Made by a program: the position numbers and the translations under genes
Assembly (NCBI GenBank): GCA_964573405.1
Contig: CAZNJK010000003.1
Coordinates: 3,826-67,825 of the forward strand
From: an uncultured Christensenella sp.
GTDB lineage: Bacteria; Bacillota; Clostridia; Christensenellales; UBA1242
Length of the DNA stretch: 64,000 nt
Direction: 5' to 3'
The notes under the pieces: model-generated
Databases searched by the model: none
The model's input: only the letters and a program-made list of their open reading frames with translations
What the model was told of the DNA's origin: nothing
Shown: piece by piece, positions 1 through 64,000 of the stretch
Numbering within the stretch: the stretch's first letter is position 1
Layout of the letters: every line of letters starts with the position of its first letter

Positions 1-1332
1 TTGACATCTATTTGCGTCTATGTATTGCAAGTCTAAGTGCACGCCACGTTTCTCTTGCGATAGGTCCATTAGAGTGCCCACATATTCTGGCGGAGTGAAT
101 ATCTCAACTCTAACCATCGGCTCTTCCATAAAATCAATACTTTGTGGCTCGGGAAGTTCACTAGGATTGCTTATGGTCACCACTTCGCCATTGGTTTTGT
201 GCACCAAATAACTTACACTAGGTGCGGTTGTTATAAGGTCAAGGTTAAATTCTCGCTCCAACCTTTCTTGAATAATCTCCATATGAAGAAGTCCCAAAAA
301 ACCACATCTAAAACCAAAACCCAGCGCTTGACTCACTTCTGGCGTATATTCTAGGGCATAATCATTAAGTTTAAGTTTTTCAAGAGCATCTTTTAGGTCG
401 TTGTACTTGCTGCCATCTACACAGAAAATTCCGCTAAACACCACAGGCTGTGGCTCTTTGTACCCCGCAAGTGGCGTGTCTATAGGATTGAGTGCGTCAT
501 ATATTGTGTCGCCCACTCGAGTGTCGCACACGGTCTTTATGGACGCACAAATATACCCAACATCACCCGCTTGCAAAACATCCGTTTCCTTAGTGTCGGG
601 CGCAAAATACCCAACTTCAGTCACATCAAATTCCTTGCTGTTGGAGAAAAATTTAATTTTTGTGTTTTTGCTAACTTTTCCGTCCACAATTCGAACTAAG
701 CATACAGCGCCCTTAAAGTTGTCATAATAACTATCGAAAATTAGTGCTTTTAGCGGGGCATTTTCGTCCCCCTTTGGTGCTGGGACATTCTCTACAACTT
801 GTCTTAAAACTGCGTCGATATTGATTCCGTCTTTGGCACTTATGGCTGGAGAATTGTCTGCTGGCAAACCTATAATATCTTCAATCTCTTTTCTCGCATT
901 CTCAACATCTGCACTCGGCAAGTCGATTTTGTTGATGACCGGAAGAATCTCAAGGTCGTTTTCTAGTGCAAGATACACATTCGCTAGGGTTTGTGCTTCA
1001 ACTCCTTGCGTTGCATCGACTATCAAAATAGCACCTTCACAAGCCGCGAGCGACCTACTTACTTCGTAGGTAAAGTCCACATGCCCTGGGGTGTCAATAA
1101 GGTTGAGTGTATATTCTTCACCGTTGTAGGTGTATTTCATTCGACTAGGTGTAAGTTTTATAGTGATTCCGCGTTCCTTTTCAATGTCCATACTGTCAAG
1201 GATTTGTTCACTCATATCCCGTTTTGCAACCGTTCCGGTACTCTCCAAAAGCCTATCAGCCAATGTCGATTTGCCATGGTCAATGTGTGCAACTATACAA
1301 AAATTTCGAATATGTTGTGTTCTTTCGCTCAT
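1..1332 (-). CDS. lepA: Elongation factor 4 (LepA), N-terminal ~444 codons; C-terminus lies beyond the window start
   Basis: Open at the window edge, so absent from the ORF track. Minus-strand reading from ATG at 1332 gives [30 protein letters not shown]...[10 protein letters not shown]...VINKIDLP (GTPase G1/G3/G4, LepA-type N-terminus). GGAG lies ~7 nt upstream. Confidence 0.93.
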
Positions 1333-1566
1333 TATTTGCTCCGTAAGTTAATATGTATATATTATATAAAAAAGCCAAAACTTAATCAATAAAAAATTTG
1401 GAATTAACTTAAAAAATTAGCATTTTCACCGAAAAGCAGCTGCAAATTTGTGCAAATTTAACGAATTTTGTTAAAATTGCTAGTCAAAATCAAATGACTT
1501 TGATATAATGAAAAAAATAAAATTATAATTGTGTCCTTAATCTCTAGGACTTTTAGGAATATATTT

Positions 1567-2442
1567 ATGAAATCAGAAAAGATGAAAAAAGCCATTGTCA
1601 AAAATAACGAGCCTTTTGTAGTCAGAAAAAAGCAAATGCTTAATCTAACCAAAAATGGCGAATTGGAAGATGTCAGACTTGAAGAAAATTATATGGAAGA
1701 AGTCTTAAAGCACAATTGGATTATAGATAACTATATCGCAAAATTTGGGTTTGTGACCGGTGACGCACCAGAGAACACTCTTGCTTCTTACAAAAATGCG
1801 ATTGACCACAACTACCCAATACTTATAAGTGTGCAGATGATTGACGACGGCGAGATTGTGTGTTTTAACCACAAGACGCTAGCGAGCGTGACAAAAGAGA
1901 GCGGATATATAACAAAAATGTCACTAAGTGAGATTAAAGAACTTAACATTGGTGACACTACCGAAAAAATCCCTACCCTAGACGAAGCCTTGGATTTTAT
2001 TGCCGGGAAAGTCCCTGTAATAATTGAAATACACAATGACGGCAATGTAGGAAAATTTGAGCAAAAGATTGCAGACACCCTTGAAAGATATATTGACAAG
2101 TTCAACTTATTCGATAGTGTTGCAATTATGAGCCTTAACCCTTACTCGCTAGAATGGTTCTTAAGTCAAGCCCCTTGGTTCCCTAGAATCCTTAGAAGCG
2201 GAAAGTTTAAAGTAAAAATGTTTGGGAGCATTAAGACCAAAAAACTTACTAAATTAAAACTTTACAAGATTGCACTACCCGACTATGTGTGCTACAATGC
2301 AAAAGACTTACCTTGCAAATACATCAAGAAAGTAAAGCCCGTAGGCGTACTTGCTTTCAATGTAAAGACGCAAAACGAATATATGGATGTTGCAAAATAC
2401 TGCGACAACATCATATTTGATGGATTTGAACCTTGCATTTAA
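1567..2442 (+). CDS. Glycerophosphodiester phosphodiesterase (GDPD)-family protein, catalytic motifs apparently degenerate
   Basis: ORF 1531..2442; ATG at 1567 follows AGGA. GDPD-like APENTL, DGEIVCFNH, IPTLDEAL and VIIEIH segments. The usual HRG and E-x-D positions read FVTG and SVQ. Confidence 0.6.
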   Translation: MKSEKMKKAIVKNNEPFVVRKKQMLNLTKNGELEDVRLEENYMEEVLKHNWIIDNYIAKFGFVTGDAPENTLASYKNAIDHNYPILISVQMIDDGEIVCFNHKTLASVTKESGYITKMSLSEIKELNIGDTTEKIPTLDEALDFIAGKVPVIIEIHNDGNVGKFEQKIADTLERYIDKFNLFDSVAIMSLNPYSLEWFLSQAPWFPRILRSGKFKVKMFGSIKTKKLTKLKLYKIALPDYVCYNAKDLPCKYIKKVKPVGVLAFNVKTQNEYMDVAKYCDNIIFDGFEPCI

Positions 2443-2473
2443 TTAAAACGCAATAAAAATTGATAAATTTAAC

Positions 2474-2510
2474 AAAAAAAGGCATATTTTTAATAATATG
2501 CCTTTTTTTA
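2474..2510. terminator. Bidirectional intrinsic terminator between convergent genes
   Basis: Hairpin aggcatatt / aatatgcct (about 2480-2503), flanked by an A-run upstream and a T-run downstream. Confidence 0.75.
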
Positions 2511-2527
2511 TACATCTTTTTATTTAA

Positions 2528-3007
2528 TTAAAAAAACCTAATGCCCAACATCTCGTACTTCATTAATCGTTTTTTAGCCGCTTTTCTAATTTCTTTAATA
2601 GTTTCATCTGCCAAGTTTTCTAGAGAATTAATGTTGTATCCTCTTAGTTTTTGCTTTGCGTCAGTTGTTTCACTTCTTAACTTTTTAAGCCCATGGAATT
2701 GGATGCTGTCCATTTCGTTAGCGGTCGCTAATTCGCTTTGGATAGCAACATAAATGTCGTCAAATTTTGACTTTGCTTGGTCGTAATTTGCTCTTGCTTC
2801 TCTCTTGCAAGTGTTGATAAACGAAACTGTTCCTTTAATTCTATCGAAAGAAACTGAATTTTTTTCTTCCAAAAGTAAGTCATCCTTAAGTGCTGAGCCT
2901 TTTTGGATGGCAGTCATAAGCAGTTCGACCCCTGCATCAACATTTGATAATTTTGCACCAATCTCTCTTTGGCATGCTTGGATATTTAATTCTTCTTTGC
3001 GTTTCAT
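2528..3007 (-). CDS. Hypothetical helical/coiled-coil protein (159 aa)
   Basis: ORF 2528..3073. Internal ATG at 3007 is preceded by AGGAGA (aaaggagataaaattATG). Charged heptad-like sequence; no family recognised. Confidence 0.55.
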   Translation of the reverse strand: MKRKEELNIQACQREIGAKLSNVDAGVELLMTAIQKGSALKDDLLLEEKNSVSFDRIKGTVSFINTCKREARANYDQAKSKFDDIYVAIQSELATANEMDSIQFHGLKKLRSETTDAKQKLRGYNINSLENLADETIKEIRKAAKKRLMKYEMLGIRFF

Positions 3008-3106
3008 AATTTTATCTCCTTTTTTGTTATTATACATCAATTTCATAGTGTTGTAAATACCTAAATTTTGCAAAATTGTTGAAAATTAGTAGTTTTAAAA
3101 ACTAAT

Positions 3107-4129
3107 TTATCGCTCCATTTCCATCGACTGTAGAATATACTCCATTTTATTGAAAATCATTTCGGAATTTGTTTCAGATTTCTTCTTATTATTTAATTGT
3201 ATGTTATTTTCTTTTGCCAAAATCTCTATTGTTTTTCCATCACGAGCAACTTGTTTCCTTGCCATCACATTTTCATAGGCTTTTTTAGTTGCGGAAATCA
3301 AGCCACATTTCGCACTTATCATACCAATGTTGTACCCTTTATTGTTTTGTTGAATGCTCGCAGTTGTATTGTCAAGAGCCTTTAGTGTTGCTTCCGACAA
3401 TTTGTGTTCTGCCGATTTAATTCCAATGTTTGCACCCGACACATCTTGCTGAGTACTTGCGACATTATTGTCAAGAGCCTTTAATGTCGCGTCTTTCAAA
3501 TCGCGTTCGGCGGAAATTATCCCAATATTTTTTCCATCAACATCTTGTTGAATACTTGCCTTATAATTATCCAAGGCTTTTAGCACTAGCCTTTCCATAT
3601 CTCTCTCGGCAGATATCATTCCTATGTTTCTTCCAATATTGTTTTGTTGGATGCTCGCTTCGTAATTGTCAAGGGCCTTTAAAGTCGCCTTTTCTAGTTT
3701 TTTATATGCCGAAAACATTCCTATGTTCCAACCTTTGTCATCTTGTTGAAGGCTAGCAACCTTATTGTCAAGGGCTTTCATTGTCGCTCTTTCAAGTCCG
3801 CAACTGGCACAATGCATACCTAGATTTACTCCATAGCAATCTTGAAATATTGGCGCTTCTTCATTATCTAACATCAACATTGCAACATCTTCCAATCCAT
3901 ACTTGCAAGCGAGAAGCCCTAAAGTATTGCCGGAATCATCTTCCCATGTCAAAATTTCAGGGAATCTTTTGAATGTTCGCTCAAGTGATTTCATATTCTC
4001 CTCGGGAGTAAAACTATAATGGTCGTACCATGTTTCGGGCTTTGCCATATGCTCAAACAATTCAATCATTGTACAAAATGCCACTCTTCTCTTTAATCTT
4101 TCACCACTAGTTAGTTTCTCTTCACTCAT
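3107..4129 (-). CDS. Ankyrin-repeat protein (about 7 divergent 33-aa repeats)
   Basis: 33-residue periodicity, e.g. NIGMISAERDMERLVLKALDNYEASIQQNNIGR, fits the ANK pattern G-x-T/N-x-L/G-H/M-x-A-A...LL...GA...D. AGGAG RBS and consensus promoter upstream. Confidence 0.75.
   Translation of the reverse strand: MSEEKLTSGERLKRRVAFCTMIELFEHMAKPETWYDHYSFTPEENMKSLERTFKRFPEILTWEDDSGNTLGLLACKYGLEDVAMLMLDNEEAPIFQDCYGVNLGMHCASCGLERATMKALDNKVASLQQDDKGWNIGMFSAYKKLEKATLKALDNYEASIQQNNIGRNIGMISAERDMERLVLKALDNYKASIQQDVDGKNIGIISAERDLKDATLKALDNNVASTQQDVSGANIGIKSAEHKLSEATLKALDNTTASIQQNNKGYNIGMISAKCGLISATKKAYENVMARKQVARDGKTIEILAKENNIQLNNKKKSETNSEMIFNKMEYILQSMEMER
3230..3934 (-). repeat. Tandem 99-bp (33-codon) intragenic repeats of the ankyrin gene
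   Basis: LKALDN(x)(x)AS(x)QQ...NIG(x)(x)SA recurs 5 times with high identity, plus 2 more divergent N-terminal copies. Confidence 0.7.
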
Positions 4130-4153
4130 CGTAATTCTCCTAAATTCAGTTTT

Positions 4154-4181
4154 ATTATATCATACTAATCCCTATTGTCAA
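4154..4181 (-). promoter_or_regulatory. Sigma-A-type promoter of the ankyrin gene
   Basis: Minus strand reads TTGACA - 16 nt - (TGa)TATAAT, about 24 nt upstream of the ATG at 4129. Confidence 0.6.
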
Positions 4182-4317
4182 GATGTTGTCTTTTCTAAAT
4201 TTGTGATTTGTTAAACAAATTTTAGAACTTTCTTAATTTCTCTATTTTTTGAGCAAATGTTTATTTTATGCTATCTTTTCGCATCCTTAAAATCCGTGTT
4301 TTTACTTAAAACAAATA

Positions 4318-4331
4318 CGAACAAATGTTTG
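4318..4331. promoter_or_regulatory. LexA-type (Cheo/SOS) box CGAACAAATGTTTG
   Basis: Matches the Gram-positive consensus CGAAC-N4-GTTYG. Lies 20 nt upstream of the rarA -35. The same 14-mer occurs at 40000, and its near-complement at 29239. Confidence 0.55.
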
Positions 4332-4351
4332 ATATTATTGTGAATTATCAA

Positions 4352-4380
4352 TTGACTTAAGTCGCAAAGTATAGTAAAAT
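4352..4380 (+). promoter_or_regulatory. Sigma-A-type promoter of rarA
   Basis: TTGACT - 17 nt - TAAAAT, 29 nt upstream of the ATG at 4410. Confidence 0.5.
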
Positions 4381-4409
4381 AATTTTGTTTTTAGAAAGGG
4401 AAAATCATT

Positions 4410-5705
4410 ATGAATTTATTTGAAGGAAACATAAAGCAATATGCCCCACTTGCGGATAGGTTAAGACCTACTACTTTAGACCAATTTATAGGGCAAGAAC
4501 ATTTAGTACATAGCGGGAGTTTGCTTGTAAGGGCAATAGAATCTAGTTCTATTGGGAGTTGTATATTTTGGGGTCCACCGGGCACCGGCAAAACAACAAT
4601 CGCAAGCATTATAGCAAATAGTTGTAACGGAATTTTCAAAAGACTTAACGCAGTAAGTAGCGGGGTCGCCGACGCAAAAGAAATAATCACGCAAGCAAAA
4701 AGCATGTTGGAACTATATGGCAAAAAAACATATTTATTGCTTGACGAGTGCCACAGATGGAGCAAGGCTCAGTCCGATTGTGTACTTGAAGCGATTGAAA
4801 CGGGTTGCATTGTATTTATAGGTAGCACGACCGAAAATCCATACATCAATATGACTCGCGCGATTGTTAGCAGATGTCAAATATTTGAATTTAAGCCACT
4901 TAGCGAAAGTGCCATTGACAAAGCATTGCAAAATGCGGTTGTTAACAAAGAAAAAGGATATGGAAATATAAATGTCAACCTTCTTCCCGAAGCAAGTAAG
5001 CATTTCGCTTGGGCAAGCGGTGGCGACCTAAGAAGTGCTTACAACGGGCTTGAATTAGCCGTAAAAACCACCCCCGCCGACGCAAACGGAGTGATAGTGA
5101 TAGACAAAAAAGTGGCGGAAGAATGCATACAAAAACGAGAACTTGCACTTGACGAAAACACCAGTTTTGATATGTTGTCAGCGTTTTGCAAAAGTCTTCG
5201 CGGAAGCGATACTGACGGGGCTTTGTTTTGGGCTCAAAAACTACTGCTTAGTGGCTACGACCCACTTATCCTTGCTCGCAGACTTGTAGCACACGCTAGT
5301 GAAGACATCGGAATGGCAGATAGCAATGCAGTTTTGCTTGCAATTTCGGCGCTTATAAGTTGTGAAAAACTGGGAATGCCCGAGTGCAATCTAACATTGT
5401 GTCACGCAATCACATATATTTGCGAAGCGGAAAAAAGCAATTCCGTATATATTGCGATGAGCAAAGCACAAGAATCAGCCGAAAAACACAAGGACGCTGT
5501 TGTTCCAAATCACCTAAAAAATCACCATACTGGCTATTCTGACGGCACTGGCAGTTATAAGTATCCGCACGACTTTGGCGGATATGTAAAACAACAATAT
5601 TTGCCAAGCGTGTGCAGTAACGACATATATTACACCCCGCTAAACAACGGAAGGGAAAAAGGAATGACTCGCAAAAAATTTGATAGCCGAGTAAAGAAAA
5701 AATAA
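4410..5705 (+). CDS. rarA: Replication-associated recombination protein A (RarA/MgsA AAA+ ATPase)
   Basis: PLADRLRPTTLDQFIGQEHL, Walker A GPPGTGKTT, Walker B LLLDECHRW, then the MgsA C-terminal helical domain (SALQKSIRGSD-like CKSLRGSDTDGALFW). Confidence 0.9.
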   Translation: MNLFEGNIKQYAPLADRLRPTTLDQFIGQEHLVHSGSLLVRAIESSSIGSCIFWGPPGTGKTTIASIIANSCNGIFKRLNAVSSGVADAKEIITQAKSMLELYGKKTYLLLDECHRWSKAQSDCVLEAIETGCIVFIGSTTENPYINMTRAIVSRCQIFEFKPLSESAIDKALQNAVVNKEKGYGNINVNLLPEASKHFAWASGGDLRSAYNGLELAVKTTPADANGVIVIDKKVAEECIQKRELALDENTSFDMLSAFCKSLRGSDTDGALFWAQKLLLSGYDPLILARRLVAHASEDIGMADSNAVLLAISALISCEKLGMPECNLTLCHAITYICEAEKSNSVYIAMSKAQESAEKHKDAVVPNHLKNHHTGYSDGTGSYKYPHDFGGYVKQQYLPSVCSNDIYYTPLNNGREKGMTRKKFDSRVKKK

Positions 5706-5785
5706 CTTAAAATCAACAAAAAAACACATTTTAAATTGAGATATTTCCCCTAGGGACACTCAAAATAAGATGTGTCTTTTTTATT

Positions 5786-7774
5786 TTATTTAGACTTTTT
5801 TCTCTTCTTTTTTTCGACTTTTTCTGCGACTTTTGTTTTGTCGTAAGTTTCTTCTTTATAGTCATAAAATTCTACAATTGTTTTGTCGTATATTTCTTGG
5901 GTTTGTTTAAGCAAATTCTCTGTGTTTTCGGCAACACTCAAATTTGGGTCGGGATAAATTGGCTTACAAATGTTGACCACTACCCTATATTTCTTAATGC
6001 TATATGACTTTTTGAAGCATATTATCATAGGAATGATTGGCACATTAAATTTGCTCGCATAATGGAATGCACCTTTCTTTAATGGTCGGGATTGCTCATA
6101 TTTTAGCCACAACGACTGCTCCGGATAAAAATGTACAAATCCGCCATTCTCAAATATTTGACCTAGGCACTCGTTAAACTTCTTGTTGTTAGATAGGCTT
6201 GACGACAACGGCAAGAATCCGCCCGCCTTCATTGTTGCACCAAATAGTCCCTTTTTGTTGTTGTGCTCCGCTCCAGTGATGTAAAAATTCTTAAACGACA
6301 TCGCTTGGAAATTCCAAAGGGAGTCAAGATAATGCACGTGGTTGGATATAGTGATTCCGTTTTTAACTTTTCTTAAATTCTTACGGCCTTTAATTTTAAT
6401 TCCAAACCCCACATAGTTTACAAGCGGGCCTATAAGATACATAACCGATTTTATAATAGCCCTATATATTTTAAATAGCGGATTTTTTGGCTTGTAGTCG
6501 TAATTCTCCGGCAATTTACTCATATTTTCGTAATTAATAGGGGTCGTAAATGAATCAAATTTTCCTTCGCTCGCCAACGTGTAAAGCCTATTTAAGTACT
6601 CGTCTTTGCTTATTGTAATATGTTCACTGCTAAGTTCTTCATCAATCATTTGTGACGCTTGCTCGCCACCATTTTTGGTCATATCAAATTTTAACAAGTT
6701 TTCTTTATATTGCTCAAGCAATTCGCGATTGTCTATCCACTGCTCGACTTGTTCTTTTATAAGTTTTGGCTTGTAAATAGCGACTCCACAACCATATGTG
6801 TCGATAAACAATTTGGTTGTTGCTTTCTCAATTGGGTGGGCATAATAATCCACAAGCACCGGCGTACCCATAAACACGCTATCCAAAATAGCATTAGGGC
6901 CAGCCTTTGTGATAAACACATCGCTCGCCTTATAGTACTCATATACTGTAGGGCAAAAAGGAAGAATAATAAATGTAATATTTGGCTTTATATTCTTCAT
7001 TTTCTCGAAATATGCTTTTACCTTTTCATTTTTTCCAGCAAGCAAAATTATAGTTATGGGCTTATCAATTTTTAGCAATTGCTTCGTGACTGATTTTGCC
7101 TTTGCACAAGCATACACACCATCCGCCACCATACAACAAAACTGGTCTAAAGGAATGCCAAGTTTTTTTCTTAGTTCTTCCTTCGATTGCGTACACTTTA
7201 GTAGGTCTTCCCTTGCCGTAAAAAACACTTGTTTTACTCGCTCTGGGCTAAATCGCCTTTTGCCGACCGCTTCGAAATATGCGTTTTCGTTGTTTACAAT
7301 AAATAACGAATCACGATTGTCCCACCAAGGATGAACATTGTTGTCGGGGTTGTAAGTGATAATTTGGCAGTTTTTGTTGTACTTTTTCTTGTATTCAAGC
7401 CCCGCAAAAGTCATATAATAATGGGTACTCACTATGCAGTCGGGTTTATAGCGGTCAAAAGCTTCTAATGTAGATTTTAATGCTTTTGGCGTAAATACAT
7501 GGTGAAAAAAACGCATAAGTTTTTGTTCACCAAGTACATTCATCAAGAAAAATACAAAATTGCCAAAACCTTTAATTCTATTGGTATTTTTGGTCTGGTC
7601 AATTATAAATTTCTCCAGCCTTTGAGTGTGTTTGTCACTTCTCATTACATATTCGTCAAGTATTTCGTACTTATCACCATAATACTTCTTTAAATTATCC
7701 GATATTGACTTTATGGAAGTAATGTGCCCCATTCCCGACTCCATATAAGTCATCAAAACTCTCTTTTTCTCCAT
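5786..7774 (-). CDS. Fusion protein: MGDG-synthase/UgtP-like glycosyltransferase (N) + PlsC-type acyltransferase (C)
   Basis: N-terminal MESGMGHITS... is a GT-B diacylglycerol glycosyltransferase pattern. The C-terminal ~230 aa carry the acyltransferase H-x4-D motif (NHVHYLD) and FYPEQS. One 662-aa ORF with no internal stop. Confidence 0.75.
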   Translation of the reverse strand: MEKKRVLMTYMESGMGHITSIKSISDNLKKYYGDKYEILDEYVMRSDKHTQRLEKFIIDQTKNTNRIKGFGNFVFFLMNVLGEQKLMRFFHHVFTPKALKSTLEAFDRYKPDCIVSTHYYMTFAGLEYKKKYNKNCQIITYNPDNNVHPWWDNRDSLFIVNNENAYFEAVGKRRFSPERVKQVFFTAREDLLKCTQSKEELRKKLGIPLDQFCCMVADGVYACAKAKSVTKQLLKIDKPITIILLAGKNEKVKAYFEKMKNIKPNITFIILPFCPTVYEYYKASDVFITKAGPNAILDSVFMGTPVLVDYYAHPIEKATTKLFIDTYGCGVAIYKPKLIKEQVEQWIDNRELLEQYKENLLKFDMTKNGGEQASQMIDEELSSEHITISKDEYLNRLYTLASEGKFDSFTTPINYENMSKLPENYDYKPKNPLFKIYRAIIKSVMYLIGPLVNYVGFGIKIKGRKNLRKVKNGITISNHVHYLDSLWNFQAMSFKNFYITGAEHNNKKGLFGATMKAGGFLPLSSSLSNNKKFNECLGQIFENGGFVHFYPEQSLWLKYEQSRPLKKGAFHYASKFNVPIIPMIICFKKSYSIKKYRVVVNICKPIYPDPNLSVAENTENLLKQTQEIYDKTIVEFYDYKEETYDKTKVAEKVEKKKRKKSK

Positions 7775-7848
7775 TAGTACAATTCCCTTTTAATCAAATT
7801 GTTATGATTATTATAGCACTATTTCAAATTCTTACAAACAAATTGCAC

Positions 7849-7876
7849 AAAAAAATCACCCATAATATGAGTGATT
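7849..7876 (-). terminator. Intrinsic terminator after rnpB
   Basis: Minus strand reads aatcac-(11 nt)-gtgatt followed by TTTTTTT, immediately 3' of the RNase P RNA. Confidence 0.6.
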
Positions 7877-7877
7877 T

Positions 7878-8210
7878 GGTCAGAATAGCCGTAAGCGGAG
7901 TTCTGTATTAAACGATTATCTATCTAGAACTAATGTCACCATTAGTTTCAAGCGGTGTAACGAAGGACTGCCGAGTCAGGTTATAACGCCCTTCTACCTT
8001 GCACCAAGTGGGGTTTACAGAATTCTATAGTTACCTATAAAATTGGTGTGCTCTTACCACGCCTTTCCACCCTTACCACATCGCTGTGGCGGTATATCTC
8101 TGTTGCACTTTCCTTAGAGTCGCCTCCACCAGCCGTTAGCTGGCACTATGCTCTGTGGTGCTCCGACTTTCCTCAAGAATTTCTTCTCGCAATCGTATGT
8201 CTATCTGACT
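7878..8210 (-). ncRNA. rnpB: RNase P RNA, type A
   Basis: Minus strand contains GAGGAAAGTCGGAGC, AGTGCCAGCTAACGGCTGG, AGTGCAACAGAGA, GGTAAGGGTGGAAAGGCGTGGTAAGAGCACACC, GTAAACCCCAC and ACAGAACTCCGCTTAC. A P1 pairing (GTCAGATAG with CTATTCTGAC) joins the two ends. Ends are approximate. Confidence 0.92.
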
Positions 8211-8216
8211 TTAATT

Positions 8217-8245
8217 ATTATATCACAAAATTCAATTTTTTGCAA
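8217..8245 (-). promoter_or_regulatory. rnpB promoter
   Basis: Minus strand TTGCAA - 17 nt - TATAAT, placing the start about 7 nt downstream at the inferred P1 5' end. Confidence 0.65.
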
Positions 8246-8251
8246 CAACTA

Positions 8252-9319
8252 TTACATCGTTCGGTCGTTTTTTGATAGTTTTGCAATGTTTTCTTTCATT
8301 TCGTTGTACAATATTTTTGGGTTGATGTTAGGGTTGTCCAAACATCTATTTATAAACTTCAACTGTTCGTCATGGCGATGAGACGCTTCAACATATCGCT
8401 TGTCATTAAGAATTTCGTAAGTTTTCTTACAATCTTCATACAACTCTACAAGCGGTTGTTCGTCTTCAACATATTTTATTTTTTCGCCAAATGGTGCTAG
8501 AAGTCTTATGTATCTATCAAGTTCGCGATTGTATTTTGCCGTGATTGAGTGTCTTGACTTGCTATTTGCGTGCTTCAATCTTATGTTAGTATTGGTGCAG
8601 AACATTCTTTCATCTTTATCTTTAATATCGGGAATCTTTTTCGTGAACATAATGTTTGCCAATTTCTCAAAATCTCTATCCAATTTTGGATTGTCAATTT
8701 GTCCAATTCTGTCTTCCATCCTATATAATCTACTTTCAATGTATTTGCCAAGTTTTGCGATATCATCATAATCCGTAAATTCACCGCTAAAGTCTTTAAC
8801 TAGTCGCATTGCAATCTCATAACCATTGGTGCCAATGCTATCGCTTACCACATCATTCTCGAAAAAACTAAGTAGCGTATCCATATTTTGAAGTGTGCTA
8901 GGAAGTGTCATATAAGTACTGCACACATCATTCAAGTTGTGATACTCAAAAGCAACTTTTTTGCCATTACGATAATATACGTCGTCTTTTACTGTTTTAT
9001 TGATGATCGTTTGAATAGCATTATCCACCAATACACTGGCATTATATAACTGCGTAAAACGATACATATCTACAAGCCAATCAATCTTATCGTGGCCGTT
9101 AGAAGTAGGCACAAAAGCCGTTCTTTCTTCTACAACTTTCTCCAATGCCCCAGTTTCACTATTTCTTACAAATTTAATAATTTCGCCAGTCTTAACAGTC
9201 TTTCGGTCAAATAACCAATCTTGAAAACGGCTTTCATCTCTCATTTCATCAGAAAATTTTCCAAGTTCATCAAAAATTTGGTTTCTTAATTTATTAATTT
9301 TTTCAACTCTATAATTCAT
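8252..9319 (-). CDS. Hypothetical protein (355 aa), no family recognised
   Basis: ORF 8252..9322; the second codon ATG at 9319 follows AAAGGGG. Own promoter (TTGAAA ... TGtGATATAAT) at about 9335-9370. The stop abuts the rnpB promoter. Confidence 0.6.
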   Translation of the reverse strand: MNYRVEKINKLRNQIFDELGKFSDEMRDESRFQDWLFDRKTVKTGEIIKFVRNSETGALEKVVEERTAFVPTSNGHDKIDWLVDMYRFTQLYNASVLVDNAIQTIINKTVKDDVYYRNGKKVAFEYHNLNDVCSTYMTLPSTLQNMDTLLSFFENDVVSDSIGTNGYEIAMRLVKDFSGEFTDYDDIAKLGKYIESRLYRMEDRIGQIDNPKLDRDFEKLANIMFTKKIPDIKDKDERMFCTNTNIRLKHANSKSRHSITAKYNRELDRYIRLLAPFGEKIKYVEDEQPLVELYEDCKKTYEILNDKRYVEASHRHDEQLKFINRCLDNPNINPKILYNEMKENIAKLSKNDRTM

Positions 9320-9403
9320 CAAAATTATCCCCTTTTATTTGTTACACAAGCATTATATCACACCAATTATCTAATTTCAATAGGTAAATTGCGATTTAAT
9401 GCT

Positions 9404-9433
9404 TAAAAAAAACGCCCGCAAATTAAATTTGCG
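9404..9433 (-). terminator. Intrinsic terminator of the lipoprotein gene
   Basis: Hairpin cgcaaat-taa-atttgcg (9417-9433), followed by a T-run on the minus strand (A-run 9404-9411 on plus). Confidence 0.7.
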
Positions 9434-9535
9434 AGCATTTTTACTTCTTCTTAAAATTGTCAATTATTCAATAGTGCTGTTGGCTTCATTATTTATTTGT
9501 ATCCTTTTCAAAAGTTATTTGCATAGTCCCAATAA

Positions 9536-10609
9536 TTATTCATTAGGAATAACATATACTTTCAAAACTAATCCGTCCTTTTTGGTCACTTCCCCCTTCG
9601 TCTCGCTTTTATTAGAGTCTAATTGATAGCCAGTAGGTGCTTGTGCTTCTACAATTGTGCCAATTTTGGAAGATGTTACGACCGTCATTTCGTCATTTAG
9701 ATTGTATGTTTCGCCGTCAAATACATAGTAATTAACCGTATAATTGGCGGTGGTAATAACATCCGATATTGTAATAGTGATAAGCGTATCTTCGTAGTTT
9801 TGTGGGTTTTCGTTGTAATACGCATAGTAAGACACACCCTTAGCAATGGAAGTTGTATTAGATATTTTTTTGCCATTGCTATCCATATACCAAGTAATGT
9901 TCTTCAAATTGTTGTCATACACTAAGTCTTGCAATGTGTCGCCAAAATACGCGACAAAATCAACTTGCCCGGTATATTGTTTTCTATCTGCTTTCGTGAT
10001 GCTCCACTTTACCTTTTGGATAGGGTTAGACAAAATCTCGCCACTAGCATTGCTCCAAGCGTATTTGTCAGAATTATTCAACTTTAATTGCACTTCATAA
10101 TCACCACAATTAGCCATATTCACATAACTAAACACCGAATATAGCCCGTTTGACTGAGAATTATAATAGGATTTTATGTCGACTTCGTTGCCGTCGTAAG
10201 TAGTGGAATATTCGCTAGGAATATCCACTTTAATAGGTTTTACGGTAATTGTATCGGAAAATTCAATGTTTGGGTATTCCTTCAAATACACATTGAATGA
10301 ATACTCTCCGTATTTTGTGCCGTCGTAGGTGGTCGCGTACTGATAGTCCGCTTTGGCAAGTTCTTGCCACCCGCCATTGATATATATTTTCACTTTCAAT
10401 TTATCTATAAAGTCATCACCCACGACAATTTCTTTATCGTATCCGCTAACTTCGATGTCGGTAGGCAAAACTACCGCTTTGGGTGGGTCTGCGGTTGGAT
10501 TTGTGTTGCCCGACCCCACGCTAAAATTACAAGCGGAAAGAATTGTCGCACCGACAATCATACAAAACACAACTCCTAAATAACTAATCCATTTTTTCAT
10601 TTGCACCAC
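9536..10609 (-). CDS. Surface lipoprotein with Ig-like/MBG-type and MucBP-like repeats
   Basis: Signal peptide with lipobox (ATILSAC). Repeats of the ...TYDG...Y.V... type seen in Firmicute adhesin-like proteins. C-terminal NYTVNYY...GYQL module. Confidence 0.65.
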   Translation of the reverse strand: MVQMKKWISYLGVVFCMIVGATILSACNFSVGSGNTNPTADPPKAVVLPTDIEVSGYDKEIVVGDDFIDKLKVKIYINGGWQELAKADYQYATTYDGTKYGEYSFNVYLKEYPNIEFSDTITVKPIKVDIPSEYSTTYDGNEVDIKSYYNSQSNGLYSVFSYVNMANCGDYEVQLKLNNSDKYAWSNASGEILSNPIQKVKWSITKADRKQYTGQVDFVAYFGDTLQDLVYDNNLKNITWYMDSNGKKISNTTSIAKGVSYYAYYNENPQNYEDTLITITISDVITTANYTVNYYVFDGETYNLNDEMTVVTSSKIGTIVEAQAPTGYQLDSNKSETKGEVTKKDGLVLKVYVIPNE

Positions 10610-10695
10610 ACTTTTAAATTATAATAACACAAATTCAAAAAACAACAAAACAATTGATAACATTTTTATTATTTGTGTTAATTTAAAGTATTATG

Positions 10696-11394
10696 CTACA
10701 TATAATCTTCCTTTTTAATTATATCTTGCAATGTTTCTATTGACTTTTTCTCCAATCGGCTCACATAACTCCTGCTAATATTGAGATATTTGCTAACTTC
10801 TCGCTGTGTTAGTGCGGGATTTCCGTTAAGGCCGTACCTTAAATTCATTATGGTGTACTCCCGTTCGGTCAAATTTTCCTTAAGCACATCGCCAAGTTTT
10901 TTGCTAATAACCATATCTGTTGCTTGGCTTTCGATGTCGCAATCGGGCAATTCGATGACATCAATTATGCTCATCTCGTTATCGTCGCCGTCGCCACCGA
11001 GTGCTTCTTCTATACTTATGTTGGTTTTGTGTTTTTTATTCACCCTAAGTAGCATCAATATCTCATTTTCAATACATCGCGACGCATATGTCGAAAATTG
11101 AGTGTTAAAGCCGTCTTTGTATGTATTTATGGCTTTTATAAGCCCTAGACTCCCCGCACTAATCAAGTCGTCGGCTTCTTCCGAACCGCTGTATTTTTTC
11201 ACGATGTGTGCCACCAGCCTAAGGTTGTGATGAATTAATATATTTTTCGCTTCCAAGTCACCACTATGGAACTTTTGCAAATACTCCGCTTCTTGCTTGC
11301 TATTTAATGGCTTAGGGAAGGACGACGAATTGTTGACATACGCCGTAAAAAACATCACTTTCTTCAAAAACATAGAAAAACTTTCAAAAATCAT
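10696..11394 (-). CDS. sigK: Sporulation sigma factor SigK (pro-sigma-K), uninterrupted
   Basis: YVNNSSSFPKPLNSKQEAEYL...NLRLVAHIVKKY...DLISAGSLGLIKAI...YASRCIENEILMLLR closely follows SigK (FPQPLS, LVAHIVKKF). Start chosen at the ATG after GGGGTG. A short hydrophobic pro-sequence is present. Confidence 0.8.
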   Translation of the reverse strand: MIFESFSMFLKKVMFFTAYVNNSSSFPKPLNSKQEAEYLQKFHSGDLEAKNILIHHNLRLVAHIVKKYSGSEEADDLISAGSLGLIKAINTYKDGFNTQFSTYASRCIENEILMLLRVNKKHKTNISIEEALGGDGDDNEMSIIDVIELPDCDIESQATDMVISKKLGDVLKENLTEREYTIMNLRYGLNGNPALTQREVSKYLNISRSYVSRLEKKSIETLQDIIKKEDYM

Positions 11395-11616
11395 ATTACA
11401 CCCCGCTGATATAAATATATGCGAGATTTGTCGAAATTTGCTTGTACAATGAGTTTCTTTTATTTTATCCACCAAATTATCCCAATATTTTAATGCATTA
11501 TTGTCAGCAATCTTATAGATTCTTTTAATACATTATTGTAGTATAGCAATACATTATTGGTGAATAAATATTAAAATAAATGTATATTTATTCCATAAAT
11601 TAAATAATTATAAGCA

Positions 11617-11653
11617 CAAAAAAACACCCACAAAATAAAAGTCTTGTGAGTGT
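11617..11653 (-). terminator. Intrinsic terminator after the U32 peptidase gene
   Basis: Hairpin of 10 bp with one G-U pair (acacccacaa / ttgtgagtgt), then a T-run on the minus strand. Confidence 0.7.
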
Positions 11654-11662
11654 TTTTCTATA

Positions 11663-12874
11663 TTATTTTACTTCTTTTCTAAGAATGTCGCCTTTTGATA
11701 GTTGAGTAGTTGTGTAGATATATAATTTTTGTTGGACTTGATTAGCATCCACTACTTCTACCCCATTTTCATCGGTCATTTTTGTGACAATAAATTGCGA
11801 ATTAAAGGCTTCGTTTGGTGACAAAACTTCTAAAGCGTCGCCAACTTTAAATCTATTACGCATTTCAACTAAGACCTTGCCGTCGGTAGTTTTGTCAAGC
11901 ACTAATGCCATAAACTCGTGGGTTTGGACCGGCATACTACTTTCCAAATATTCTTTATTGTTGTCGCCCAAGAAAAATCCAGTAGTATATCGTCTATGAC
12001 TGGCCTTTTCCAATTCGGTTTTTAATTCGGCTGGGCATTCATAATTATTCATACTTTCCATTATGTCAATTGCTCTGCGATATGCGTTGACAACAGTTGC
12101 AACATAATAAGCGCTCTTCATTCTGCCTTCAATTTTAAAACTTGTAACGCCCACTTCTTTCAATTTGTCTATGTATTCTATCATACACATATCCTTGCTA
12201 TTAAGAATGTAAGTACCCCTATCGTCTTCTTCTATGTCGTAGTACTCGCCGTTGCGGTGTTTTTCCCTTATAGCGTACTCCCAACGGCACGCTTGAACAC
12301 ACGCACCACGATTACTTTCTCTGCCAGTAAGGTAGTTGGAAAGTAGGCATCTGCCACTATACGATATACACATAGCACCATGCACGAAGCACTCCAACTC
12401 AACATCGTTAGGAATAAAATCCCTAATTTCTTTGATTTCTTCTAGCGACAATTCTCTTGCCAAAATAATTCGTTTTACGCCCATATCGACAAGGAATTTA
12501 GCCGAATATTTGTTGGTTACATTTGCTTGTGTGCTTACATGAATTACTAGTTTTGGAGCATTTTTTCTTATAAAATCGATCACTCCGATGTCGCTAACTA
12601 TTACAGCATCTACGCCTATTTCTTCCAAATACTTAACATAATCTTTAAGCCCGCCGAAGTCTGAATTTTTAGCCAAAATATTGATTGTGATATATGCCTT
12701 AACATTGTGCGAATGGCAATAATCGACCGACTCCTTCAATTCGTCCAGGTCAAAATTGTCGGAAAATGCTCTAAGCCCAAATTGTTTCCCTGCGAAATAA
12801 CACGCATTTGCACCATAATATATGGCGGTTTTTAATTTTTCCATATTGCCTGCTGGGGCTAACAACTCAATCAT
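11663..12874 (-). CDS. Peptidase U32 family protein (YrrO/TrhP-like, tRNA U34 hydroxylation)
   Basis: N-terminal ELLAPAGN...A...GA.A.Y, central E.FVHGA.C.SYSG.C.LS and a C-terminal beta-barrel, as in U32 proteins. Lies directly downstream of a YrrM-like methyltransferase, as in Bacillus. Confidence 0.8.
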   Translation of the reverse strand: MIELLAPAGNMEKLKTAIYYGANACYFAGKQFGLRAFSDNFDLDELKESVDYCHSHNVKAYITINILAKNSDFGGLKDYVKYLEEIGVDAVIVSDIGVIDFIRKNAPKLVIHVSTQANVTNKYSAKFLVDMGVKRIILARELSLEEIKEIRDFIPNDVELECFVHGAMCISYSGRCLLSNYLTGRESNRGACVQACRWEYAIREKHRNGEYYDIEEDDRGTYILNSKDMCMIEYIDKLKEVGVTSFKIEGRMKSAYYVATVVNAYRRAIDIMESMNNYECPAELKTELEKASHRRYTTGFFLGDNNKEYLESSMPVQTHEFMALVLDKTTDGKVLVEMRNRFKVGDALEVLSPNEAFNSQFIVTKMTDENGVEVVDANQVQQKLYIYTTTQLSKGDILRKEVK

Positions 12875-13459
12875 TTATTTTTCTCCTTTTGTAGTAATAC
12901 ACACTCCGTCTTCAACTTCAAAAAGTTGTGATTTAAAGGGTGGAATGTTGACTTCTTCCAAATATTTTCTAAGGTTAAGCACAAGCGTGCGGGTGCGGTG
13001 CTCGGGCCAATCGTTGCCCTTCACTAGACCCCTAAAAAGCACATCATCGGCGAATATCGTTCCGCCATCGTTAAGCAAATCGCTAATTACTGGCAAGTAC
13101 CATATATATTGCCCTTTTGGACCATCCAAGAACACAAGGTCATACTTCTCGCCTTTTGACAACAAGTCTTTAAGCACATCTTTCGCGTCGCCTTTTAGTT
13201 GCTCGACCCTATCCGTTAAGCCAAGTCGCTCAAAATTGGACTTAGCCACATTGTACATTTGCTCGCTTTTCTCAATAGTCGTAAGTGTTGCGTCAAGATT
13301 TTTTAGTAGCATTTGCGACCCCGAATAACCTATGGCTGTTCCGATTTCCAAAATCCTTTTAATGCCGTGCTCACTCGCCCTATCGAGCAACATTTGTAGA
13401 GTGATGGGTCTTACAATTGGCACGTTGTTGTCTTGTGCATACTTTATAATTTGTTCCAT
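12875..13459 (-). CDS. SAM-dependent O-methyltransferase (YrrM/TrmR-like)
   Basis: Class I caffeoyl-CoA OMT-like: ILEIGTAIGYS, DLVFLDGPKGQY, LLNDGGTIFADDVLFRG. Confidence 0.8.
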   Translation of the reverse strand: MEQIIKYAQDNNVPIVRPITLQMLLDRASEHGIKRILEIGTAIGYSGSQMLLKNLDATLTTIEKSEQMYNVAKSNFERLGLTDRVEQLKGDAKDVLKDLLSKGEKYDLVFLDGPKGQYIWYLPVISDLLNDGGTIFADDVLFRGLVKGNDWPEHRTRTLVLNLRKYLEEVNIPPFKSQLFEVEDGVCITTKGEK

Positions 13460-13467
13460 TATTCACC

Positions 13468-15129
13468 TTATTTTGTTTCAATTATAATAGGAATTATCAT
13501 TGGACGGCGTTTTAATTTCTTGTAAAAATAGTTTGTAAGCGCCTTCTTGATATTTATCTTTATTTGTGACCAATCTTGGGTCTTGAAGTCGCAATTAAGG
13601 ATTGTATTGATTACAATATCTCTTGCTTCTTCCATAACATCTTCGTTGCCCTTAAAATAGATAAATCCTCTTGATATAATCTCTGGTTTGCTTGTCAAAC
13701 TTCCTGTAGAATTAGATACTGTAAGTGCCACTGCACACATACCTTCTTCGCTAAGCAACATCCTATCTCTCTGAACCGCTCCGCCAGCATCACTTACATC
13801 AAATCCATCAACAAGCCTTATTCCCGCTTGAACTGTACCTATTTTCTTTATGGAATTTCTTCCTATCGATATACTATCGCCCAAATCTGGGATAATAATG
13901 TTTCGTTTTGGAATTCCGATTTCTTCCGCAATTTTTGAGTGTGCTTTTAAGTGTCTAAATTCACCATGTGCCGGGATGAAGAATTTTGGTCTAACTAGGC
14001 TAAGCATTGTTTTCAATTCTTCTTGGCAAGCGTGCCCCGATACGTGGACATCTGCAAGCCCGTCATATATTACTGTAGCACCACGTTTATACAATGTATT
14101 GATTACATTATTTATATTCTTTTCATTGCCTGGTATTGCTGACGAACTAAATATAACATAGTCATTTTCACCAATCTCAATTTTAGGGAATTGGCCATCT
14201 GCCATACGGCTTAGTGCACTATTTTCTTCGCCTTGGCTTCCTGTACACAATATGCAAGTCGTTTCGTCTGGGGCTTTGTCGATGTTGTTGATGTCGCCAA
14301 GCAATGCTCTATTGAATTTCAATTCACCGATTTTGCTAGCGGTTTCGCACACATTAAGCATACTTCTGCCCGTGAAAACTATCTTTCTTCCGTACTTTTC
14401 GCACATATCAAGAATTTGTTGGATTCTGTGAACATTTGAAGCAAAAGTTGCGATAATGATTCGCTTTGATTTGTTTTGAGCAAATAGTCCGTCAAGGGTT
14501 TCACCGACTTTTCTTTCGCTCATACTATATCCTGGGCGTTCTGCGTTGGTACTATCGGCAGTCATAAATAACACACCTTTCTTAGAAATCTCCGCTAATC
14601 TAATCATATCCATCGGCTTGCTGTCGATTGGAGTGTAGTCAATTTTGAAGTCGCCGGTGTGGAAATACACGCCCACTGGAGTGGTTATTGCCACAGCCAT
14701 TGCCCCGCTTATGCTGTGTGTAACTTTTAAAAATTCGATTGTAAAGCACCCTACTTTAATTATTTGTCCGCTTTTTACTACGTTTGGCTTGCATGCGACT
14801 TTTCGGTGCTCTCTAAATTTATTTTCAACCAATGCACAAGTTAATTTGCTTCCATATATAGGAACTTTGATGTCTTGCAATACATATGGCAATGCACCGA
14901 TGTGGTCTTCGTGACCATGAGTCAAGATAATTGCTCTGATTTTTTGGCGGTTATTTATAAGATATGTGATGTCGGGAATAACCAAATCGACACCCATCAT
15001 TTCGTCAGATGGGAAGGCACAACCGGAGTCGATAACTAATATGTCGTTGCCATACTCTAGGCACATCATATTTTTACCAACTTCGCCAACACCACCCAAA
15101 AATGACAATTTTAAGTTTTGTTGTTTCAT
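13468..15129 (-). CDS. rnj: Ribonuclease J
   Basis: Metallo-beta-lactamase/beta-CASP: LTHGHEDHIGALPY, ..TGDFK.D, HVSGHA.QEEL. ATG at 15129 is preceded by AGGAGA. Confidence 0.92.
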   Translation of the reverse strand: MKQQNLKLSFLGGVGEVGKNMMCLEYGNDILVIDSGCAFPSDEMMGVDLVIPDITYLINNRQKIRAIILTHGHEDHIGALPYVLQDIKVPIYGSKLTCALVENKFREHRKVACKPNVVKSGQIIKVGCFTIEFLKVTHSISGAMAVAITTPVGVYFHTGDFKIDYTPIDSKPMDMIRLAEISKKGVLFMTADSTNAERPGYSMSERKVGETLDGLFAQNKSKRIIIATFASNVHRIQQILDMCEKYGRKIVFTGRSMLNVCETASKIGELKFNRALLGDINNIDKAPDETTCILCTGSQGEENSALSRMADGQFPKIEIGENDYVIFSSSAIPGNEKNINNVINTLYKRGATVIYDGLADVHVSGHACQEELKTMLSLVRPKFFIPAHGEFRHLKAHSKIAEEIGIPKRNIIIPDLGDSISIGRNSIKKIGTVQAGIRLVDGFDVSDAGGAVQRDRMLLSEEGMCAVALTVSNSTGSLTSKPEIISRGFIYFKGNEDVMEEARDIVINTILNCDFKTQDWSQIKINIKKALTNYFYKKLKRRPMIIPIIIETK

Positions 15130-15452
15130 ATTTTTTCTCCTAATTATTTTTTTATTTAAAGCAAAATGACAACAAAACACCCGTTAGCACAACAAGTAAA
15201 AACTGTGCCAACTTATGCCACTCAATGTCATTTTGAAAAACTATCACGATAAATTTTAAAAACCCACAAATAAATTTATCTTGTTTTTGATAGCATTATT
15301 ATATATCAAGTTTTAAAAAAAATCAAGAAAAAATATCAACATATTTTGTCGTAATGTGTAATAATGCGTTTTCATCGCTTAAAAGCCCGACTTTGCATAT
15401 TATCTCAGCCACTAAAAGCGGAAGCTTTCTGGGTTTTTAAGCGGACTAATTT

Positions 15453-15598
15453 TTGCATAAAATTTGCATAAAATATCTTATTTGTAAAATATGTTTTTAT
15501 ACTTAAAATATATTTTCATTATTAAGTATATATTTTTATTTTTTTAATAAGTATATCTCTATGTTTAAAATATATCTTCACATAAAATATATTTCTTT
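15453..15598. repeat. Degenerate AT-rich direct repeats (TTGCATAAAAT x2, then about six TAAAATATAT-type units)
   Basis: Read directly from the sequence. Units recur every ~18-22 bp between the membrane-gene terminator and the rnj promoter region. Confidence 0.5.
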
Positions 15599-15634
15599 TA
15601 AAAAAAAGTCTTACTTAAAGTTTTCAAGTAAGAC
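15598..15634 (-). terminator. Intrinsic terminator of the membrane protein gene
   Basis: Hairpin gtcttactt / aagtaagac (15608-15634), followed by a T-run on the minus strand. Confidence 0.75.
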
Positions 15635-15641
15635 AAAATAA

Positions 15642-16625
15642 TTAAACAATATATTTTTGATTGTGCAATTTGTCAGTATATTGCACTGGTTTTGGTGCCA
15701 TTACATTGTATGGGTCAAGGTAATAACGTTGGCCGGTCGCACTATAATAAGCGACCATTCCAAATGTTGAGTACATAAGTAGCGATACTGGGATTGTGAC
15801 AATAAGCCCTACACCATATGTAAAGACTCCGCCAAACACATTCAAAAATACCGAAGTAAGAATGATTGCAAAAGCATTGCCAAAAGTTTGACCAAAACGG
15901 CGTTTAACAATAATCATAGAGTCTTTCAATCCCGAGAAAACGCCTTTATTTCGCACCACAATGCTAGGAATCCAACCGCAGAAAAGGGTGTGTTTTAATG
16001 ACATCAATATGCAAAATCCAAAGAGAATAATAAATGGGGAAAGCACTATAAATGCGCCACCAAGCCTAAATAAGCGGAAAGAATAAAGAAGCAAATAATA
16101 TATTCCAAAATTAACTGGAACCAAAAGTAAGAAACTAGCAATTTGATAAAGCAAATTTTTCTTGAAACTTGACACAAACGAATTAGCATAATTGTGCTTT
16201 GTGTTGCTACTCATATAATAATACAAATTAACAGCGGTTGGCATTTGATAAAATTTAAAAACAACCGTACCAAGCACCATTATTACAAACCCCATTCCAA
16301 AAATTGATAGCATAATTTTTGAGATGTTGGAATTGATAATATCAACGAATTTAACCGACAAATCGCCAATTCTGATAATAAGGGCTTTTAGGTCAAGCGA
16401 GGAAATAAATGTTTGATAGACATCTGCAATTTTTTCAAAAAAATTAGCATTTATAAGCACTTGAACAACTGGCAAAGCCGTGACAAGGCACAATCCACCC
16501 ACCACAAGACCTGCGATTAAGATGTATAAAAGTATTTTCCAAATAAGATGGGCGTTGGAAAATAGCAATTTGAATGTATTTTTGTATAACATAAAAACCA
16601 ACCTTTTTAAGACATTATAAATCAT
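15642..16625 (-). CDS. Polytopic membrane protein (about 7-8 TM), unknown function
   Basis: Long hydrophobic segments throughout the 327 aa. No catalytic motif recognised. Confidence 0.6.
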   Translation of the reverse strand: MIYNVLKRLVFMLYKNTFKLLFSNAHLIWKILLYILIAGLVVGGLCLVTALPVVQVLINANFFEKIADVYQTFISSLDLKALIIRIGDLSVKFVDIINSNISKIMLSIFGMGFVIMVLGTVVFKFYQMPTAVNLYYYMSSNTKHNYANSFVSSFKKNLLYQIASFLLLVPVNFGIYYLLLYSFRLFRLGGAFIVLSPFIILFGFCILMSLKHTLFCGWIPSIVVRNKGVFSGLKDSMIIVKRRFGQTFGNAFAIILTSVFLNVFGGVFTYGVGLIVTIPVSLLMYSTFGMVAYYSATGQRYYLDPYNVMAPKPVQYTDKLHNQKYIV

Positions 16626-16742
16626 TTTTGTTATTTAATCAATAATTTTTTGTAAGTTAGTGACAATAAATAATGACTAATAATAAGTTTAATAATAAAA
16701 AGGGGCGTATTTTCTCACACCCCTTTAAATTTTAAGCAATCT

Positions 16743-17615
16743 TTAACTTCGTCTTATATCAACACAGTGTCTAACGGCTTTCTGGACTTCATTATCCCCT
16801 TGCACATTGTTAGTACCATCCACTTCGTCAGCACGCACTTCTTCCTCGGTGTCGCAATTTTTATGGCTGGTAAAACAATTTATGTCGTCACAATCGCAAT
16901 TCTCATCATTAATGTAGCCATTTTCAAAGTGTTCAGAACAATTAGGGCATTCAGATTCAATAATTTGAACTTTTTCAACATCTTGAAAATTATCCATTTT
17001 AATTGTTTCATTCGCACAATTCATTTCAACCTTTTCAATGTTGCTCAAACAATCTGGATTATTTCCAAATAAGGTCAAGATTTTCAAAACAACATCATTA
17101 ACAATCTGTTCTTTGATAGACGCGTCATCAATAGTAACACCACCAACATCTTTATTACAACCATCAATATTATCCATTAAATTGTTATCTTCAATAACAT
17201 CACAATATAAAACGTCTTGAAAATCATTCTCCGCACTTTTATTATTTTCAGTAAAAAATTCATTGACTTCAATACTGTCGATTTTTACATCCACTTCATC
17301 CGTAATTGATTCATCATCAATAATCTTTGCCACTTCAGTATCTTCAGCGATTGTAACCGATTTGTTATCTTCCGATATCGTAGTTTTATTGTCAACATTT
17401 TTTATTACATCTTTATTATCCATACTTTGTTTTGATGACTTTGAATCTTTTGTCACAATGCCAAGTACAACAAGCACACCGCATATCGCCATAATTACAT
17501 TTTCTATGGTCGAACTATCAATTGAAAAACCAAAAAGTTTTGCAACACTTTCCACCAAAATCACGATTGAACCACTAAGTGCAACCCAAAAAGCATAGGT
17601 TTTAATTTTTTTCAT
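16743..17615 (-). CDS. Holin-like N-terminal domain fused to a long acidic, Cys-rich C-terminal tail
   Basis: N-terminus MKKIKTYAFWVALSGSIVILVESVAKLFG...VIMAICGVLVVLGIV resembles small two-TM Firmicute phage holins. Residues ~60-290 are D/E/N-rich with CPNC and CDCDDINC...NCD motifs. GGAG RBS. Confidence 0.6.
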   Translation of the reverse strand: MKKIKTYAFWVALSGSIVILVESVAKLFGFSIDSSTIENVIMAICGVLVVLGIVTKDSKSSKQSMDNKDVIKNVDNKTTISEDNKSVTIAEDTEVAKIIDDESITDEVDVKIDSIEVNEFFTENNKSAENDFQDVLYCDVIEDNNLMDNIDGCNKDVGGVTIDDASIKEQIVNDVVLKILTLFGNNPDCLSNIEKVEMNCANETIKMDNFQDVEKVQIIESECPNCSEHFENGYINDENCDCDDINCFTSHKNCDTEEEVRADEVDGTNNVQGDNEVQKAVRHCVDIRRS

Positions 17616-17844
17616 TAGACTCCGACTTTTGAGTTGGCTTCATATTACCAATCTCTTCCTTTATGATTTCGACATCTTCTTTCACTTCGTTAATTATCTC
17701 AAGCGATTTGCCAAGACTGTCGATTGTTTGTTGATATTTTATTTCTCGCTCACGACTATCCTTAATTTGAAAGAATAATAGTAGCAAAAACAAGACTGCC
17801 CATATTCCATTGCTTAATGCTAAGTTAAGTATTTTCTCCCACAT
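17602..17844 (-). CDS. BhlA/UviB-family holin-like peptide
   Basis: 80 aa: LALSNGIWAVLFLLLLFFQIKDSREREIKYQQTIDSL, then a helical tail. Same layout as BhlA/UviB (one N-terminal TM, then K/E-rich coiled coil). Confidence 0.65.
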   Translation of the reverse strand: MWEKILNLALSNGIWAVLFLLLLFFQIKDSREREIKYQQTIDSLGKSLEIINEVKEDVEIIKEEIGNMKPTQKSESNEKN

Positions 17845-18430
17845 TTATATATCCTTTCAAGTCTTCACTCTCCGCCAAGACTTGTCCTTTTTTATCTTCT
17901 GGCAATGTTTCTAAAAACTGAGCAACAAGTTTTGACGCCCGCTCTCTTTTGTAATCACTCACTACGCTTTGGCTAAATCCCACAAAGTCAATTCCTTCGC
18001 TTAGCACATCGACCGAGTCGTACTGATCTCTAATCTCCCGCATTTGCTCTTGATACTTTGACTGGTCAGACGAAATAACATTTTCATACATTTTTTCTTT
18101 TTCTTTTAATGATTCCATCTCCACATTGATCTTGTCCAATTGTTCTTTCAATTCTACCGAACCCATAATATCAAAACGAGAATACTTTTCATTCAATATG
18201 CTATTAAGACTCTCCTTTTTAAAATTAAGCGAATCTCTCAACTTCTGAATGTCGGCAAGTTGAGTAGTTGCATTATCCACTTCTGCCGAATCATACACCT
18301 TCAAACCTGCTGAGTTCGTGCTAAGGATATTTATTTGACTTTTCAATTTTTCAAGCCCCTCTCTTATTTCATCATCTTCAATTATTTGTTTTGCCTTACA
18401 AGACAATTCTTCCGAAATTCTAAAATCCAT
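17825..18430 (-). CDS. Coiled-coil protein of the phage-like operon (201 aa)
   Basis: ORF 17825..18520; ATG at 18430 is preceded by GGAGGA. Strongly helical, charged sequence. Confidence 0.5.
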   Translation of the reverse strand: MDFRISEELSCKAKQIIEDDEIREGLEKLKSQINILSTNSAGLKVYDSAEVDNATTQLADIQKLRDSLNFKKESLNSILNEKYSRFDIMGSVELKEQLDKINVEMESLKEKEKMYENVISSDQSKYQEQMREIRDQYDSVDVLSEGIDFVGFSQSVVSDYKRERASKLVAQFLETLPEDKKGQVLAESEDLKGYINVGENT

Positions 18431-18488
18431 ATTTCCTCCATTCTTTAAAAATTCATTGTAATTTGTTCTTCTTATAATCATATTTAAA

Positions 18489-19619
18489 TTATAGTTTAAT
18501 TTGTTCAACTGAAAACCCACTCACCAAGTATAAAGTATTATCATAAATAAATGCATCATCAACATTAAGGTAATCACAAAAAGACATTCTGTAAGATAGC
18601 GTAAGCGAATTAAATTTTTCAACCCTTACGCCCTCTTCAAAAAGTTGTATTAGATAATTACCATTCTCTGTGTAGTAATTTGCAATATCTTTACACTTCG
18701 AATATTCTCTCGTACTCAACACATATCCTTCAGGATTCAAATACGACAAATACCAAATTTCATCCTTCGATTTTATCCAAAAATAATTAGTTGGGAAATC
18801 TGAACAAATTGACTTTACCTTGTCCACATTAATATAGTCTAGGTTCAATTTTTTTGTTAAAACCTCCGCCATATCACTATTAAAAGATTTCAAATACAAT
18901 CCCCCATTAATAACATATAAAACATTATAATAATGGTCTGCATCGTTAGATGTAAGTAAGCACATCGACTCTACACCATCCACATTAAAAGTTTTAGAAT
19001 TGCTATCATCTTTCAAAATATACATATTATCATAATACAACTTAACATTAGAAATTTTATCATTTTCTTCAATTTTAAAACCGACATTACAATCAAGGAA
19101 TTTGTCACTTTCATAATTATTTATGTTGCATATATTAGATGTTATTGACAATATGCCACCACTTTTTGACAATAAGTCATTTTTTATAAAGTTTATATTT
19201 TCATCACAAAAACTTAATTTTGATAATGTTTTTTCAAAACTTTCAATACATCCTTTCAATTTTAATTTAATTTTTATAGTAACATCATTCTCTGATTGGT
19301 ACACAATTTTAAGTACATTGTTTTCTTTTATGTAAGCATTTACCGATGTTGAGCAATATTGAGATACTATTTCTTCATATAGTTTTACATCATTTAAAAT
19401 CATACAAATATTTGCATTATTCGATACATTGATTTCCAATCCAAATTGGGCTATAGAATTTTCTTTTCCATTAAAAGATATTATTTTCTCTTCTTTAGTA
19501 GAAGAAATTTCATAACAAAAATTATATATCTTTTCATCTAATATTGTATTTGTATTTTCTTCATTGCTTCTTATAAGTTTTTGCGTTTTTGAAAATAAAT
19601 TATTTGATACATTACTCAT
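18489..19619 (-). CDS. Beta-rich structural protein of the phage-like operon (376 aa), unknown
   Basis: The ATG at 19619 overlaps the stop of the upstream gene (tATGAGTAA). N/Y/I-rich beta-strand-like composition. Confidence 0.5.
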   Translation of the reverse strand: MSNVSNNLFSKTQKLIRSNEENTNTILDEKIYNFCYEISSTKEEKIISFNGKENSIAQFGLEINVSNNANICMILNDVKLYEEIVSQYCSTSVNAYIKENNVLKIVYQSENDVTIKIKLKLKGCIESFEKTLSKLSFCDENINFIKNDLLSKSGGILSITSNICNINNYESDKFLDCNVGFKIEENDKISNVKLYYDNMYILKDDSNSKTFNVDGVESMCLLTSNDADHYYNVLYVINGGLYLKSFNSDMAEVLTKKLNLDYINVDKVKSICSDFPTNYFWIKSKDEIWYLSYLNPEGYVLSTREYSKCKDIANYYTENGNYLIQLFEEGVRVEKFNSLTLSYRMSFCDYLNVDDAFIYDNTLYLVSGFSVEQIKL

Positions 19620-21111
19620 AGACGCCAACCAAAAATTTAAAAGTTTCTATAGATGGATTTTCCGTCACACTAACTAGCCTAACAGAAAATTCTTGTGCTT
19701 GGATATTTGTTATAATCTTTTGTTCTTGCTCACTACCCGCAACATTAAATTCATAATTTCCATCGTTTGTAAAAATCGTAACTACTACATCTTCGCTAGA
19801 TTTTATATGAAAATTTCTGATGATTTTTTTGTTATATGGCTTAGAGAGATCAAACTTATTTGACTCCCAAATTTTCTTTGCGTATTCGTTTGAATTATAT
19901 TTCCCGGTTTTATCAATCACTCGCAATTTTTGACTAAGACTCCCCGTTAAAGCAAGCACCCTTTCAGAACAACCATCTTGGAATGGTAGTATTTTTCGAA
20001 TGCACAAATCGGGGCAAAAGTTAACTTCTTCAGAATATATATCATAAACAATCAAACAATTATTTTTGCCACTATCATAATTATCAACAACCCCGTCAGA
20101 ATAATTAAGTTTTGTAGCAAAATAATATTTGTTATCACTAAAACACGCCACACTGTTGTGTTTTCTTTTTCCATCGAAAAAATTCAAAAACTTAATATCA
20201 ACTTTATTTACTGTATTGCCATTAAAAATATATATTCCTTTCTCATCTGCAAAAATTATATTGTCGCCACCAATAACGATTGAATTCTCAATAATCTTTG
20301 AATTGCCCCTATACACATCTTCAAGTACAAGGTGTTTTTGACTAGAATATGTGACAATTCTATATATTCCATATTCACACACCACATAAAGATAATCATT
20401 ATAACTTACAAGTTTCAAAATTTTACCCGCCCTTGCTGAAACATTTATGGCTTGCATATTTGGAACACTGGCCGATAAATTAAGCGGATTTAAGTCATCA
20501 CCAAACAAGATTTTACTTCTGCCATCTTCGTCCAATACCACAAACATTTTGTTGTTGTAGTTACAAATATCATAGATATAAAAATCACTTGAAAATTCGT
20601 TAAGAAAATCAGTAGCGCCTTTGCATATATAATTAATTATCGTGCTATTATGTTTTGTAGTAACAATAAGATAATTCTTATCTTGATAAGAACAAGATAG
20701 CAATCTAAAAGAACAACCTTCCGTCAATGAACGAAATTCGTGATGCTGAATATCTCCGCTATCCAAAACAATAAAGCATATTTTATAATCACTGGTAACA
20801 AAAATCAGTTGTTTTTGTGGTGGACTATCGGTTGATTTTGTGCCAACGAAATATGTAAATGATAGTACCGTACCTAGCGACGCAACTTCGGGAACAATTG
20901 AATAATCTCCTTCACTAGTTAAGTACAATTTCAAATCATCTTCCCCATACGACTTCTTTAACATTCCATTTTCCACGCTGAAATTTGCGCACAATTTTGG
21001 AACATATGAATTCTTTTCATTGCTGGTATTGAATTGGCTCGAAAATTTCGAAAAATCTATTACTTTATAATCAATTTTTGGAATGACGTTTGAAGTATTT
21101 TTGTAAAACAT
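19612..21111 (-). CDS. Beta-propeller-like structural protein of the phage-like operon (499 aa); candidate tail/receptor-binding component
   Basis: The ATG at 21111 overlaps the upstream stop (TGATG) and follows GAAGGTGG. Recurrent ...YLYVV.EYGIYR..., ...IIFADEKGIYIFNG..., ...KYYFAT... blades. Confidence 0.5.
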   Translation of the reverse strand: MFYKNTSNVIPKIDYKVIDFSKFSSQFNTSNEKNSYVPKLCANFSVENGMLKKSYGEDDLKLYLTSEGDYSIVPEVASLGTVLSFTYFVGTKSTDSPPQKQLIFVTSDYKICFIVLDSGDIQHHEFRSLTEGCSFRLLSCSYQDKNYLIVTTKHNSTIINYICKGATDFLNEFSSDFYIYDICNYNNKMFVVLDEDGRSKILFGDDLNPLNLSASVPNMQAINVSARAGKILKLVSYNDYLYVVCEYGIYRIVTYSSQKHLVLEDVYRGNSKIIENSIVIGGDNIIFADEKGIYIFNGNTVNKVDIKFLNFFDGKRKHNSVACFSDNKYYFATKLNYSDGVVDNYDSGKNNCLIVYDIYSEEVNFCPDLCIRKILPFQDGCSERVLALTGSLSQKLRVIDKTGKYNSNEYAKKIWESNKFDLSKPYNKKIIRNFHIKSSEDVVVTIFTNDGNYEFNVAGSEQEQKIITNIQAQEFSVRLVSVTENPSIETFKFLVGVYE

Positions 21112-21668
21112 CAATACCACCTTCTTCTCTTAATTTTTGTGTTTCTTTGCGGTCTTAAACAACTTTGCAACTCTGATTTGAACTTTTCTTCCCACATTTT
21201 CGCTTCATCAAACACGCCTTTTGCATATAAGTATTCAGCCGTAACTCCATACACGAAAATTCGTTCATTAATCTTGGTTGGATAATCGCTAATTGCATCA
21301 TCATATGTTAAATCATCTGGGAAATATGTATACTTTATGACAATATCTCCCGCCTTTGTGACAATTCCGTCGCTTGTAAGTTGAAAATCAATACTAGTGC
21401 CAGTATTGGTCTTAATACTCACAATGTCAAAAATTGTTTTTGATGTGACACTAGAATATGGTATAACGCCCCTTATATTTCGCACTTTTGTCACTGCATA
21501 CAACTTTACATAATTTGTTGCGATGTTGCAATTTGTTAAATTAACGCAATCCACCAATAATTTCTTTTCATTTTCTTGTTGGGTAATTAACTCACCATCT
21601 ATTGCACCCGCCAATTCGTAATTATGGGTTAAATTCAACACCTTTTTTATTATATTTTTAACTAACAT
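21111..21668 (-). CDS. Phage-like operon protein (185 aa); position suggests a head completion/connector role
   Basis: ATG at 21668 is preceded by AAAGGAG. Third gene after the capsid-like gene. No family recognised. Confidence 0.45.
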   Translation of the reverse strand: MLVKNIIKKVLNLTHNYELAGAIDGELITQQENEKKLLVDCVNLTNCNIATNYVKLYAVTKVRNIRGVIPYSSVTSKTIFDIVSIKTNTGTSIDFQLTSDGIVTKAGDIVIKYTYFPDDLTYDDAISDYPTKINERIFVYGVTAEYLYAKGVFDEAKMWEEKFKSELQSCLRPQRNTKIKRRRWY

Positions 21669-21679
21669 CGTTTCTCCTT

Positions 21680-22051
21680 TTATAACCAATTTGACTTAAA
21701 TGTACAATTTAAGTTTTCATTATCTGATTTTGAATATTTTAAAATTTCTCTAATTTTGTAGTCGCTTATTTCTTTCGCTTTTTCAAATGCTCTTCTTTCA
21801 TTCCTTTCGTTTTCAACATCCAAATTTTTTATGATTTTGTCATAATTTTTCACATCCGTTGAGCACAACAACTCGATTGTTCGTGAATCCAATCGCTCAT
21901 ATGGAATTGTCAAACAATATGGATTTTTGTATTTTGAATTATGAATTTCAAACTTTTTAGAATTCAAATTAAACAAAACAAAATAATTTTCGTCAATTTC
22001 CTTAATTCTTTTGCAAATATCAAAAACATCGCTCTCAATTTTTATTTTCAT
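21680..22051 (-). CDS. Phage-like operon protein (123 aa), unknown
   Basis: Intact ORF downstream of the post-capsid hairpin, with a purine-rich RBS (aaaggaaaagg). Confidence 0.45.
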   Translation of the reverse strand: MKIKIESDVFDICKRIKEIDENYFVLFNLNSKKFEIHNSKYKNPYCLTIPYERLDSRTIELLCSTDVKNYDKIIKNLDVENERNERRAFEKAKEISDYKIREILKYSKSDNENLNCTFKSNWL

Positions 22052-22073
22052 TGCCTTTTCCTTTTTAAAATAA

Positions 22074-22095
22074 GGAGATGGAAAAACCCATCTCC
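22074..22095 (-). terminator. Hairpin (partial terminator/attenuator) immediately after the capsid-like gene
   Basis: Minus strand GGAGATGG-gtttt(t)-CCATCTCC followed by TTATTTT, located between the stop at 22103 and the next ATG at 22051. Confidence 0.5.
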
Positions 22096-22102
22096 ATCAT
22101 CA

Positions 22103-23284
22103 CTAAACCGTAATCCCTCTTAGGCGAGATTGTCCATTTGGTCGGCTACAAATTAAGTCAGCATATTTTACTAATGTTGCCGTATATACTGGATAATCGG
22201 CCTTTTGACTCAATACATTTCCGCTATCGTCGGTCATCCATTCCCAATCGCACATTTGGTGCAATGTAAATGTGTCGGTATCTAGCAAATACATATCCTT
22301 CTCATTTACGAATCTATCACTCACCATAGGAATGCCGTAGAAATCAAGTGCCTTAAATCCGTTACCCAAATCAATTGTCTGAATATTTCTCTTATCTGCA
22401 ATTAAAAGGCTTTGATATTTCCTTCTTACCGCCGAAGAGCAAGCAATATAGTTAATCTTAACATTACTACTTTCTTCCGCTTGGTCGATTTTCTCTAAAA
22501 TCTTAACGTCGGTCAAATCGCCCACATTTTCATATCCATTACCTTTCATAAACTTATAGTCTAATTTTTTAAGACCATAAAGGTAATTAATATCACCTAC
22601 AAATAGCGCATCAATACCTGTAATTTCGTTTTTATAACTTCCTTGGTTAACCAAGTAATATCCGCCATCTTCGGCATCTGTTAGAGTTACAGCTCTAGAA
22701 AGGGTAACGGTATTTTCTACTCTATCTACCGCTACGATTTCCAAAAATTCGCCACCGCTAACCGCACTATATGTTGTGCTATCATACACATCTACAATCA
22801 TACCTTCAGCCACGCGATTGCAATTGTCAACTGTCACAGTTTTGCCGTCACCACTTACATCTGAGATTTCGCAAATAAGGCCTCTGCCATCACCATACAA
22901 CATCCTACTAAGATTGAATGCGCTCGCTCTAATAAGCCCTTCCATTTCGTCGTTAAGCAAATTTACAAATGCCCCCGCACTGTTTTGGCTCGCACGCACA
23001 GCCTTGTCACTTATCTCAATTCTGCCGTATAAGTTCTTTAGATCGGTTGTGAATGTTACATACGAGTTATTGGATGTTCTTGGAAGTTCTCCTGTTTCGC
23101 TTGTCGCAGTAATGCCACCATTTACACCATACGGAGCAAGCACCTTTATTTCTTTGCCATACACTCCTTGAGTGGTCTTCTTGATTTTTGCAAATAATGG
23201 ATTGGTTGCAACATTAAGCAAGTTGTCAAGCACATCTAAATACACCGACTTCAACGCATTATTTGCAGTTGTTAAATTTATCAT
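22103..23284 (-). CDS. Major capsid-like protein
   Basis: 393 aa, directly after portal- and scaffold-like genes. N-terminal ...KIKKTTQGVYGKEIKV... and ...RMLYGDGRGLI..., and the C-terminal ...YTATLVKYADLICSRPNGQSRLRGI, resemble phage coat proteins as I recall them. Confidence 0.7.
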   Translation of the reverse strand: MINLTTANNALKSVYLDVLDNLLNVATNPLFAKIKKTTQGVYGKEIKVLAPYGVNGGITATSETGELPRTSNNSYVTFTTDLKNLYGRIEISDKAVRASQNSAGAFVNLLNDEMEGLIRASAFNLSRMLYGDGRGLICEISDVSGDGKTVTVDNCNRVAEGMIVDVYDSTTYSAVSGGEFLEIVAVDRVENTVTLSRAVTLTDAEDGGYYLVNQGSYKNEITGIDALFVGDINYLYGLKKLDYKFMKGNGYENVGDLTDVKILEKIDQAEESSNVKINYIACSSAVRRKYQSLLIADKRNIQTIDLGNGFKALDFYGIPMVSDRFVNEKDMYLLDTDTFTLHQMCDWEWMTDDSGNVLSQKADYPVYTATLVKYADLICSRPNGQSRLRGITV

Positions 23285-23293
23285 AATTTTCTC

Positions 23294-23920
23294 CTATTTA
23301 AAAATTTTCTTTGCCATCTCCCCCGCTTCAAATACCGTAACAGGCTTCTTATATGAAGACGCTATAGTACTGCCACCTTTTGAAGTCATTAGATTTGGCG
23401 AAAGGCTTACTTTATTTAAATAATCCTTAACAATCTTTTCCTTATCGCTATCACTTAGCAAATTAAGTGCAAATTCCTTGTTGTTAAGCCGATTATTTAA
23501 CATTTCGTTTTCCTTTTCTAAGACCTTCCCGTATGCAATTTCTAGGGAATTTTGGGCAGTGCTCAAAACTTTATCGCTAGAAATCATTTCGGAAATCTCT
23601 CGTGAAAACTCTTTTGCTTTAGGATGATTCATTAAAAATTCATCAACCTTTTCTTGCCAGTCACCACTTTCGTATGGCGGTACACCATGTGCATTGTCGC
23701 CGTCCTTATTTTTCATAAGTTCGCTTAGCGCCTGACATTTTTTGGTAAATTCAGACTGAAGACTATCGTAAGCCTTTATAAGTTCGTCCACAGTCTTGAA
23801 TTTGCCATTTATAGGAGAGCCGTCTTGATTGCCATTACTTAATTTATCAAAACCCACGTCTGTGGCGGAAGTCGTATAATCAGTAGACGGTTGTTCTCCA
23901 TTACTAAATTTTTCTAACAT
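23294..23920 (-). CDS. Capsid scaffolding-like protein
   Basis: 208 aa, helical and acidic. GKFKTVDELIKAYDSLQSEFTKK motif is typical of Firmicute phage scaffolds. Located between the portal-like and capsid-like genes. Confidence 0.6.
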   Translation of the reverse strand: MLEKFSNGEQPSTDYTTSATDVGFDKLSNGNQDGSPINGKFKTVDELIKAYDSLQSEFTKKCQALSELMKNKDGDNAHGVPPYESGDWQEKVDEFLMNHPKAKEFSREISEMISSDKVLSTAQNSLEIAYGKVLEKENEMLNNRLNNKEFALNLLSDSDKEKIVKDYLNKVSLSPNLMTSKGGSTIASSYKKPVTVFEAGEMAKKIFK

Positions 23921-23922
23921 TT

Positions 23923-25794
23923 TTATTCTCCTAAATCTTTAAGTATTTCTTTATGCTTTTTAATATGTTCTATCATTATTTGTTTTTGTGCTTCTGTTCC
24001 CATCTTCTCAAAGTCATTGCCAAGAATAAATGCCGTGTGTTGAGTGATGTGAATGTTGTGGTCATCTATATCGGACGGGTCACTAACCGATGCCGATTTT
24101 AGCAAATTATAGTTCTCTCGTTCCGCTTGTTTTACTTGCAATGTTTGTAAATCTTGGCTATTGTTCCACGTGCCAAATCCAAACTGCTCCAAAACCTTTT
24201 GACGGGTAGAATTACTCATAACCCCGTTCTCATCATTAAATAGCCCCGCATTCAAGATCTCAAGTATCATACTACGCTTTTGGGCGAGAGTCTGACTAAC
24301 TTCATTCTCCGTTTCAAATACAACATCTTCGCTATTTATTTGGGAATTGTTCCAATAAAACATTTCTATTTCGCCATTCTCTCCCACCAGCCTTGATGTA
24401 TGTGGCAACACTGCAAATTGTTTGTAAAGTCTTAAAATGTGTCTTCCTACTTCCTTTATTGCTCGCTTAATTTCGTCTTCACTAGAAGTGATTCTGGACT
24501 CATCTTGTTCTATAAGTAGTTGCAGTGCCACTCCACTTATATTTCCAGTATTTATGCTAGAAGATGTAAGCAAATCGGACACTCCGCTGATGTTAATGAA
24601 CTCATCAAGAAGCATTTCTTCTTCCTTTTCAAAACTCGTAGGAATCGTGTCGCCGGTTAACATTTTTGGGGCGGAACTGCCTTGTCTATACACCAAAATT
24701 TTACCTGGGGACAAGCCTTCTTCTTCCAAATTCTCAATATCCACCGAGCCGTCTTCCACCGTCAAAACGCCTAAAGAAAGCCTATTTAAAAACTCATGCT
24801 TGCGATTTTTGACTGCATTAAACGATCTTTGGACAGGGATAAGCCTTTCAATAATCGACATCCCCCAAAAACTATTTGGAATGCTAATTGAACATTGTTT
24901 TACAAAAGGGAAACCGCGTTCCAAATTCACTGTATTTATGTAAGGAAGTTCGCCTATGTATATGAGTTTGTTTCCCGCAACAATTGTCAACTTGCCATTG
25001 GGGTTGTCCACACTTGGGCATTCATACTTTTCAATGACAACCGCTTGATTTGGCTTGTTGTATTTGAATACGCTTTTGGAAGTGGCAGAATATCCCAATC
25101 CTCCAATATTTGGTACATTGCAAATATCCATTGTTTCAAGTTCGCACCCGTCAAGGTCAACGCCATACATATCCTTTATAGCGTCCACCGAATATGCTTT
25201 TGCGTGGATTATGCTACGCATATCGGATATATTTTCAACACTGGAATTGTCCGGATATATTTCGAATGGCGACACCACGCTTATGTCGACTTCACCTTCA
25301 TACATATTCTGTCCGACTTCATTTTTGCCTATAACTCGTCCTTTTAGATTGTTCCAGCCAATTTTGTAAAATGCAGTGCCACATATCTCGCTCCAAAGCG
25401 TTGCGTCATTAATAATTTTGCTAAGATTTAAGTCATAACTAACGCATTTCAGTAGGTTTCGACTCACTTTTGCACAACCTATGTCATTTGGGTCATCAGA
25501 AAACGGCACGACTGTAAGGATGGGTCTAATTTTATTAAGTTTTGAAATTCTCAAATCAACAATCGGTGCGATGTGATTGAACACTTCTTTTTCTTGCCAA
25601 AAATATTGCTTCATATCATCAACAATCTCATTAATTCCGTTGATAAAGCAGTATTGATTGCCCACCAAAAAGTTGATGTTGAGTTGCCAAGTTGTTTCCA
25701 TTTTTTTTCGTTCGTATTGTCGATTTTTAAAATCAGCAATCACATCTTCGACTATTTTTTTCTCAATTTCTTCGGTTATTTTATCTTTTTCCAT
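23923..25794 (-). CDS. Portal-like protein
   Basis: 623 aa, positioned right after the terminase genes and before the scaffold/capsid-like genes. Size and order are typical. Assignment is positional. Confidence 0.65.
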   Translation of the reverse strand: MEKDKITEEIEKKIVEDVIADFKNRQYERKKMETTWQLNINFLVGNQYCFINGINEIVDDMKQYFWQEKEVFNHIAPIVDLRISKLNKIRPILTVVPFSDDPNDIGCAKVSRNLLKCVSYDLNLSKIINDATLWSEICGTAFYKIGWNNLKGRVIGKNEVGQNMYEGEVDISVVSPFEIYPDNSSVENISDMRSIIHAKAYSVDAIKDMYGVDLDGCELETMDICNVPNIGGLGYSATSKSVFKYNKPNQAVVIEKYECPSVDNPNGKLTIVAGNKLIYIGELPYINTVNLERGFPFVKQCSISIPNSFWGMSIIERLIPVQRSFNAVKNRKHEFLNRLSLGVLTVEDGSVDIENLEEEGLSPGKILVYRQGSSAPKMLTGDTIPTSFEKEEEMLLDEFINISGVSDLLTSSSINTGNISGVALQLLIEQDESRITSSEDEIKRAIKEVGRHILRLYKQFAVLPHTSRLVGENGEIEMFYWNNSQINSEDVVFETENEVSQTLAQKRSMILEILNAGLFNDENGVMSNSTRQKVLEQFGFGTWNNSQDLQTLQVKQAERENYNLLKSASVSDPSDIDDHNIHITQHTAFILGNDFEKMGTEAQKQIMIEHIKKHKEILKDLGE

Positions 25795-25805
25795 TTGTAC
25801 TCCTT

Positions 25806-25997
25806 TTAAAATTTATTTAATATGTTGCGGGGACTTTTAGGGGCTATATTGCACGATATCTCGTAGTTAATTTGCGACAAACAATCCTTACACGAATGAA
25901 TGCGGACTGTATTTTTTAGTTTTTTTAGCACTATGTAATACTCGCTCCTAGCACCACAAAAATTACACTTATTTTTCCTTTCTTCCTTTTGAATCAT
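25806..25997 (-). CDS. Small zinc-ribbon protein (63 aa)
   Basis: ATG at 25997 after AGGAGA. CNFCG ... CKDC pairs. Confidence 0.4.
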   Translation of the reverse strand: MIQKEERKNKCNFCGARSEYYIVLKKLKNTVRIHSCKDCLSQINYEISCNIAPKSPRNILNKF

Positions 25998-26289
25998 CTT
26001 TACATTTCTCCTGTGCTTCATTTAGCATTGTTAAAAGTTTTTCTCGCTCTTTTTCAAGTTCTTTTAATTCATATCCTTTATACATATCTTCGTCGTTTAA
26101 ATTCTGTTTTTCAATAATCATCTCTATTGCTTTCAATTCTGGAGGATAATATTTCGAATTTAATTTCCTTTTGACTAGGGTGAGTTCGTCATTCACCATG
26201 GAATACTCTTCCACGACTTCGTTTTGTGAAAATCCTATTGCTCTATTAAACAATGCCTCGTCTATTTTTTTGAAATCTTCTTTCTTCAT
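25969..26289 (-). CDS. Small-terminase-like protein (106 aa), located downstream of TerL
   Basis: NRAIGFSQNEVVEEY...KYYPPELKAIEMI resembles the RA.GY..EE....K..PPD..A..F.L pattern of one Firmicute phage small-terminase family. The ATG overlaps the TerL stop (ATGA). Confidence 0.45.
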   Translation of the reverse strand: MKKEDFKKIDEALFNRAIGFSQNEVVEEYSMVNDELTLVKRKLNSKYYPPELKAIEMIIEKQNLNDEDMYKGYELKELEKEREKLLTMLNEAQEKCKDDSKGRKEK

Positions 26290-27734
26290 CTGTACACACC
26301 ATTATGTCTTGAATTCATAAGTTTTTTGTACATCTTTTCTCTATCTTTTTGCACGATTGTCTTAGGCTGGTCCTTTATGGTGTTTTCGGGGCGTGACATT
26401 ATGTAATATCTTAATTCATCTAGACAATGGTCATCTTTCTTTAGTGGTGCGTCGCCATTGCCCCAAAAATAACTTTTAATCTCACTTATCAAATTTACAC
26501 AATTTTTAAAGATAAATAATCGTGCTTGGCCATTGGCATTTTTTAAATAACTCTTTACTCGATTTATGCCCGTAAATAGGTCTTTATTTACTTTTGGATT
26601 AACGAGAATATTGTAGTCATAAAATAGTTCGGTCACACTCTTTTCTCCCGACAAAGTCTTCTGATTTGCCGCGCTATCTATAAGTGCCTCAATGCAACCG
26701 TTGTAAGAGCGTTTCCAATTAAGCCTATCGGAAATTTGTTTTATCTTATTTGCGTGATACTCCACAGACTTTCCCGCTTCAAAATGTTCCGCCACCACAT
26801 ACACATTGTTGTCGAAATCGACCGCATACCAATGTGCCGAAAGCGGATTATTGAGCCCTGGGTCAATGCTAATGTTGTCTTGCCACTCTTTCGGAATGTC
26901 GAATGGCTCTATTACATTCACATTCTCGTCAAACTCACTATACACCATCCCACCATTCCCCACGAAATTGCCGTAGCATCGACTTTCCAGTTCGTCCGCA
27001 CTCAAACTCCCCATAAACGACTCTATTTCTTTTTCATTTAAAAAGGGGTTATCGTGCCACGATATGTGCTCGTGCCATATTTCGGGATCATTATTTTCAT
27101 TGAGATATATTAGGTTATACACCCACGACAATCCCTTAAGCGGGGTCATCGTCGCAAATATATCACCGCATTTATCCAGCACCCGCATTTTGCACTCAAG
27201 ATAGATGTCTAGCGGTGGCTCTTCATCGAACCACACAAAATCTAGGCTAGTACCTTGGAATTTTTCTCGGCCTTGGTCACAACTTTTGAATCCTATCTTA
27301 CTCAATCCGCCAAATACATTTTTTATAGTAATAAAGTCAATCACCCCCATATCCATTGCACTTTTCTTACCGCTAAGCATTACAATGTCTACAATCCAAT
27401 CCTTATTAAGATAATGCAATATTTTGTTTTGTGCGACATCTCTTTGCACTTGCGTGCTCAGTGACACCACCCAACACTCCACATTCGGCTTGTTCTCCCT
27501 ATATGGGTGTATCCCCCTCGCCAACCAGATGGTTTCAACCGCCCCGCACTCGGTTTTGCCACTTCTATTTCCCCCAAACACCCACCTATTTTTCTTTGTA
27601 CATTTATGGAACGTAAGTTGTTTTAAATGAACCTTATCGCCCGTATTGTACTCAAATAGCCGATTATTGTTCTTTTTCCTAGCAATCTCGTTTTGCACAA
27701 GCATTAATCGTTTTTTGATTTCGCTAACATTCAT
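26286..27734 (-). CDS. Terminase large subunit
   Basis: Walker A FGGNRSGKTECG, Walker B LDFVWFDEEPP. C-terminal RNase-H-like nuclease motifs (IDPGLNNP..., DSAANQ, DHCLDELRY). AAAGGAG RBS. Confidence 0.88.
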   Translation of the reverse strand: MNVSEIKKRLMLVQNEIARKKNNNRLFEYNTGDKVHLKQLTFHKCTKKNRWVFGGNRSGKTECGAVETIWLARGIHPYRENKPNVECWVVSLSTQVQRDVAQNKILHYLNKDWIVDIVMLSGKKSAMDMGVIDFITIKNVFGGLSKIGFKSCDQGREKFQGTSLDFVWFDEEPPLDIYLECKMRVLDKCGDIFATMTPLKGLSWVYNLIYLNENNDPEIWHEHISWHDNPFLNEKEIESFMGSLSADELESRCYGNFVGNGGMVYSEFDENVNVIEPFDIPKEWQDNISIDPGLNNPLSAHWYAVDFDNNVYVVAEHFEAGKSVEYHANKIKQISDRLNWKRSYNGCIEALIDSAANQKTLSGEKSVTELFYDYNILVNPKVNKDLFTGINRVKSYLKNANGQARLFIFKNCVNLISEIKSYFWGNGDAPLKKDDHCLDELRYYIMSRPENTIKDQPKTIVQKDREKMYKKLMNSRHNGVYR

Positions 27735-27828
27735 TTTTTCTCCTTTTATATATATTTAGATATTTTTCGACGTTTTTTAAAGATGTATAAATTTCCACTT
27801 TCGCAATGAATCAGTATATAATGAAAAT

Positions 27829-28557
27829 ATGATTAAGATTTTGTTAATTTTTGTGGTAATATTTAGCAGTTTTGAATTCACATATTGCGATAACAATTAT
27901 GCTCGGATTACAAATAGCCACACATATTTATATAGAACCGCATCAAAAGACAGTGATGTAAAAAACATAATATGCGTTATGGAAAACACATATTATGTTG
28001 AAATTTTATTAATCTATGATGAGGACTTTTATAAAGTAAATTATAATGGCGTAAGCGGATATGTGCTTAGGCAAGATGTGAAAAGAGTAAAAGATGAGCC
28101 TAGCCACCCATATCCCGATAATGTAGAGATGGTCACAATCAACAACAACTCATACTTAAGGTCATCTCCCCAAAAAGCAAATAACAACCTTACAATAGTT
28201 CCGTCAAACTGCTCAAAACTACATTATATAGGCAAAACATATGGCGAACAAGTTGATGATTTTAGGCAAAATTTGTGGTACTATGTGGAATATCAAGGGG
28301 TATATGGATACATCTATAGCGAATACATTAGGTCTATTTCAAGCATATATCCCAATGTAGAAGAATTAAGTTATGTAAGCGATAACGACTTTGACGACAT
28401 CATAAACCCGCTATCAAATTCAACCTGCATACTAATTATTGTAGGGATGTCAATTCCTATGCTAATCGTAATGTATATGATTTACAAAAAACCAAAACAC
28501 CGAAAAAGCAAATTTAAGGAAAGGGTTATTGTAAAAGAATATGACGAAAAACTTTAG
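27829..28557 (+). CDS. Secreted/anchored protein: signal peptide, two SH3b-like domains, C-terminal TM and basic tail
   Basis: YKVNYNGVSGYVLRQDVK and WYYVEYQGVYGYIYSEYI are SH3_3-type strands. TM is CILIIVGMSIPMLIVMYMIY, followed by KKPKHRKSK. No RBS; a TATAAT lies 6 nt before the ATG, so possibly leaderless. Confidence 0.6.
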   Translation: MIKILLIFVVIFSSFEFTYCDNNYARITNSHTYLYRTASKDSDVKNIICVMENTYYVEILLIYDEDFYKVNYNGVSGYVLRQDVKRVKDEPSHPYPDNVEMVTINNNSYLRSSPQKANNNLTIVPSNCSKLHYIGKTYGEQVDDFRQNLWYYVEYQGVYGYIYSEYIRSISSIYPNVEELSYVSDNDFDDIINPLSNSTCILIIVGMSIPMLIVMYMIYKKPKHRKSKFKERVIVKEYDEKL

Positions 28558-29093
28558 CCCGCATTAAACTCGTTTAGTACCGACTTGAAAAATCTTTGCT
28601 TGTTGTACTGGCTAATTCTAAATTCTTTACTATCTTCCAATTGCTGGTTGTGATTGTATAGATTTTTAAGCCAATATTCGCCACTGAACATCATTTCAAG
28701 TTTTTCCGCATTGAAGCCTTGCAATAACAAATTTTTTGCAAAACACTGCAACGCTTCATTTTTCTTCCTAAAAAATGTTCTAATACTGATGTGCATAAGG
28801 TCCGCAATGTCTTCGTTTTTTGCATTATCAATATAACTCAATGCTAAGATTTGCCTTTGATGAAGGGGCAACATATTTAGCGTGTCGTCTACAATAACTT
28901 TCAAATTAATCAAATTAACTTTTCTCTCAGTTAATTGCATTATCCTATTTGCACAATCATAGCAAGTATTGTATCGACCATTGCTATAAAACGCTGAATT
29001 GATGCTCTTTTTATATACTAAGTCATCAATCGAATTAGATAACGCCTCCAAATATTTATATACAGACAATATTGTTTTACTCCAAGTTTTCAT
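28554..29093 (-). CDS. ArpU/RinA-like (sigma region-4-like) late-gene activator candidate
   Basis: 179 aa. LPLHQRQILALSYIDNAKNEDIADLMHISIRTFFRKKNEAL is a region-4-type HTH. Size and position (upstream of the terminase) match phage late activators. GGGAGG RBS. Confidence 0.55.
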   Translation of the reverse strand: MKTWSKTILSVYKYLEALSNSIDDLVYKKSINSAFYSNGRYNTCYDCANRIMQLTERKVNLINLKVIVDDTLNMLPLHQRQILALSYIDNAKNEDIADLMHISIRTFFRKKNEALQCFAKNLLLQGFNAEKLEMMFSGEYWLKNLYNHNQQLEDSKEFRISQYNKQRFFKSVLNEFNAG

Positions 29094-29119
29094 TCTTCCT
29101 CCCGAATTTGATTTTCTAT

Positions 29120-29149
29120 ATTATAATGTACTATTTTTCCAATTGTCAA
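29120..29149 (-). promoter_or_regulatory. Consensus sigma-A-type promoter of the activator-like gene
   Basis: Minus strand TTGACA (29149-29144) - 18 nt - TATAAT (29125-29120). Confidence 0.6.
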
Positions 29150-29222
29150 AGGCTTGTGTCATATTTTTGTAAAAATTGTTTATTTTTGTACAAATTTGTC
29201 AAATTTTGTCAATTTTTGTCAA
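29143..29222. repeat. Phased TTGTCAA (TTGACAA on minus) direct repeats
   Basis: TTGTCAA at 29143, 29196, 29206 and 29216 (the last three exactly 10 bp apart). TTTGTAAAA/TTTGTACAAA variants lie between them. Confidence 0.6.
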
Positions 29223-29238
29223 AAACACATCTTTTTCT

Positions 29239-29252
29239 AGAACATTTGTTCG
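29239..29252. promoter_or_regulatory. LexA-type box AGAACATTTGTTCG (complement CGAACAAATGTTCT)
   Basis: Matches CGAAC-N4-GTTC. Located in the divergent intergenic region between the activator-like gene and the 876-aa surface protein gene. Confidence 0.55.
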
Positions 29253-29529
29253 ATTATACCCCCTATTTAATGACAACAGTATGTCACAATTTAAAAAAAA
29301 ATTAAAAAAATTAAAAAATCACTAAAACATATCATTGAGAAGCCTTTAAATGGAATATTTAAAAATTTACATTCAAACAATATAACTTTTTTAACTAAAA
29401 ATTAAATTTGATTGTTATTTATTTGTTTTTTTATTTTTAATTTTGATATAATATATTATATTATGTAAATACATATTACAAATAGCCCATTAGCTACATA
29501 AAAAATTTTAAAAGGTGTATTAGTTACTT

Positions 29530-32160
29530 ATGAAGAAATTAAAAACAATTTTTCTTATGCTTGCGATGTCACTTATTCTAGTCTGCCCACTTGCAACTAC
29601 AAGTGCGGAGAGTTATAACACATTCTACCCTAACGGAATTAGTGATTATGTGGACCTTAACGACATTGAAAATTTCGCAGTAGACAACAACAAAATCTTC
29701 TACACAAAGGACAATAAAGAGATTTTTTGTTATGACAAATCCGACAAATCGACAACCAAATTAACATCCGACGTATCTGTTAAAAATCTTGAGATTGCTG
29801 GGGATTACTTATTTGTATTCTCTACAGCCGGAAGAACTTTGGCTTTTAACATTGAGTCTTTAGAGTCGGTGGCTTTTTCTTATGCCCCTTACGGATTTTC
29901 GTCGATAAATGTTAGTTATGTAAACAACAGATATTATTTTGGATATATCACTTCATCGTCTAGTTATAACCATTTTTCAATAAAATCCTACGCCACCCTA
30001 TCTGACACCGCCACTGAAATAAAGTCGAGCGAAGTCTTTAATTCCGATATCTTGGGCTCAAAAATTGTGTTGAGCGACAACCTTGCTATAATAAAGCCTA
30101 CTACCGGCGAAAAGATTTATTTATTTAAAGACTATCAAGACGCAACATCTTCTAGTGACTTAGTTACCCTAAAAAGCAGTTTGGATAAACAATATCACGA
30201 GATTAACGGATTTAATTCAACAACTGAAATTGTAGATATTGCGGTGCTAAATTTTGTAGAATCTTCTTACACCAATTGCATTTTTATAAGTTATAAAGGC
30301 GCTCTTAAGACTCAAGTTTGTAAGTTTAATGGCAGTGCACTAAGTTATGAATCGGAAAATACAATTGTAAGCAACAAGATGACTACATCCAATAACACAC
30401 TTTACATTTATAACAACACCAACGCAAATATAAGCACTTGTAATTACAATGTTGAAAACAACTCATTTACGCTTAGCCAGACAATCCTTGCCGGCAAAGG
30501 TAGTGAACAAGGACGATTTAAAGATGTAAGCAATTTGACTTACAAAAGCGGAACATATTATGTGACCGACAGCGGAAACAACCGCTTACAAATAATTAGC
30601 AACGACAACATAGAGGCAATTAATCTTAACGGAAGCATTAGCGAAGTGGTTGTTGATAGCGACAATAATTACTATTTTGTGCTTTACAACGGGACATCTA
30701 GTAAATTGTATAAAAATGGGAACAAATTACTTCGATCATTTGACGACGAGATTGTAAGCATTGCCATCAATCTTGATGATACAATCTATATGACCACCAC
30801 AAACAAAATCATCACATTCAAAGGTGCGTCCGATTTTTCCACCAAGACATTATCGACCACACTAGATGATGCCAGCAAACTTAGAATAATGAATAACTAC
30901 ACAAATAAGTCCCTTCCTATATCGGGAGTTACGGGTCAATCAACATATCTAGCGAGCAACAAAAAAGCCCTATATTCGATTAATCCTAGCACCGGAAACG
31001 CCACTAAAATGGTGGAATTTGATTATGACATTATGGATTTCAAAATTAACGGGACTATTTCAAACTCCCCTATATTTGCATTACTTAGCAATGGCGATTT
31101 TATAAAGGTATCGCTTTCAGATGTCAACAACATAACCAAATTATCGGGCTTTAATAATTACACTTGCTTTAGTATGGATTATTTGTCGGGCGAAATTCAG
31201 TTGTACAATCAATCAATGTCCGCAATTGAAATATATTCCAATAGTGATTTTAGCGGAAAACACAACTTATCGCACTACAATACAAATATTTATAGCGCTA
31301 CTAGCGGATTTACCGAATTGTGGCAATACACTCAAATCAAGCCAAACTCATTGATATATGATTACTATAATTTTTTGGGCAATTACAAAGAAATGAATCA
31401 ACTAACCAACGCAATAGTTCTTGAAGCACCAGTCGACAAAAACTCGGGACAATTGGGCGAATTTGCGTTTGTAGGATATGTGGACAATAGAGAGTTGAAA
31501 TTCGGATATGTAAAAACAACCGACTTGCAGAATGGAATTACTCCTATGGCTCTAAGTAGCACAACATACAAATTGCGTACCACTCAGAAGAATGTTGCGG
31601 TATATAAGTACCCTACAATATTCTCAGCAAAGAGCGATGGCGAAGAAAAAACTTTTAATATCAACACAATCGCACAGGCATCTATAATTAACACCTACGG
31701 CAAATATTTGCTTTCTATAGACAACTATAATTACTACATTATTAAGATTGGCAATACTTACGGATACATATGTAGTAACGATGTAATTGTAGACGAAACG
31801 GCTTCAAAAAACATCAAAACAAATGCCACAGTCAAGATATTTGACGGAAGTGATAAAGTAGATGTATATTTGACCGATGACGATAATTCGAGCATACTAT
31901 ATAGACTAAGCAATGGGGACAAAATAAATGTAAAGGATTACAATAAGGATAGCAAATACACCAAAATCACTTTTGTTGATAGCGACCAGCAAGAGCGAGA
32001 AGGCTACATTTTGACAACCTATGTAAAATTATCTGGGCTATCGACTGCCGTGATTACAGCCATAATTCTACTTTCACTAGATGTTGTAATTGCCGTTGTT
32101 GTAATAATTTTCTATCGTCACTACAAGAAAAAACAAAAAGAAAAATCCGAAATTAACTAA
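29530..32160 (+). CDS. Large surface protein: signal peptide, beta-propeller (NHL-like) region, two SH3b-like domains, C-terminal TM anchor
   Basis: Signal MKKLKTIFLMLAMSLILVCPLATTSA. YYVTDSGNNRLQII is an NHL-type blade. C-terminal ...GNTYGYICSNDV... and ...REGYILTTYVK... SH3b-like. TM AVITAIILLSLDVVIAVVVIIF, then KKKQKEK. Confidence 0.65.
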   Translation: MKKLKTIFLMLAMSLILVCPLATTSAESYNTFYPNGISDYVDLNDIENFAVDNNKIFYTKDNKEIFCYDKSDKSTTKLTSDVSVKNLEIAGDYLFVFSTAGRTLAFNIESLESVAFSYAPYGFSSINVSYVNNRYYFGYITSSSSYNHFSIKSYATLSDTATEIKSSEVFNSDILGSKIVLSDNLAIIKPTTGEKIYLFKDYQDATSSSDLVTLKSSLDKQYHEINGFNSTTEIVDIAVLNFVESSYTNCIFISYKGALKTQVCKFNGSALSYESENTIVSNKMTTSNNTLYIYNNTNANISTCNYNVENNSFTLSQTILAGKGSEQGRFKDVSNLTYKSGTYYVTDSGNNRLQIISNDNIEAINLNGSISEVVVDSDNNYYFVLYNGTSSKLYKNGNKLLRSFDDEIVSIAINLDDTIYMTTTNKIITFKGASDFSTKTLSTTLDDASKLRIMNNYTNKSLPISGVTGQSTYLASNKKALYSINPSTGNATKMVEFDYDIMDFKINGTISNSPIFALLSNGDFIKVSLSDVNNITKLSGFNNYTCFSMDYLSGEIQLYNQSMSAIEIYSNSDFSGKHNLSHYNTNIYSATSGFTELWQYTQIKPNSLIYDYYNFLGNYKEMNQLTNAIVLEAPVDKNSGQLGEFAFVGYVDNRELKFGYVKTTDLQNGITPMALSSTTYKLRTTQKNVAVYKYPTIFSAKSDGEEKTFNINTIAQASIINTYGKYLLSIDNYNYYIIKIGNTYGYICSNDVIVDETASKNIKTNATVKIFDGSDKVDVYLTDDDNSSILYRLSNGDKINVKDYNKDSKYTKITFVDSDQQEREGYILTTYVKLSGLSTAVITAIILLSLDVVIAVVVIIFYRHYKKKQKEKSEIN

Positions 32161-32286
32161 CCAAGACATTATTAGATAATCTTCAATAAAAAAACATTAT
32201 TAGATAATCTTATTAGATAATAAACAACAAAAAGCATATTATTTTTATACCCAATTATGAAGGGCAATAAATAATATGCTTTTTTC

Positions 32287-32949
32287 TTACATTACTCTAT
32301 CTTCATCAAAATCCTTATGAAAAGCAAGTTGTTGACCTTCTAGTGCCACTTGCGATAGCGAAACTTCGTATGCGATGTGGCTTTCAACTTCGCCATTTTC
32401 CTGCTTCTTTTGGTACTCTCTACTCTGAATTCGGCCATCAACCGACACTTTATCGCCTACTTGCAAATTCTTGACAAATCGAGCATTCCTGCCCCACGCT
32501 ATGCATGGAAGATAATCGCTTTTATTGTAATTTCTATTTACTGCAAGCAATACATCGCAAATCTCACGATTGAACGGAGTTGTTCTATATATGGGCTCTT
32601 TACATATATATCCCGTAATTTTAATTTGATTTGGATTAATATTTTCGTCAAATGGCTTTAGTTCACGCACAAACATCGTTAGCCTCAATTTGCTTTTGCC
32701 GTCTTCCATTTTATTAAAACTTCTAAATTGTCCGCTTGTACTTATTTTCTTGCCTTGGCGGATGTCGTTGTCGAATAGCAATTTTTCGCTTACGGTGACT
32801 GGAATAATATCGTATGCATCGCTTAGTCTTTTAACTTTTAAATTAAATTCATAAAAAGACTCGTTGTATATTTCGTGGCTATATTTCGGACTATCAACCA
32901 CTTCTCCTGATAATTCTACACTATTGTTATTTAATAATTCGTAATTCAT
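32287..32949 (-). CDS. SSB-like protein with two tandem OB-fold-like halves
   Basis: Both halves follow the N.V.L.G.V...P......F.L.V.R......D.I...........G..V...G.....F/Y pattern of OB-fold ssDNA-binding proteins. No acidic SSB tail is seen. AGGAG RBS. Confidence 0.5.
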   Translation of the reverse strand: MNYELLNNNSVELSGEVVDSPKYSHEIYNESFYEFNLKVKRLSDAYDIIPVTVSEKLLFDNDIRQGKKISTSGQFRSFNKMEDGKSKLRLTMFVRELKPFDENINPNQIKITGYICKEPIYRTTPFNREICDVLLAVNRNYNKSDYLPCIAWGRNARFVKNLQVGDKVSVDGRIQSREYQKKQENGEVESHIAYEVSLSQVALEGQQLAFHKDFDEDRVM

Positions 32950-32973
32950 ATATGCTCCTAATTTTGTACTTTT

Positions 32974-33738
32974 TTATTTTTGTCTTTGAATACCTAGATT
33001 GTCTATATAATAATTATCCTTAATAATTAAGTCGCCTACTGACACAAACTTATATCCTTTCGTTGTGAGCCTATTTAGGATAAGTTCTAGTCCGTCAAGT
33101 ATATTGTCGGAGTTGTTGTGACATAAGATTATGTCGCCAGTGCTTACTTTATTTAGCACTCGTGACACCATTTCTCCGCCAGACAGCCCCTTCCAATCAA
33201 GCGTATCTATGCTCCACTGAATGGTTTTTAGTCCCATACTATCGGTCAAATTAAGCATTGTGTTGTTATAACTTCCATAAGGTGCCCTAAACAATCCCAC
33301 TTTTTTACCGGTAATGTTTTCAATTTTTTCTATTGACGTGGTAAGTTCGAGTTTCATCTGCTCTTCGGTTAAGTTGACAAAATCCGGGTGGGTATTCGAA
33401 TGTGTACCAATTTCAATTCCTTGTTCATCGATTGCTCTAACCATATCGGGATACTTATCTACCCAAAATCCGACTAGAAAAAAGGTGGCTTTTGCGTCGT
33501 ATTTTTTAAGCAATTCAAGTATTCCCAGTGTTTTGTCTGCACCCCAAGCGGAATCAAATGTGATTGCAACTTTTTTCTCTGGCTCATCGACACCATATAT
33601 TGGGACTAACCTAGGAACTTGTCCGAAATATACTACTGCACTTGGCGAACCAAATATATTGATAGCAAGCAAAACGCTTATTAAAAGCATTATAACCAAG
33701 TATTTTAATGTTCTTTTTTTCAGTACAAGAAATTTCAT
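32974..33738 (-). CDS. Polysaccharide deacetylase (NodB-type, PdaA/B-like)
   Basis: N-terminal TM, then VAITFDSAWG, TFFLVG, IGTHSNTHP, FRAPYGSYN, LCHN: the NodB motifs. Confidence 0.85.
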   Translation of the reverse strand: MKFLVLKKRTLKYLVIMLLISVLLAINIFGSPSAVVYFGQVPRLVPIYGVDEPEKKVAITFDSAWGADKTLGILELLKKYDAKATFFLVGFWVDKYPDMVRAIDEQGIEIGTHSNTHPDFVNLTEEQMKLELTTSIEKIENITGKKVGLFRAPYGSYNNTMLNLTDSMGLKTIQWSIDTLDWKGLSGGEMVSRVLNKVSTGDIILCHNNSDNILDGLELILNRLTTKGYKFVSVGDLIIKDNYYIDNLGIQRQK

Positions 33739-33884
33739 TTTGTACTCCTTAATTTTATAATTTATTTAGAATTTTCCAAATCAATTTACGATTGTTATTT
33801 TGTATATTTAGTATGTGTTTTGTCGGATTTTTTGATTATTTGTAAGCACGAGAATTGCTTTTTAAAAATACTATGTTTTAATGC

Positions 33885-33918
33885 GAAAAAAAATGACAAC
33901 TTCTATAAAAGTCGTCAT
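33885..33918 (-). terminator. Intrinsic terminator after the topoisomerase A-subunit gene
   Basis: Hairpin atgacaactt / aagtcgtcat with flanking A-run and T-run (bidirectional shape). Confidence 0.7.
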
Positions 33919-33969
33919 TTTTTATAATTACTATGTTTTTAAGCATTCAATATACTGAAGTATGTGCGG

Positions 33970-36411
33970 TTATTCCACCACATATCTATATATTTTTGCA
34001 ATGTTTGTATGTTTCAATTTTTTGCCTTCGTCAGCGCGTTTGCCCATCGATATTGACTTTTTATCAATCTCAACAATTGTCTTATCCTTAAGTTCGGCAA
34101 CATAATTTATATTCTTATTAAATAAATCAACATACAATATTCTACTATCGCCCTTAACCACTTTGAAGCCTTTGCGGTTCCTTATAAGTTCGGGAACTTC
34201 TTCAAACTTCATCATTTTGGCGGTGTCGGACTCGGTGAACAACATAAAGTTGTCATCACTCTTCACTTGCATAGCACTTACTACATAATCACCGTCATTT
34301 AGGCTAATGCTCTTAACCCCGATGCTTGCTCTTCCGCTAGGGCTAATGTCTGACTTATCGGTCACCATTCCCATACCCTCTTTAGTGAATACAGCAAGTT
34401 TTGAATTCGAATCGTTAATCGCTACATATATAAGTTCGTCATCCTTCAATTTTATGGCGGTTATATTTTGTTTGCTAGCAAAGTACTCACTAACTAGCGT
34501 GGTCTTGACCATGCCTTTCTTAGTTACAAATATTAATGTATCGTCCTTATTTTCTTCACCCATCTCCACAATTGCTACGAATTTCTCGTCTGGATGCAAT
34601 GTATTGCAAAGTGCATTAATATAATTACCTTTGTCCTTAAATTTAGTTTGATTTATTTTCTTAACATCTAGTTTTATGCTATTGCCAGTATCAGTAAATC
34701 CATATACCGTCTTCTCGGTATTTGTAATCAAACTTATGCTTGGAATCTCGCCAAGGGTAGGATTAACCGCACTCAAACTCTTTGTCGCAAGGTTGTACGA
34801 TTTTACGCTAACCGACTTAATTGTGTTAAGTGGCGTATATATTACGTGAACATCCTCGCTTGTTGGCACGACATCAACCATTTCAACTTCTTCAATCTCA
34901 TCGTTAGGTGCTTCAAAAGTAGTTTTTCTCTCGTGGCCGTACGCCTTGCCTATTTCCATAGTTTCTTTCTTTACAATGTTAAGTTGCATTTTTTCGCTCT
35001 TTAAAATATTTGTATATCGTTTTATCAAATCTTTCAATCTTGCAAGTTCGGTTTCTAATTTTGTAACTTCCAAGTTCGTAAGTCTTGCTAGACGCATATC
35101 TAGTATGGCTTGGGCTTGCACATCGGTCAAAGTGAATGTTTGCATCAAATTAATTTTTGCGTCAGTTGTGTTTTTTGATGTTTTTATAATCCTTACAACT
35201 TCATCGATATTCTTAATTGCAACAAGCAAACCTTCTAAGATGTGCTCTTTTTTCAAAGCGACTTCCAAATCAAACTTTGTGCGATTGTAGATTACTGACT
35301 GCTGATAATTAACATAATATTCTAGAATTTCTCGCAATGACAGTAATTTTGGCTTGCCTTCAGCAATTGCAACCATATTTACATTAAAATTACACTCCAA
35401 ATCGGTGCTTTTGTATAGTTGGGCAAGAATTGAATTAACTTTTGCGTCCTTTTTCAACTTAATTACCGCTCTCATTCCCGCTCTATCCGACTCGTCCACT
35501 ATTTCGCTGATATAACTTAGCGGGCCTGTTGGGTCGGCTTCTTTTAACTTCGCAATCCTTTGCAAAAGTTGTGATTTATTTACTTGATATGGAATTTCAG
35601 TAATTACAATATTCTTCTTTCCGCTATCCGATGTTTCGATGTGTAGTTTTGCTCGTAGCACCAATTTCCCTTTACCGGTTTCGTACGCTTTTTTGATTTC
35701 GCTACCTTCTAGAATATATCCGCCAGTAGGGAAATCTGGACCGGGCATTATTTTAAGCATTTCATCAAGTGTCATACCTCTATTTTCGATGTACGCACCC
35801 ACTAAGGCACATACTTCGCTTAGGTTGTGGGTTGGAATATTTGTTGCAAGTCCTACTGCAATACCGCTTCCGCCATTTACAAGCAAATTTGGGAATCGCC
35901 CCGGCAACATATCGGGTTCTTTACAACTATCATCAAAGTTATAACTCCAACTAACCGTATTTTTCTCGATATCTCTAAGCATTTCCATTGCAATAGGGGC
36001 TAGTTTTGCTTCGGTATAACGCATTGCGGCGGCACTATCGCCATCCACACTTCCAAAGTTCCCATGACCAGTGACTAGCACTTCGCCCATATTGAAGTCT
36101 TGTGCCATTCGGACCATTGTATCATATATACTGCGGTCGCCATGTGGGTGGTATTTTCCCATACAGTCACCAACTATGCGGGCGCTCTTTCTAAAAGGTC
36201 TATCGGGCAAAACCCCCACTTCCAACATACTATATAGCACTCGGCGTTGAACGGGCTTTAGCCCGTCTTCCACCCTAGGCAATGCTCTATCCATAATTAC
36301 AAATTCGCTATATGGAAGCATACTCTCGCTCATTACTTCTTCTAGAGCTTTTGTCAAAATGCTTTCTGATGAAAATTCGCTACTATTTTGTTCCGTCTTC
36401 TTTCTTGCCAT
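33970..36411 (-). CDS. Type IIA topoisomerase subunit A (GyrA/ParC family)
   Basis: DGLKPVQRRVLY, HPHGD.SIYDTMVRMAQDF, GNFGS.DGDSAAAMRYTEAKL. I could not find a GyrA-box (QRRGGKG) in the C-terminal domain. Start is coupled to the upstream stop (TAATG). Confidence 0.85.
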   Translation of the reverse strand: MARKKTEQNSSEFSSESILTKALEEVMSESMLPYSEFVIMDRALPRVEDGLKPVQRRVLYSMLEVGVLPDRPFRKSARIVGDCMGKYHPHGDRSIYDTMVRMAQDFNMGEVLVTGHGNFGSVDGDSAAAMRYTEAKLAPIAMEMLRDIEKNTVSWSYNFDDSCKEPDMLPGRFPNLLVNGGSGIAVGLATNIPTHNLSEVCALVGAYIENRGMTLDEMLKIMPGPDFPTGGYILEGSEIKKAYETGKGKLVLRAKLHIETSDSGKKNIVITEIPYQVNKSQLLQRIAKLKEADPTGPLSYISEIVDESDRAGMRAVIKLKKDAKVNSILAQLYKSTDLECNFNVNMVAIAEGKPKLLSLREILEYYVNYQQSVIYNRTKFDLEVALKKEHILEGLLVAIKNIDEVVRIIKTSKNTTDAKINLMQTFTLTDVQAQAILDMRLARLTNLEVTKLETELARLKDLIKRYTNILKSEKMQLNIVKKETMEIGKAYGHERKTTFEAPNDEIEEVEMVDVVPTSEDVHVIYTPLNTIKSVSVKSYNLATKSLSAVNPTLGEIPSISLITNTEKTVYGFTDTGNSIKLDVKKINQTKFKDKGNYINALCNTLHPDEKFVAIVEMGEENKDDTLIFVTKKGMVKTTLVSEYFASKQNITAIKLKDDELIYVAINDSNSKLAVFTKEGMGMVTDKSDISPSGRASIGVKSISLNDGDYVVSAMQVKSDDNFMLFTESDTAKMMKFEEVPELIRNRKGFKVVKGDSRILYVDLFNKNINYVAELKDKTIVEIDKKSISMGKRADEGKKLKHTNIAKIYRYVVE

Positions 36412-38375
36412 TATTTCTTACCTGTTTTTTCGTTATCAAATTTTGTTGTTTTGTTGAAGTTTGCATTCTCGCTAATGTACTTTTTCCTTGCTTCTACATT
36501 GTCGCCCATCCACGTGGTTATCATAAGTTCCGCTTCGGCAATGTCTTGCAAATTGACTTGGATAAGCACTCTTTTCTCTGGGTCCATAGTTGTTTCCCAA
36601 AGTTGTTCGGCAGTCATTTCACCAAGTCCTTTGTACCTTTGTACACTATAATCCTTGCCAACTTCCTTTACGGCATTGTCGTAATCCTTCTCGTCGTACA
36701 CATATCTAACCTTGTTTTTGTTGTACACCTTATAAAGCGGTGCAACAGCAACATACACGTGACCTTCGTTGACAAGTTCTTTCATATATCTATAGAAGAA
36801 TGTAAGAAGTATCGCTCTTATGTGCGCTCCGTCTTGGTCGGCATCCGCCATAATTATGACCTTGCCATATTTTAGGTTTGCAATGTTGAAATCGCTACCG
36901 ATATTTGTGCCAAGCGCACTTATAATTGTCCTAATTTCTTCATTGTCAAGAACTTGATTGATTCGCTTTTTCTCCACATTAAGTGGCTTACCACGTAGTG
37001 GCAATATTGCTTGAAATTTTCTATCTCTCGCTTGCTTAGCACTTCCGCCCGCACTATCACCTTCGACTATAAAAACTTCGTTAAGAAGCGGATTTTTGCC
37101 AGTACAATTCGACAATTTTCCTACCAAATTGAATTGGTCAATGCTATTTTTTTGACGAGCGACTTCTTTTGCGTGTTTTGCCGCTTCCCTAACTTTCGCC
37201 GCCCCCTTTGCTTTCGTAATGATTTTTTCAAGTGCCGACTTATATATCTTCATATCAAATAGTTTTATAAGTGCATCATAAACAATGTTTTCAACTTCAG
37301 TCTTCGCTTCTGGATTGCCAAGTTTTGTTTTGGTCTGTCCTTCAAATTGAACATTCTTCATTTTTATGGACAATATTGCGGTTATCCCTTCTCTAAAGTC
37401 TTCGCCAAGCAAATTCTGTTCCTTTTCTTTTATAAAACCTAATTTTCTTCCGCAGTCGTTAAATACACGAGTCAAGGCACTCTTTAATCCTGTTTCGTGA
37501 GTTCCGCCTTCGCTTGTAGGGATGTTGTTGACATAACTAAATATGTTTTCGCTATAGCCGTCGGTGTGCTGAATAGATACTGCTAGTTTTACGGCATCTA
37601 ACTGCCCTTCAACATATATAGGTGTGTCGTACAGTGTAGTGTTGCCATTGTTGACATAATTCATAAAGTCATTAAGTCCGTCTGTATAATTATACGAAAA
37701 TGTTTTGTAGCCGTCTTCAGTCTTCTGGTTTTCGTCAATCAAAATTATTTTCGCACCCTTATTTAAGAATGCCAATTCTTTAAGTCTTTTCGAGATTGTT
37801 CCCACATCAAATCTTGCATCGCCGAAGATTTTTTTGTCGGGCAAGAATGTTACAAAACTACCTTGCTTTTTCGTGTTGCCTATACACTCAAGCGATTTTT
37901 TAGGAACACCACCTTTTGTTTTGCCACCCTTTGTGACTGTGTGAAATTCCATAAAATATTTTTTGCCGTCTTTGTTTACTTCAACTTTTAGCCATTCGGA
38001 AAGTGCGTTTACTACGCTTGCGCCAACTCCATGCAATCCGCCCGAGTATGCGTAGTTGCTATTATCGAATTTCCCGCCCGCGTGCAATTGGGTATATACT
38101 ACTTCTACACCGCTCACTTTTAGGGTCGGATGCTTGTCTACTGGAATGCCTCTGCCATTATCTTCTACTGATATGCTGTTATCTGGGTGCATTGTAACGG
38201 TGATTGTGTCGCCATAACCATTTGCGACTTCATCAATCGCGTTGTCTACAATTTCCCACAACAAGTGATGCATACCTTTCTCACCAGTTGTTCCAATATA
38301 CATTCCGGGCCTTAATCTAACCGCATCAAGACCTTCGAGCACTACTATATTCTTACTATCATAATTCTGTTTCAA
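36411..38375 (-). CDS. Type IIA topoisomerase subunit B (GyrB/ParE family)
   Basis: VLEGLDAVRLRPGMYIG, HHLLWEIVDNAIDE, GGLHGVGASVVNALS, EGDSAGGSAKQARDR, PLRGK.LNVE, IMADADQDGAHI. Apparent TTG start. Confidence 0.88.
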   Translation of the reverse strand: MKQNYDSKNIVVLEGLDAVRLRPGMYIGTTGEKGMHHLLWEIVDNAIDEVANGYGDTITVTMHPDNSISVEDNGRGIPVDKHPTLKVSGVEVVYTQLHAGGKFDNSNYAYSGGLHGVGASVVNALSEWLKVEVNKDGKKYFMEFHTVTKGGKTKGGVPKKSLECIGNTKKQGSFVTFLPDKKIFGDARFDVGTISKRLKELAFLNKGAKIILIDENQKTEDGYKTFSYNYTDGLNDFMNYVNNGNTTLYDTPIYVEGQLDAVKLAVSIQHTDGYSENIFSYVNNIPTSEGGTHETGLKSALTRVFNDCGRKLGFIKEKEQNLLGEDFREGITAILSIKMKNVQFEGQTKTKLGNPEAKTEVENIVYDALIKLFDMKIYKSALEKIITKAKGAAKVREAAKHAKEVARQKNSIDQFNLVGKLSNCTGKNPLLNEVFIVEGDSAGGSAKQARDRKFQAILPLRGKPLNVEKKRINQVLDNEEIRTIISALGTNIGSDFNIANLKYGKVIIMADADQDGAHIRAILLTFFYRYMKELVNEGHVYVAVAPLYKVYNKNKVRYVYDEKDYDNAVKEVGKDYSVQRYKGLGEMTAEQLWETTMDPEKRVLIQVNLQDIAEAELMITTWMGDNVEARKKYISENANFNKTTKFDNEKTGKK

Positions 38376-38725
38376 GAGCCAAATTCCGTCCTTTTTTAGT
38401 CATCTTATGTATTATATCACAAAAAGTATTTTTTTGTAAAATTAAAAAAGAATAAATTTATCTTTATATTTATGCAATATATTTAATATTTATACACCAA
38501 ATAATCGTCACATTCCCATTAACCGCTCTCCCCTACCTTCTCAAAAAATGAGCACATAAAACATCATTAAATATTGCAAAACGCAACACAAAATACCGCA
38601 AAATACACTAAAAAAATATCATAAAACACACTAAAAATCTAAAAAGAACTTTTAAACTACAAAAAATTACATAAAAGATAATAATTTTACATATTAACTC
38701 ATATAACTAATTATAGGAGAACAGT

Positions 38726-39781
38726 ATGGGTAAAATTGTTTTTTGCGGTGGCGGAACAGCAGGACATGTAATGCCGAACATTGCGATTATAGAAGAATTG
38801 AAAGGGAAAGGAATTGAACTACACTACATAGGCGGAGCAGGTATTGAAAAACAGATTTTGGCAAATTACCCTTATGTTAAATATCACGAAATTAGCACCC
38901 CAAAATTCATACGAAAAATCACACTAAAAAATTTCGCCATCCCTTTTAAATTGACAAAATCAACAATGGCGTGTAAAAAATTACTAAAAGAAATTAAGCC
39001 GTCCGTAATTTTTTCAAAAGGCGGATACATAAGTGTCCCTGTGGTGATTGCTTCTGGGAAAATCCCCGTAATTGGTCACGAAAGCGACTACACAATGGGG
39101 CTAGCAAACAAAATAATCTACAAACATGCCGACAAAATGTACTTTTCTTTTGAAGACACCGCCAAGAAATATCCTACAAAAGGCGAATTTAGTGGCACCG
39201 CTATAAGAAAAAGCATTATCAATGGCGACAAACAAAAGTTGTCTAAACAACTAAACATTGGAAATTCTCTACCCACCATTCTTGTCGTTGGGGGAAGTAG
39301 CGGTGCACGGGCGATTAATCAGTTTATAATCAATAATTTAAACATACTTACGCAAAACTACAACATTGTCCACATCATTGGAGCGGGCAATGAAATCGCA
39401 ACCACTCACACCAAGAACTACTACCCCATTTCATACGCCGACAATATGGGCGACTATATCGCGCTTGCCGACTACATAATATCTCGGGCGGGAAGCAATG
39501 CAATATTTGAATTTTTAGCACTCAACAAACCAATGATTCTGATTCCACTTCCAAAAGAAGAATCCCGTGGCGACCAAATTCTAAATGCTCAATACTTCAA
39601 GAAGCAAGGATTTGCCGAAGTGATAGAACAAAAAGACTTATCCGTCACAGCAGTGCTCAAAAAATTAGAACAGTTAAAATCAAAGAAAAAAGACTATATA
39701 AACACAATGCAAAATTCAAAAAGTCAAAATGGCACGCAAATTATAATAAAAGAACTATTAAAATATGTAAGTATATCCTAA
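38726..39781 (+). CDS. murG: Undecaprenyldiphospho-muramoylpentapeptide beta-N-acetylglucosaminyltransferase
   Basis: GGGTAGHVMPNIAI, LVVGGSSGA..IN, SRAGSNAIFE: GT28 MurG layout. AGGAGA RBS. Confidence 0.85.
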   Translation: MGKIVFCGGGTAGHVMPNIAIIEELKGKGIELHYIGGAGIEKQILANYPYVKYHEISTPKFIRKITLKNFAIPFKLTKSTMACKKLLKEIKPSVIFSKGGYISVPVVIASGKIPVIGHESDYTMGLANKIIYKHADKMYFSFEDTAKKYPTKGEFSGTAIRKSIINGDKQKLSKQLNIGNSLPTILVVGGSSGARAINQFIINNLNILTQNYNIVHIIGAGNEIATTHTKNYYPISYADNMGDYIALADYIISRAGSNAIFEFLALNKPMILIPLPKEESRGDQILNAQYFKKQGFAEVIEQKDLSVTAVLKKLEQLKSKKKDYINTMQNSKSQNGTQIIIKELLKYVSIS

Positions 39782-39999
39782 TTTAGGAAAACCACATCGT
39801 AATCAAAAAAAAACACTATACTCAAAAAAAACACATTACAACAAAAGAACTCTTTACAATCAAAGAATGCATTGTAATCGACGAGAAAAATAGACTTCAT
39901 ATAAAGCAAAGATTGATAATAAGCATATTTAAAAAAAGACACAACTATTATTTTAGCCATCAAAAATAAATTTTAGTTAAAAAAATAAAAACAAACTAT

Positions 40000-40013
40000 C
40001 GAACAAATGTTTG
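40000..40013. promoter_or_regulatory. LexA-type box CGAACAAATGTTTG overlapping a -35 element
   Basis: Identical 14-mer to the 4318 site. Its last 3 nt are the first 3 nt of the TTGATA -35 hexamer. Confidence 0.6.
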
Positions 40014-40039
40014 ATATTTTGTTTTTTGTGTGATACAAT
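40011..40039 (+). promoter_or_regulatory. Promoter TTGATA - 17 nt - (TGa)TACAAT, ending 7 nt before the ATG at 40047
   Basis: Counted directly. No Shine-Dalgarno lies between the -10 and the ATG, so the transcript would be leaderless. Confidence 0.55.
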
Positions 40040-40046
40040 ACAATTA

Positions 40047-40361
40047 ATGAGAATAGATGTTGAACTAGGAATAATTATCACACTACTTAATAAAGGGAAA
40101 ACAACCTACAGAGAACTAGCATCGAAATTTGATATGAGTATTCGGTCAATCTGTAGGTATGTTTCTGTGCTCGATACAGTCGGAATCCCAATAGTAACCA
40201 AGACTGGAAAAAATGGCGGGGTCGAAATTTTAAACACTTTTAGACTCAATAATATGTTTTTCACAGTTCAAGAAAAGATGACACTAATTACCGCTTGCAG
40301 CCACATCAACAATCCAGAAATGCGAAAAATAATAACCGACAAATTATTACTTATAAAGTAG
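40047..40361 (+). CDS. Small winged-HTH (HTH_11/DeoR-N-like) regulator, 104 aa
   Basis: IIITLLNKGKTTYRELASKFDMSIRSICRYVSVLDTVGIPIVTKTGKNGG is the HTH_11 pattern. The track ORF starts at a TTG inside the operator; the ATG at 40047 is more plausible. Confidence 0.6.
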   Translation: MRIDVELGIIITLLNKGKTTYRELASKFDMSIRSICRYVSVLDTVGIPIVTKTGKNGGVEILNTFRLNNMFFTVQEKMTLITACSHINNPEMRKIITDKLLLIK

Positions 40362-40567
40362 TATCATTTTTTCACATCCTACAAATAGTCTCCAAAAATC
40401 TTTTTATACCATACCCCACTTTATATCGCACCATAAAAATAAATCATAAAAAAAATATATACAAAATTAAGTTGATTACACCCCCTATTAAAAATTTCGC
40501 AACAACAATAATTATCTCTAAAAATAAATGTCTCTAAAAAAACAAACTTTATAGCGTCATCAAAAAT

Positions 40568-40607
40568 AAAAGCGGTTTGATTAAAAAAAATTTATTAGAC
40601 CGCTTTT
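40568..40607. terminator. Possible bidirectional terminator (large-loop hairpin) between the HTH gene and ddl
   Basis: aaagcggt ... accgcttt with flanking A/T runs. The loop is ~22 nt, so this is weak. Confidence 0.35.
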
Positions 40608-40654
40608 AGTATTAAAAAAATAAATATTGCATATTTATACTTATTTAATCATAT

Positions 40655-41779
40655 TTATGCACGACTAAATTTTGTGAAATCTTGTTTTTCAAGCACACTG
40701 GATTGATAATTAATTGCGACATCATCATCGCTCAAAAAGAGTCTTAACGAGTTATGAATTAGTTGGTTAATCACCGTCTTTTTATCAATCCCCTTCGCCT
40801 CAAACAAATATAACGCTAGTGAACCAGGAATCGTATTTATCTCATTAAGATACAATTTTTTAACTGTTTTATCGTATATAAAATCCACCCTTACCACCCC
40901 ACTACAACCTAGCAAATTATAACAATTAGAAGCGACGTTCTCAATCTTCTTTCTCAAAATTTGCCCAATGCGTGGTGGTATATTTTTTGACTCAAAATTG
41001 CCGGTAAAATTCAAGTACTTGTCATTAAAAGATAGCATTTCATTCTTAATAATTGGCTCTTCAATTTCCGACAAAATTAATGCATTTTCAAATCGATACA
41101 TTGCAATATTAAACTCTCGCAAATTTTCAACATACGGCTCTAAAATCAATTTTTTATCAAATTTTAACGATTTTTTTAACAATTTTAACAAATTTTCTTT
41201 ATTTTTGCAAATTTGTATACCTATACTACTACCAAGTCTACTTGGTTTTATAATGCAAGGAAACCCCACTTTTGATGTCACTCTTTTTTGCAAATTTTCT
41301 TCATTGTCTATATCTTCAAAGCCTATCTCAAGCGATGGCAATATAGGTAAGTCTAAGCACACTTTTTTAAATATTGATTTATCAAGTCCAATAGCCGAAG
41401 TTAGATTATCACACCCTACATAAGGGATGCCCGACATCTTCAACAGCCCCATTATACAACCATCTTCACCATTCACCCCATGCAATATAGGAAACACAAT
41501 ATCTATGTTATATAATGGTCTATATTTTTTACCTTTCTTTATGTAAAGCACATTTTCATTAACACCAAGTTGAACAACATCTAGTGAATCTCTGCTCTTT
41601 AGAAAATTATCAACATTATGATTTTTCACCAATCTCCACTTTCCCAATTTGTCTATGTAGACCAAAATAACATTGTATAAATATTCATCAAAAGACTTCA
41701 AACACTGAAAAGTCGAAACTATAGATATATCGTGCTCACAACTTCTCCCACCAAAAACAATCAACACATTTTTTCTCAT
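40655..41779 (-). CDS. ddl: D-alanine--D-alanine ligase
   Basis: VLIVFGGRSCEHDISI, FPILHGVNGEDGCIMGLLKMSGIPYVGC, ATP-grasp core, EINTIPGSLA. Confidence 0.85.
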   Translation of the reverse strand: MRKNVLIVFGGRSCEHDISIVSTFQCLKSFDEYLYNVILVYIDKLGKWRLVKNHNVDNFLKSRDSLDVVQLGVNENVLYIKKGKKYRPLYNIDIVFPILHGVNGEDGCIMGLLKMSGIPYVGCDNLTSAIGLDKSIFKKVCLDLPILPSLEIGFEDIDNEENLQKRVTSKVGFPCIIKPSRLGSSIGIQICKNKENLLKLLKKSLKFDKKLILEPYVENLREFNIAMYRFENALILSEIEEPIIKNEMLSFNDKYLNFTGNFESKNIPPRIGQILRKKIENVASNCYNLLGCSGVVRVDFIYDKTVKKLYLNEINTIPGSLALYLFEAKGIDKKTVINQLIHNSLRLFLSDDDVAINYQSSVLEKQDFTKFSRA

Positions 41780-41791
41780 CTTACATTCTCC

Positions 41792-43345
41792 TTATTTGTA
41801 ATTACTAGGCAAATCATTTTCAATCAAAATCACATCGCTTGATTGAAATTGCGAAAAATTAATATTTTTAAACTCATCAACAATGCGGTACTTCATTTTA
41901 GAATTTTCCAAAGCCTTTACAAGAGCCTTTCTATTAGTGCGATTAACCACAATGCACTCATCAGCAATTTTAGAAATTTCAACTCCAAACTCATAATTAA
42001 GCCTATATTGATCCTTTCCCATTTCTACAAATCCCGGAGTTATTACAATTTTTCGCCTATCATTATAAAGTCCTAGGAGTTGAAGAGATTTTTTAGCCGT
42101 CTGCGGATTGGAATTATATCCATTATTTATTACAACCGCACCACTAGGCAAAACACTTTTCTCCATTCGGCTCCTAATAGGCTTTAGTTTTTTTATCCCA
42201 TCAGAAATCTGTTCACCATTCAATCCTAAAAGAATAGCCATCCCTACTGCAAGTAAAATATTCTCTACATTATGTTCGCCAACCAACTCCGTATAAGCAT
42301 CACACAATTTTTCATCCCGAAACAAAACTTCAAATGTAGAACCACTTTGTGATAAATTAATGTTACGGGCCGACACATCAAAGTCCCCAAAACCCACACT
42401 TAGTTTTTCTTTACAATAGTTATTATACAAATCTAAAACTAATTCATTATTGCAGTTAAATACCATACTGCTAGCACAATTTAAAATTTCACTTTTAGTC
42501 TTTATAACATTTTCTATATTCTTAAAAGACTGCAAATGTTGTTGACCTATAGATGTTAAAATTCCATAATCCGGAGTAAATTCTTTACACAACCTTGAAA
42601 TATCGCCCTTTCGTTTTGCACCCATCTCCATTACAATAACATCATATTTTTGAATGTCGCTATTGTTAATTGTAAGACTTATTCCACTAGGAGTGTTATA
42701 ACTTTCCGGAGTCATAAGCACCAAATATTTTTCGCTCAATATTGTTGTCAATATGTTTTTTACACTTGTTTTTCCATATGTTCCAGTTATTCCAATTTTT
42801 ATAATGTTTGAATTATTTAACTTATTTTTAGCAATTTTGATATATTTTTTAAGTAAAATCACTTCAAATATTTTAATCACAAAATTGCAACTTATTGTTA
42901 GTAACTTGCACATAATTGTCATATATAAGCCAATATATGACACAAACATAGACTCTAATGACAATATACATATAGATATTACCAATGTAATAATACTTAT
43001 TGACAATGTACAATATATAAATACAATTCTTTTTATTCTATTAGTAAATTTAGGAAGTGTGTTATTTTTACATTTTAAAAGACAACCCATTTGACACAAA
43101 AATATCACCGAAAGATATATTAAACAAATCAAGTTAACAACTTTATCATTTAGAAAAAAGAGAAAGCCCATAAAACAATTTACCAAAAACAAAACACACA
43201 AAATTGATCTATTTTTAACATTGTATTTAAGCAATCCCCACAGTGAATACTCTTCCAATTGCAAAATCTTAAGACTTGGCAAGAGAAGAGAGAACACACT
43301 CAAAATTAAGTTAATTGCAAACAACAAACAAATAAAAATTCTCAC
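41792..43345 (-). CDS. MurF-family Mur ligase with an N-terminal polytopic membrane domain
   Basis: Residues ~175-517: GITGTYGKTS, NTPSGISLT, EMGAKRKGDI, GQQHLQSF, GEHNVENILLAV, NNGYNSNPQTAKKSL, ITPGFVEMG (MurF central and C-terminal domains). Residues 1-170 form about five hydrophobic helices instead of the MurF N-domain. Confidence 0.7.
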   Translation of the reverse strand: MRIFICLLFAINLILSVFSLLLPSLKILQLEEYSLWGLLKYNVKNRSILCVLFLVNCFMGFLFFLNDKVVNLICLIYLSVIFLCQMGCLLKCKNNTLPKFTNRIKRIVFIYCTLSISIITLVISICILSLESMFVSYIGLYMTIMCKLLTISCNFVIKIFEVILLKKYIKIAKNKLNNSNIIKIGITGTYGKTSVKNILTTILSEKYLVLMTPESYNTPSGISLTINNSDIQKYDVIVMEMGAKRKGDISRLCKEFTPDYGILTSIGQQHLQSFKNIENVIKTKSEILNCASSMVFNCNNELVLDLYNNYCKEKLSVGFGDFDVSARNINLSQSGSTFEVLFRDEKLCDAYTELVGEHNVENILLAVGMAILLGLNGEQISDGIKKLKPIRSRMEKSVLPSGAVVINNGYNSNPQTAKKSLQLLGLYNDRRKIVITPGFVEMGKDQYRLNYEFGVEISKIADECIVVNRTNRKALVKALENSKMKYRIVDEFKNINFSQFQSSDVILIENDLPSNYK

Positions 43346-43351
43346 CAGATT

Positions 43352-44107
43352 CTAATCCTTTATAAATGTAAGAAGTAGATTGCAGAAATTGGAATAATTC
43401 TCCAGATATGAAAAATGTCCAGCATTGTTGTAGATGATTAATTTGCTATCATCAATTGCTTCGTTGATTTTTCGAGCCATATATAATGGAGTTGTTTTAT
43501 CAAGTTCTCCCCACACTATAAGGGCTCTCGATTTTATACCCTTTAGCAAATACTCCAGTCCCTGATTAACAATTTTTACATAACTTATTTTCTGATTACT
43601 ATCTAATTGTTTATATTCCTCACTTCCAAATTTTGATAATGACTTAGTGCTTACAATTTTAAGATTTGCTAATTTTTTATATAATTTATATTTTAGCACA
43701 TTGATTTTGTATTTAATATTTCGTCGTGGCAAAATCCCCGCACTATCAACCAACACCAACTCATTTACTTTAATGTCAAACACACTTGCCAAAATCATTG
43801 CGACTCTTCCACCAAAAGAATGTGCCACAATGCTAAGTTCACTCACACCCTTCTTTTTTAAAAAAAGATAGAGTTGCGTCGCATATTCATAAGTATCTAG
43901 CGGAACATTTGGAAACTTCGATTTCCCAAATCCGTAAAAATCAATAAGCATTACTTTATGTTTTACGGAAAGCCTTTTCGCAACTGACAAAAAAGAGTTT
44001 GTACTACCGCCCCAGCCATGGAGAAATAATACAAAACTCTTTCCTTTACCTATTGTTATATAATTTAACGGATAGTTATACAAGGCTACTCCTAAATTTT
44101 TTTTCAT
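43352..44107 (-). CDS. Alpha/beta hydrolase
   Basis: FVLFLHGWGGS, nucleophile elbow AHSFGG, C-terminal ...NAGHFSYLE. Confidence 0.7.
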   Translation of the reverse strand: MKKNLGVALYNYPLNYITIGKGKSFVLFLHGWGGSTNSFLSVAKRLSVKHKVMLIDFYGFGKSKFPNVPLDTYEYATQLYLFLKKKGVSELSIVAHSFGGRVAMILASVFDIKVNELVLVDSAGILPRRNIKYKINVLKYKLYKKLANLKIVSTKSLSKFGSEEYKQLDSNQKISYVKIVNQGLEYLLKGIKSRALIVWGELDKTTPLYMARKINEAIDDSKLIIYNNAGHFSYLENYSNFCNLLLTFIKD

Positions 44108-44516
44108 ATATTATGGCAGACTCGCTTCCATAATAATTTTTTCTTGTACTTATCCTTTCAAATCCTAATTTTTCATATACACTAATTGCAATCACATTGT
44201 GCTCGTTAACTTCCAAATAGAATTTTTCAATGTTCTGATTTTTTAAAAAGTCAATCGCATATTCTATAAGGCAAGTGGCAATTCCTTGTCTTCTCTCCGA
44301 TTCAGCCACGACAACCTTCTGCAAATTTGCCTCGCCCATAAAATAGTATATTGATATATATCCTACAATCACATCATTTTTAATATATACAAATACTGCA
44401 ACTTTATCACTACTTAGGTCGTATTGAATCGTCGTTAGCGAATACGGATTACTAAAACTCAACATCTCCAAATTGTATATTTGGAGTGCGTCATTTTTAT
44501 CTGCCCGCCTAATCAT
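44076..44516 (-). CDS. rimI: Ribosomal-protein-alanine N-acetyltransferase (GNAT)
   Basis: GNAT motif A (V..ESERRQGIATCLI). Follows tsaB in the conserved tsaE-tsaB-rimI order. The ATG at 44516 overlaps the tsaB stop. Confidence 0.7.
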   Translation of the reverse strand: MIRRADKNDALQIYNLEMLSFSNPYSLTTIQYDLSSDKVAVFVYIKNDVIVGYISIYYFMGEANLQKVVVAESERRQGIATCLIEYAIDFLKNQNIEKFYLEVNEHNVIAISVYEKLGFERISTRKNYYGSESAIIYEKKFRSSLV

Positions 44517-45123
44517 TTTTATTCTCCAAATTTCTCTCGGCTTGCGATAGTTGAATATAATACGGCTCAAGGTCCATATTCTTCTTCGCCTTTGAAAGTT
44601 CCTTAAACTTAGCAATACACAAACTAGAATAATCTTCAAGTACATTTAATGTATATGCGTATTTATCCAAAAAATGTTCATCTTTCAACACAAAAATGTT
44701 CTTAAAATTACCCGCTTCAGCCTTATCAATAACGCCAGTACTCACAATCTGCCCGTTTTTCATGTCGGCAAAATAGCACGACGAAGATGTGCACTCGGTC
44801 AAAAATGTGCCGTTACCAACTACATCTTTTACAATATCAAATACATTCACTCCAATCGCATTTTTGCTAAGCCCATAAGAAAAACCCTTAATCGTAGCAA
44901 TCCCAACACGAATTCCAGTAAAAGAGCCGGGGCCCGTAACACACCCGAACACGTCAAAATCCGCCAAATCTAGCGAGTTCTCTTTCAAAACATCGTCAAT
45001 ATTTGTCATTAAAAATTCGCTTTGCTTTTCATCATCTTTCAATGTGCGGATTATATTAAATTCTTCCGTAATCAAGAAAATCGACGCCGATTTCCTTGTT
45101 GTATCTACAGCCAAAATTTTCAT
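44509..45123 (-). CDS. tsaB: tRNA t6A37 biosynthesis protein TsaB
   Basis: MKILAVDTT....S..L..., GPGSFTGIRVGIATIKG: the YeaZ/TsaB pattern. Confidence 0.8.
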   Translation of the reverse strand: MKILAVDTTRKSASIFLITEEFNIIRTLKDDEKQSEFLMTNIDDVLKENSLDLADFDVFGCVTGPGSFTGIRVGIATIKGFSYGLSKNAIGVNVFDIVKDVVGNGTFLTECTSSSCYFADMKNGQIVSTGVIDKAEAGNFKNIFVLKDEHFLDKYAYTLNVLEDYSSLCIAKFKELSKAKKNMDLEPYYIQLSQAERNLENKND

Positions 45124-45533
45124 CTTTCTATCCTAATTACTCGACCCTTTTCATCAGTTTTTTCAATATCAATATTTATGAATTTTGATTTGTCAAGATT
45201 TGCTCGCTCACCCCATTCAATTATCAAAATCTCGGAGTTATTGCAATCCAAATACTCATCAAATCCCAATTCCCTTAACTCATCAATTTGTTCTATTCTA
45301 TATAGGTCAAAATGATTAATTTTAAACTTTCCTTCATACTGTTTCAAAATAGTAAAAGACGGGCTGGTTACCGCATCTTTCACTTTTAATGACTTCGCCA
45401 AATATTTCACAAATGTCGTCTTGCCGGCACCAAGGTCGCCATTAAGCAATATCCTTTCACCACCATTCAGCGATTTTGCAAATTTCTTTGCAACTTTTTG
45501 AGTTCCACGCAAATTTTTTACTAAATATTCCAT
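45120..45533 (-). CDS. tsaE: tRNA t6A37 biosynthesis ATPase TsaE
   Basis: LNGDLGAGKTTFVK, SPSFTI...Y.......HFDLYR, EWGE. Confidence 0.85.
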   Translation of the reverse strand: MEYLVKNLRGTQKVAKKFAKSLNGGERILLNGDLGAGKTTFVKYLAKSLKVKDAVTSPSFTILKQYEGKFKINHFDLYRIEQIDELRELGFDEYLDCNNSEILIIEWGERANLDKSKFINIDIEKTDEKGRVIRIER

Positions 45534-45542
45534 AATTAATAC

Positions 45543-46436
45543 CTAACTTTTTTGTGGCGGTTCGTTTTTAATAGTTTTAAAAACCCATGGCAAAATTATT
45601 GTAGCAACAACCCCCACACCAAAATAATAAAGCGGATACAACGCATTAACTTTCAAATCCTTTAGCACTAAGGCATACAACATCATAAGCACAGCACTGC
45701 CCGAAACAATCTTTATCATTTTGTTTTTTAAAGTGTCTTCTTCGGTGTATTTTATCCATTTTTTGTCAACAAAATACCCCAAAACTACGCTTAAATATAA
45801 TCCTACAACCCTATAGATTTTTGCCAAATCGCTTGGGTCATCAAAAATATTTGTAACGACAACAACAATATATCCCACAACCACAAAAGGAACAAGAATA
45901 AGCAATATTTTATCTAAACTTATATTCCACCTAGTAGCAATTAAATCAATTATATATGTGGCAACCACCGTAACAATCACGCCAAGTAGCAAGCCCGCAA
46001 GCACATCAGTCAAGTAATGCTGACCAAAATACATCCGTCCAATGCCCACTAATGCTCCGAAAATCACAAACTCCAGCCACAACTCAACTCTCTGCCACTT
46101 CTTTGTAGGATACTTGTTTTTATTTGCTTCATATAGTAATCCCATTCCCACACTCGCATAACTTTGCGAATGCCCGCTAGGGAAAGAATTTCCACCTTCC
46201 GTAGCACCAATCGGTCTAGGTCTTCCCACAATCTTTTTAAAGAACACATTAAACACACAGTTGATTAGATACACCCCTGCAAATTTGAATGCGAATTGTT
46301 TTTTGTAGCACCAATACAACGCAAAAAACACAAGATAAAAAAACAAGTCTTCGCCCAAAATATTTGTGAACGAAAAGAAAACATCACAAAATTTACAGCC
46401 CCAACTCTTAAAAAACTCAACTATTTGGATTTCCAT
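45543..46436 (-). CDS. PAP2-family membrane phosphatase
   Basis: KK..GRPRP, FPSGHS, YFGQHY.TDV (PAP2 motifs C1-C3). The ATG at 46436 follows AAAGGAG; the track start at 46460 is a TTG. Confidence 0.7.
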   Translation of the reverse strand: MEIQIVEFFKSWGCKFCDVFFSFTNILGEDLFFYLVFFALYWCYKKQFAFKFAGVYLINCVFNVFFKKIVGRPRPIGATEGGNSFPSGHSQSYASVGMGLLYEANKNKYPTKKWQRVELWLEFVIFGALVGIGRMYFGQHYLTDVLAGLLLGVIVTVVATYIIDLIATRWNISLDKILLILVPFVVVGYIVVVVTNIFDDPSDLAKIYRVVGLYLSVVLGYFVDKKWIKYTEEDTLKNKMIKIVSGSAVLMMLYALVLKDLKVNALYPLYYFGVGVVATIILPWVFKTIKNEPPQKS

Positions 46437-46533
46437 AAAAACTCCTTTAAATTTACTCAAATTATAGCAAAAATTTTTGCATTATACAAACAAATTAGGT
46501 TTAAAAAAATTAAGAATTGTCCACTATTTAACT

Positions 46534-47331
46534 ATGCAAACAAAATTTAGTATAATATCAAATAAAATTCTCAAATATTTCATCATATTTTCCATAGCAT
46601 TTTTATGGATTAATTACTATTATGACAATGTCGTGGTTGTCGCCATTATTTCAACGCTAATTGCCATTATTATAGGGCAAATCATTGCACTAATTTTCAA
46701 GAGAAAGTCCAACATTATCAAACTATCACAAAAAGAACAATCACACATCAACAATATATCCACACAATTTTTGCTTGCCGAAAACTCAAAAATCCTAATT
46801 TTTTACAAAAATTTACTAAGTGCGAAAAGAGATGTAGTTATTTCCAAAAATAAAGACGCAATCATATGGCAAGATACGGCATTTTTGCCAATGTTCAGCA
46901 AATCAACAATCACACAGGACGATATTTCAACCGCCTACAAAAATTATCACGACTACCAAAACATAATTATTGCGGGCATTAGCTTCTCGGACGACGCCAT
47001 AGCACTAAGCACAAAAACCACCGATTGCAAAATCACCACGCTCGACATTCAACAGATGTATAAAGTATATAAAAAGTACGACTACTACCCCGATTTTAGC
47101 ATAAAACTTGCTACGAAAGAACGGACAAATTTAAAAAAAGTAAAAGAAACGATTTTTATAAAATCAAACGCCAAACACTATTTTTTAAGCGGACTTGTGA
47201 TTTTGATAACCAGTTTTTTCATAAAATACAACACATATTATCTAATTTTTGCCACACTACTTTTTGTGTTCTCTGGAATTAGTTATTTTAAGCCACCGAA
47301 AAAACTTCCCAGCATTGCTGATGAATTATAA
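46534..47331 (+). CDS. Membrane protein, unknown function
   Basis: Two N-terminal and two C-terminal TM segments around a soluble core. Start is uncertain (track start is a TTG at 46477; the ATG at 46534 lacks a clear RBS). Confidence 0.45.
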   Translation: MQTKFSIISNKILKYFIIFSIAFLWINYYYDNVVVVAIISTLIAIIIGQIIALIFKRKSNIIKLSQKEQSHINNISTQFLLAENSKILIFYKNLLSAKRDVVISKNKDAIIWQDTAFLPMFSKSTITQDDISTAYKNYHDYQNIIIAGISFSDDAIALSTKTTDCKITTLDIQQMYKVYKKYDYYPDFSIKLATKERTNLKKVKETIFIKSNAKHYFLSGLVILITSFFIKYNTYYLIFATLLFVFSGISYFKPPKKLPSIADEL

Positions 47332-47386
47332 AAAAACACACCTTTTGAAGTGTTCCTAGGAATGCTTCTTAAGATGTGTTGTTTTT

Positions 47387-47704
47387 CTATTTGTTGTCCA
47401 TTATTTCTCTAACTGCTTGGAGCGATTTTGTAGTAGGTTTTTTGCTTGCTTTATATAGCACAATTTTGCTTCCTATTACAGTAACAGTTTCGCACTCGCA
47501 AGCATTTTCTAGTGCCGAGCAAATCTCTTCGATGGACATTGATGCATTGTCTTGAACTTTTATCTTTATAAGTTCGTGTGCATACAAATTGTCTTTCACT
47601 TGCTTTATCACATTATCAGTCACATCGCCCTTTCCAATGTACACCAAATCTGGCAAATTTTGTGCTAGACTTCTAAGCGATATTCGTTGTTGTTTGGTTA
47701 TCAT
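47387..47704 (-). CDS. yhbY: YhbY-family (CRS1/YhbY) RNA-binding protein
   Basis: Q...LR..A..L.P.V.IGK.GVT..V.......L..HELIKIK pattern is present (LRSLAQNLPDLVYIGKGDVTDNVIKQV...HELIKIKV). Confidence 0.8.
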   Translation of the reverse strand: MITKQQRISLRSLAQNLPDLVYIGKGDVTDNVIKQVKDNLYAHELIKIKVQDNASMSIEEICSALENACECETVTVIGSKIVLYKASKKPTTKSLQAVREIMDNK

Positions 47705-47720
47705 TTTAATTTCTCCTTTC

Positions 47721-48983
47721 TTAATCTGTATATTCTAATTCGTAGCCGTTAAGAATTACCGTGTCGCCACTTTGCAATCCCTTTTCTTTCAATGCATCTA
47801 TGATACCTTCTTCCTTAATTTGTCGTTGAAAATACGCATTAGATGTATAGTCTTCCAAATTTACGCGTCGGATAATCTCTTCTATAAGCGTGCCATCAAC
47901 CGAATATGTGTGGTTATCCAATTTCGTAATTGTATAAGACCTATCAACTTGGTCAATATCTCGCTCTTCCACTTCAATCTTTTCTGGAATAGGAATTTGT
48001 TTAAGATTTTTTATTACAGCCAAAATAAGTTCGTTGATTCCGCTATGGCTTACCGCACTTATTTCATATACTTCAGTGTCCTTCGGTAATTTGCTTTTGA
48101 AATCGTCTATAATTTGTCTATCGGTGACCAAATCAATCTTATTTAAAGCCACTATCTGCTTAATTTTGCCAACCTTATCGCTGTATTTTTCAAGTTCGTT
48201 GTTAATGACCACATAGTCATTGTATGGGTCACGGCCTTCACTCGCTGAAATATCAACCACATGAATAAGCAACCTTGTCCTTTCTATATGTCTTAAAAAG
48301 TCAAGCCCTAGCCCTACGCCTTCACTCGCTCCGCTTATTAGCCCCGGGATGTCAGCCATTACAAACGACTCGTCATAACCCGTAACAACCCCAATATTTG
48401 GCGCTAGCGTGGTGAAATGATAATTCGCTATTTTTGGCTTAGCATTGCTCACACTCGAAAGTAGCGTACTTTTGCCCACGTTGGGGAAACCTACTAGCCC
48501 AACATCAGCAATTGTTTTTAGTTCCAATTGAAACTCAAAAGGCTTTGTTTTTACCCCAAGTTCGCTATATTTTGGAGCCTGCCTAGTAGGGGTAGCAAAT
48601 TTTGCGTTGCCACGACCACCCATACCACCTTTCAACAAAACTTCTTCGTCGTCAAGGTTGTACATATCTGCTAGCACTTTGCCGGTTTCCACATTTTTAA
48701 TTACGGTGCCCTTTGGGACATAAATGATGGTATCTTTCCCACTTTTCCCAAAGCATTTGCTACTTTGCCCCGACTGACCGTCTTCGGCAAAAAACTTCTT
48801 CTTAAAGCGGAATTCTTCTAGATTGCTCACTTTATTTGTAACCCTAAAAATTATATTGCCACCCTTTCCACCGTCTCCGCCATCAGGACCGCCATTAGGA
48901 ACAAACATCTCTCGCCTAAACGATATTTTTCCATCTCCGCCGTTGCCAGCCTTACATATAATCTTAACCTTATCTAAAACCAT
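47721..48983 (-). CDS. obg: GTPase Obg/CgtA
   Basis: Gly-rich Obg fold (GGDGGKGGNIIF, GGMGGRGN). G-domain GFPNVGKST, DIPGLI, NKID. C-terminal OCT domain. Confidence 0.95.
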   Translation of the reverse strand: MVLDKVKIICKAGNGGDGKISFRREMFVPNGGPDGGDGGKGGNIIFRVTNKVSNLEEFRFKKKFFAEDGQSGQSSKCFGKSGKDTIIYVPKGTVIKNVETGKVLADMYNLDDEEVLLKGGMGGRGNAKFATPTRQAPKYSELGVKTKPFEFQLELKTIADVGLVGFPNVGKSTLLSSVSNAKPKIANYHFTTLAPNIGVVTGYDESFVMADIPGLISGASEGVGLGLDFLRHIERTRLLIHVVDISASEGRDPYNDYVVINNELEKYSDKVGKIKQIVALNKIDLVTDRQIIDDFKSKLPKDTEVYEISAVSHSGINELILAVIKNLKQIPIPEKIEVEERDIDQVDRSYTITKLDNHTYSVDGTLIEEIIRRVNLEDYTSNAYFQRQIKEEGIIDALKEKGLQSGDTVILNGYELEYTD

Positions 48984-49624
48984 TATTTCTCTCCTTTTAA
49001 TTTACAGTCGCTAGCAAATGGACATCCGTCACATTTTGGCAAAATTGCTTTGCAGTAATACCTTCCAAAAAGCAATATTAGGTGATGGGCGTCTATCCAC
49101 TCAGATTCTGGGATATGTTGCATAAGTTGTTTTTCACACTCCCACACATCATCAGCCACCGCCAACCCAAGACGGTTGCTAACCCTAAACACATGCGTGT
49201 CTACAGGGATTGCAGGAATTTTAAATCCCACCGCTCTTACAACATTAGCAGTCTTTCGCCCAACTCCCGCCAATGACATCAAATCTGTCATTTCGCTAGG
49301 AACTTGTCCATCATAATTCTCGACCAATTGCTTACTCAACTGAACAATATTTTTTGCCTTGTTTTTGTAGCACCCACAAGGCTTCACAATTCTCTCAACA
49401 TCTTCAACTTTAGCATTTGCCAACTTGTACGGTGTGTCATAATCCCTAAAAAGTTCCTTGCTTACGACATTCACTCGCTTATCAGTGCATTGTGCACTAA
49501 GCACAACCGCCACCAGAAGTTCGAAGTTGTTGGAATAATTCAACTCACTCTTCGGATTAGGAATCATTTCCCTTAATATTGAGATTATCTTAGAATATTT
49601 ATCCATAGACAAATTATACATCAT
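48983..49624 (-). CDS. nth: Endonuclease III
   Basis: HhH-GPD: LMSLAGVGRKTANVV, VDTHV.R. C-terminal 4Fe-4S cluster loop C-x6-C-x2-C-x5-C (CKAILPKCDGCPFASDC). Confidence 0.9.
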   Translation of the reverse strand: MMYNLSMDKYSKIISILREMIPNPKSELNYSNNFELLVAVVLSAQCTDKRVNVVSKELFRDYDTPYKLANAKVEDVERIVKPCGCYKNKAKNIVQLSKQLVENYDGQVPSEMTDLMSLAGVGRKTANVVRAVGFKIPAIPVDTHVFRVSNRLGLAVADDVWECEKQLMQHIPESEWIDAHHLILLFGRYYCKAILPKCDGCPFASDCKLKGEK

Positions 49625-49650
49625 TTACTAAATTAAGTAAAGACTTTTTT

Positions 49651-49905
49651 CTAGTTGATTTTCTCGTACACATACATTCTGCCCATATTTTTCTTTAAAT
49701 AAAAGCCTTGAAACGATGCAAATCTCTCGCCATTAATGACCGCTCTTGCCATATTTAAATATTTTATGTCAAACATTACGCTTAGCCCACACGATGTCGT
49801 TATCTCCCTAGGGCTATTGATTATCCTTACACTCACGCCATGTGATTTTAATTGGTTGAAAAACTGCAATGCGTGAGTACGATTATGAAAAGTCGCTAAT
49901 ATCAT
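49651..49905 (-). CDS. Small DUF3343-like protein (putative S/Se carrier-like)
   Basis: 84 aa: F....A...E..L...G......P.P......CG.A. pattern (HALQFFNQLKSHGVSVRIINSPREITTSCGLSVMF). Divergent from the cysteine desulfurase gene. Confidence 0.45.
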   Translation of the reverse strand: MILATFHNRTHALQFFNQLKSHGVSVRIINSPREITTSCGLSVMFDIKYLNMARAVINGERFASFQGFYLKKNMGRMYVYEKIN

Positions 49906-49989
49906 AGATTATCTCCTTATCCCGAACGATTATTCTAACTATTTCATAATATTAATAATAAATGATATTTGTTAAAAAGGAGACACTAT

Positions 49990-51108
49990 ATGATATATTT
50001 AGACAACGCATCCACTACCCACTACAAGCCACGAAAAGTCATCAAAGCCGTAAAAAAAGGCACAACCACCCTAAGCGTAAACTCCAGTCGTGGTGGGTAC
50101 CCGTTAGCAATAGCGGGCGGAATGGAAGTACTAAAAACACGAGAAGTTGTGGGCAATTTCTTTAACTGCGACCCACAAAATGTAATATTTACCGAAAGTT
50201 GTACCGAAGCCATAAACCTTGCCATAAGGGGCACAGTAAAACCGAGTGGCCACATTATAGCCACAACAATGGAACATAACAGCGTGCTTAGAACACTAGA
50301 AGATGTTAAGCGAAAATATGGAACAAATTACACCCTTTTAGAGCCCACCAACGGCACAGTAGACGCTAAAGACATTGAAAAAGCAATCACCGACAAAACA
50401 TATATGGTCATCACTATACACACAAGCAATGTGACCGGTGCCACAAACAACATCGATAGCATAGGAAGAATATGTAAAAAGCACAACTTATTGTATATGG
50501 TGGATGGCGCGCAAAGTAGCGGACATATAAAAGTAGACATCAAAAAAAGCAATATCAACCTATTTACAATTGCCGGACACAAGGGTTTCTACGCTCCGCA
50601 AGGGATAGGCGTATTGCTAATCAATAATGCCGATGTACTACCACTAATCACCGGCGGGACGGGGACATTTAGCGAAAGCGTTGTTCAGCCCACTGACCGC
50701 CCCGAAGGACTGGAGAGCGGAACTCGAAGTATGCCTTGCATTCTTGGGCTTAAAGCAGGCGTTGAATATGTAAATAAAAATTTCAACAAGATAAATAACA
50801 AAATTACAAAACTAACGACAAAACTATATGAATACTTAAAAAACTGCAACAACATTAAGTTGTATTCTTCCAATCCCAGTAGCGGGGTTATGAGTTTTTT
50901 GGTGGCGGGATATTCATCGAGCGAAATTGGGGACTATCTCAGTGATAATTACGGGATTTGCGTAAGAACTGGGCTTCATTGCGCCCCACTCATTCACAAG
51001 TCAAATGGCACATTAAGTACCGGGATGGTGCGAGTGAGCATAAGTTCGTTTAATAAAACTAGCGACATAAAAAAACTAATTAAAGCACTAACATGTCTAC
51101 AAATTTAA
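49990..51108 (+). CDS. Cysteine desulfurase / class V aminotransferase
   Basis: MIYLDNASTT start after AGGAGA. ...TESCTEAINL..., ..DGAQS.GH..., ..AGHKGFYAPQGIG (PLP lysine), ..VRTGLHCAP. Confidence 0.85.
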   Translation: MIYLDNASTTHYKPRKVIKAVKKGTTTLSVNSSRGGYPLAIAGGMEVLKTREVVGNFFNCDPQNVIFTESCTEAINLAIRGTVKPSGHIIATTMEHNSVLRTLEDVKRKYGTNYTLLEPTNGTVDAKDIEKAITDKTYMVITIHTSNVTGATNNIDSIGRICKKHNLLYMVDGAQSSGHIKVDIKKSNINLFTIAGHKGFYAPQGIGVLLINNADVLPLITGGTGTFSESVVQPTDRPEGLESGTRSMPCILGLKAGVEYVNKNFNKINNKITKLTTKLYEYLKNCNNIKLYSSNPSSGVMSFLVAGYSSSEIGDYLSDNYGICVRTGLHCAPLIHKSNGTLSTGMVRVSISSFNKTSDIKKLIKALTCLQI

Positions 51109-52242
51109 TTTGTCGCCGTCTAGCCAGCCAAAGCCTTCACTATTGCGGTCTTTTGAGATGGGAGTACAACTATTTATGAGATATTTCTTCACTTGGTCGG
51201 GAGTGAATTGTGGGTGTTGTTTTAGAATCATACTCACCACCCCCACAACCAATGGCGTAGACACACTAGTTCCCGACATCGTAGTGTAAAATCCGTCAGA
51301 AGTATTGTAATTAAGCCCGTTAAGATTGACTCCACTGGCAAGCACATCTGGTTTAAAATAGCCATTAATCGGGCCACGACTCGAAAAATCGGCAACCTTA
51401 AATAAGTCATATTGCGGATTTTCGCCCACTCTTGCATCGTCCAATGCTCCCACCGTGATGATTTTGTGGCTTGTTCCCGGTGAGCGAATTGTTGATGGTT
51501 GGGGCCCGCTATTTCCACCGGCACTCACCACTACAATGCCACTATCCCACAACATATCGGCACCCACTTTCAGTGGGTCGTTTTTGCCAAGTGCAATAGA
51601 CCCAAAACTCATACAAACAACCTTTATGTTGTATTTTTTGCGGTTGTCAAAAACCCACTGCATCGCATTAAGGATTGTGCTGGCACCTGTTTCGCCATTT
51701 TTATCGAGTGCCTTTATAACAACAAGGTTTGTTTTGGGGTCGATGCCTACATATTTTGAACACACTGTCCCACTGCCAGCAATAGCACCGCTTACAAAAG
51801 TACCGTGTCCATTGTCGTCATATGGGGCTTCTTTATTGTTAATTAAATCCACAAATTTTATGATTTTCTTACTCGGCACCATAAAGTCCAAGTGCGGATG
51901 AATGCCAGTGTCTATTACCGCCACCGAGAAATTCCCTTCGCTTATTTTGGCTTTATTTTCAGTCTTTAGGACCTTATTTGCCACATTAATTAGCGTCGAA
52001 ACTCGGGCCGATTGGGTTATGTACTTTACATTATTCAACTTGCTTAATGAGAATATGTTGTCGTATTTTAGTTGAACTATACAAGCATTTATAAAGGGAA
52101 TATCTAGCACATTATCAAAGTTGTGGCTTAAAAAATTACGCATTTTAATGTGATTGTGTGAATATATTACACACTCCAATTTCTCGCCCATTTTTAGACT
52201 ATTTACTTGCCTTAAAAGTGTCGGTTCGATTTTCGCTAGCAT
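51097..52242 (-). CDS. Subtilisin-family (S8) serine protease with N-terminal propeptide-like region
   Basis: Catalytic triad contexts VAVIDTGI, HGTFVSGAIAG, MSGTSVSTP. The start overlaps the stop of the upstream small ORF (TAATG). Confidence 0.8.
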   Translation of the reverse strand: MLAKIEPTLLRQVNSLKMGEKLECVIYSHNHIKMRNFLSHNFDNVLDIPFINACIVQLKYDNIFSLSKLNNVKYITQSARVSTLINVANKVLKTENKAKISEGNFSVAVIDTGIHPHLDFMVPSKKIIKFVDLINNKEAPYDDNGHGTFVSGAIAGSGTVCSKYVGIDPKTNLVVIKALDKNGETGASTILNAMQWVFDNRKKYNIKVVCMSFGSIALGKNDPLKVGADMLWDSGIVVVSAGGNSGPQPSTIRSPGTSHKIITVGALDDARVGENPQYDLFKVADFSSRGPINGYFKPDVLASGVNLNGLNYNTSDGFYTTMSGTSVSTPLVVGVVSMILKQHPQFTPDQVKKYLINSCTPISKDRNSEGFGWLDGDKLNL

Positions 52243-52511
52243 TATTTCACCATTCCCAACAACACATCCAATTTAGCAATTTGTTCTTTAGTAAGATGTG
52301 GCGTAAGGATATTTTTAATCTTGCTTATGTATTCTTCTGTCAATTCGCCGTTTTTCTTTCTTTTTGCGGTTTCAATCAAAAATTCGTGCATCAATTCATC
52401 GTTAGACAACGCACTGTATTTACTTATCAATTCGTTTATATCCTTATCGCCATTATTCTCACAATTATTACTAGGCCTGTCATTATTTACAAAATCACTA
52501 AATTTACTCAT
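52242..52511 (-). CDS. Small helical protein (89 aa), translationally coupled to the S8 protease gene
   Basis: AGGAGA RBS before the ATG at 52511. Its stop overlaps the protease ATG. Confidence 0.6.
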   Translation of the reverse strand: MSKFSDFVNNDRPSNNCENNGDKDINELISKYSALSNDELMHEFLIETAKRKKNGELTEEYISKIKNILTPHLTKEQIAKLDVLLGMVK

Positions 52512-52578
52512 ATTCTTCTCCTTATATTCACTATTCCATTATATGATTGCATATATAATAATGTTATAAAGGAGAGAA

Positions 52579-52947
52579 GTGAAAATTATGATAAGCGAAT
52601 ATCCTTATGGGCAATTCCCCACCAGATACACCAAAAATGGGCAAAAGGCACGATTTGAAGAAATTGAAAGTAGCAAAAAAGAAGCCCCACAATTAGACAC
52701 CCCCGATTGCCAACAAAATGCTTTTGATTTTTCCAAACTTCTCCCCTTAGTCAAACTAATGAGCAACAAAAAAAGCATATCGAATGCCGATATGCTACAA
52801 TTGGTTGTTCCTTTGCTTGGCGGGGATTCGTCAAATGTGAGCGACATTATATCACTACTCACACCATCCGCCACCGACGACGGGTATGTAGAAGATGTCC
52901 CAACATCCACACTCTCGCACATAGACGAGTACAAAAGGGTGGAATAA
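52579..52947 (+). CDS. Hypothetical protein (about 119-122 aa)
   Basis: AGGAGAG precedes GTG 52579 / ATG 52588. No family recognised. Confidence 0.4.
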   Translation: MKIMISEYPYGQFPTRYTKNGQKARFEEIESSKKEAPQLDTPDCQQNAFDFSKLLPLVKLMSNKKSISNADMLQLVVPLLGGDSSNVSDIISLLTPSATDDGYVEDVPTSTLSHIDEYKRVE

Positions 52948-52948
52948 A

Positions 52949-53308
52949 TTAGTTGTGATTTTTGATCATATCGTAGAACATAACCAAATTCTCAAACACG
53001 ACCGCTTCTTCAAAAACCCTTATGTCAAGGCCTATAAGACGCTTAATTTTGTCGATTCTATATATAAGGGTATTGCGGTGCATATATCCCTTTTTGCTTG
53101 CGGTAGTTATATTTAAACTATTTTGCAAAAAAATCTTAGCCGTTTCGACAAGTTCTTGATTGTTCACAATCTCCAAAACAGGCTTATAGGAGTACAATTT
53201 CCTATATTTATTGATAAAATCAACGCTACAATTATTAAAAATCACCTTGTTGCTAAGCAATGCCATACACTCTTGTTTTATTTTTTCTGCAACATCTTTA
53301 TTTTCCAT
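52949..53308 (-). CDS. PucR/CdaR-type C-terminal HTH protein (119 aa)
   Basis: LNITTASKKGYMHRNTLIYRIDKIKRLIGLDI is the PucR_C HTH signature. Confidence 0.6.
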   Translation of the reverse strand: MENKDVAEKIKQECMALLSNKVIFNNCSVDFINKYRKLYSYKPVLEIVNNQELVETAKIFLQNSLNITTASKKGYMHRNTLIYRIDKIKRLIGLDIRVFEEAVVFENLVMFYDMIKNHN

Positions 53309-53310
53309 TT

Positions 53311-53955
53311 TTAATCTTTAAGGCAACCATTCTCAATGGTAACCACCTTTCCTCCCAATTTTTTAATTAAATTTTCGTTTCTTGTAGCGATGACCGAAGT
53401 CGCATTGTTGACATTAATTAAGTCAAGAATGTAATCAATAAATCTTTTTGTTTCGGTTTCGTCCAATTTCTCAAATACATCGTCTATTACAAAAATTTCC
53501 GCGGTTCTTAAAGCAAATCTTGCTAGACACACCTTCAATCTATCATAGTACGACAACTCTTTAAGTTTTATGTCTTTTATTGCGTCCAAGCCATAACTTT
53601 TAAGCACATTAAATAGTTTTACTTGACGCATATTTTTGTTGACTTTCCTTATTTTTAAAGGATATTCAAGGTTTTTTAGGACTGATTTATTCTCCATAAA
53701 TACTGGTCTTACTGGAAGATAGCATAATGACACAACTTCCTTGTAATCGATTTTGTTAGCAGGGATTCCCTTAATATATGCCGTGCCTTTATTAGGTTTT
53801 TCAAGACCCACCATTACTCTTAGCAAACTACTTTTACCGCTATCTTCCTTGCCAAAAATAACGATATGTTCGTTTTGCTCAATTTTTAAATTAACATCTT
53901 GCAATGCATTGTAATCTTTAGTATATGACAAGCACACATCTTTAATTTCAATCAT
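53311..53955 (-). CDS. Stand-alone ABC-type ATPase-like protein with degenerate signature, Walker B and H-loop
   Basis: Walker A GKEDSGKSS is present. LSGGQ is replaced by LSYYD, Walker B D-E by IDDV, and there is no H-loop His (ATRN). No permease gene is adjacent. Confidence 0.65.
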   Translation of the reverse strand: MIEIKDVCLSYTKDYNALQDVNLKIEQNEHIVIFGKEDSGKSSLLRVMVGLEKPNKGTAYIKGIPANKIDYKEVVSLCYLPVRPVFMENKSVLKNLEYPLKIRKVNKNMRQVKLFNVLKSYGLDAIKDIKLKELSYYDRLKVCLARFALRTAEIFVIDDVFEKLDETETKRFIDYILDLINVNNATSVIATRNENLIKKLGGKVVTIENGCLKD

Positions 53956-54101
53956 AACCTAAAATCTCCTATTTTATATAATAGACTATTTTGCAAAATT
54001 TGACAAATTAAAATCAACATTAAATTTTAATTTTTGGTTATTTTTAAAAATGGGCACAAAAAAACCTTGCGACATAAAAGCACGCAAGGTTAATGTAATA
54101 A

Positions 54102-54626
54102 TTAATATGTGATTTCAATCATTCCTAGTTGGTTGTCGTTACGCTTGTATATAACACTTACAAGACCTGTTTCTGCATTCAAGAAAATGTAGAAAGTGTG
54201 ACCCAATGCTTCCATTTGGGCTTCAGCATCTTCAATTGTAGTAGGTTCTAGTTCAAAACGCTTTGTTTTAACAACCTTTTCAGGCAATATTTCAGGCATT
54301 TCAGTTAAAAATTCGAATGCATCTTTCTCTACATTTCTAAATTTTTGTTTGTATTTGCCGTTGTTTTTTACGATTTGTTTTTCAATTTTTGGCAATGCTA
54401 GGTCAATGTTGTTGTACATTTCATCAGAAACAACTTCGCTTCTTAAGAACAATCCGTCAGCATTGATTGTAATCTCCAATTTCTCATTTTTACCTTGTTT
54501 TGTGCAACAAACTTTAATGTCATAGTCTTTAGGAAAATACTTTGATAACTTGCCAAGTTTCTTTTCAATAATCTCCTTGAATTTGTCACTAATTTTGTAG
54601 TCTTTTGAATAGTATTTTATATTCAT
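54102..54626 (-). CDS. hpf: Ribosome hibernation promoting factor (long form)
   Basis: MNIKYYSKDYKISDKFKEIIEKKLGKL... sigma-54-modulation/RaiA fold plus a C-terminal dimerisation domain (...HTFYIFLNAETGLVSVIYKRNDNQLGMIE). AGGAGA RBS. Confidence 0.85.
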   Translation of the reverse strand: MNIKYYSKDYKISDKFKEIIEKKLGKLSKYFPKDYDIKVCCTKQGKNEKLEITINADGLFLRSEVVSDEMYNNIDLALPKIEKQIVKNNGKYKQKFRNVEKDAFEFLTEMPEILPEKVVKTKRFELEPTTIEDAEAQMEALGHTFYIFLNAETGLVSVIYKRNDNQLGMIEITY

Positions 54627-54733
54627 AGTAATTCTCCTTTTACTTTTTTTAATTTTAGCAAAAATACGCACAATACACAAATAAAAAAGAGAAATTATTT
54701 AAAAATTTCTCTTTTTAGTATGATTGACCAAAA

Positions 54734-57193
54734 TTATTGCCTATCTACTTGCAAACTTAGTTTTTTGTCCTTTGCCGATATAATGATTGTATCGCCTTTC
54801 ATAATATTACCTTCCAACATATCTTCCGCAATTTTGTCTTCAATCTCCTGTTCAATAAGTCGTCTTAAAGGTCTTGCGCCGTACTCAGAGTCATAACTTT
54901 TCTCTATAAGATACTTAAGCGCACTCTCCGTCACTTTCAAATTAACGCCTTGTTCTAACAACTTTTTGTTTAGTTTGCTTATAAAAATCTTAGAAATTTG
55001 GACAAGTTGGTCATAATTTAATGAATGGAACACCGTAATTACATCTATTCTATTTAGAAATTCTGGCTTAAATGTCCGCCTTAATGCGTCAAGAAGAATC
55101 GATTTATTCTTGTCTTCATTAGAGTCGTCTTTTGCATCACCAAATCCAAATCCGCCACGATTCTTTGGAAGTTCACTTACCCCAACATTGCTTGTAAATA
55201 TAATGATTGTGTTTTTAAACGACACGTGCCTACCTTGACTATCGGTAAGTCGACCTTCGTCAAGCACTTGCAACAACATATTAAATACATCTGGATGTGC
55301 CTTTTCAATCTCGTCGAACAAAACTACGCTATATGGTTTTCTTCGCACTTGCTCGGTTAGTTGTCCACCTTCATCATAGCCCACATATCCCGGAGGACTA
55401 CCTATAAGTTTCGACACACTATGCTTTTCCATATATTCGCTCATATCAAGCCTAATCACAGCATTTTCGTTGTCAAACATCGCTTCGGCAAGAGCCTTGC
55501 ATAGTTCGGTTTTTCCTACACCTGTTTGGCCTAGGAAGAAGAAACTTCCAATTGGTCGATTCGCATCTTTTAAGCCAATTCTTGCACGCCTAATCGCCTT
55601 GCTTACTGCCACAACCGCTTCGTCTTGACCAATTACTCTATTGTGCAATATGCTCTCCAACTTTAGAAGTCGTTCTTTTTCGCTCTCGGTTAGTTTTGTT
55701 ATAGGAATTCCCGTCCATTTGCTTATAATTTGACACACGTCTTCGCTAGTGATTGTGATGTTCGATTTTGCCGATTGACTAGCAAGAACAAGTTTTTCCT
55801 TTCGTGCGTTGGCTTCCCTTATTTTGTCCCTATATTCGCTTGCTTTTTCGAATTGCTCATTAATCAATGCTTCCTTTTTCTCAACTTCATAACTAGCAAT
55901 TTCTTCTTCGATTTTCTTTAGTTCTTCGGGCTTTTGGCTTCCATAAACCTTCGCCTTCGAACTTGCTTCGTCGATAAGGTCAATTGCCTTGTCTGGAAGA
56001 CTTCTATCGCTAATATATCGGTCGCTTAAAGTTGCCGATGCTATGATTGCGTCATCGGAAATAGTGACTTTATGGAAGGCTTCATAACTATCCTTAAGCC
56101 CACGCAAAATCTCGATTGTTTGCTCCACTGTCGGAGGATTGACAATTACTGGCTGGAATCTTCTCTCCAACGCTTTGTCCTTCTCGATGTATTGCCTATA
56201 TTCGTCGGTGGTTGTCGCGCCAATTGTTTGGAACTCACCTCTAGCCAAATATGGTTTCAACATATCGCTAGGATTTACTTCGCCCTTTTCTCCGCCGGCT
56301 TGTGCCAAGGTGTGAATTTCGTCTATAAATACAATTATATCCCTATTGTTTACAATTATATCTATCAACTTCTTTAGTCGCTCTTCCAATTCGCCCCTAA
56401 ACTTTGTGCCAGCCATAAGTCCGCCAAGTTCTAGCGAGAAAATTGACTTATCCTTCAAAATCTCTGGGACTTTGCCTTGCGCAATTGCAAGCGCTAAGCC
56501 GTCTACGACCGCACTTTTTCCTACACCCGCTTCACCTATCAATACAGGGTTGTTTTTTGTCTTTCGGCAAAGGATTTCGATGACTCTATTGATTTCTTCT
56601 TCTCGTCCAATTATAGGATCGATTTTTCCATCCCTTGCCTTTTGGGTAAGATCTTGTCCCATTGACAACAATTCTTGCGGTAGTTTGCTTGCACCGTTAT
56701 ACTGAGTTTGTGACTTATTTGGATTGTTCATTCCGTCCAAGATGCCCGATTTTAGCACTTGCAAAACGCTATTTTTTAGGTCATCCAAGTTGATTTTGAA
56801 GTTGCGTTTTAGGATGCTAACCGCATAACTTGAATCGCTTAGTAGCATTGCTGCAAGTAAATGCTCGGTGCTAATGAAGTTGTGGCCTATGGAGTTGGCA
56901 AACTTTCTCGCAATCCCAAAAACTTCCTTATTTCTTGGGCTAAGTTCGATTGTTGTGTTGTTAATCATTATATTTTTCTTTTGGCTATTCTTATCAAATA
57001 TACTTTCAAGTTTTTCACAAGTTACGCCATAAGAATTAAGGAGTTTGCCCGACACAGTATCGGCTAATGACACAATTCCGTACAAAAGGTGTTCGGTGCC
57101 TACTTGATAATATCCATATTGAATCGCTATAGTGCCTGCCACTTGCAACGCTTTGTTAACATTGTCCGTCAATCTTATTTCATCTGAAAACAT
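54734..57193 (-). CDS. clpC: ATP-dependent Clp protease ATP-binding subunit ClpC
   Basis: Two Clp_N repeats; AAA1 GEAGVGKSA; UVR-like linker; AAA2 GQTGVGKTE. The ATG at 57193 follows GGAGAG; the track start is a GTG. Confidence 0.92.
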   Translation of the reverse strand: MFSDEIRLTDNVNKALQVAGTIAIQYGYYQVGTEHLLYGIVSLADTVSGKLLNSYGVTCEKLESIFDKNSQKKNIMINNTTIELSPRNKEVFGIARKFANSIGHNFISTEHLLAAMLLSDSSYAVSILKRNFKINLDDLKNSVLQVLKSGILDGMNNPNKSQTQYNGASKLPQELLSMGQDLTQKARDGKIDPIIGREEEINRVIEILCRKTKNNPVLIGEAGVGKSAVVDGLALAIAQGKVPEILKDKSIFSLELGGLMAGTKFRGELEERLKKLIDIIVNNRDIIVFIDEIHTLAQAGGEKGEVNPSDMLKPYLARGEFQTIGATTTDEYRQYIEKDKALERRFQPVIVNPPTVEQTIEILRGLKDSYEAFHKVTISDDAIIASATLSDRYISDRSLPDKAIDLIDEASSKAKVYGSQKPEELKKIEEEIASYEVEKKEALINEQFEKASEYRDKIREANARKEKLVLASQSAKSNITITSEDVCQIISKWTGIPITKLTESEKERLLKLESILHNRVIGQDEAVVAVSKAIRRARIGLKDANRPIGSFFFLGQTGVGKTELCKALAEAMFDNENAVIRLDMSEYMEKHSVSKLIGSPPGYVGYDEGGQLTEQVRRKPYSVVLFDEIEKAHPDVFNMLLQVLDEGRLTDSQGRHVSFKNTIIIFTSNVGVSELPKNRGGFGFGDAKDDSNEDKNKSILLDALRRTFKPEFLNRIDVITVFHSLNYDQLVQISKIFISKLNKKLLEQGVNLKVTESALKYLIEKSYDSEYGARPLRRLIEQEIEDKIAEDMLEGNIMKGDTIIISAKDKKLSLQVDRQ

Positions 57194-57194
57194 A

Positions 57195-57779
57195 TTATTC
57201 ACTCTCCTTTTTGTTGTTCTTGTCTTTTTTATCTTTTTCTTGCGACATCTTTTCTCTTAGGGTGTTAATTTTCTTCTTCAACTCCCCAGCATCTTCATAT
57301 CGTTCATCGGCTATCGCCTTATTAAACTCGTCGGTAAGTTTGTCAAGTTCGCTCGGCTCGGATTTTTTTAACTCGCTTCCGATGTCAAGATTGAAGTCAG
57401 TAGGATTGTCCATATTTTCTAGCATATCACGAATTTCTTCTTGAAATGCGTCATAACACTTACTACACCCCAATTTGCCACGACGAAGAAAATCATTAAA
57501 CGAACTCCCACACTCCGGGCATTTCTTCATATTCTTCTCAAGCAACCTAGTCGGAGCAAAAAAGTTGTCGTCAAAGAAGTCGTTAAACAATTCTCGCTCC
57601 AAATTTTTAAATTCATTTTCAATATCTAGCCCAAACCCGAAGTCGGCGTCTAGCGAAATGTCATTTTGCCCCATAGCACTCGCACACTCTTCGCAAAGAT
57701 TTGTTTCGTAGCCTTTGCCATTTATATATATTGATTTGTGGAAAGTTGCCACATTCTTTTTACATCTATCGCACAACAT
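57195..57779 (-). CDS. mcsA: McsA-like zinc-finger/UVR-domain protein
   Basis: CDRC...CEEC and CPECG...CSKC zinc motifs, plus a C-terminal UVR motif (FNKAIADERYEDAGELKKKI). Located between ctsR and clpC. Confidence 0.7.
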   Translation of the reverse strand: MLCDRCKKNVATFHKSIYINGKGYETNLCEECASAMGQNDISLDADFGFGLDIENEFKNLERELFNDFFDDNFFAPTRLLEKNMKKCPECGSSFNDFLRRGKLGCSKCYDAFQEEIRDMLENMDNPTDFNLDIGSELKKSEPSELDKLTDEFNKAIADERYEDAGELKKKINTLREKMSQEKDKKDKNNKKESE

Positions 57780-57783
57780 AATA

Positions 57784-58242
57784 TTATACCCCCTTTATAA
57801 TGTTTACTAAAACATTTTTTAAAATATTTGCTCTAATTTTATCTTCCAGTTTAAGTGGATTGGATAATGACTTATTGCTTAGGCAAGTGGTAAGCATACT
57901 ATACTCCCTATCGGTAATTAGCCCACGCTCTTTCAATCCACCAATTAATTGCATAGACTCGCTTAAAGTAATCTCATCTTGTATAGTGTCGGTAATCAAT
58001 TTCTCAATATAATCGTTTTGTTTTAAATCAACTCTTATCAACTTAATGTATCCACCACCACCTCTACGGCTCTCTGTGATATATCCCCTAGGGTGTGTAA
58101 ACCGAGTGGACAGCACATAGTTAATTTGACTTGGTGCACAATTAAAATAATTCGCAAGTTCATTTCTCGACAAATTGATTTCACCAAACTCATCTAATTG
58201 CTCAAGTATAAACTGTTCAATTATATCACTTATATTTGACAT
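57784..58242 (-). CDS. ctsR: Class III stress gene repressor CtsR
   Basis: MSNISDIIEQFI..., SR.ELA..F.CAPSQINYVLSTRFT...GY..ESRRGGGGYI.: hallmark CtsR HTH and Gly-rich loop. Confidence 0.88.
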   Translation of the reverse strand: MSNISDIIEQFILEQLDEFGEINLSRNELANYFNCAPSQINYVLSTRFTHPRGYITESRRGGGGYIKLIRVDLKQNDYIEKLITDTIQDEITLSESMQLIGGLKERGLITDREYSMLTTCLSNKSLSNPLKLEDKIRANILKNVLVNIIKGV

Positions 58243-58395
58243 CTTACCCCCTTTAGGTCAAAACCATAATTTTTATAACTCCTTAAAACCACTCATCCAA
58301 ATTTTCATACAATCAAAATTTATTTATAACCAAATTTTAATAATATTGAAATTAAACGAAATTTAAAAGTCGAAATAAAATTAGGTTTTAAAAAG

Positions 58396-58412
58396 TTTGA
58401 CTTTCTTTGACC
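58396..58412 (-). promoter_or_regulatory. CtsR operator (heptad direct repeat GGTCAAAgaaAGTCAAA)
   Basis: Minus strand matches A/GGTCAAA-NAN-A/GGTCAAA. It starts 8 nt downstream of the -10 of TTGACA(58450-58445) - 18 nt - TATAAT(58426-58421). Confidence 0.8.
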
Positions 58413-58504
58413 TTTGCTAAATTATAGCACCGCTTAAAAACACTTGTCAATAATTTTATGCCAAATATTTTAAATTTTTTTAAGATATTTTAATTTTTTT
58501 AAGA

Positions 58505-58531
58505 ACAAAAAAAAAGGGCAAAATTGCCCTT
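58505..58531 (-). terminator. Intrinsic terminator
   Basis: Minus strand AAGGGCAattttGCCCTT followed by TTTTTTTTT. Confidence 0.8.
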
Positions 58532-58664
58532 ATGTATTTTATACCAATCGTAGTTAATTTTTTTAGCCATCAAAACTTTAAGCCTACATTAAAACCAAAT
58601 GTAAACCATAAAAAAATTACTTTGATTAATTCAACGAAATATTAAATATTAAATTTTATAAATG

Positions 58665-58724
58665 TTATTTTGCAAATTTTTGCAATACTAAAAAAGTGAC
58701 AAACATTACTAGAACAAAATTCAT
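58665..58724 (-). CDS. Candidate 19-aa hydrophobic micropeptide MNFVLVMFVTFLVLQKFAK
   Basis: Too short for the ORF track. GAAGGGGG lies 9 nt before the ATG. Promoter TTGCAA(58785-58780) - 17 nt - (TGa)TATAAT(58762-58757) upstream, and the terminator at 58505-58531 downstream. Confidence 0.35.
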   Translation of the reverse strand: MNFVLVMFVTFLVLQKFAK

Positions 58725-59139
58725 AATTTTGTACCCCCTTCACTTTTATTATTGCTATTATATCACTCTTATTAACAAATTGCAATACCCAATTTTAAAA
58801 TCAATAATAAGAAATTAAATAATAAATAATCAATAATTATCATTAAAGATAATACATAAAAAGAGTAAAAAGTATTTTAAAAATAACACAAACACAATAT
58901 TTCATAAATCCTATAATAAAAATTAAATTCAAAAATATATTTAAAAAAGTGATAAAAACCAACATTTTACCACTTTTATTTCACAACTCAATATTTTACT
59001 TTTTTGTCACAAATTATAGTATTTATATTATCTATGTATATACTTTTTGACAATAACATACTACTTTATGTCAATAAGTATATATATCATTTTTATTTTA
59101 AAATTTCATTTATAATCATTAAAAATAAATTTCATATCA

Positions 59140-60138
59140 TCATTTTAGTTTATTATATAGCATTTTCCCATCAATAAATACGGCTTTTACATCGAGCGGA
59201 GTATTGTCAGTTAGTACCGATTTTTTTACCAAAATAATATCTGCACAATCGCCAACTTTTAGATTTCCGATATCTGAAAAAACTTTTTTTACATTGGTAT
59301 TTATTAGAGGTTTTACATCGGTATAAGACAATATATTTTGCTCATTTAAATATCCACTTTGAAGATTTTTGACCAAATCCAATTCTTGGAAAATACTATT
59401 TACTGTTCCACCCATAACCACATTTAGATTGTTTTTCAGCATTGAATATATTGGGGAAATCCCACTCCCACTCTTTAAATTTTCAGTAGGACGGGTACAT
59501 ATAGTTGTGTCATAATTTTTCAAAATCTCCACATCTTCTTTATCAACATATACTGCATCAACAAGCAAATTTTTAAAGTCCAAAAAGCCATAACTCTCAA
59601 GAAGTTCAATAGGACTCATTCCGTAAGTCTTATCAATTTCTCCTACATCATCTAAGTTTTCGCTCACACTTGTCGCCATCAAATATCCATATTTTTTCGA
59701 AAATTTAATCACTTCCGCATATTGACTTTCATCTTCCGTATTCGGATTTTTAAGATAAATAATTGGTGCTTTTACTCCAACTGCATTGATTTCGCCAACT
59801 CTTTGATTAAGCAAATTTTCATCAACAACTTCTCCCGAAACATCAATCACCCCATACACTTTGATTCCGCTTTCAACCAACTTTTTCGTCGTATTAAGAT
59901 TTCGAGAAAAATCAAAAACCGAAGTAATACCTTGACTCAAAAGTTCTTCAACAGGTTGCCCACAATAATAGCAATTACAATTTCCAGCAAAAGCATTTAG
60001 CCCCAAGCCGTCAATTACCAAATCGGAAGTGTCAGATATATTTGGGGAAATTTTACTTATAATCCTATCATCTATCAAAATATCGCATTCTTTTTCATCT
60101 ATGTACACATTCTTAATTAAAGTTTTCATACTTGCCAC
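59140..60138 (-). CDS. Amidohydrolase-superfamily protein lacking the canonical H-x-H metal motif
   Basis: N- and C-terminal composite beta-sandwich segments (IKNVYID...ILIDDRIISKI...VIDGLGL.A. and GNLKVGDCADIILV...VFIDGKMLY). The H-x-H position reads GNCNCYYCG. Confidence 0.55.
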   Translation of the reverse strand: MASMKTLIKNVYIDEKECDILIDDRIISKISPNISDTSDLVIDGLGLNAFAGNCNCYYCGQPVEELLSQGITSVFDFSRNLNTTKKLVESGIKVYGVIDVSGEVVDENLLNQRVGEINAVGVKAPIIYLKNPNTEDESQYAEVIKFSKKYGYLMATSVSENLDDVGEIDKTYGMSPIELLESYGFLDFKNLLVDAVYVDKEDVEILKNYDTTICTRPTENLKSGSGISPIYSMLKNNLNVVMGGTVNSIFQELDLVKNLQSGYLNEQNILSYTDVKPLINTNVKKVFSDIGNLKVGDCADIILVKKSVLTDNTPLDVKAVFIDGKMLYNKLK

Positions 60139-60197
60139 CTTTTAGGTATTATAGCACAAAAAAAGGACATTCAAAAACAATAATTGTTTTAAATGTC

Positions 60198-60962
60198 CTA
60201 ATTCCTAATTTTTTTGCTATAGAATCCTAGATATAACGACTTTTTATCAAATAACAATTCACTGGTTTTGTTGAACTTTTGTAACATCACAGTCGTATCT
60301 TCGCCAAAATGCTTCACAAGTTGCGTTTTGAAATATTGTGCATTAACTTCGTCATCACAATATCCAATTATAAAAGGATAATCCGCGACATTCACACTAT
60401 TGTCACTAATTAAGTTTATAATGTTTCCCATCGCCTTTTTCTTGCCTTGGGCTTTGTCAAGAATTTCGAATTTGTTGTTTTTTACATATATAATTGGAAA
60501 AATCAAATTTGACATGCTATTCACATTAAATTTGTCGAGATTTAAGCACTTTTTCGTCAAAAATTCCTTATTTTGCGTGATTAAAAAGCCGTATGTTTCC
60601 GACTTAAAATCGTTTACAAAATCAATAATTTCTAGGTCGGTACAGCCCCTTTTGTACATTAGCCCCGCTTCATAAACTATCAGCCCCGCACTGCTCGAGC
60701 ACGAGTCTAGGTCGAAGCCCCTAATTATGCGACTCTCATATAGGTTGGCAAAATATTTCACCACCCGATTGAAAGGCTCTTCTACGCTTTTTAGATTGCT
60801 TGAAAGATAGATAATGTCCTCTTCCTCATCAAGATATGGCTGAAAAGCCTGCTTAAAAGCGAGAAAAACATCCGACTCACTAATGTCAACAATGTTAATA
60901 TTAAGTTTTTTTAGTTCGGTTGATTGCAAATCGCAATTAACATCAGCAAAAATTGCACTCAT
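60198..60962 (-). CDS. DegV-family (fatty-acid-binding) protein
   Basis: Size (~254 aa) and N-terminal ..DVNCDL....L..L.I..V pattern fit DegV. Moderate confidence, by recollection only. Confidence 0.55.
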   Translation of the reverse strand: MSAIFADVNCDLQSTELKKLNINIVDISESDVFLAFKQAFQPYLDEEEDIIYLSSNLKSVEEPFNRVVKYFANLYESRIIRGFDLDSCSSSAGLIVYEAGLMYKRGCTDLEIIDFVNDFKSETYGFLITQNKEFLTKKCLNLDKFNVNSMSNLIFPIIYVKNNKFEILDKAQGKKKAMGNIINLISDNSVNVADYPFIIGYCDDEVNAQYFKTQLVKHFGEDTTVMLQKFNKTSELLFDKKSLYLGFYSKKIRN

Positions 60963-61007
60963 ATTGCACTTCCTAAAGTAAAATATATCACTACTGACCT
61001 AGTAATG

Positions 61008-61517
61008 TCAAATTTTATAATAAAATTGTTTGTAAATTGTTAAATTCTTAATTATCTTCTTAACATAATTTTTGGTTTGCTCGACCGGGATTTTCTCAAT
61101 GTCGCCGTCAAAATTCCAATGCTTCACATTATTAATCCCGGCATTGTAGCCACATAAAGCATACACCACATCGCCGTCATAGAAATCAAGCAAATATCGC
61201 AAGTAGCAACATCCAAATTCAATATTTGTTCGGGGATTAAATAGGTCAAAATCTTGAGTCCCGCACCGCTTCGCAATCTCGCTCGCCGTAGACGGCAAAA
61301 TTTGCATCAACCCAACCGCACCAGCACCCGACACCGCATCGCTCCGAAATCCGCTTTCCGCATTAATCAGACTGCTCACAAGTTCCGGTCGCAAATCATA
61401 ACGCTCAGAATATTCAACAATTACCCCCTTGTATTTTATTGGAAAAATATTCCAAAAACTACACAAAAAGAGAGCACTTACGACCACCAAAATAACAAAC
61501 GGCAAATACTTTTTCAT
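61008..61517 (-). CDS. Lytic transglycosylase (SLT domain), membrane-anchored
   Basis: N-terminal TM, then catalytic NAESGFRSDAVSGAGAVGLMQILPSTA and ...YNAG... motifs. Confidence 0.8.
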   Translation of the reverse strand: MKKYLPFVILVVVSALFLCSFWNIFPIKYKGVIVEYSERYDLRPELVSSLINAESGFRSDAVSGAGAVGLMQILPSTASEIAKRCGTQDFDLFNPRTNIEFGCCYLRYLLDFYDGDVVYALCGYNAGINNVKHWNFDGDIEKIPVEQTKNYVKKIIKNLTIYKQFYYKI

Positions 61518-61651
61518 AGTTTATTTTATGACTAAATCGCCCCAATTATAGCACTTCACATAAAAACAATCAAAAAATGAAGTATCTATATGACTTTTTT
61601 TAAAGCGGGTAATTTAATAAAAAGCCACATCAAAGATGTGACTTTTTATAA

Positions 61652-62065
61652 TTATTTCTCTTCTTTTTTAACTGTTTTTTTAGCAGTTGTTGTCTTCTTA
61701 GCAGTGGTCTTCTTAGCAGGTTCTTCTACTGCTTCTACTTTCTTTGTAGCTGCTTTCTTCTCAACTTTAACTTCTTCAACTGGAGCCTCAACCTTAGCAC
61801 TTGCTACTGCTTGAGTATAAGCACTTGTCAATCTACCAATTTTACGAGAAGCATTGTTTTTGTGAAGAACACCCTTAGAGCACGCACTGTCTATATAAGA
61901 GATTGTGCTAATAAGTTTCTTCTCAGCATCTGCAAATCTACCTTCTGCCAACATCTTTCTAAAATCTTTAACATATGTAGAAATAGTCGCCTTGATGTAG
62001 CGATTTTCACTTCTTTGTCTATCATTTGTTGCGATTCTTTTCTTTGCTGACTTAATATTTGCCAT
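61652..62065 (-). CDS. rpsT: 30S ribosomal protein S20 with a ~50-aa Lys/Ala/Glu-rich C-terminal extension
   Basis: MANIKSAKKRI...R..N......T..K........G......K.......D.A..KG..HKN.A.R is the S20 pattern. Residues ~88-137 are VEAPVEEVKVEKKAATKKVEAVEEPAKKTTAKKTTTAKKTVKKEEK. Confidence 0.85.
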   Translation of the reverse strand: MANIKSAKKRIATNDRQRSENRYIKATISTYVKDFRKMLAEGRFADAEKKLISTISYIDSACSKGVLHKNNASRKIGRLTSAYTQAVASAKVEAPVEEVKVEKKAATKKVEAVEEPAKKTTAKKTTTAKKTVKKEEK

Positions 62066-62202
62066 TATCTTTTCTCCTTGTAAATTTTCACTAATCTATA
62101 ATTTGCAAGTCTATTTTAGCATATCTTTTTGCATTTTGCAAGAATAATTTGAAAGTATTTTATAATTATTTCAAGTCAATACTATTTTTAAAAGGATATT
62201 AT

Positions 62203-63045
62203 ATGAAAAACACATCTTGCGAGCAATTGTCAAGCCTACTAGAAACATCACAATTCAAGAAAAACGGCGAAAGCACCATTGTAAAGGGCAAATACGGATA
62301 CACTCGAGAAACCTTCCAAATCACCGCCGACACATCGCCCAAATTCAACCGCCCACAAGGGAAATACACAATTCTCACCCTAAAACGCATTCTCTCGCCC
62401 ACACACGCCGAACTAGCCTACTACCAAGAAAAACTCTCGCAAGCCATAAAAGACTACATCCCGACTCTAAACAAATCGGACACAATCCTAATCGTGGGAT
62501 TAGGCAACCGCCACATCTCATCCGACAGTCTAGGCACAGAAGTCGTGAAAAATATACACATCACGCCCGCTAAAAACACACCAAAAGTGTGCGTATTTGC
62601 CCCATCAGTGCTCGGGCTTACAGGAATTGAAACATCCGACACAATAAGTGGAATTACCACCCAAATAAAGCCCAAGCTAATGATTATGATAGACAGCCTA
62701 TGTGCGTCAAATACCGATCGGCTAGGCACAAGTTTTCAAATAAGCAACACCCCCATAACCCCGGGGAGCGGAATAAACAATCCCCGCAAGAAAATCGCAC
62801 AAAACATATGCACAATCTCCATCGGCGTCCCGCTAGTCGTGTACGGCAACACATTCATAATCTCCGCACTAGAAAAATGCGGACTCAACCCCGACAACAT
62901 ACACCACCCCGACATCAAAACCAAAATAAAAACCCTTTATAGCCAGCCAAACACCACCCTAGTCACCCTAAACGAAATAGACTATATAGTAAAAGAACTA
63001 GGCGAAATAATAGCCCACGCAATAAATAAGGCATTAAATATATAG
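62203..63045 (+). CDS. gpr: Spore germination protease GPR
   Basis: ILIVGLGNRHISSDSLG, FAPSVLGLTGIETSD, MIDSLCA, ISNTPITPGSGINNPRK, ISIGVPLVV align with B. subtilis GPR motifs. The ATG at 62203 follows AAAGGA. Confidence 0.82.
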   Translation: MKNTSCEQLSSLLETSQFKKNGESTIVKGKYGYTRETFQITADTSPKFNRPQGKYTILTLKRILSPTHAELAYYQEKLSQAIKDYIPTLNKSDTILIVGLGNRHISSDSLGTEVVKNIHITPAKNTPKVCVFAPSVLGLTGIETSDTISGITTQIKPKLMIMIDSLCASNTDRLGTSFQISNTPITPGSGINNPRKKIAQNICTISIGVPLVVYGNTFIISALEKCGLNPDNIHHPDIKTKIKTLYSQPNTTLVTLNEIDYIVKELGEIIAHAINKALNI

Positions 63046-63068
63046 TAAATTAAAATTAAGGACTCATT

Positions 63069-63092
63069 AATGTACTTTTAATCAAGTACATT
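63069..63092 (+). terminator. Hairpin after gpr
   Basis: aatgtactt-ttaatc-aagtacatt, 24 nt after the gpr stop. The downstream T-run is weak (attatt). Confidence 0.5.
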
Positions 63093-63099
63093 ATTACAA

Positions 63100-63266
63100 C
63101 CCACCACAGTTGTAAGATACTGTCCGTGCGACCAGCACCCTTGACAGACTTCAGCGGATATAACCACCGCAGTTGTAAGACACTGTCCGTGCGACCAGCA
63201 CCCTTGACCAATTATGGCAGATATAATAACTACACTCGTAAGATACAGTCCGTACGACCAGTACAC
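63100..63266. repeat. Three tandem 63-bp units (two near-identical, one diverged), GC-richer than the surroundings
   Basis: Unit register: GTGCGACCAGCAC at 63126 and 63189, GTACGACCAGTAC at 63252. Conserved ~43 nt (CAGTTGTAAGAYACTGTCCGTGCGACCAGCACCCTTGAC) plus ~20 nt that are more variable. Confidence 0.85.
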
Positions 63267-63314
63267 AAAAAAAAGGCTTGTAGCATAGCACCCAACTATG
63301 TTACTCGCCTTTTT
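63267..63314. terminator. Bidirectional intrinsic terminator (long imperfect hairpin) ending the 63368.. gene
   Basis: aaggc-gtagcatag-cacccaa-ctatgttac-tc-gcctt, with an A-run on one side and a T-run on the other. Confidence 0.65.
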
Positions 63315-63367
63315 CTTCAATAACCATAAAAAGTTATCAAAATGTATTCAATTTTTCCATTTTTCGA

Positions 63368-64000
63368 CTAATCATACAACCAATTGTCATATTCCTTAGT
63401 CACCACTACATTGATTATGATTCCAAGTTTTGAATTGTCAATTTCAACAGTGTAGTAAGTAGTAATTCCCTTACTCATAGTTACCTTAGAGCCATCAGCC
63501 CCAACTTGATAACTTACATCGCCGTCATCAACAATATCATAGAACATCGACTCATATATTCCAATGTAGTATTCGCCACCATTAAGGTCTTTGAATGTAA
63601 TCGTGTTGTCGCTATTAAGCGAGTTCACATGCTCAAAGTACGCTTCATTATTGGTCTTATTGTATAGGATGATATTTACATAATCCGTACTTGAATTTAC
63701 GCTAACTCCATTAGCCGTAGCAAACCTTACCTTAACCACCACATCAAATACATCGTTTTTGAACGTGATATACATATCCTTATCACTATCTATAGCCAAT
63801 GCGTACTCATTGGATGCCGTCTCTGTAAGCCCGATGTAGGTACCTAAAATGTCATCGGTCATACTAGCATAAGTATCCGTCCTAGACGCACCGCTCTCTA
63901 AATAATGATTTCTATGCATATTGTTCTCAACAACGTAATTCTTACTTGGAGTTAATGTGTATTTTAGTTGGCTACCAGCCTTCACAAACACACTTCCATC
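63368..64000 (-). CDS. C-terminal part of a beta-rich (surface?) protein; the ORF stays open to the window end
   Basis: The track start at 63991 is a GTG, and the frame has no stop up to position 64000, so the gene probably begins outside the window. No family recognised. Confidence 0.5.
   Translation of the reverse strand, partial: DGSVFVKAGSQLKYTLTPSKNYVVENNMHRNHYLESGASRTDTYASMTDDILGTYIGLTETASNEYALAIDSDKDMYITFKNDVFDVVVKVRFATANGVSVNSSTDYVNIILYNKTNNEAYFEHVNSLNSDNTITFKDLNGGEYYIGIYESMFYDIVDDGDVSYQVGADGSKVTMSKGITTYYTVEIDNSKLGIIINVVVTKEYDNWLYD

Follow-up and report, generated by a model that had tools for sequence, protein, structure and literature searches.

The closest known system to the locus described here is FpGTA of Faecalibacterium prausnitzii (PMC12946183, Nat Commun 2026), the two being compared by gene order and annotation, not by sequence. 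FpGTA is a chromosomal operon of 10–11 kb without integrase or replication genes, and its podovirus-type particles of 40 nm contain about 8.5–9 kb of host DNA (PMC12946183). Its genes run in the order terminase subunits, portal, small protein, major capsid protein (MCP), two small proteins, nozzle (P22 gp10-like; PDB 8eap), one more protein and a coiled-coil ‘TolA-like’ protein (PMC12946183); the fibre, RBP, holin and endolysin genes lie 125 kb away in another operon. In Christensenellaceae MAGs, the same study also detected packaging like that of a gene transfer agent (GTA; 4.1 and 6.3 kb reads), for which the genes were not found (PMC12946183). Murine virus-like-particle (VLP) fractions are rich in Borkfalkiaceae DNA. 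Further comparison is offered by the RcGTA-type clusters of Alphaproteobacteria: like the present locus, they are vertically inherited head/packaging/tail clusters under purifying selection, with no replication or integration genes, and with host regulation and release by lysis, both predicted for our locus. However, they are siphovirus-derived, contain a tape measure, are controlled by CtrA and quorum sensing and belong to a different host phylum, and the searches run detected no sequence relationship between RcGTA and our operon.

The operon occupies about 11 kb of the minus strand of the window, by which we mean the whole 64 000-nucleotide stretch of DNA from an uncultured Christensenella sp. 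that was analysed (Table 1). As originally predicted, it consists of 13 intact and closely packed ORFs at matching coordinates. Taking the longest-ORF starts, neighbouring ORFs overlap by 4–53 nt or sit 2–51 nt apart; with the RBS-supported starts (Met9 of Zn71, Met8 of p192, Met4 of p502 and Met31 of p231) every junction is an overlap of 1–29 nt or a gap no longer than 58 nt. Eleven of the 13 ORFs have a GGAG-type RBS in front of them, and the start codons of p106 and p379 fall within the preceding gene. The single strong terminator foreseen at the operon end was found, and the hairpin directly after the capsid gene may act as a partial terminator setting the head:tail protein ratio; SU10 also has a terminator after its head genes. 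The original prediction regarded this architecture as unlike any known one, which no longer holds: FpGTA is nearly collinear with it, likewise has a nozzle, also comes from a gut Clostridia host and makes a podovirus-type particle, as is predicted for our operon. The two systems nevertheless differ. The FpGTA capsid is annotated as N4-gp56 family, whereas all capsids tested here belong to NF033394 and none matches TIGR04387. In FpGTA a Prp-like gene separates the portal and MCP genes, a position at which our operon encodes a 208-aa scaffold-like protein without a Prp match. The FpGTA holin lies in the second operon, whereas here the holins end the main operon and no endolysin was seen. Finally, no regulator is described for FpGTA (PMC12946183), whereas the present module includes both a LexA box and an ArpU-like activator.

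Table 1. Features of the operon and its surroundings (window coordinates; dN/dS measured against the close relative L088, which has 98% MCP identity).
Feature	Position	Strand	Basis or remark	dN/dS
876-aa cell-surface protein	29530–32160	+	Signal peptide, NHL beta-propeller, SH3b domains, C-terminal TM anchor	
Conserved palindrome TGACAtacTGtTGTCA	29271–29286	−	12 nt upstream of TATAAT (29253–29258)	
LexA (Cheo-type) box CGAACAAATGTTCT	29239–29252	−	Abuts TATAAT at 29253–29258	
TTGACA / TTTGTACAAAAAT repeat array	29150–29235		Before the consensus promoter	
Sigma-70 promoter TTGACA-18-TATAAT	29120–29149	−	12/12 consensus; directly upstream of activator gene	
ArpU/RinA-like sigma-70 region-4 protein, 179 aa	28554–29093	−	Sigma70_r4_2 E 1.5e-8; DUF1492 E 3e-5	
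Membrane-anchored extracellular SH3b protein, 242 aa	27829–28557	+	Between activator and TerL; SH3_3 E 3e-11; signal peptide, C-terminal TM	
Operon, 5'→3': TerL, short TerS, Zn-ribbon, portal, scaffold-like, capsid, two small ORFs, nozzle, two fast-evolving distal proteins, BhlA, holin	27734→16743	−		
Large terminase TerL	26286–27734	−	Terminase_6N/6C; phrog_2 E 1e-31	0.016
Small-terminase-like p106, 106 aa	25969–26289	−	Family-member matches to TerS phrogs	
Zinc-ribbon protein Zn71 (CxxC...CxxC)	25806–26021	−	Weak Zn-ribbon matches; RBS at Met9, likely start 25997	0.02
Portal, P22/SU10 type	23923–25794	−	PF16510 P22_portal E 6.5e-18; PF23899 SU10_portal; phrog_156 E 1e-35	0.029
Scaffold-like protein, 208 aa	23294–23920	−	Position only: flanked by portal and MCP in every locus	
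MCP	22103–23284	−	phrog_14242 E 4e-47; NF033394 230 bits	0.011
Hairpin and T-run	22074–22095	−	Directly 3' of capsid gene	
Conserved protein, 123 aa	21680–22051	−	Kept in 60 loci	
p192, 192 aa	21111–21689	−	Adjoins nozzle gene, upstream, in 74 loci; likely start 21668	
Podovirus tail nozzle p502, 502 aa (P22 gp10/SU10 gp17/T7 gp12 class)	19612–21120	−	Predicted structure and profile; beta-propeller core	0.09
Beta-rich distal protein p379, 379 aa	18489–19628	−	Fast-evolving	0.18
Coiled-coil distal protein p231, 231 aa	17825–18520	−	Likely start 18430	
BhlA-family holin-like peptide	17602–17844	−	PF10960 E 3e-16	0.03
Holin	16743–17615	−	PF04531; Phage_holin_1 TM domain plus lineage-specific acidic/Cys-rich C-terminal tail (~220 aa)	0.35
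Intrinsic terminator	16699–16726	−	11-bp stem; closes operon	
Polytopic membrane protein, 327 aa	15642–16625	−	Between holin and RNase J; no family match	

The identities first given to TerL, the portal, the capsid protein, BhlA and the holin are borne out by Pfam, phrog and NF033394 matches, and p106 can be retained as TerS-like, since 28 of the 33 members of its family match the TerS family phrog_309 and 14 match phrog_23444, another TerS family. TerL matches the PBSX-family model weakly (41 bits, for a cut-off of 105). Family searches with the scaffold-like protein gave no match. The MCP has a variable central insertion (approximately residues 131–260), and the capsid surface region evolves quickly; more than 5000 homologues or protein clusters were found, many on contigs of 100–390 kb, with 649 clusters at 50% identity (E ≤ 1e-30). 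The locus was first described as containing head, packaging and holin genes only. The lack of a tape measure stands (no sheath, tube or tape measure was found among the operon ORFs), but the lack of a tail does not: the 502-aa ORF, noted earlier as beta-rich, is by its modelled structure a podovirus nozzle, and the block encodes a short tail. The top Foldseek matches of its AF2 model (pLDDT 75) are all podophage nozzle chains (E 1e-15 to 1e-8), its matches in BFVD are P22 Gp10-like, and its profile matches SU10 gp17 at E 0.006 (hhalign E 2e-5).

The adaptor, fibre and needle candidates are proposed from gene position. p192 is a candidate head-to-tail adaptor by its position and size, neither sequence nor profile searches having found a match; searches with the 123-aa protein returned none either. 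By position, p379 is a possible fibre or receptor-binding protein and p231 a possible needle, plug or fibre. A PDB search with p379 gave no match, and its positional orthologues are only 16–29% identical where MCPs are 51–65% identical; the matches of the p231 family alignment are limited to generic coiled coils, and its positional orthologue in locus L087 bears DUF7934. The virion modules of P22/SU10/T7-class phages share with this block the portal family (PF16510/PF23899), the podovirus capsid NF033394 and the nozzle fold, whereas counterparts of their adaptor and needle are not recognisable here. These phages have genomes of 40–77 kb with replication, ejection-protein and lysis modules, unlike this block, and SU10 gp17 has 1005 aa with Ig-like nozzle domains, which the 502-aa nozzle does not have. 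At the end of the operon, the C-terminal tail of the holin is 39% identical to that of L088 and is missing in orthologues of 93–107 aa. No endolysin domain was detected within the operon or beside it, which leaves a gap in the annotated lysis route.

Upstream, the ArpU/RinA-like activator, the consensus promoter and the LexA-type box were all present as foreseen. The activator, which is presumed to switch on the late operon, matches TIGR01637 (phage_arpU) at E 3e-6, under the model cut-off; its gene is kept in at least 16 loci with a dN/dS of about 0.08–0.11. Of 19 related loci, 17 have a box matching GAAC-N4-GTTC with at most two mismatches upstream of the activator gene, the background rate being 0.12 per 470 nt; none was found upstream of TerL or TerS in activator-less loci, used as control regions. 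Most type I loci share the arrangement GACA-N6-TGTC, 12 nt, TATAAT. Both the LexA box and the ArpU-like activator are conserved parts of the module, and the motif suggests that LexA binds there.

The flanks consist of core genes, as originally stated: RNase J, an O-methyltransferase and a U32 peptidase on one side; the deacetylase, SSB, GyrA/GyrB, MurG, Ddl, a Mur ligase and Obg on the other. The annotated flanks lack an integrase, a repressor and a replication module; no integrase or replication gene was found within 15 kb, no primase or AlpA-type gene in the block or flanks, and neither tRNA nor att-like flanking repeats in the window. Among species-representative genomes (MAGs of Christensenellales-type Clostridia), at least 589 relatives were counted, many of them at the RNase J/gyrase-side locus. 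The rnj-proximal position, between RNase J and deacetylase–SSB, holds the same module in relatives with 51–98% MCP identity, and the module is retained there down to 46–50% RNase J identity; in L087 it sits among different flanking genes. Close and distant homologues show the same gene set of approximately 11–15 kb with housekeeping flanks, often at the same locus, and are not embedded in 30–45 kb prophages. Gene content does vary, some related loci having no adjacent TerL and others no holin and activator, so the function may not be uniform. Divergence of TerL and the portal follows that of the adjacent RNase J (Mantel r of 0.86 and 0.90, respectively; 0 of 2000 permutations reach the observed values), whereas that of the MCP does not (r = 0.14), which could reflect saturation, the hypervariable insertion or exchange between lineages. 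Near-full-length ORFs are found in 90–100% of loci (MCP 87/87, portal 79/84, TerL 44/49, nozzle 64/65) and pseudogenes are rare. Against L088, dN/dS is 0.011–0.22 for twelve ORFs (dS 0.4–1.2), with 0.16–0.18 for the distal proteins; the holin has the highest value of the 13.

The shared locus, the co-divergence with RNase J and the low dN/dS together argue for a domesticated, vertically inherited system. In keeping with the original prediction, our preferred reading, to which we give a probability of roughly 0.6, is a podovirus-derived particle system of the GTA type that has become fixed in the chromosome and is passed on vertically within a large clade of Christensenellales-type Clostridia, across hundreds of gut species. 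Rather than a dead prophage, the locus is most likely a source of GTA-like particles. Upon DNA damage, LexA would leave the box abutting the TATAAT upstream of the sigma-region-4 activator, which would then switch on the single 11-kb late operon. A procapsid would be built from the portal, scaffold and capsid proteins and loaded by TerL and the short TerS by headful packaging; as the locus is unable to excise or replicate, the available DNA would be the host chromosome, and the particles would be expected to contain random host DNA. The adaptor candidate, the nozzle and the two fast-evolving distal proteins would seal the portal as a short tail. BhlA and the holin would breach the membrane, leading to cell lysis, release of the particles and presumably DNA delivery to recipients.

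Similar genes could serve other ends. PBSX of Bacillus subtilis is a defective, SOS-inducible and chromosomally fixed element that packages host DNA, and, judged against established knowledge and PMC12946183, the regulatory logic proposed here is the same: DNA damage, a sigma-like positive factor and one late operon ending in holin-type lysis genes, with SOS control suggested in our case by a motif. A PBSX-like particle, packaging host DNA incidentally and selected for killing competitors or for altruistic lysis that frees DNA or public goods, and not for DNA delivery, would also fit the bacteriocin-type holin BhlA and the fast evolution of the distal tail proteins, which surface recognition would predict. 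We nevertheless consider it unlikely. The PBSX particle is of the myovirus type, and its sheath, tube and tape measure, the lethal parts of tailocin-type particles, are absent here; PBSX is controlled via an Xre repressor, whereas here the LexA box lies directly at the activator gene. Moreover, TerL, TerS and the portal are among the most constrained proteins (dN/dS 0.016–0.03), an argument for selection on DNA packaging itself. It is more doubtful still that the locus is an immobilised satellite or defence element that uses its capsids and terminase to intercept infecting phages or to compete with them, whether by abortive lysis upon infection or by interference in the manner of capsid-forming phage-inducible chromosomal islands (cf-PICIs). 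Like cf-PICIs, it is a compact island with its own TerS, TerL, portal, scaffold and capsid protein, its SOS or late-activator control could answer phage infection, and its capsid surface changes fast; but cf-PICIs are mobile, borrow helper tails and possess integrase, AlpA and primase/replication genes. This element has none of these genes, encodes its own nozzle, occupies a fixed position from species to species and diverges together with its host.

That the block is what a recently deleted prophage left behind, decaying and without function, seems very improbable. A complete phage would indeed need integrase, replication, repressor and endolysin genes, which are missing here, but the idea is contradicted by the intactness of 13/13 ORFs at dN/dS 0.01–0.35 (dS about 0.4–1.2), by retention at the locus to such low RNase J identities, by the conserved regulatory DNA and by the number of carrier genomes. 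We give even less credence to an autonomous, very small temperate podovirus, mobile by unknown means, despite the 67 related contigs classed as viral in IMG/VR and the different flanks of L087. Those contigs are mostly fragments of 4–17 kb with the same gene set, some containing the host RNase J or SSB; replication genes, integration genes and att repeats are all absent, and the module co-diverges with the host. In addition, portal and MCP searches of 50 697 phage genomes gave best matches of 22–28% identity, and isolated phages yielded no relative above 30%.

The genes bordering the operon complete the picture. The 327-aa membrane protein occupies the same place in 18 loci and is replaced by another gene in L087; its membership of the module is uncertain. 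The 242-aa SH3b protein, found at the same place in 25 loci, L087 included, belongs to the module. The 876-aa protein, encoded divergently from the activator, is co-inherited with the module; its family profile matches NHL propellers in the PDB (E 4e-16), and members show NHL and SH3_3 matches. The activator, SH3 and NHL proteins have dN/dS values of 0.08–0.23. The position of the 876-aa protein is kept in L001, L003, L005, L007, L013, L019, L026, L091 and L092, and also in L087 despite its different flanks.

Listing and translation of the ORFs confirmed 13 consecutive ORFs on the minus strand, as originally predicted, with a GGAG-type ribosome-binding site 5′ of 11 of them after four starts had been moved to RBS-supported ATGs. 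The locus covers 11 kb, or 15.4 kb when its regulators are included. Family searches assign six of the 13 ORFs, and the earlier calls of TerL, portal, capsid, BhlA and holin all find matches in Pfam, PHROG or NCBIfam (see the table). The TerS-like call also stands: p106, the 106-residue product of the ORF 3′ of TerL, gives only a weak match when searched alone, and 28 of the 33 aligned members of its family match phrog_309 (small terminase), with 14 matching phrog_23444. Three neighbouring genes belong with the operon and complete what we call the module: an ArpU-like activator, an SH3b protein and an NHL/SH3b protein.

Features of the element and its surroundings (window positions)
Feature	Position	Strand	Description
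Operon	27734-16743	-	13 ORFs, TerL through holin
TerL		-	Terminase_6N/6C; phrog_2, E 1e-31
Portal		-	PF16510 P22_portal, E 6.5e-18; PF23899 SU10_portal; phrog_156, E 1e-35
MCP (major capsid protein)	22103-23284	-	phrog_14242, E 4e-47; NCBIfam NF033394 'capsid_maj_Podo', 230 bits (cut-off 80)
Hairpin and T-run	22095-22074		Directly 3′ of the capsid gene
BhlA		-	PF10960, E 3e-16
Holin		-	Last operon ORF, 290 aa; N-terminal Phage_holin_1 domain
Holin extension	16743-17400	-	C-terminal two-thirds of the holin ORF
Terminator	16726-16699		11-bp stem; closes the operon
SH3b protein	27829-28557	+	242 aa; signal peptide, SH3b domains, C-terminal anchor
ArpU-like protein	28554-29093	-	179 aa; sigma-70 region 4/DUF1492
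NHL/SH3b protein	29530-32160	+	876 aa, divergent; signal peptide, NHL beta-propeller, SH3b, C-terminal anchor
Sigma promoter	29149-29120		12/12 consensus
Repeat array	29150-29235	-	Between LexA-type box and consensus promoter
LexA-type box	29252-29239		CGAACAAATGTTCT; abuts TATAAT
LexA-type box	4318-4331		CGAACAAATGTTTG
rarA/mgsA-like gene	4410-5705		
LexA-type box	40000-40013		CGAACAAATGTTTG
HTH_11 ORF	40011-40361		116 aa
SSB-family protein	32287-32949	-	OB-fold
RNase P RNA	7876-8208	-	Bacterial class A, 246 bits
Germination protease (Gpr)	62149-63045	+	Peptidase_A25

The holin ORF fuses its transmembrane domain to an acidic, Asn/Asp/Cys-rich extension of about 220 residues. This extension is 39% identical in L088, the closest relative (L numbers denote related loci), where the ORF has 312 residues; the holin orthologues in L001, L003, L087 and L091 have 93-107 residues and no C-terminal extension. 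Nowhere in the module did we find a peptidoglycan hydrolase domain. An endolysin concealed in the large neighbour p876 was ruled out, this protein being an NHL/SH3 surface protein without a hydrolase domain.

The distal part of the operon had been singled out for profile searches and structure prediction, and these identified its nozzle. The 502-residue product (p502) has no family match of its own, but a profile built from 38 orthologues in related loci matches chain G of PDB entry 7z47 (E 0.006). This chain, entered as the 1005-residue 'surface protein' SU10_017, corresponds to gp17, the nozzle of phage SU10; direct alignment of the profile with SU10 gp17 by hhalign gives E 2e-5 across 123 columns. 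The AlphaFold2 model of p502 (pLDDT 75, pTM 0.69) was computed from an alignment of seven sequences, and a second homologue search with the 38-sequence profile gave the same seven proteins. When the model was compared with the PDB using Foldseek, the 13 best matches (E 1e-15 to 4e-9) were all podovirus tail or nozzle entries, from Pa223, VP1, SU10, PhiM1, P22 (gp10; 8eap), Pan3, GP4, A4, T7 (gp12) and Kp9; nine podophage tail structures are matched at E 1e-15 to 1e-8, and a library of viral models returned P22 Gp10-like proteins. A nozzle with a beta-propeller core, encoded 3′ of the portal and of the adaptor position, is what a podovirus tail calls for, and p502 corresponds to it. Because p502 resembles podovirus nozzles both in its predicted structure and by profile, we conclude that a short tail of the podovirus type is encoded here. 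That the 13 ORFs include no tape measure, as correctly noticed at the outset, had been taken as a sign of a missing tail; with a podovirus-type tail this is expected and is no deficiency.

The other distal products (p192, p379 and p231, again named by length) gave no specific match. By position, p192, encoded just upstream of the nozzle gene, is the obvious candidate for the adaptor, and p379 and the coiled-coil protein p231, downstream of the nozzle, are candidate fibre and needle components. Profiles of p192, p123, p231 and p379 found nothing specific among PDB sequences, PHROGs and Pfam, p231 matching only generic coiled coils; p192 aligned by hhalign with the SU10 adaptor gp11 was negative, and its single-sequence model has a pLDDT of 32.

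The activator gene is preceded, 26 nt upstream of its start codon, by a sigma promoter that agrees with the consensus at every position. The LexA-type box CGAACAAATGTTCT, already seen in the original prediction, lies 90 nt further upstream and abuts a TATAAT, with a palindrome, TGACAtacTGtTGTCA, 12 nt before the latter. Of 19 loci, 17 have a GAAC-N4-GTTC box with at most two mismatches in front of the activator gene, and in the remaining two the upstream DNA is incomplete; activator identities among these loci go down to 25%. The background per 470 nt is 0.013 for at most one mismatch and 0.12 for at most two. Most of these loci also have the palindrome and the TATAAT. In loci without an activator, the box is found upstream of TerL or TerS at the background rate only (3/23 and 1/15). 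This conservation is strong comparative evidence for a predicted SOS control of the activator. The protein itself passes the Pfam cut-offs for Sigma70_r4_2 and DUF1492 but falls below those of TIGR01637 (27.4 bits, cut-off 43.1) and TIGR01636 (17.4 bits, cut-off 31.9); it is predicted to work like ArpU/RinA activators, with a family membership that is only marginal.

Between the LexA box and the consensus promoter there is a repeat array (TTGACA(A)AA / TTTGTACAAAAAT / TTTTACAAAAATATGxCACAA), which recurs at the same place in L001, L003, L005, L007, L013, L019, L025, L026, L091 and L092, where the activators share only 30-70% identity; the array may serve autoregulation or bind a second regulator. 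A shared late-promoter motif upstream of TerL was rejected, only loosely similar TTTTGTA / TGxCA elements being visible by eye and none in the window. Two more LexA-type boxes, of identical sequence (CGAACAAATGTTTG), lie about 80 nt upstream of a rarA/mgsA-like gene and at the start of an HTH_11 ORF, bringing the number with at most one mismatch in the 64 kb to three, against 0.84 expected.

All identifiable genes within 15 kb on either side of the block are housekeeping genes: RNase J, an O-methyltransferase, a U32 peptidase and a sigma factor on one flank, and a polysaccharide deacetylase, an SSB-like protein, GyrA/GyrB, MurG, Ddl, a Mur ligase and Obg on the other. Over the same distance, integrase, repressor pair and replication genes are all absent, in agreement with the original prediction; no tRNA or att-like repeat that could be an integration target was found, and an Rfam search gave nothing in or near the block. 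The SSB-family protein has an N-terminal extension of about 105 residues without annotation. Many loci have it, together with the deacetylase, next to the element, but in L087 this protein lies outside the module.

The element is widespread. Its capsid homologues form more than 5000 clusters at 90% identity, many from contigs of 100-390 kb, and 649 clusters at 50% identity (E<=1e-30). A scan of one genome per species gave at least 589 related loci, on records named Christensenellaceae, Christensenella, Candidatus Borkfalkia, Candidatus Fimimonas or as Clostridia MAGs. The gene maps of the fetched loci fall into three layouts. The first, that of the window, runs from the NHL protein, activator and SH3 protein to TerL through holin; it usually sits between the deacetylase-SSB pair on one side and a membrane protein followed by RNase J, methyltransferase and U32 on the other, L087 being the sole case with other flanking genes. 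The second starts with TerS, ends with holins, always has the same ABC transporter alongside and has no adjacent TerL, which may be encoded elsewhere, the system then being split across loci. The third is shorter, lacks holin and activator, and lies directly 3′ of gyrB-gyrA. This location, together with the distance of only 5 kb between the window's element and gyrA, suggests an old gyrase-proximal position. In the second clade (L010, L021, L033, L048, L061, L086 and similar loci) the activator, SH3 and NHL genes are likewise not adjacent, and the right flank of L086 is rpsT-gpr. Loci of the third layout (L045, L084, L074, L085, L009) have eight genes: TerL, TerS, portal, a 145-residue protein, MCP, a 186-residue protein, a nozzle-like protein of about 410 residues and a 298-residue protein. 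Two loci carry some 2.5-3.6 kb of extra DNA between TerL and TerS (L031 3336-6948; L079 4534-7010).

Among 50,697 genomes of isolated phages, portal and capsid find their best matches in Arthrobacter and Microbacterium phages, at 22-28% identity; TerL reaches 29% at best, and the p502 nozzle has no match. IMG/VR has 67 related 'viral' contigs, mostly pieces of 4-17 kb with the same genes. Fragments of the chromosomal element (contigs L093-L155) are thus listed there as uncultivated viral genomes, some of them with host RNase J or SSB genes, and probably cause false viral calls in a systematic way. A 52-kb IMG/VR contig, L156, carries at 9567-10846 a distant capsid relative (36%), seemingly split into ORFs of 141 and 285 residues, among many small phage-like ORFs; it may represent a real phage lineage related to the ancestor of the element.

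Comparison of genomes had been proposed as a check, and it found the RNase J-proximal locus shared among relatives and under constraint. Relative to L088 (98% capsid identity), all 13 ORFs are intact, and dN/dS (NG86, at dS 0.4-1.2) is 0.011 for MCP, 0.016 for TerL, 0.021 for the Zn-ribbon protein, 0.029 for the portal, 0.03 for BhlA, 0.09 for the nozzle, 0.11-0.22 for the small and distal proteins and 0.35 for the holin with its long variable tail. More distant pairs are saturated (dS >1 or undefined), so that their values, 0.08-0.11 for the activator, 0.11-0.12 for the SH3 protein and 0.22-0.23 for the NHL protein, are to be read only as <0.5. In 15 genomes with RNase J beside the element, pairwise identities of TerL and portal follow those of RNase J (Mantel r 0.86 and 0.90; 0 of 2000 permutations reach the observed values). 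For MCP r is 0.14: capsid identity falls fast to about 50% and then stays flat. Vertical inheritance and purifying selection, by which GTAs are recognized, are both present, with TerL and portal tracking the host and MCP not doing so. The nozzle, p379, p231 and the NHL protein diverge much faster than TerL. In the capsid, the central 130 residues have a mean identity of 31-43%, compared with 60-71% at the ends. In this hypervariable centre (residues ~131-260), an insertion adds about 80 residues to the 311 positions of the NF033394 model. The capsid diverges out of step with TerL, portal and host RNase J, as between L001 and L005 (RNase J 94%, TerL 90%, MCP 68%).

We put the probability that the element is a domesticated, vertically inherited and selectively maintained phage-derived particle system at about 90%; the original interpretation as a GTA-like or PBSX-like system came through the tests of synteny, dN/dS and ORF intactness. 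Decay of an ordinary prophage would predict pseudogenes or integrase-bearing homologues. ORFs are instead near full length in 90-100% of loci (MCP 87/87, portal 79/84, TerL 44/49, nozzle 64/65, p192 77/78), and no fetched locus has an integrase or replication genes. A satellite of the cf-PICI kind would bring an integrase, an AlpA-type regulator, a primase or replication gene and att sites, none of which was found here. What remains is a chromosomal cluster of phage-like structural and packaging genes without replication, integration or excision functions, as in GTAs. We consider it somewhat probable that the element packages host DNA in the manner of a GTA and that SOS-triggered lysis releases it, given its gene content, its lack of means for self-replication, the analogy with PBSX and with the Faecalibacterium prausnitzii agent FpGTA, and indirect virome data. 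In such a scheme, relief at the LexA box would switch on the ArpU-like activator of the compact 15-kb module, and SOS-triggered lysis would free particles holding host DNA. The main rival is a PBSX-like role without transfer. Gene delivery to recipients is less certain than packaging. The 13 ORFs contain no match to the contractile sheath, tail tube or tape measure of a PBSX-like myophage, the predicted tail being of the nozzle type.

Gene transfer agents are well characterized in few lineages only. The first podovirus-like agent, FpGTA, was reported in 2024-2026 (preprint 2024; Nat Commun 2026; PMC12946183). Its 10.5-kb operon encodes TerS, TerL, portal, a Prp-like protein, MCP, hypothetical proteins, a nozzle annotated against PDB entry 8eap and an abundant 'TolA-like' protein; a second operon encodes fibre, RBP, holin and endolysin; no regulator is named, and the 40 nm particles contain ~8.5-9 kb of host DNA (portal, MCP and nozzle accessions RCH50851, RCH50849.1 and RCH50846; PMC12946183). 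Judged by gene lists, both systems share the order terminase, portal, X, MCP, X, X, nozzle, X, coiled-coil protein, almost identical from the portal onwards. Within the 64 kb of the window, the holins lie in the main operon rather than in a second one. The FpGTA capsid is annotated as N4-gp56, whereas the MCP of the window and seven diverse relatives match NF033394 only, with no match to TIGR04387 at E<=0.01. No direct link to FpGTA was obtained in this way, and because the capsid families differ by annotation we do not file the element as an FpGTA orthologue. Among the cluster members looked up, none bore a Faecalibacterium name, the labels being 'Clostridia bacterium' only.

The original remark that the architecture did not match the familiar ones has to be divided accordingly: the kind of system is known, and the gene cluster, by virtue of its lineage, its layout in one locus with a predicted LexA-controlled activator and its two co-inherited surface proteins, seems not to have been described. 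Literature searches found no paper describing it in Christensenellales. The FpGTA study also reports GTA-like packaging in Christensenellaceae MAGs (HGM11616 sp900761075 and QANA01 sp019420265), with modal reads of ~4.1 (4.07) and 6.3 kb that it assigns to no gene cluster (PMC12946183). The locus, conserved in hundreds of gut-lineage species, is a concrete and testable candidate for this activity. GTA particles carry more or less random host DNA in pieces that cannot contain their entire cluster; for the present locus, of 11 or 15.4 kb, these read lengths are an indirect indication. In murine VLP fractions, Borkfalkiaceae make up ~13% of bacterial DNA (2026 preprint). More speculatively, and with rather less than even confidence, we envisage an SOS-controlled podovirus-type GTA across the whole clade (at least 589 species-representative genomes), either domesticated independently of FpGTA or separated from it very long ago, which would be the source of the Christensenellaceae and Borkfalkiaceae GTA-like packaged DNA in human and mouse gut VLP fractions, the NHL/SH3 proteins serving as receptor, immunity or recipient-capability factors. 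If active, the element would give its carriers a major route for exchanging chromosomal DNA and would repeatedly bring bacterial DNA into virome data; its loci being already deposited in IMG/VR as viral contigs, it would also be a source of false viral calls.

Finally, the window also contains a bacterial class A RNase P RNA gene, and it encodes the germination protease Gpr; the host is therefore probably a spore-former.

Follow-up and report, generated by a model that had tools for sequence, protein, structure and literature searches.

The question raised by this locus is whether a short palindrome, lying in front of a putative activator gene and the phage-derived cluster beside it, serves the host SOS repressor LexA as an operator through which DNA damage could switch that cluster on. 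An earlier note had placed a LexA-type box at 29239-29252 of the window (the whole stretch of DNA that was analysed, 64 kb in length), and the sequence found there, AGAACATTTGTTCG, bears this out: it has a perfect GAAC-N4-GTTC core and departs from the consensus CGAAC-N4-GTTCG by one flank mismatch. The reverse complement, CGAACAAATGTTCT, is the reading towards the activator gene.

29239..29252, minus strand: LexA-type operator with a perfect GAAC-N4-GTTC core, predicted from sequence
28554..29093, minus strand: activator of 179 aa, sigma-70 region-4 / DUF1492 type (ArpU/RinA-like), assigned with Pfam, PHROG and AlphaFold2

Three matches with no more than one mismatch were found in the window against 0.84 expected, and three or more were obtained in 5 of 100 shuffles; taken alone, this enrichment is only marginal, and none was seen at two mismatches (16 matches against 14.2). 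All three matches are intergenic and have an AAAT spacer in common. No N5-spaced LexA-like motif was found within the window.

Identity of the motif

The earlier note had also described the box as nearly the same as those at 4318 and 40000. Both of these read CGAACAAATGTTTG and are identical to the minus-strand reading of the activator box at 12 of 14 positions, in agreement with that description.

4318..4331, plus strand: sister box CGAACAAATGTTTG, 21 nt upstream of the -35 of the rarA/mgsA promoter
4250-4263: degenerate second box, TGAGCAAATGTTTA, near the rarA/mgsA promoter
40000..40013, plus strand: sister box CGAACAAATGTTTG, overlapping the -35 (TTGATA, 40011-40016) of the HTH_11 gene promoter
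40047-40361: small HTH_11 gene behind the 40000 sister box

The two sister boxes have 19 nt in common (CGAACAAATGTTTGATATT), and a metagenome scan was made for exact matches to this 19-mer. In other Firmicutes it was found directly upstream of lexA (TIGR00498, 239 bits), of ruvC (equivalog model), of a Y-family polymerase gene (polymerase IV-like) and of a radical-SAM repair gene; no contig of the window's clade was among the results of the scan. Judged by the genes that it precedes, the 19-mer is a genuine SOS operator in those Firmicutes. Its arrangement is also familiar: the lexA promoter of L091 and L103 has the same 19-mer with the same overlap of box and -35 as at 40000, and in the ruvC promoters from the scan the -10 lies directly upstream of the box, as it does at the activator. 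The recA operator of C. difficile, AGAACAAATGTTTG, is bound by LexA in SPR (PMC4234289). It has the 11-mer GAACAAATGTT in common with the activator box, and in L023 and L061 the 14-mer at the orthologous position (AGAACAAATGTTTG) matches it exactly.

The rarA sister box is not kept upstream of rarA in L118, L119 and L120. As L118 and L119 keep the activator box on their element-bearing contigs, although their rarA orthologues are without one, the rarA site is lineage-specific and gives no regulon support. The HTH_11 protein of the window was considered as a homologue of those encoded beside lexA in L114 and L116, but the similarity is at the domain level only.

Conservation of the box among related lineages

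About 12 distinct related lineages retain the orthologous site, whose reading in the direction of the activator is CGAACAnnnGTTCT. The box directly follows a TATAAT in the window and in L001-L013, L016-L018, L021, L023 and L061, and in L056 and L063 it is kept behind a TATTAT. In 1.17 Mb of related DNA, 20 of the 30 boxes with no more than one mismatch are this activator site. The intergenic sequence around it has diverged (mean column identity 58%), and across about 12 lineages the box and TATAAT are among its most conserved columns. In L019, L020 and L022 the left half-site is degenerate, and no box is present in about 45 more distant relatives of the activator; such patchiness, like that of the rarA sister box, counts against the LexA-operator reading.

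That about 12 lineages keep the box in place beside an invariant -10, although its flanks have diverged, argues against chance. That the palindrome is a chance occurrence without function is extremely unlikely for this reason, and the share of activator sites among the boxes of the related DNA contradicts it as well. In its favour are the marginal enrichment within the window and an estimated 0.7 or so perfect GAAC-N4-GTTC cores expected per 64 kb at this base composition. The sequence, the promoter context and the deep positional conservation at 29239-29252 thus support assignment as a predicted Firmicute/Clostridial LexA operator.

No lexA or recA was found in the window, where tblastn with LexA gave no match, and neither gene of the window's clade occurred in any related locus examined. 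With the LexA of L014 as query, 941 matches were obtained, none of them on the clade's known contigs. The broader lineage does have a LexA equivalog (158 bits, cut-off 110.95). The lexA promoters of L114, L116 and L117 carry (C/T)AAACA(AA/TT)TGTT(C/T) boxes over the -10 or -35; those of a sister subclade have a GAAC-N5-GTTC palindrome only, and L114 and L116 have both the N4-like box and the N5 palindrome. The N5 palindromes at related lexA promoters may reflect a different spacing preference and were counted against the LexA-operator reading. In the L014 subclade a further N5 'box' lies downstream of lexA; it was rejected as an operator, being part of an intrinsic terminator.

The activator and the capsid, packaging and lysis cluster

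The activator matches PF08281 (34.6 bits, cut-off 25.7) and PF07374 (24.4 bits, cut-off 21.5) as well as PHROG 36 and 248, which are families of transcriptional regulators or activators. Its AlphaFold2 model has a pLDDT of 81. The N-terminal part is modelled as two long helices, and the central helices superpose in Foldseek on sigma region-4 domains (TM to target 0.73-0.85, rmsd 1.1-1.9 Å). The matches are to region 4 only, with no Sigma70_r2, and the protein is therefore not a full group 5 sigma factor. As it scores below the cut-off of TIGR01637 (phage_arpU; 27.4 against 43.1 bits), it may be called ArpU/RinA-like in type, not a certified member of that family. An exact look-up of the protein returned no record, and neither GenBank phages nor IMG/VR gave a homologue.

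The presumed target of the activator is a cluster of about 13.5 kb that encodes head, packaging and lysis functions.

15642..27734, minus strand: capsid/packaging/lysis cluster, presumed activator target
26286-27734, minus strand: terL
23923-25794, minus strand: portal, P22-like
22103-23284, minus strand: major head protein
16743-17615, minus strand: ORF with a holin domain
27829..28557, plus strand: convergent gene between the activator and terL, encoding a secreted SH3b-domain protein with a C-terminal membrane anchor
29530-32160: divergent gene for an 876-aa surface protein, with its own extended -10 (TGATATAAT, 29444-29452)

Several further genes of the cluster have no assigned function. 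None was recognised as a tape-measure gene, and no tRNA was found in the window. Its ORFs gave no matches to integrases or to Cro/CI-type or HTH repressors and include no replication genes, so the statement of the earlier note that no phage-type repressor gene is present holds for what is detectable among them. The SH3b-domain gene is present in every syntenic locus, where it and the activator gene precede terL. No common promoter motif was found upstream of terL, and no convincing activator-binding motif was common to the terL upstream region and the consensus promoter of the activator gene described below.

The gene order murG-parE-parC-deacetylase-ssb-876aa-activator-SH3-terL...-RNase J-...-rarA is kept in at least nine species-level lineages. 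Cluster and host genes have diverged in step, with TerL identities of 95/85/76/71/70% against 98/87/73/69/59% for ParC, and likewise for parE. The cluster is a vertically inherited, chromosomally fixed element between ssb/parC and RNase J, and its family is absent from GenBank phages and IMG/VR. It had been described as phage-like; a phage origin stands, whereas an ordinary defective prophage does not fit an element that occupies the same locus across species and diverges with parC and parE. In its gene content the cluster is akin to a gene transfer agent (GTA) or to a particle module of the PBSX type.

A control region with two predicted promoters

Two predicted promoters point at the activator gene, a putative distal one (Pd) and a proximal one (Pp), and several further elements lie between and around them.

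29271..29286: inverted repeat TGACA-N6-TGTCA, 12 nt upstream of the Pd TATAAT, at the expected -35 position
29253..29258, minus strand: TATAAT, -10 hexamer of Pd, abutting the operator
29198..29223, minus strand: three direct repeats TTGACA(A) with a 10-bp period, between the operator and Pp
29183..29195: palindrome TTTGTACAAA(A), a nearly invariant block in the alignment
29160..29174, minus strand: element TTTTACAAAAATATG(G/A)CA, just upstream of the Pp -35
29120..29149, minus strand: Pp, TTGACA-18-TATAAT, a 12/12 consensus match

The earlier note had put the box about 90 nt upstream of the -35 of the activator gene. The distance is correct (the Pp -35 is at 29149-29144, the -10 at 29125-29120, and the edge of the box lies 90 nt upstream of the -35), but the box is not a simple remote site, because it abuts the Pd TATAAT. 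That hexamer is invariant in 14 aligned lineages, the box beginning 0-1 nt after it. Abutting a conserved TATAAT that points at the activator, the box would cover the start region of Pd; such placement over a promoter element is as expected for a LexA operator, Pd itself being a predicted promoter. No -35 was recognisable by eye at 16-18 nt from the Pd hexamer, and the promoter scan does not call Pd. The inverted repeat stands in place of the -35, which suggests that Pd may be weak or activator-dependent. Patterns for sigma-H and the sporulation sigma factors were compared with Pd by eye and did not fit.

The inverted repeat is probably an operator for another factor. Its GACA and GTTG.C columns are invariant in the alignment, in L007 and L012 it reads GGACA...TGTCC with both arms altered together, and no other copy occurs within the window. 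The direct repeats are less constant: one or two copies, some degenerate, are present in L004, L007, L012, L016 and L017, and none in L010 and L021. The TTTGTACAAA palindrome has no equivalent elsewhere in the window. The TTTTACAAAAATATG(G/A)CA element is found family-wide and is retained even in distant relatives without a LexA box, and the TTGAC of the Pp -35 is likewise invariant across the family and present in box-less relatives. A sigma-54 reading of Pp, as TGGCAC-N5-TTTGAC, was rejected, as its spacing is one nucleotide out and the GG varies, the window having TGACAC. A structured leader RNA in the control region was not supported (fold z-score -0.36), and Rfam gave no known RNA family there, RNase P elsewhere in the window being the only match.

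These observations bear on the proposal of the earlier note that direct LexA control would be the only visible input linking DNA damage to the operon. LexA does not stand alone as a visible input: three further conserved elements (TGACA-N6-TGTCA, TTTGTACAAA and TTTTACAAAAATATG(G/A)CA) are present, suggesting that other regulators also act besides LexA. Moreover, with a 12/12 consensus Pp downstream, LexA control of Pd would be irrelevant unless Pp is otherwise silenced.

A proposed SOS switch and its alternatives

The observed features are what the box reads and where it lies, its retention beside the invariant TATAAT in about 12 distinct lineages, the match of its motif to validated or bona fide LexA operators, the sigma-4 type of the activator and the domesticated cluster. 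The best explanation for them is probably that a host LexA operator at Pd allows SOS derepression of the sigma-region-4 activator, which in turn serves the terL-portal-capsid-holin cluster. In undamaged cells, LexA bound over the start region would block Pd. DNA damage would stimulate, via RecA, the self-cleavage of LexA and so free Pd, and the activator would be translated from an mRNA whose leader, about 150 nt long, runs through Pp. The activator would then turn on the adjacent cluster. With Pp held off or autoregulated via the other conserved elements, the outcome would be a damage-triggered, self-reinforcing switch. Within this scheme we infer LexA binding, the activity of Pd, the driving of the cluster by the activator, and the holding-off or autoregulation of Pp.

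A different weighting of the two promoters is possible, in which LexA binds but trims a minor upstream promoter, while control of Pp by factors at TTTGTACAAA, TTTTACAAAAATATGNCA or by the activator itself is decisive and damage is not the main trigger. Pp has the full consensus and Pd lacks a -35; Pp and its upstream elements are kept throughout the family, including the roughly 45 relatives without a LexA box; and the half-decay of the box in L019, L020 and L022 was not accompanied by loss of the element. The conservation of the box and TATAAT in about 12 lineages nonetheless argues for selection on the module, as a silent decorative promoter would not stay invariant, and this weighting is judged rather unlikely. 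It is less probable still that the site is an operator of some other GAAC/GTTC regulator, such as a LexA paralogue or an S24-type mobile-element repressor, and not of the housekeeping LexA. LexA-like S24 proteins do adjoin mobile or phage-like modules in L114 and L116, the N5-spaced GAAC/GTTC palindromes at the promoters of S24 proteins attest to a diversity of sites in the group, and the rarA box lacks conservation. Against this, neither the cluster nor the rest of the window encodes such a regulator, as judged by tblastn with LexA; the activator site has the canonical N4 spacing in a window without N5 boxes; and in other Firmicutes the sister 19-mer is a bona fide operator of lexA, ruvC and a dinB-type gene.

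The box might also be taken to control the divergent 876-aa gene (29530-32160), since it lies in the intergenic region shared by both genes and a palindrome has no intrinsic direction. This is very improbable. The TATAAT that abuts the box reads towards the activator (the other direction gives ATTATA), and the 29530 gene has an extended -10 of its own, TGATATAAT, which is conserved (with equivalents in L004 and L010) and lies 195 nt from the box. The spacing from box to gene varies from 196 to 278 nt, and the protein evolves much faster than the box (27-44% identity).

The preferred reading, a LexA operator at Pd, can be extended, more tentatively, to an SOS trigger of an undescribed podovirus-derived, GTA-like family. 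Damage, including that caused by antibiotics, would lead to cleavage of LexA and firing of Pd; the activator would lock itself on via Pp; and a subpopulation would make capsids that package host DNA, and would then lyse. These elements would be fixed in an order-level lineage of uncultured gut Clostridia (Christensenellales-like). This extension is possible but doubtful; if true, it would give Gram-positive gut commensals their first case of LexA acting directly on the activator of a GTA-like element.

A deeply conserved LexA-type operator at the predicted activator promoter offers a testable trigger for this lineage, namely DNA damage. Drugs that induce the SOS response (fluoroquinolones, mitomycin C, possibly metronidazole) would accordingly act as triggers too. 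If confirmed, the switch would tie particle production, lysis and possibly gene transfer in abundant uncultured commensals to their exposure to antibiotics. The order inverted repeat, TATAAT and GAAC-N4-GTTC upstream of a sigma-4 gene by terL would then be a marker for SOS-wired domesticated elements in MAGs.

Comparison with known systems

Direct LexA control of accessory killing or lytic modules is known from colicins, UviA/BCN5, GIL01, CTXphi and the tum gene of phage 186. The regulatory logic of an SOS repressor that gates the activator of a lysis module is thus already known; the host lineage and the element are new. Known Firmicute and Clostridial LexA operators (DinR, 'Cheo box') likewise have the form GAAC-N4-GTT(C/T) with an A/T-rich spacer and lie over promoter elements. 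They differ in that the controlled gene here is the activator of a phage-derived cluster and not a repair gene, and in that related lexA promoters also have GAAC-N5-GTTC palindromes. The late activators of the ArpU/RinA type in Firmicute phages are also small sigma-70 region-4 HTH proteins encoded directly upstream of terminase and packaging genes, whereas the present protein does not reach the TIGR01637 cut-off and gave no homologue among GenBank phages or in IMG/VR. To our knowledge, activators of this type in known phages are induced via cleavage of a CI-type repressor and not through a LexA box at their own promoter.

A close parallel is found in C. perfringens, where Dupuy et al. 2005 reportedly described one uviA promoter as LexA-controlled and the other as UviA-dependent. 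In the uviA-bcn (BCN5) system of pIP404, as here, a LexA site and two promoters precede the gene for a sigma-like activator of a killing and lysis module that is inducible by UV or mitomycin, in that case a UV-inducible bacteriocin (PMC4459074). UviA is a full group-5 (TcdR-family) sigma factor borne on a plasmid, whereas the present activator has a region-4 domain only and is chromosomal; and UviA controls a bacteriocin, whereas the presumed targets here are capsid and packaging genes. In phage GIL01 of B. thuringiensis, host LexA at SOS boxes of an early promoter replaces a CI-type repressor and keeps the lytic programme off (PMC4551915, PMC6182141). GIL01 is similarly a phage-derived element of a Gram-positive host without a CI-type repressor of its own, but it is an autonomous linear-plasmid prophage that requires a co-repressor, gp7, and has a LexA-like activator of late genes, gp6. 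The present element is chromosomally fixed, has no evident gp7-like partner, and has a sigma-4 protein as its activator.

GTA-like packaging of bacterial DNA has been reported as common in gut Clostridia, Christensenellaceae MAGs included (PMC12946183); that report makes no mention of LexA and does not describe the switch that turns such elements on. The cluster is like the GTAs and related elements (FpGTA of Faecalibacterium, PMC12946183; PBSX of B. subtilis; RcGTA) in its set of head, packaging and lysis genes without integrase, replication genes or repressor, in its constant chromosomal locus and divergence with host genes, and in its presumed control by a sigma-like activator (cf. Xpf and GafA). 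Links between LexA and GTAs are indirect in Rhodobacter, via cckA, and predicted in D. shibae (PMC6473078). FpGTA, PBSX and RcGTA differ from the present element in that no LexA operator has been described directly at their activator promoters, which is where the predicted operator is placed here.

The LexA-type box and its control region

The 14-mer at 29239-29252 is AGAACATTTGTTCG; on the minus strand, in the direction of the activator-like gene (28554-29093), it is CGAACAAATGTTCT. Its core is a perfect GAAC-N4-GTTC, confirming the LexA-type box proposed in an earlier note, and the near-identity to two other boxes in the window was also borne out (12 of 14 positions on the minus strand). These sister boxes, at 4318-4331 and 40000-40013, each read CGAACAAATGTTTG and have 19 nt in common, CGAACAAATGTTTGATATT. 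All three boxes (at most one mismatch) are intergenic and share the spacer AAAT. The window scan at this threshold gave three matches against 0.84 expected, three or more being reached in 5 of 100 shuffles, and boxes were not enriched at two mismatches; the statistics from the window alone are weak.

At 40000-40361, the canonical sister box and the -35 of a short HTH_11 regulator gene (104 aa) downstream of murG overlap; the product may be an SOS-controlled regulator. A weak box-like sequence with two mismatches, CGAACGATTATTCT, is found at 49923-49936, between the divergent genes nth (endonuclease III, 48983-49624) and that of a cysteine desulfurase (49969-51108).

Control-region elements in the direction of the activator
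29271-29286: inverted repeat TGACA-N6-TGTCA, conserved, with co-varying arms (GGACA...TGTCC in the related loci L007 and L012)
Between the inverted repeat and the distal TATAAT: spacer of 12 nt
29253-29258, minus strand: TATAAT, the distal -10
29239-29252: LexA-type box
29198-29223: three TTGACA repeats of 10-bp period, differing in copy number among lineages
29183-29195: palindrome TTTGTACAAA
29160-29174 and onwards: element TTTTACAAAAATATG(G/A)CA
29149-29120: proximal promoter, -35 at 29149-29144 and -10 at 29125-29120, 12/12 consensus
29093: ATG, preceded by the ribosome-binding site

There is no -35 hexamer at the distal promoter; the TGACA-N6-TGTCA repeat, which has no second copy in the window, occupies its expected place. 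The distance of the box from the activator's -35 at 29149-29144 is 90 nt, as had been estimated, and that geometry can be refined, as the box probably belongs to the distal promoter reading into the activator. For the divergent 876-aa gene there is a separate conserved extended -10 (TGATATAAT, 29444-29452), 195 nt away from the box, and the spacing between box and gene varies among lineages. The palindrome, the TTTTACAAAAATATG(G/A)CA element and the proximal promoter are kept family-wide, including in relatives that have no box. LexA had been regarded as the sole visible input; with these further conserved elements, it is not the only one. The activator leader showed no significant RNA structure in a fold test and matched no Rfam family. 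Elsewhere in the window, the minus strand at 7876-8208 carries the gene for a bacterial class A RNase P RNA (Rfam RF00010, 245.9 bits).

Conservation of the box

The protein collection contained 55 activator homologues, and 58 species-level genomes had relatives; almost all are from uncultured gut Clostridia (labelled, for example, Christensenella, Christensenellales or Caccovivens). In the closer relatives the box is in the same place, 0-1 nt past the activator-directed TATAAT.

Forms of the orthologous box in the window and related loci
CGAACAAATGTTCT: window, L001-003, L010-011
CGAACAAGTGTTCT: L004-006
CGAACATAAGTTCT: L007-009, L012-013, L018
CGAACAGATGTTCT: L016-017
CGAACAAACGTTCT: L021
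AGAACAAATGTTTG: L023, L061
CGAACATATGTTTG, preceded by TATTAT: L056, L063

The TATAAT is invariant in a 14-lineage alignment, and conservation of the box columns is among the highest there, mean column identity being only 58%. Across 1.17 Mb of related DNA there are 30 boxes with at most one mismatch, and 20 of these are the orthologous activator site. By this comparative evidence, a chance origin of the box is excluded. L019, L020 and L022 show a decayed left half-site and a duplication of the right half (ATGTTCGATAATGTTCG), and the box is absent from about 45 more distant relatives, whose activators are 27-44% identical.

The rarA/mgsA promoter region holds a degenerate box (TGAGCAAATGTTTA, 4250-4263) as well as the canonical one at 4318-4331. 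In L118 and L119, which belong to the L010 and L021 genomes, the rarA box is not kept, so the activator box is the older and more constrained site. Neither box of this region is present upstream of rarA in these two loci, and the SOS link of rarA is therefore recent.

Probable LexA identity of the motif

The C. difficile recA operator used in SPR with purified LexA is AGAACAAATGTTTG, and clostridial LexA consensus forms are GAACnnnnGTTT and GAACnnnnGTTC (PMC4234289). The orthologous box of L023 and L061 agrees with this operator at all 14 positions, and the box at 29239-29252 has GAACAAATGTT in common with it. An exact scan of metagenome contigs located the sister 19-mer at 40 loci. In several Firmicutes it is directly upstream of repair-related genes, namely lexA (TIGR00498, 239 bits), ruvC (equivalog model), a Y-family polymerase gene and a radical-SAM DNA-repair gene. 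These loci also repeat the two arrangements of the window's boxes, over a TTGATA -35 or just past a -10.

The lexA promoters compared were those of a sister subclade and of related low-GC MAGs, outside the window's own clade. In the sister subclade (L014, L024, L025, L027, L029, L030, L050, L051), the gene of a LexA equivalog (158 bits) precedes the activator by 0.7-2 kb, with a small zinc-ribbon ORF and tRNA-Leu in between. Its lexA promoters carry only AGAAC-N5-GTTCT (L014 8679-8691; L024 2105; L027 6621; L029 7833; L030 7893; L050 7416; L051 6888). An N5 palindrome is also found at the lexA promoters of L114 (~5964-5982) and L116 (~4960-4975), together with an N4-like box, CAAACAAATGTTCT, over the -10, and the lexA locus of L117 has TAAACATTTGTTTG over the -35. 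The N5 palindrome of the related lexA promoters lies 8-11 nt past the -10 and has LexA-type half-sites; it could be a LexA operator of altered spacing, the site of a second regulator or a 5'-leader hairpin. The window contains no N5 box. Taken together, the sequence comparisons give good, but not complete, support for the N4 boxes as LexA operators in the window's organism.

Beside lexA in L114 and L116, a zinc-ribbon ORF of 62-65 aa is followed by mobile or phage-like modules: genes for HTH_11, Sigma70_r4_2, MobL relaxase and T4SS coupling proteins in L114 (6001-12600), and for HNH, SNF2 helicase and primase in L116 (5001-10597). The DNA downstream of lexA in these MAGs looks like an insertion hotspot.

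The activator and the phage-derived element

The 179-aa activator scores above cut-off for a sigma-70 region-4 HTH (PF08281, 34.6 bits) and for DUF1492 (24.4 bits), and matches PHROG families of transcriptional regulators/activators; its score with the ArpU model was under cut-off. In an AlphaFold2 model (pLDDT 81), residues ~67-125 align with sigma region-4 domains (TM to target 0.73-0.85). Both flanking genes are conserved. The convergent gene (27829-28557) encodes a 242-aa SH3b protein and the divergent gene (29530-32160) the fast-evolving 876-aa protein, each secreted with a C-terminal membrane anchor; their link to the element could be as receptor, in immunity or in lysis control.

Downstream, on the activator's strand, the cluster at 15642-27734 comprises genes for TerL, a P22-like portal and a major head protein, several function-unassigned genes, a holin-domain ORF and a final 327-aa gene. 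Searches of it revealed no gene for an integrase, for replication or for a Cro/CI-type repressor, the last in agreement with the earlier note, and the window contains no tRNA. The source is a low-GC (~35%), spore-forming Firmicute. The chromosomal locus is fixed between ssb/parC and RNase J (window 15642-29093; L001-L023, L118, L119): closer relatives have the order murG-parE-parC-deacetylase-ssb-(large surface protein)-activator-(SH3 gene)-terL-portal-..., and RNase J borders the far end of their cluster as it does that of the window's. TerL identities across relatives are 95, 85, 76, 71 and 70%, those of ParC in the same genomes are 98, 87, 73, 69 and 59%, and the portal and head proteins show a similar pattern. 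The identity of TerL to GenBank phage terminases reaches ~30% at most, and no activator relatives were found in GenBank phages or IMG/VR. Across many species of uncultured Clostridia the cluster's divergence keeps pace with that of housekeeping genes. By this genomic evidence the cluster is an old phage-derived module, inherited vertically and domesticated, rather than a recent prophage remnant or a defective prophage, and is a candidate gene transfer agent (GTA)-like element.

A more distant subclade (L014/L025 10001-15307, and L015) keeps together only the activator, its convergent neighbour, terL and one 789-aa gene, beside tRNA-Leu and lexA. The remaining structural genes must be elsewhere or lost, and by analogy with RcGTA or FpGTA the element could be split over several loci.

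Proposed mechanism and known systems

For the box, the sequence, location, conservation and identity of the motif are shown; that LexA binds it, that the promoter is active and which genes the activator controls are inferred. LexA on 29239-29252 would block the distal promoter; DNA damage would remove LexA, and the sigma-4 activator would then be produced and turn on the cluster from terL to lysis. A second layer of control, by repression through a further factor or by positive autoregulation, probably acts at the proximal promoter and the conserved upstream elements. The earlier interpretation was largely right, the refinements being the distal promoter, the additional inputs and the domesticated nature of the element.

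The regulatory logic of a LexA-gated activator is already known. Dupuy et al. 2005 reportedly assigned one uviA promoter of C. perfringens to LexA and the other to UviA. In the uviA region, too, a sigma-like activator, there of a UV-inducible bacteriocin, is preceded by two promoters and a LexA site (PMC4459074), and GIL01 likewise uses host LexA in place of a phage repressor (PMC4551915, PMC6182141). The context of the present element opens a current question to testing, that of the trigger of GTA-like elements in gut Clostridia. Links between LexA and GTAs are known or predicted in alphaproteobacteria (PMC6473078), and LexA is not mentioned in the study of the Faecalibacterium FpGTA (PMC12946183). 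The candidate cluster of the window resembles the GTA-like FpGTA, and GTA-like packaging has also been seen from Christensenellaceae MAGs (PMC12946183).
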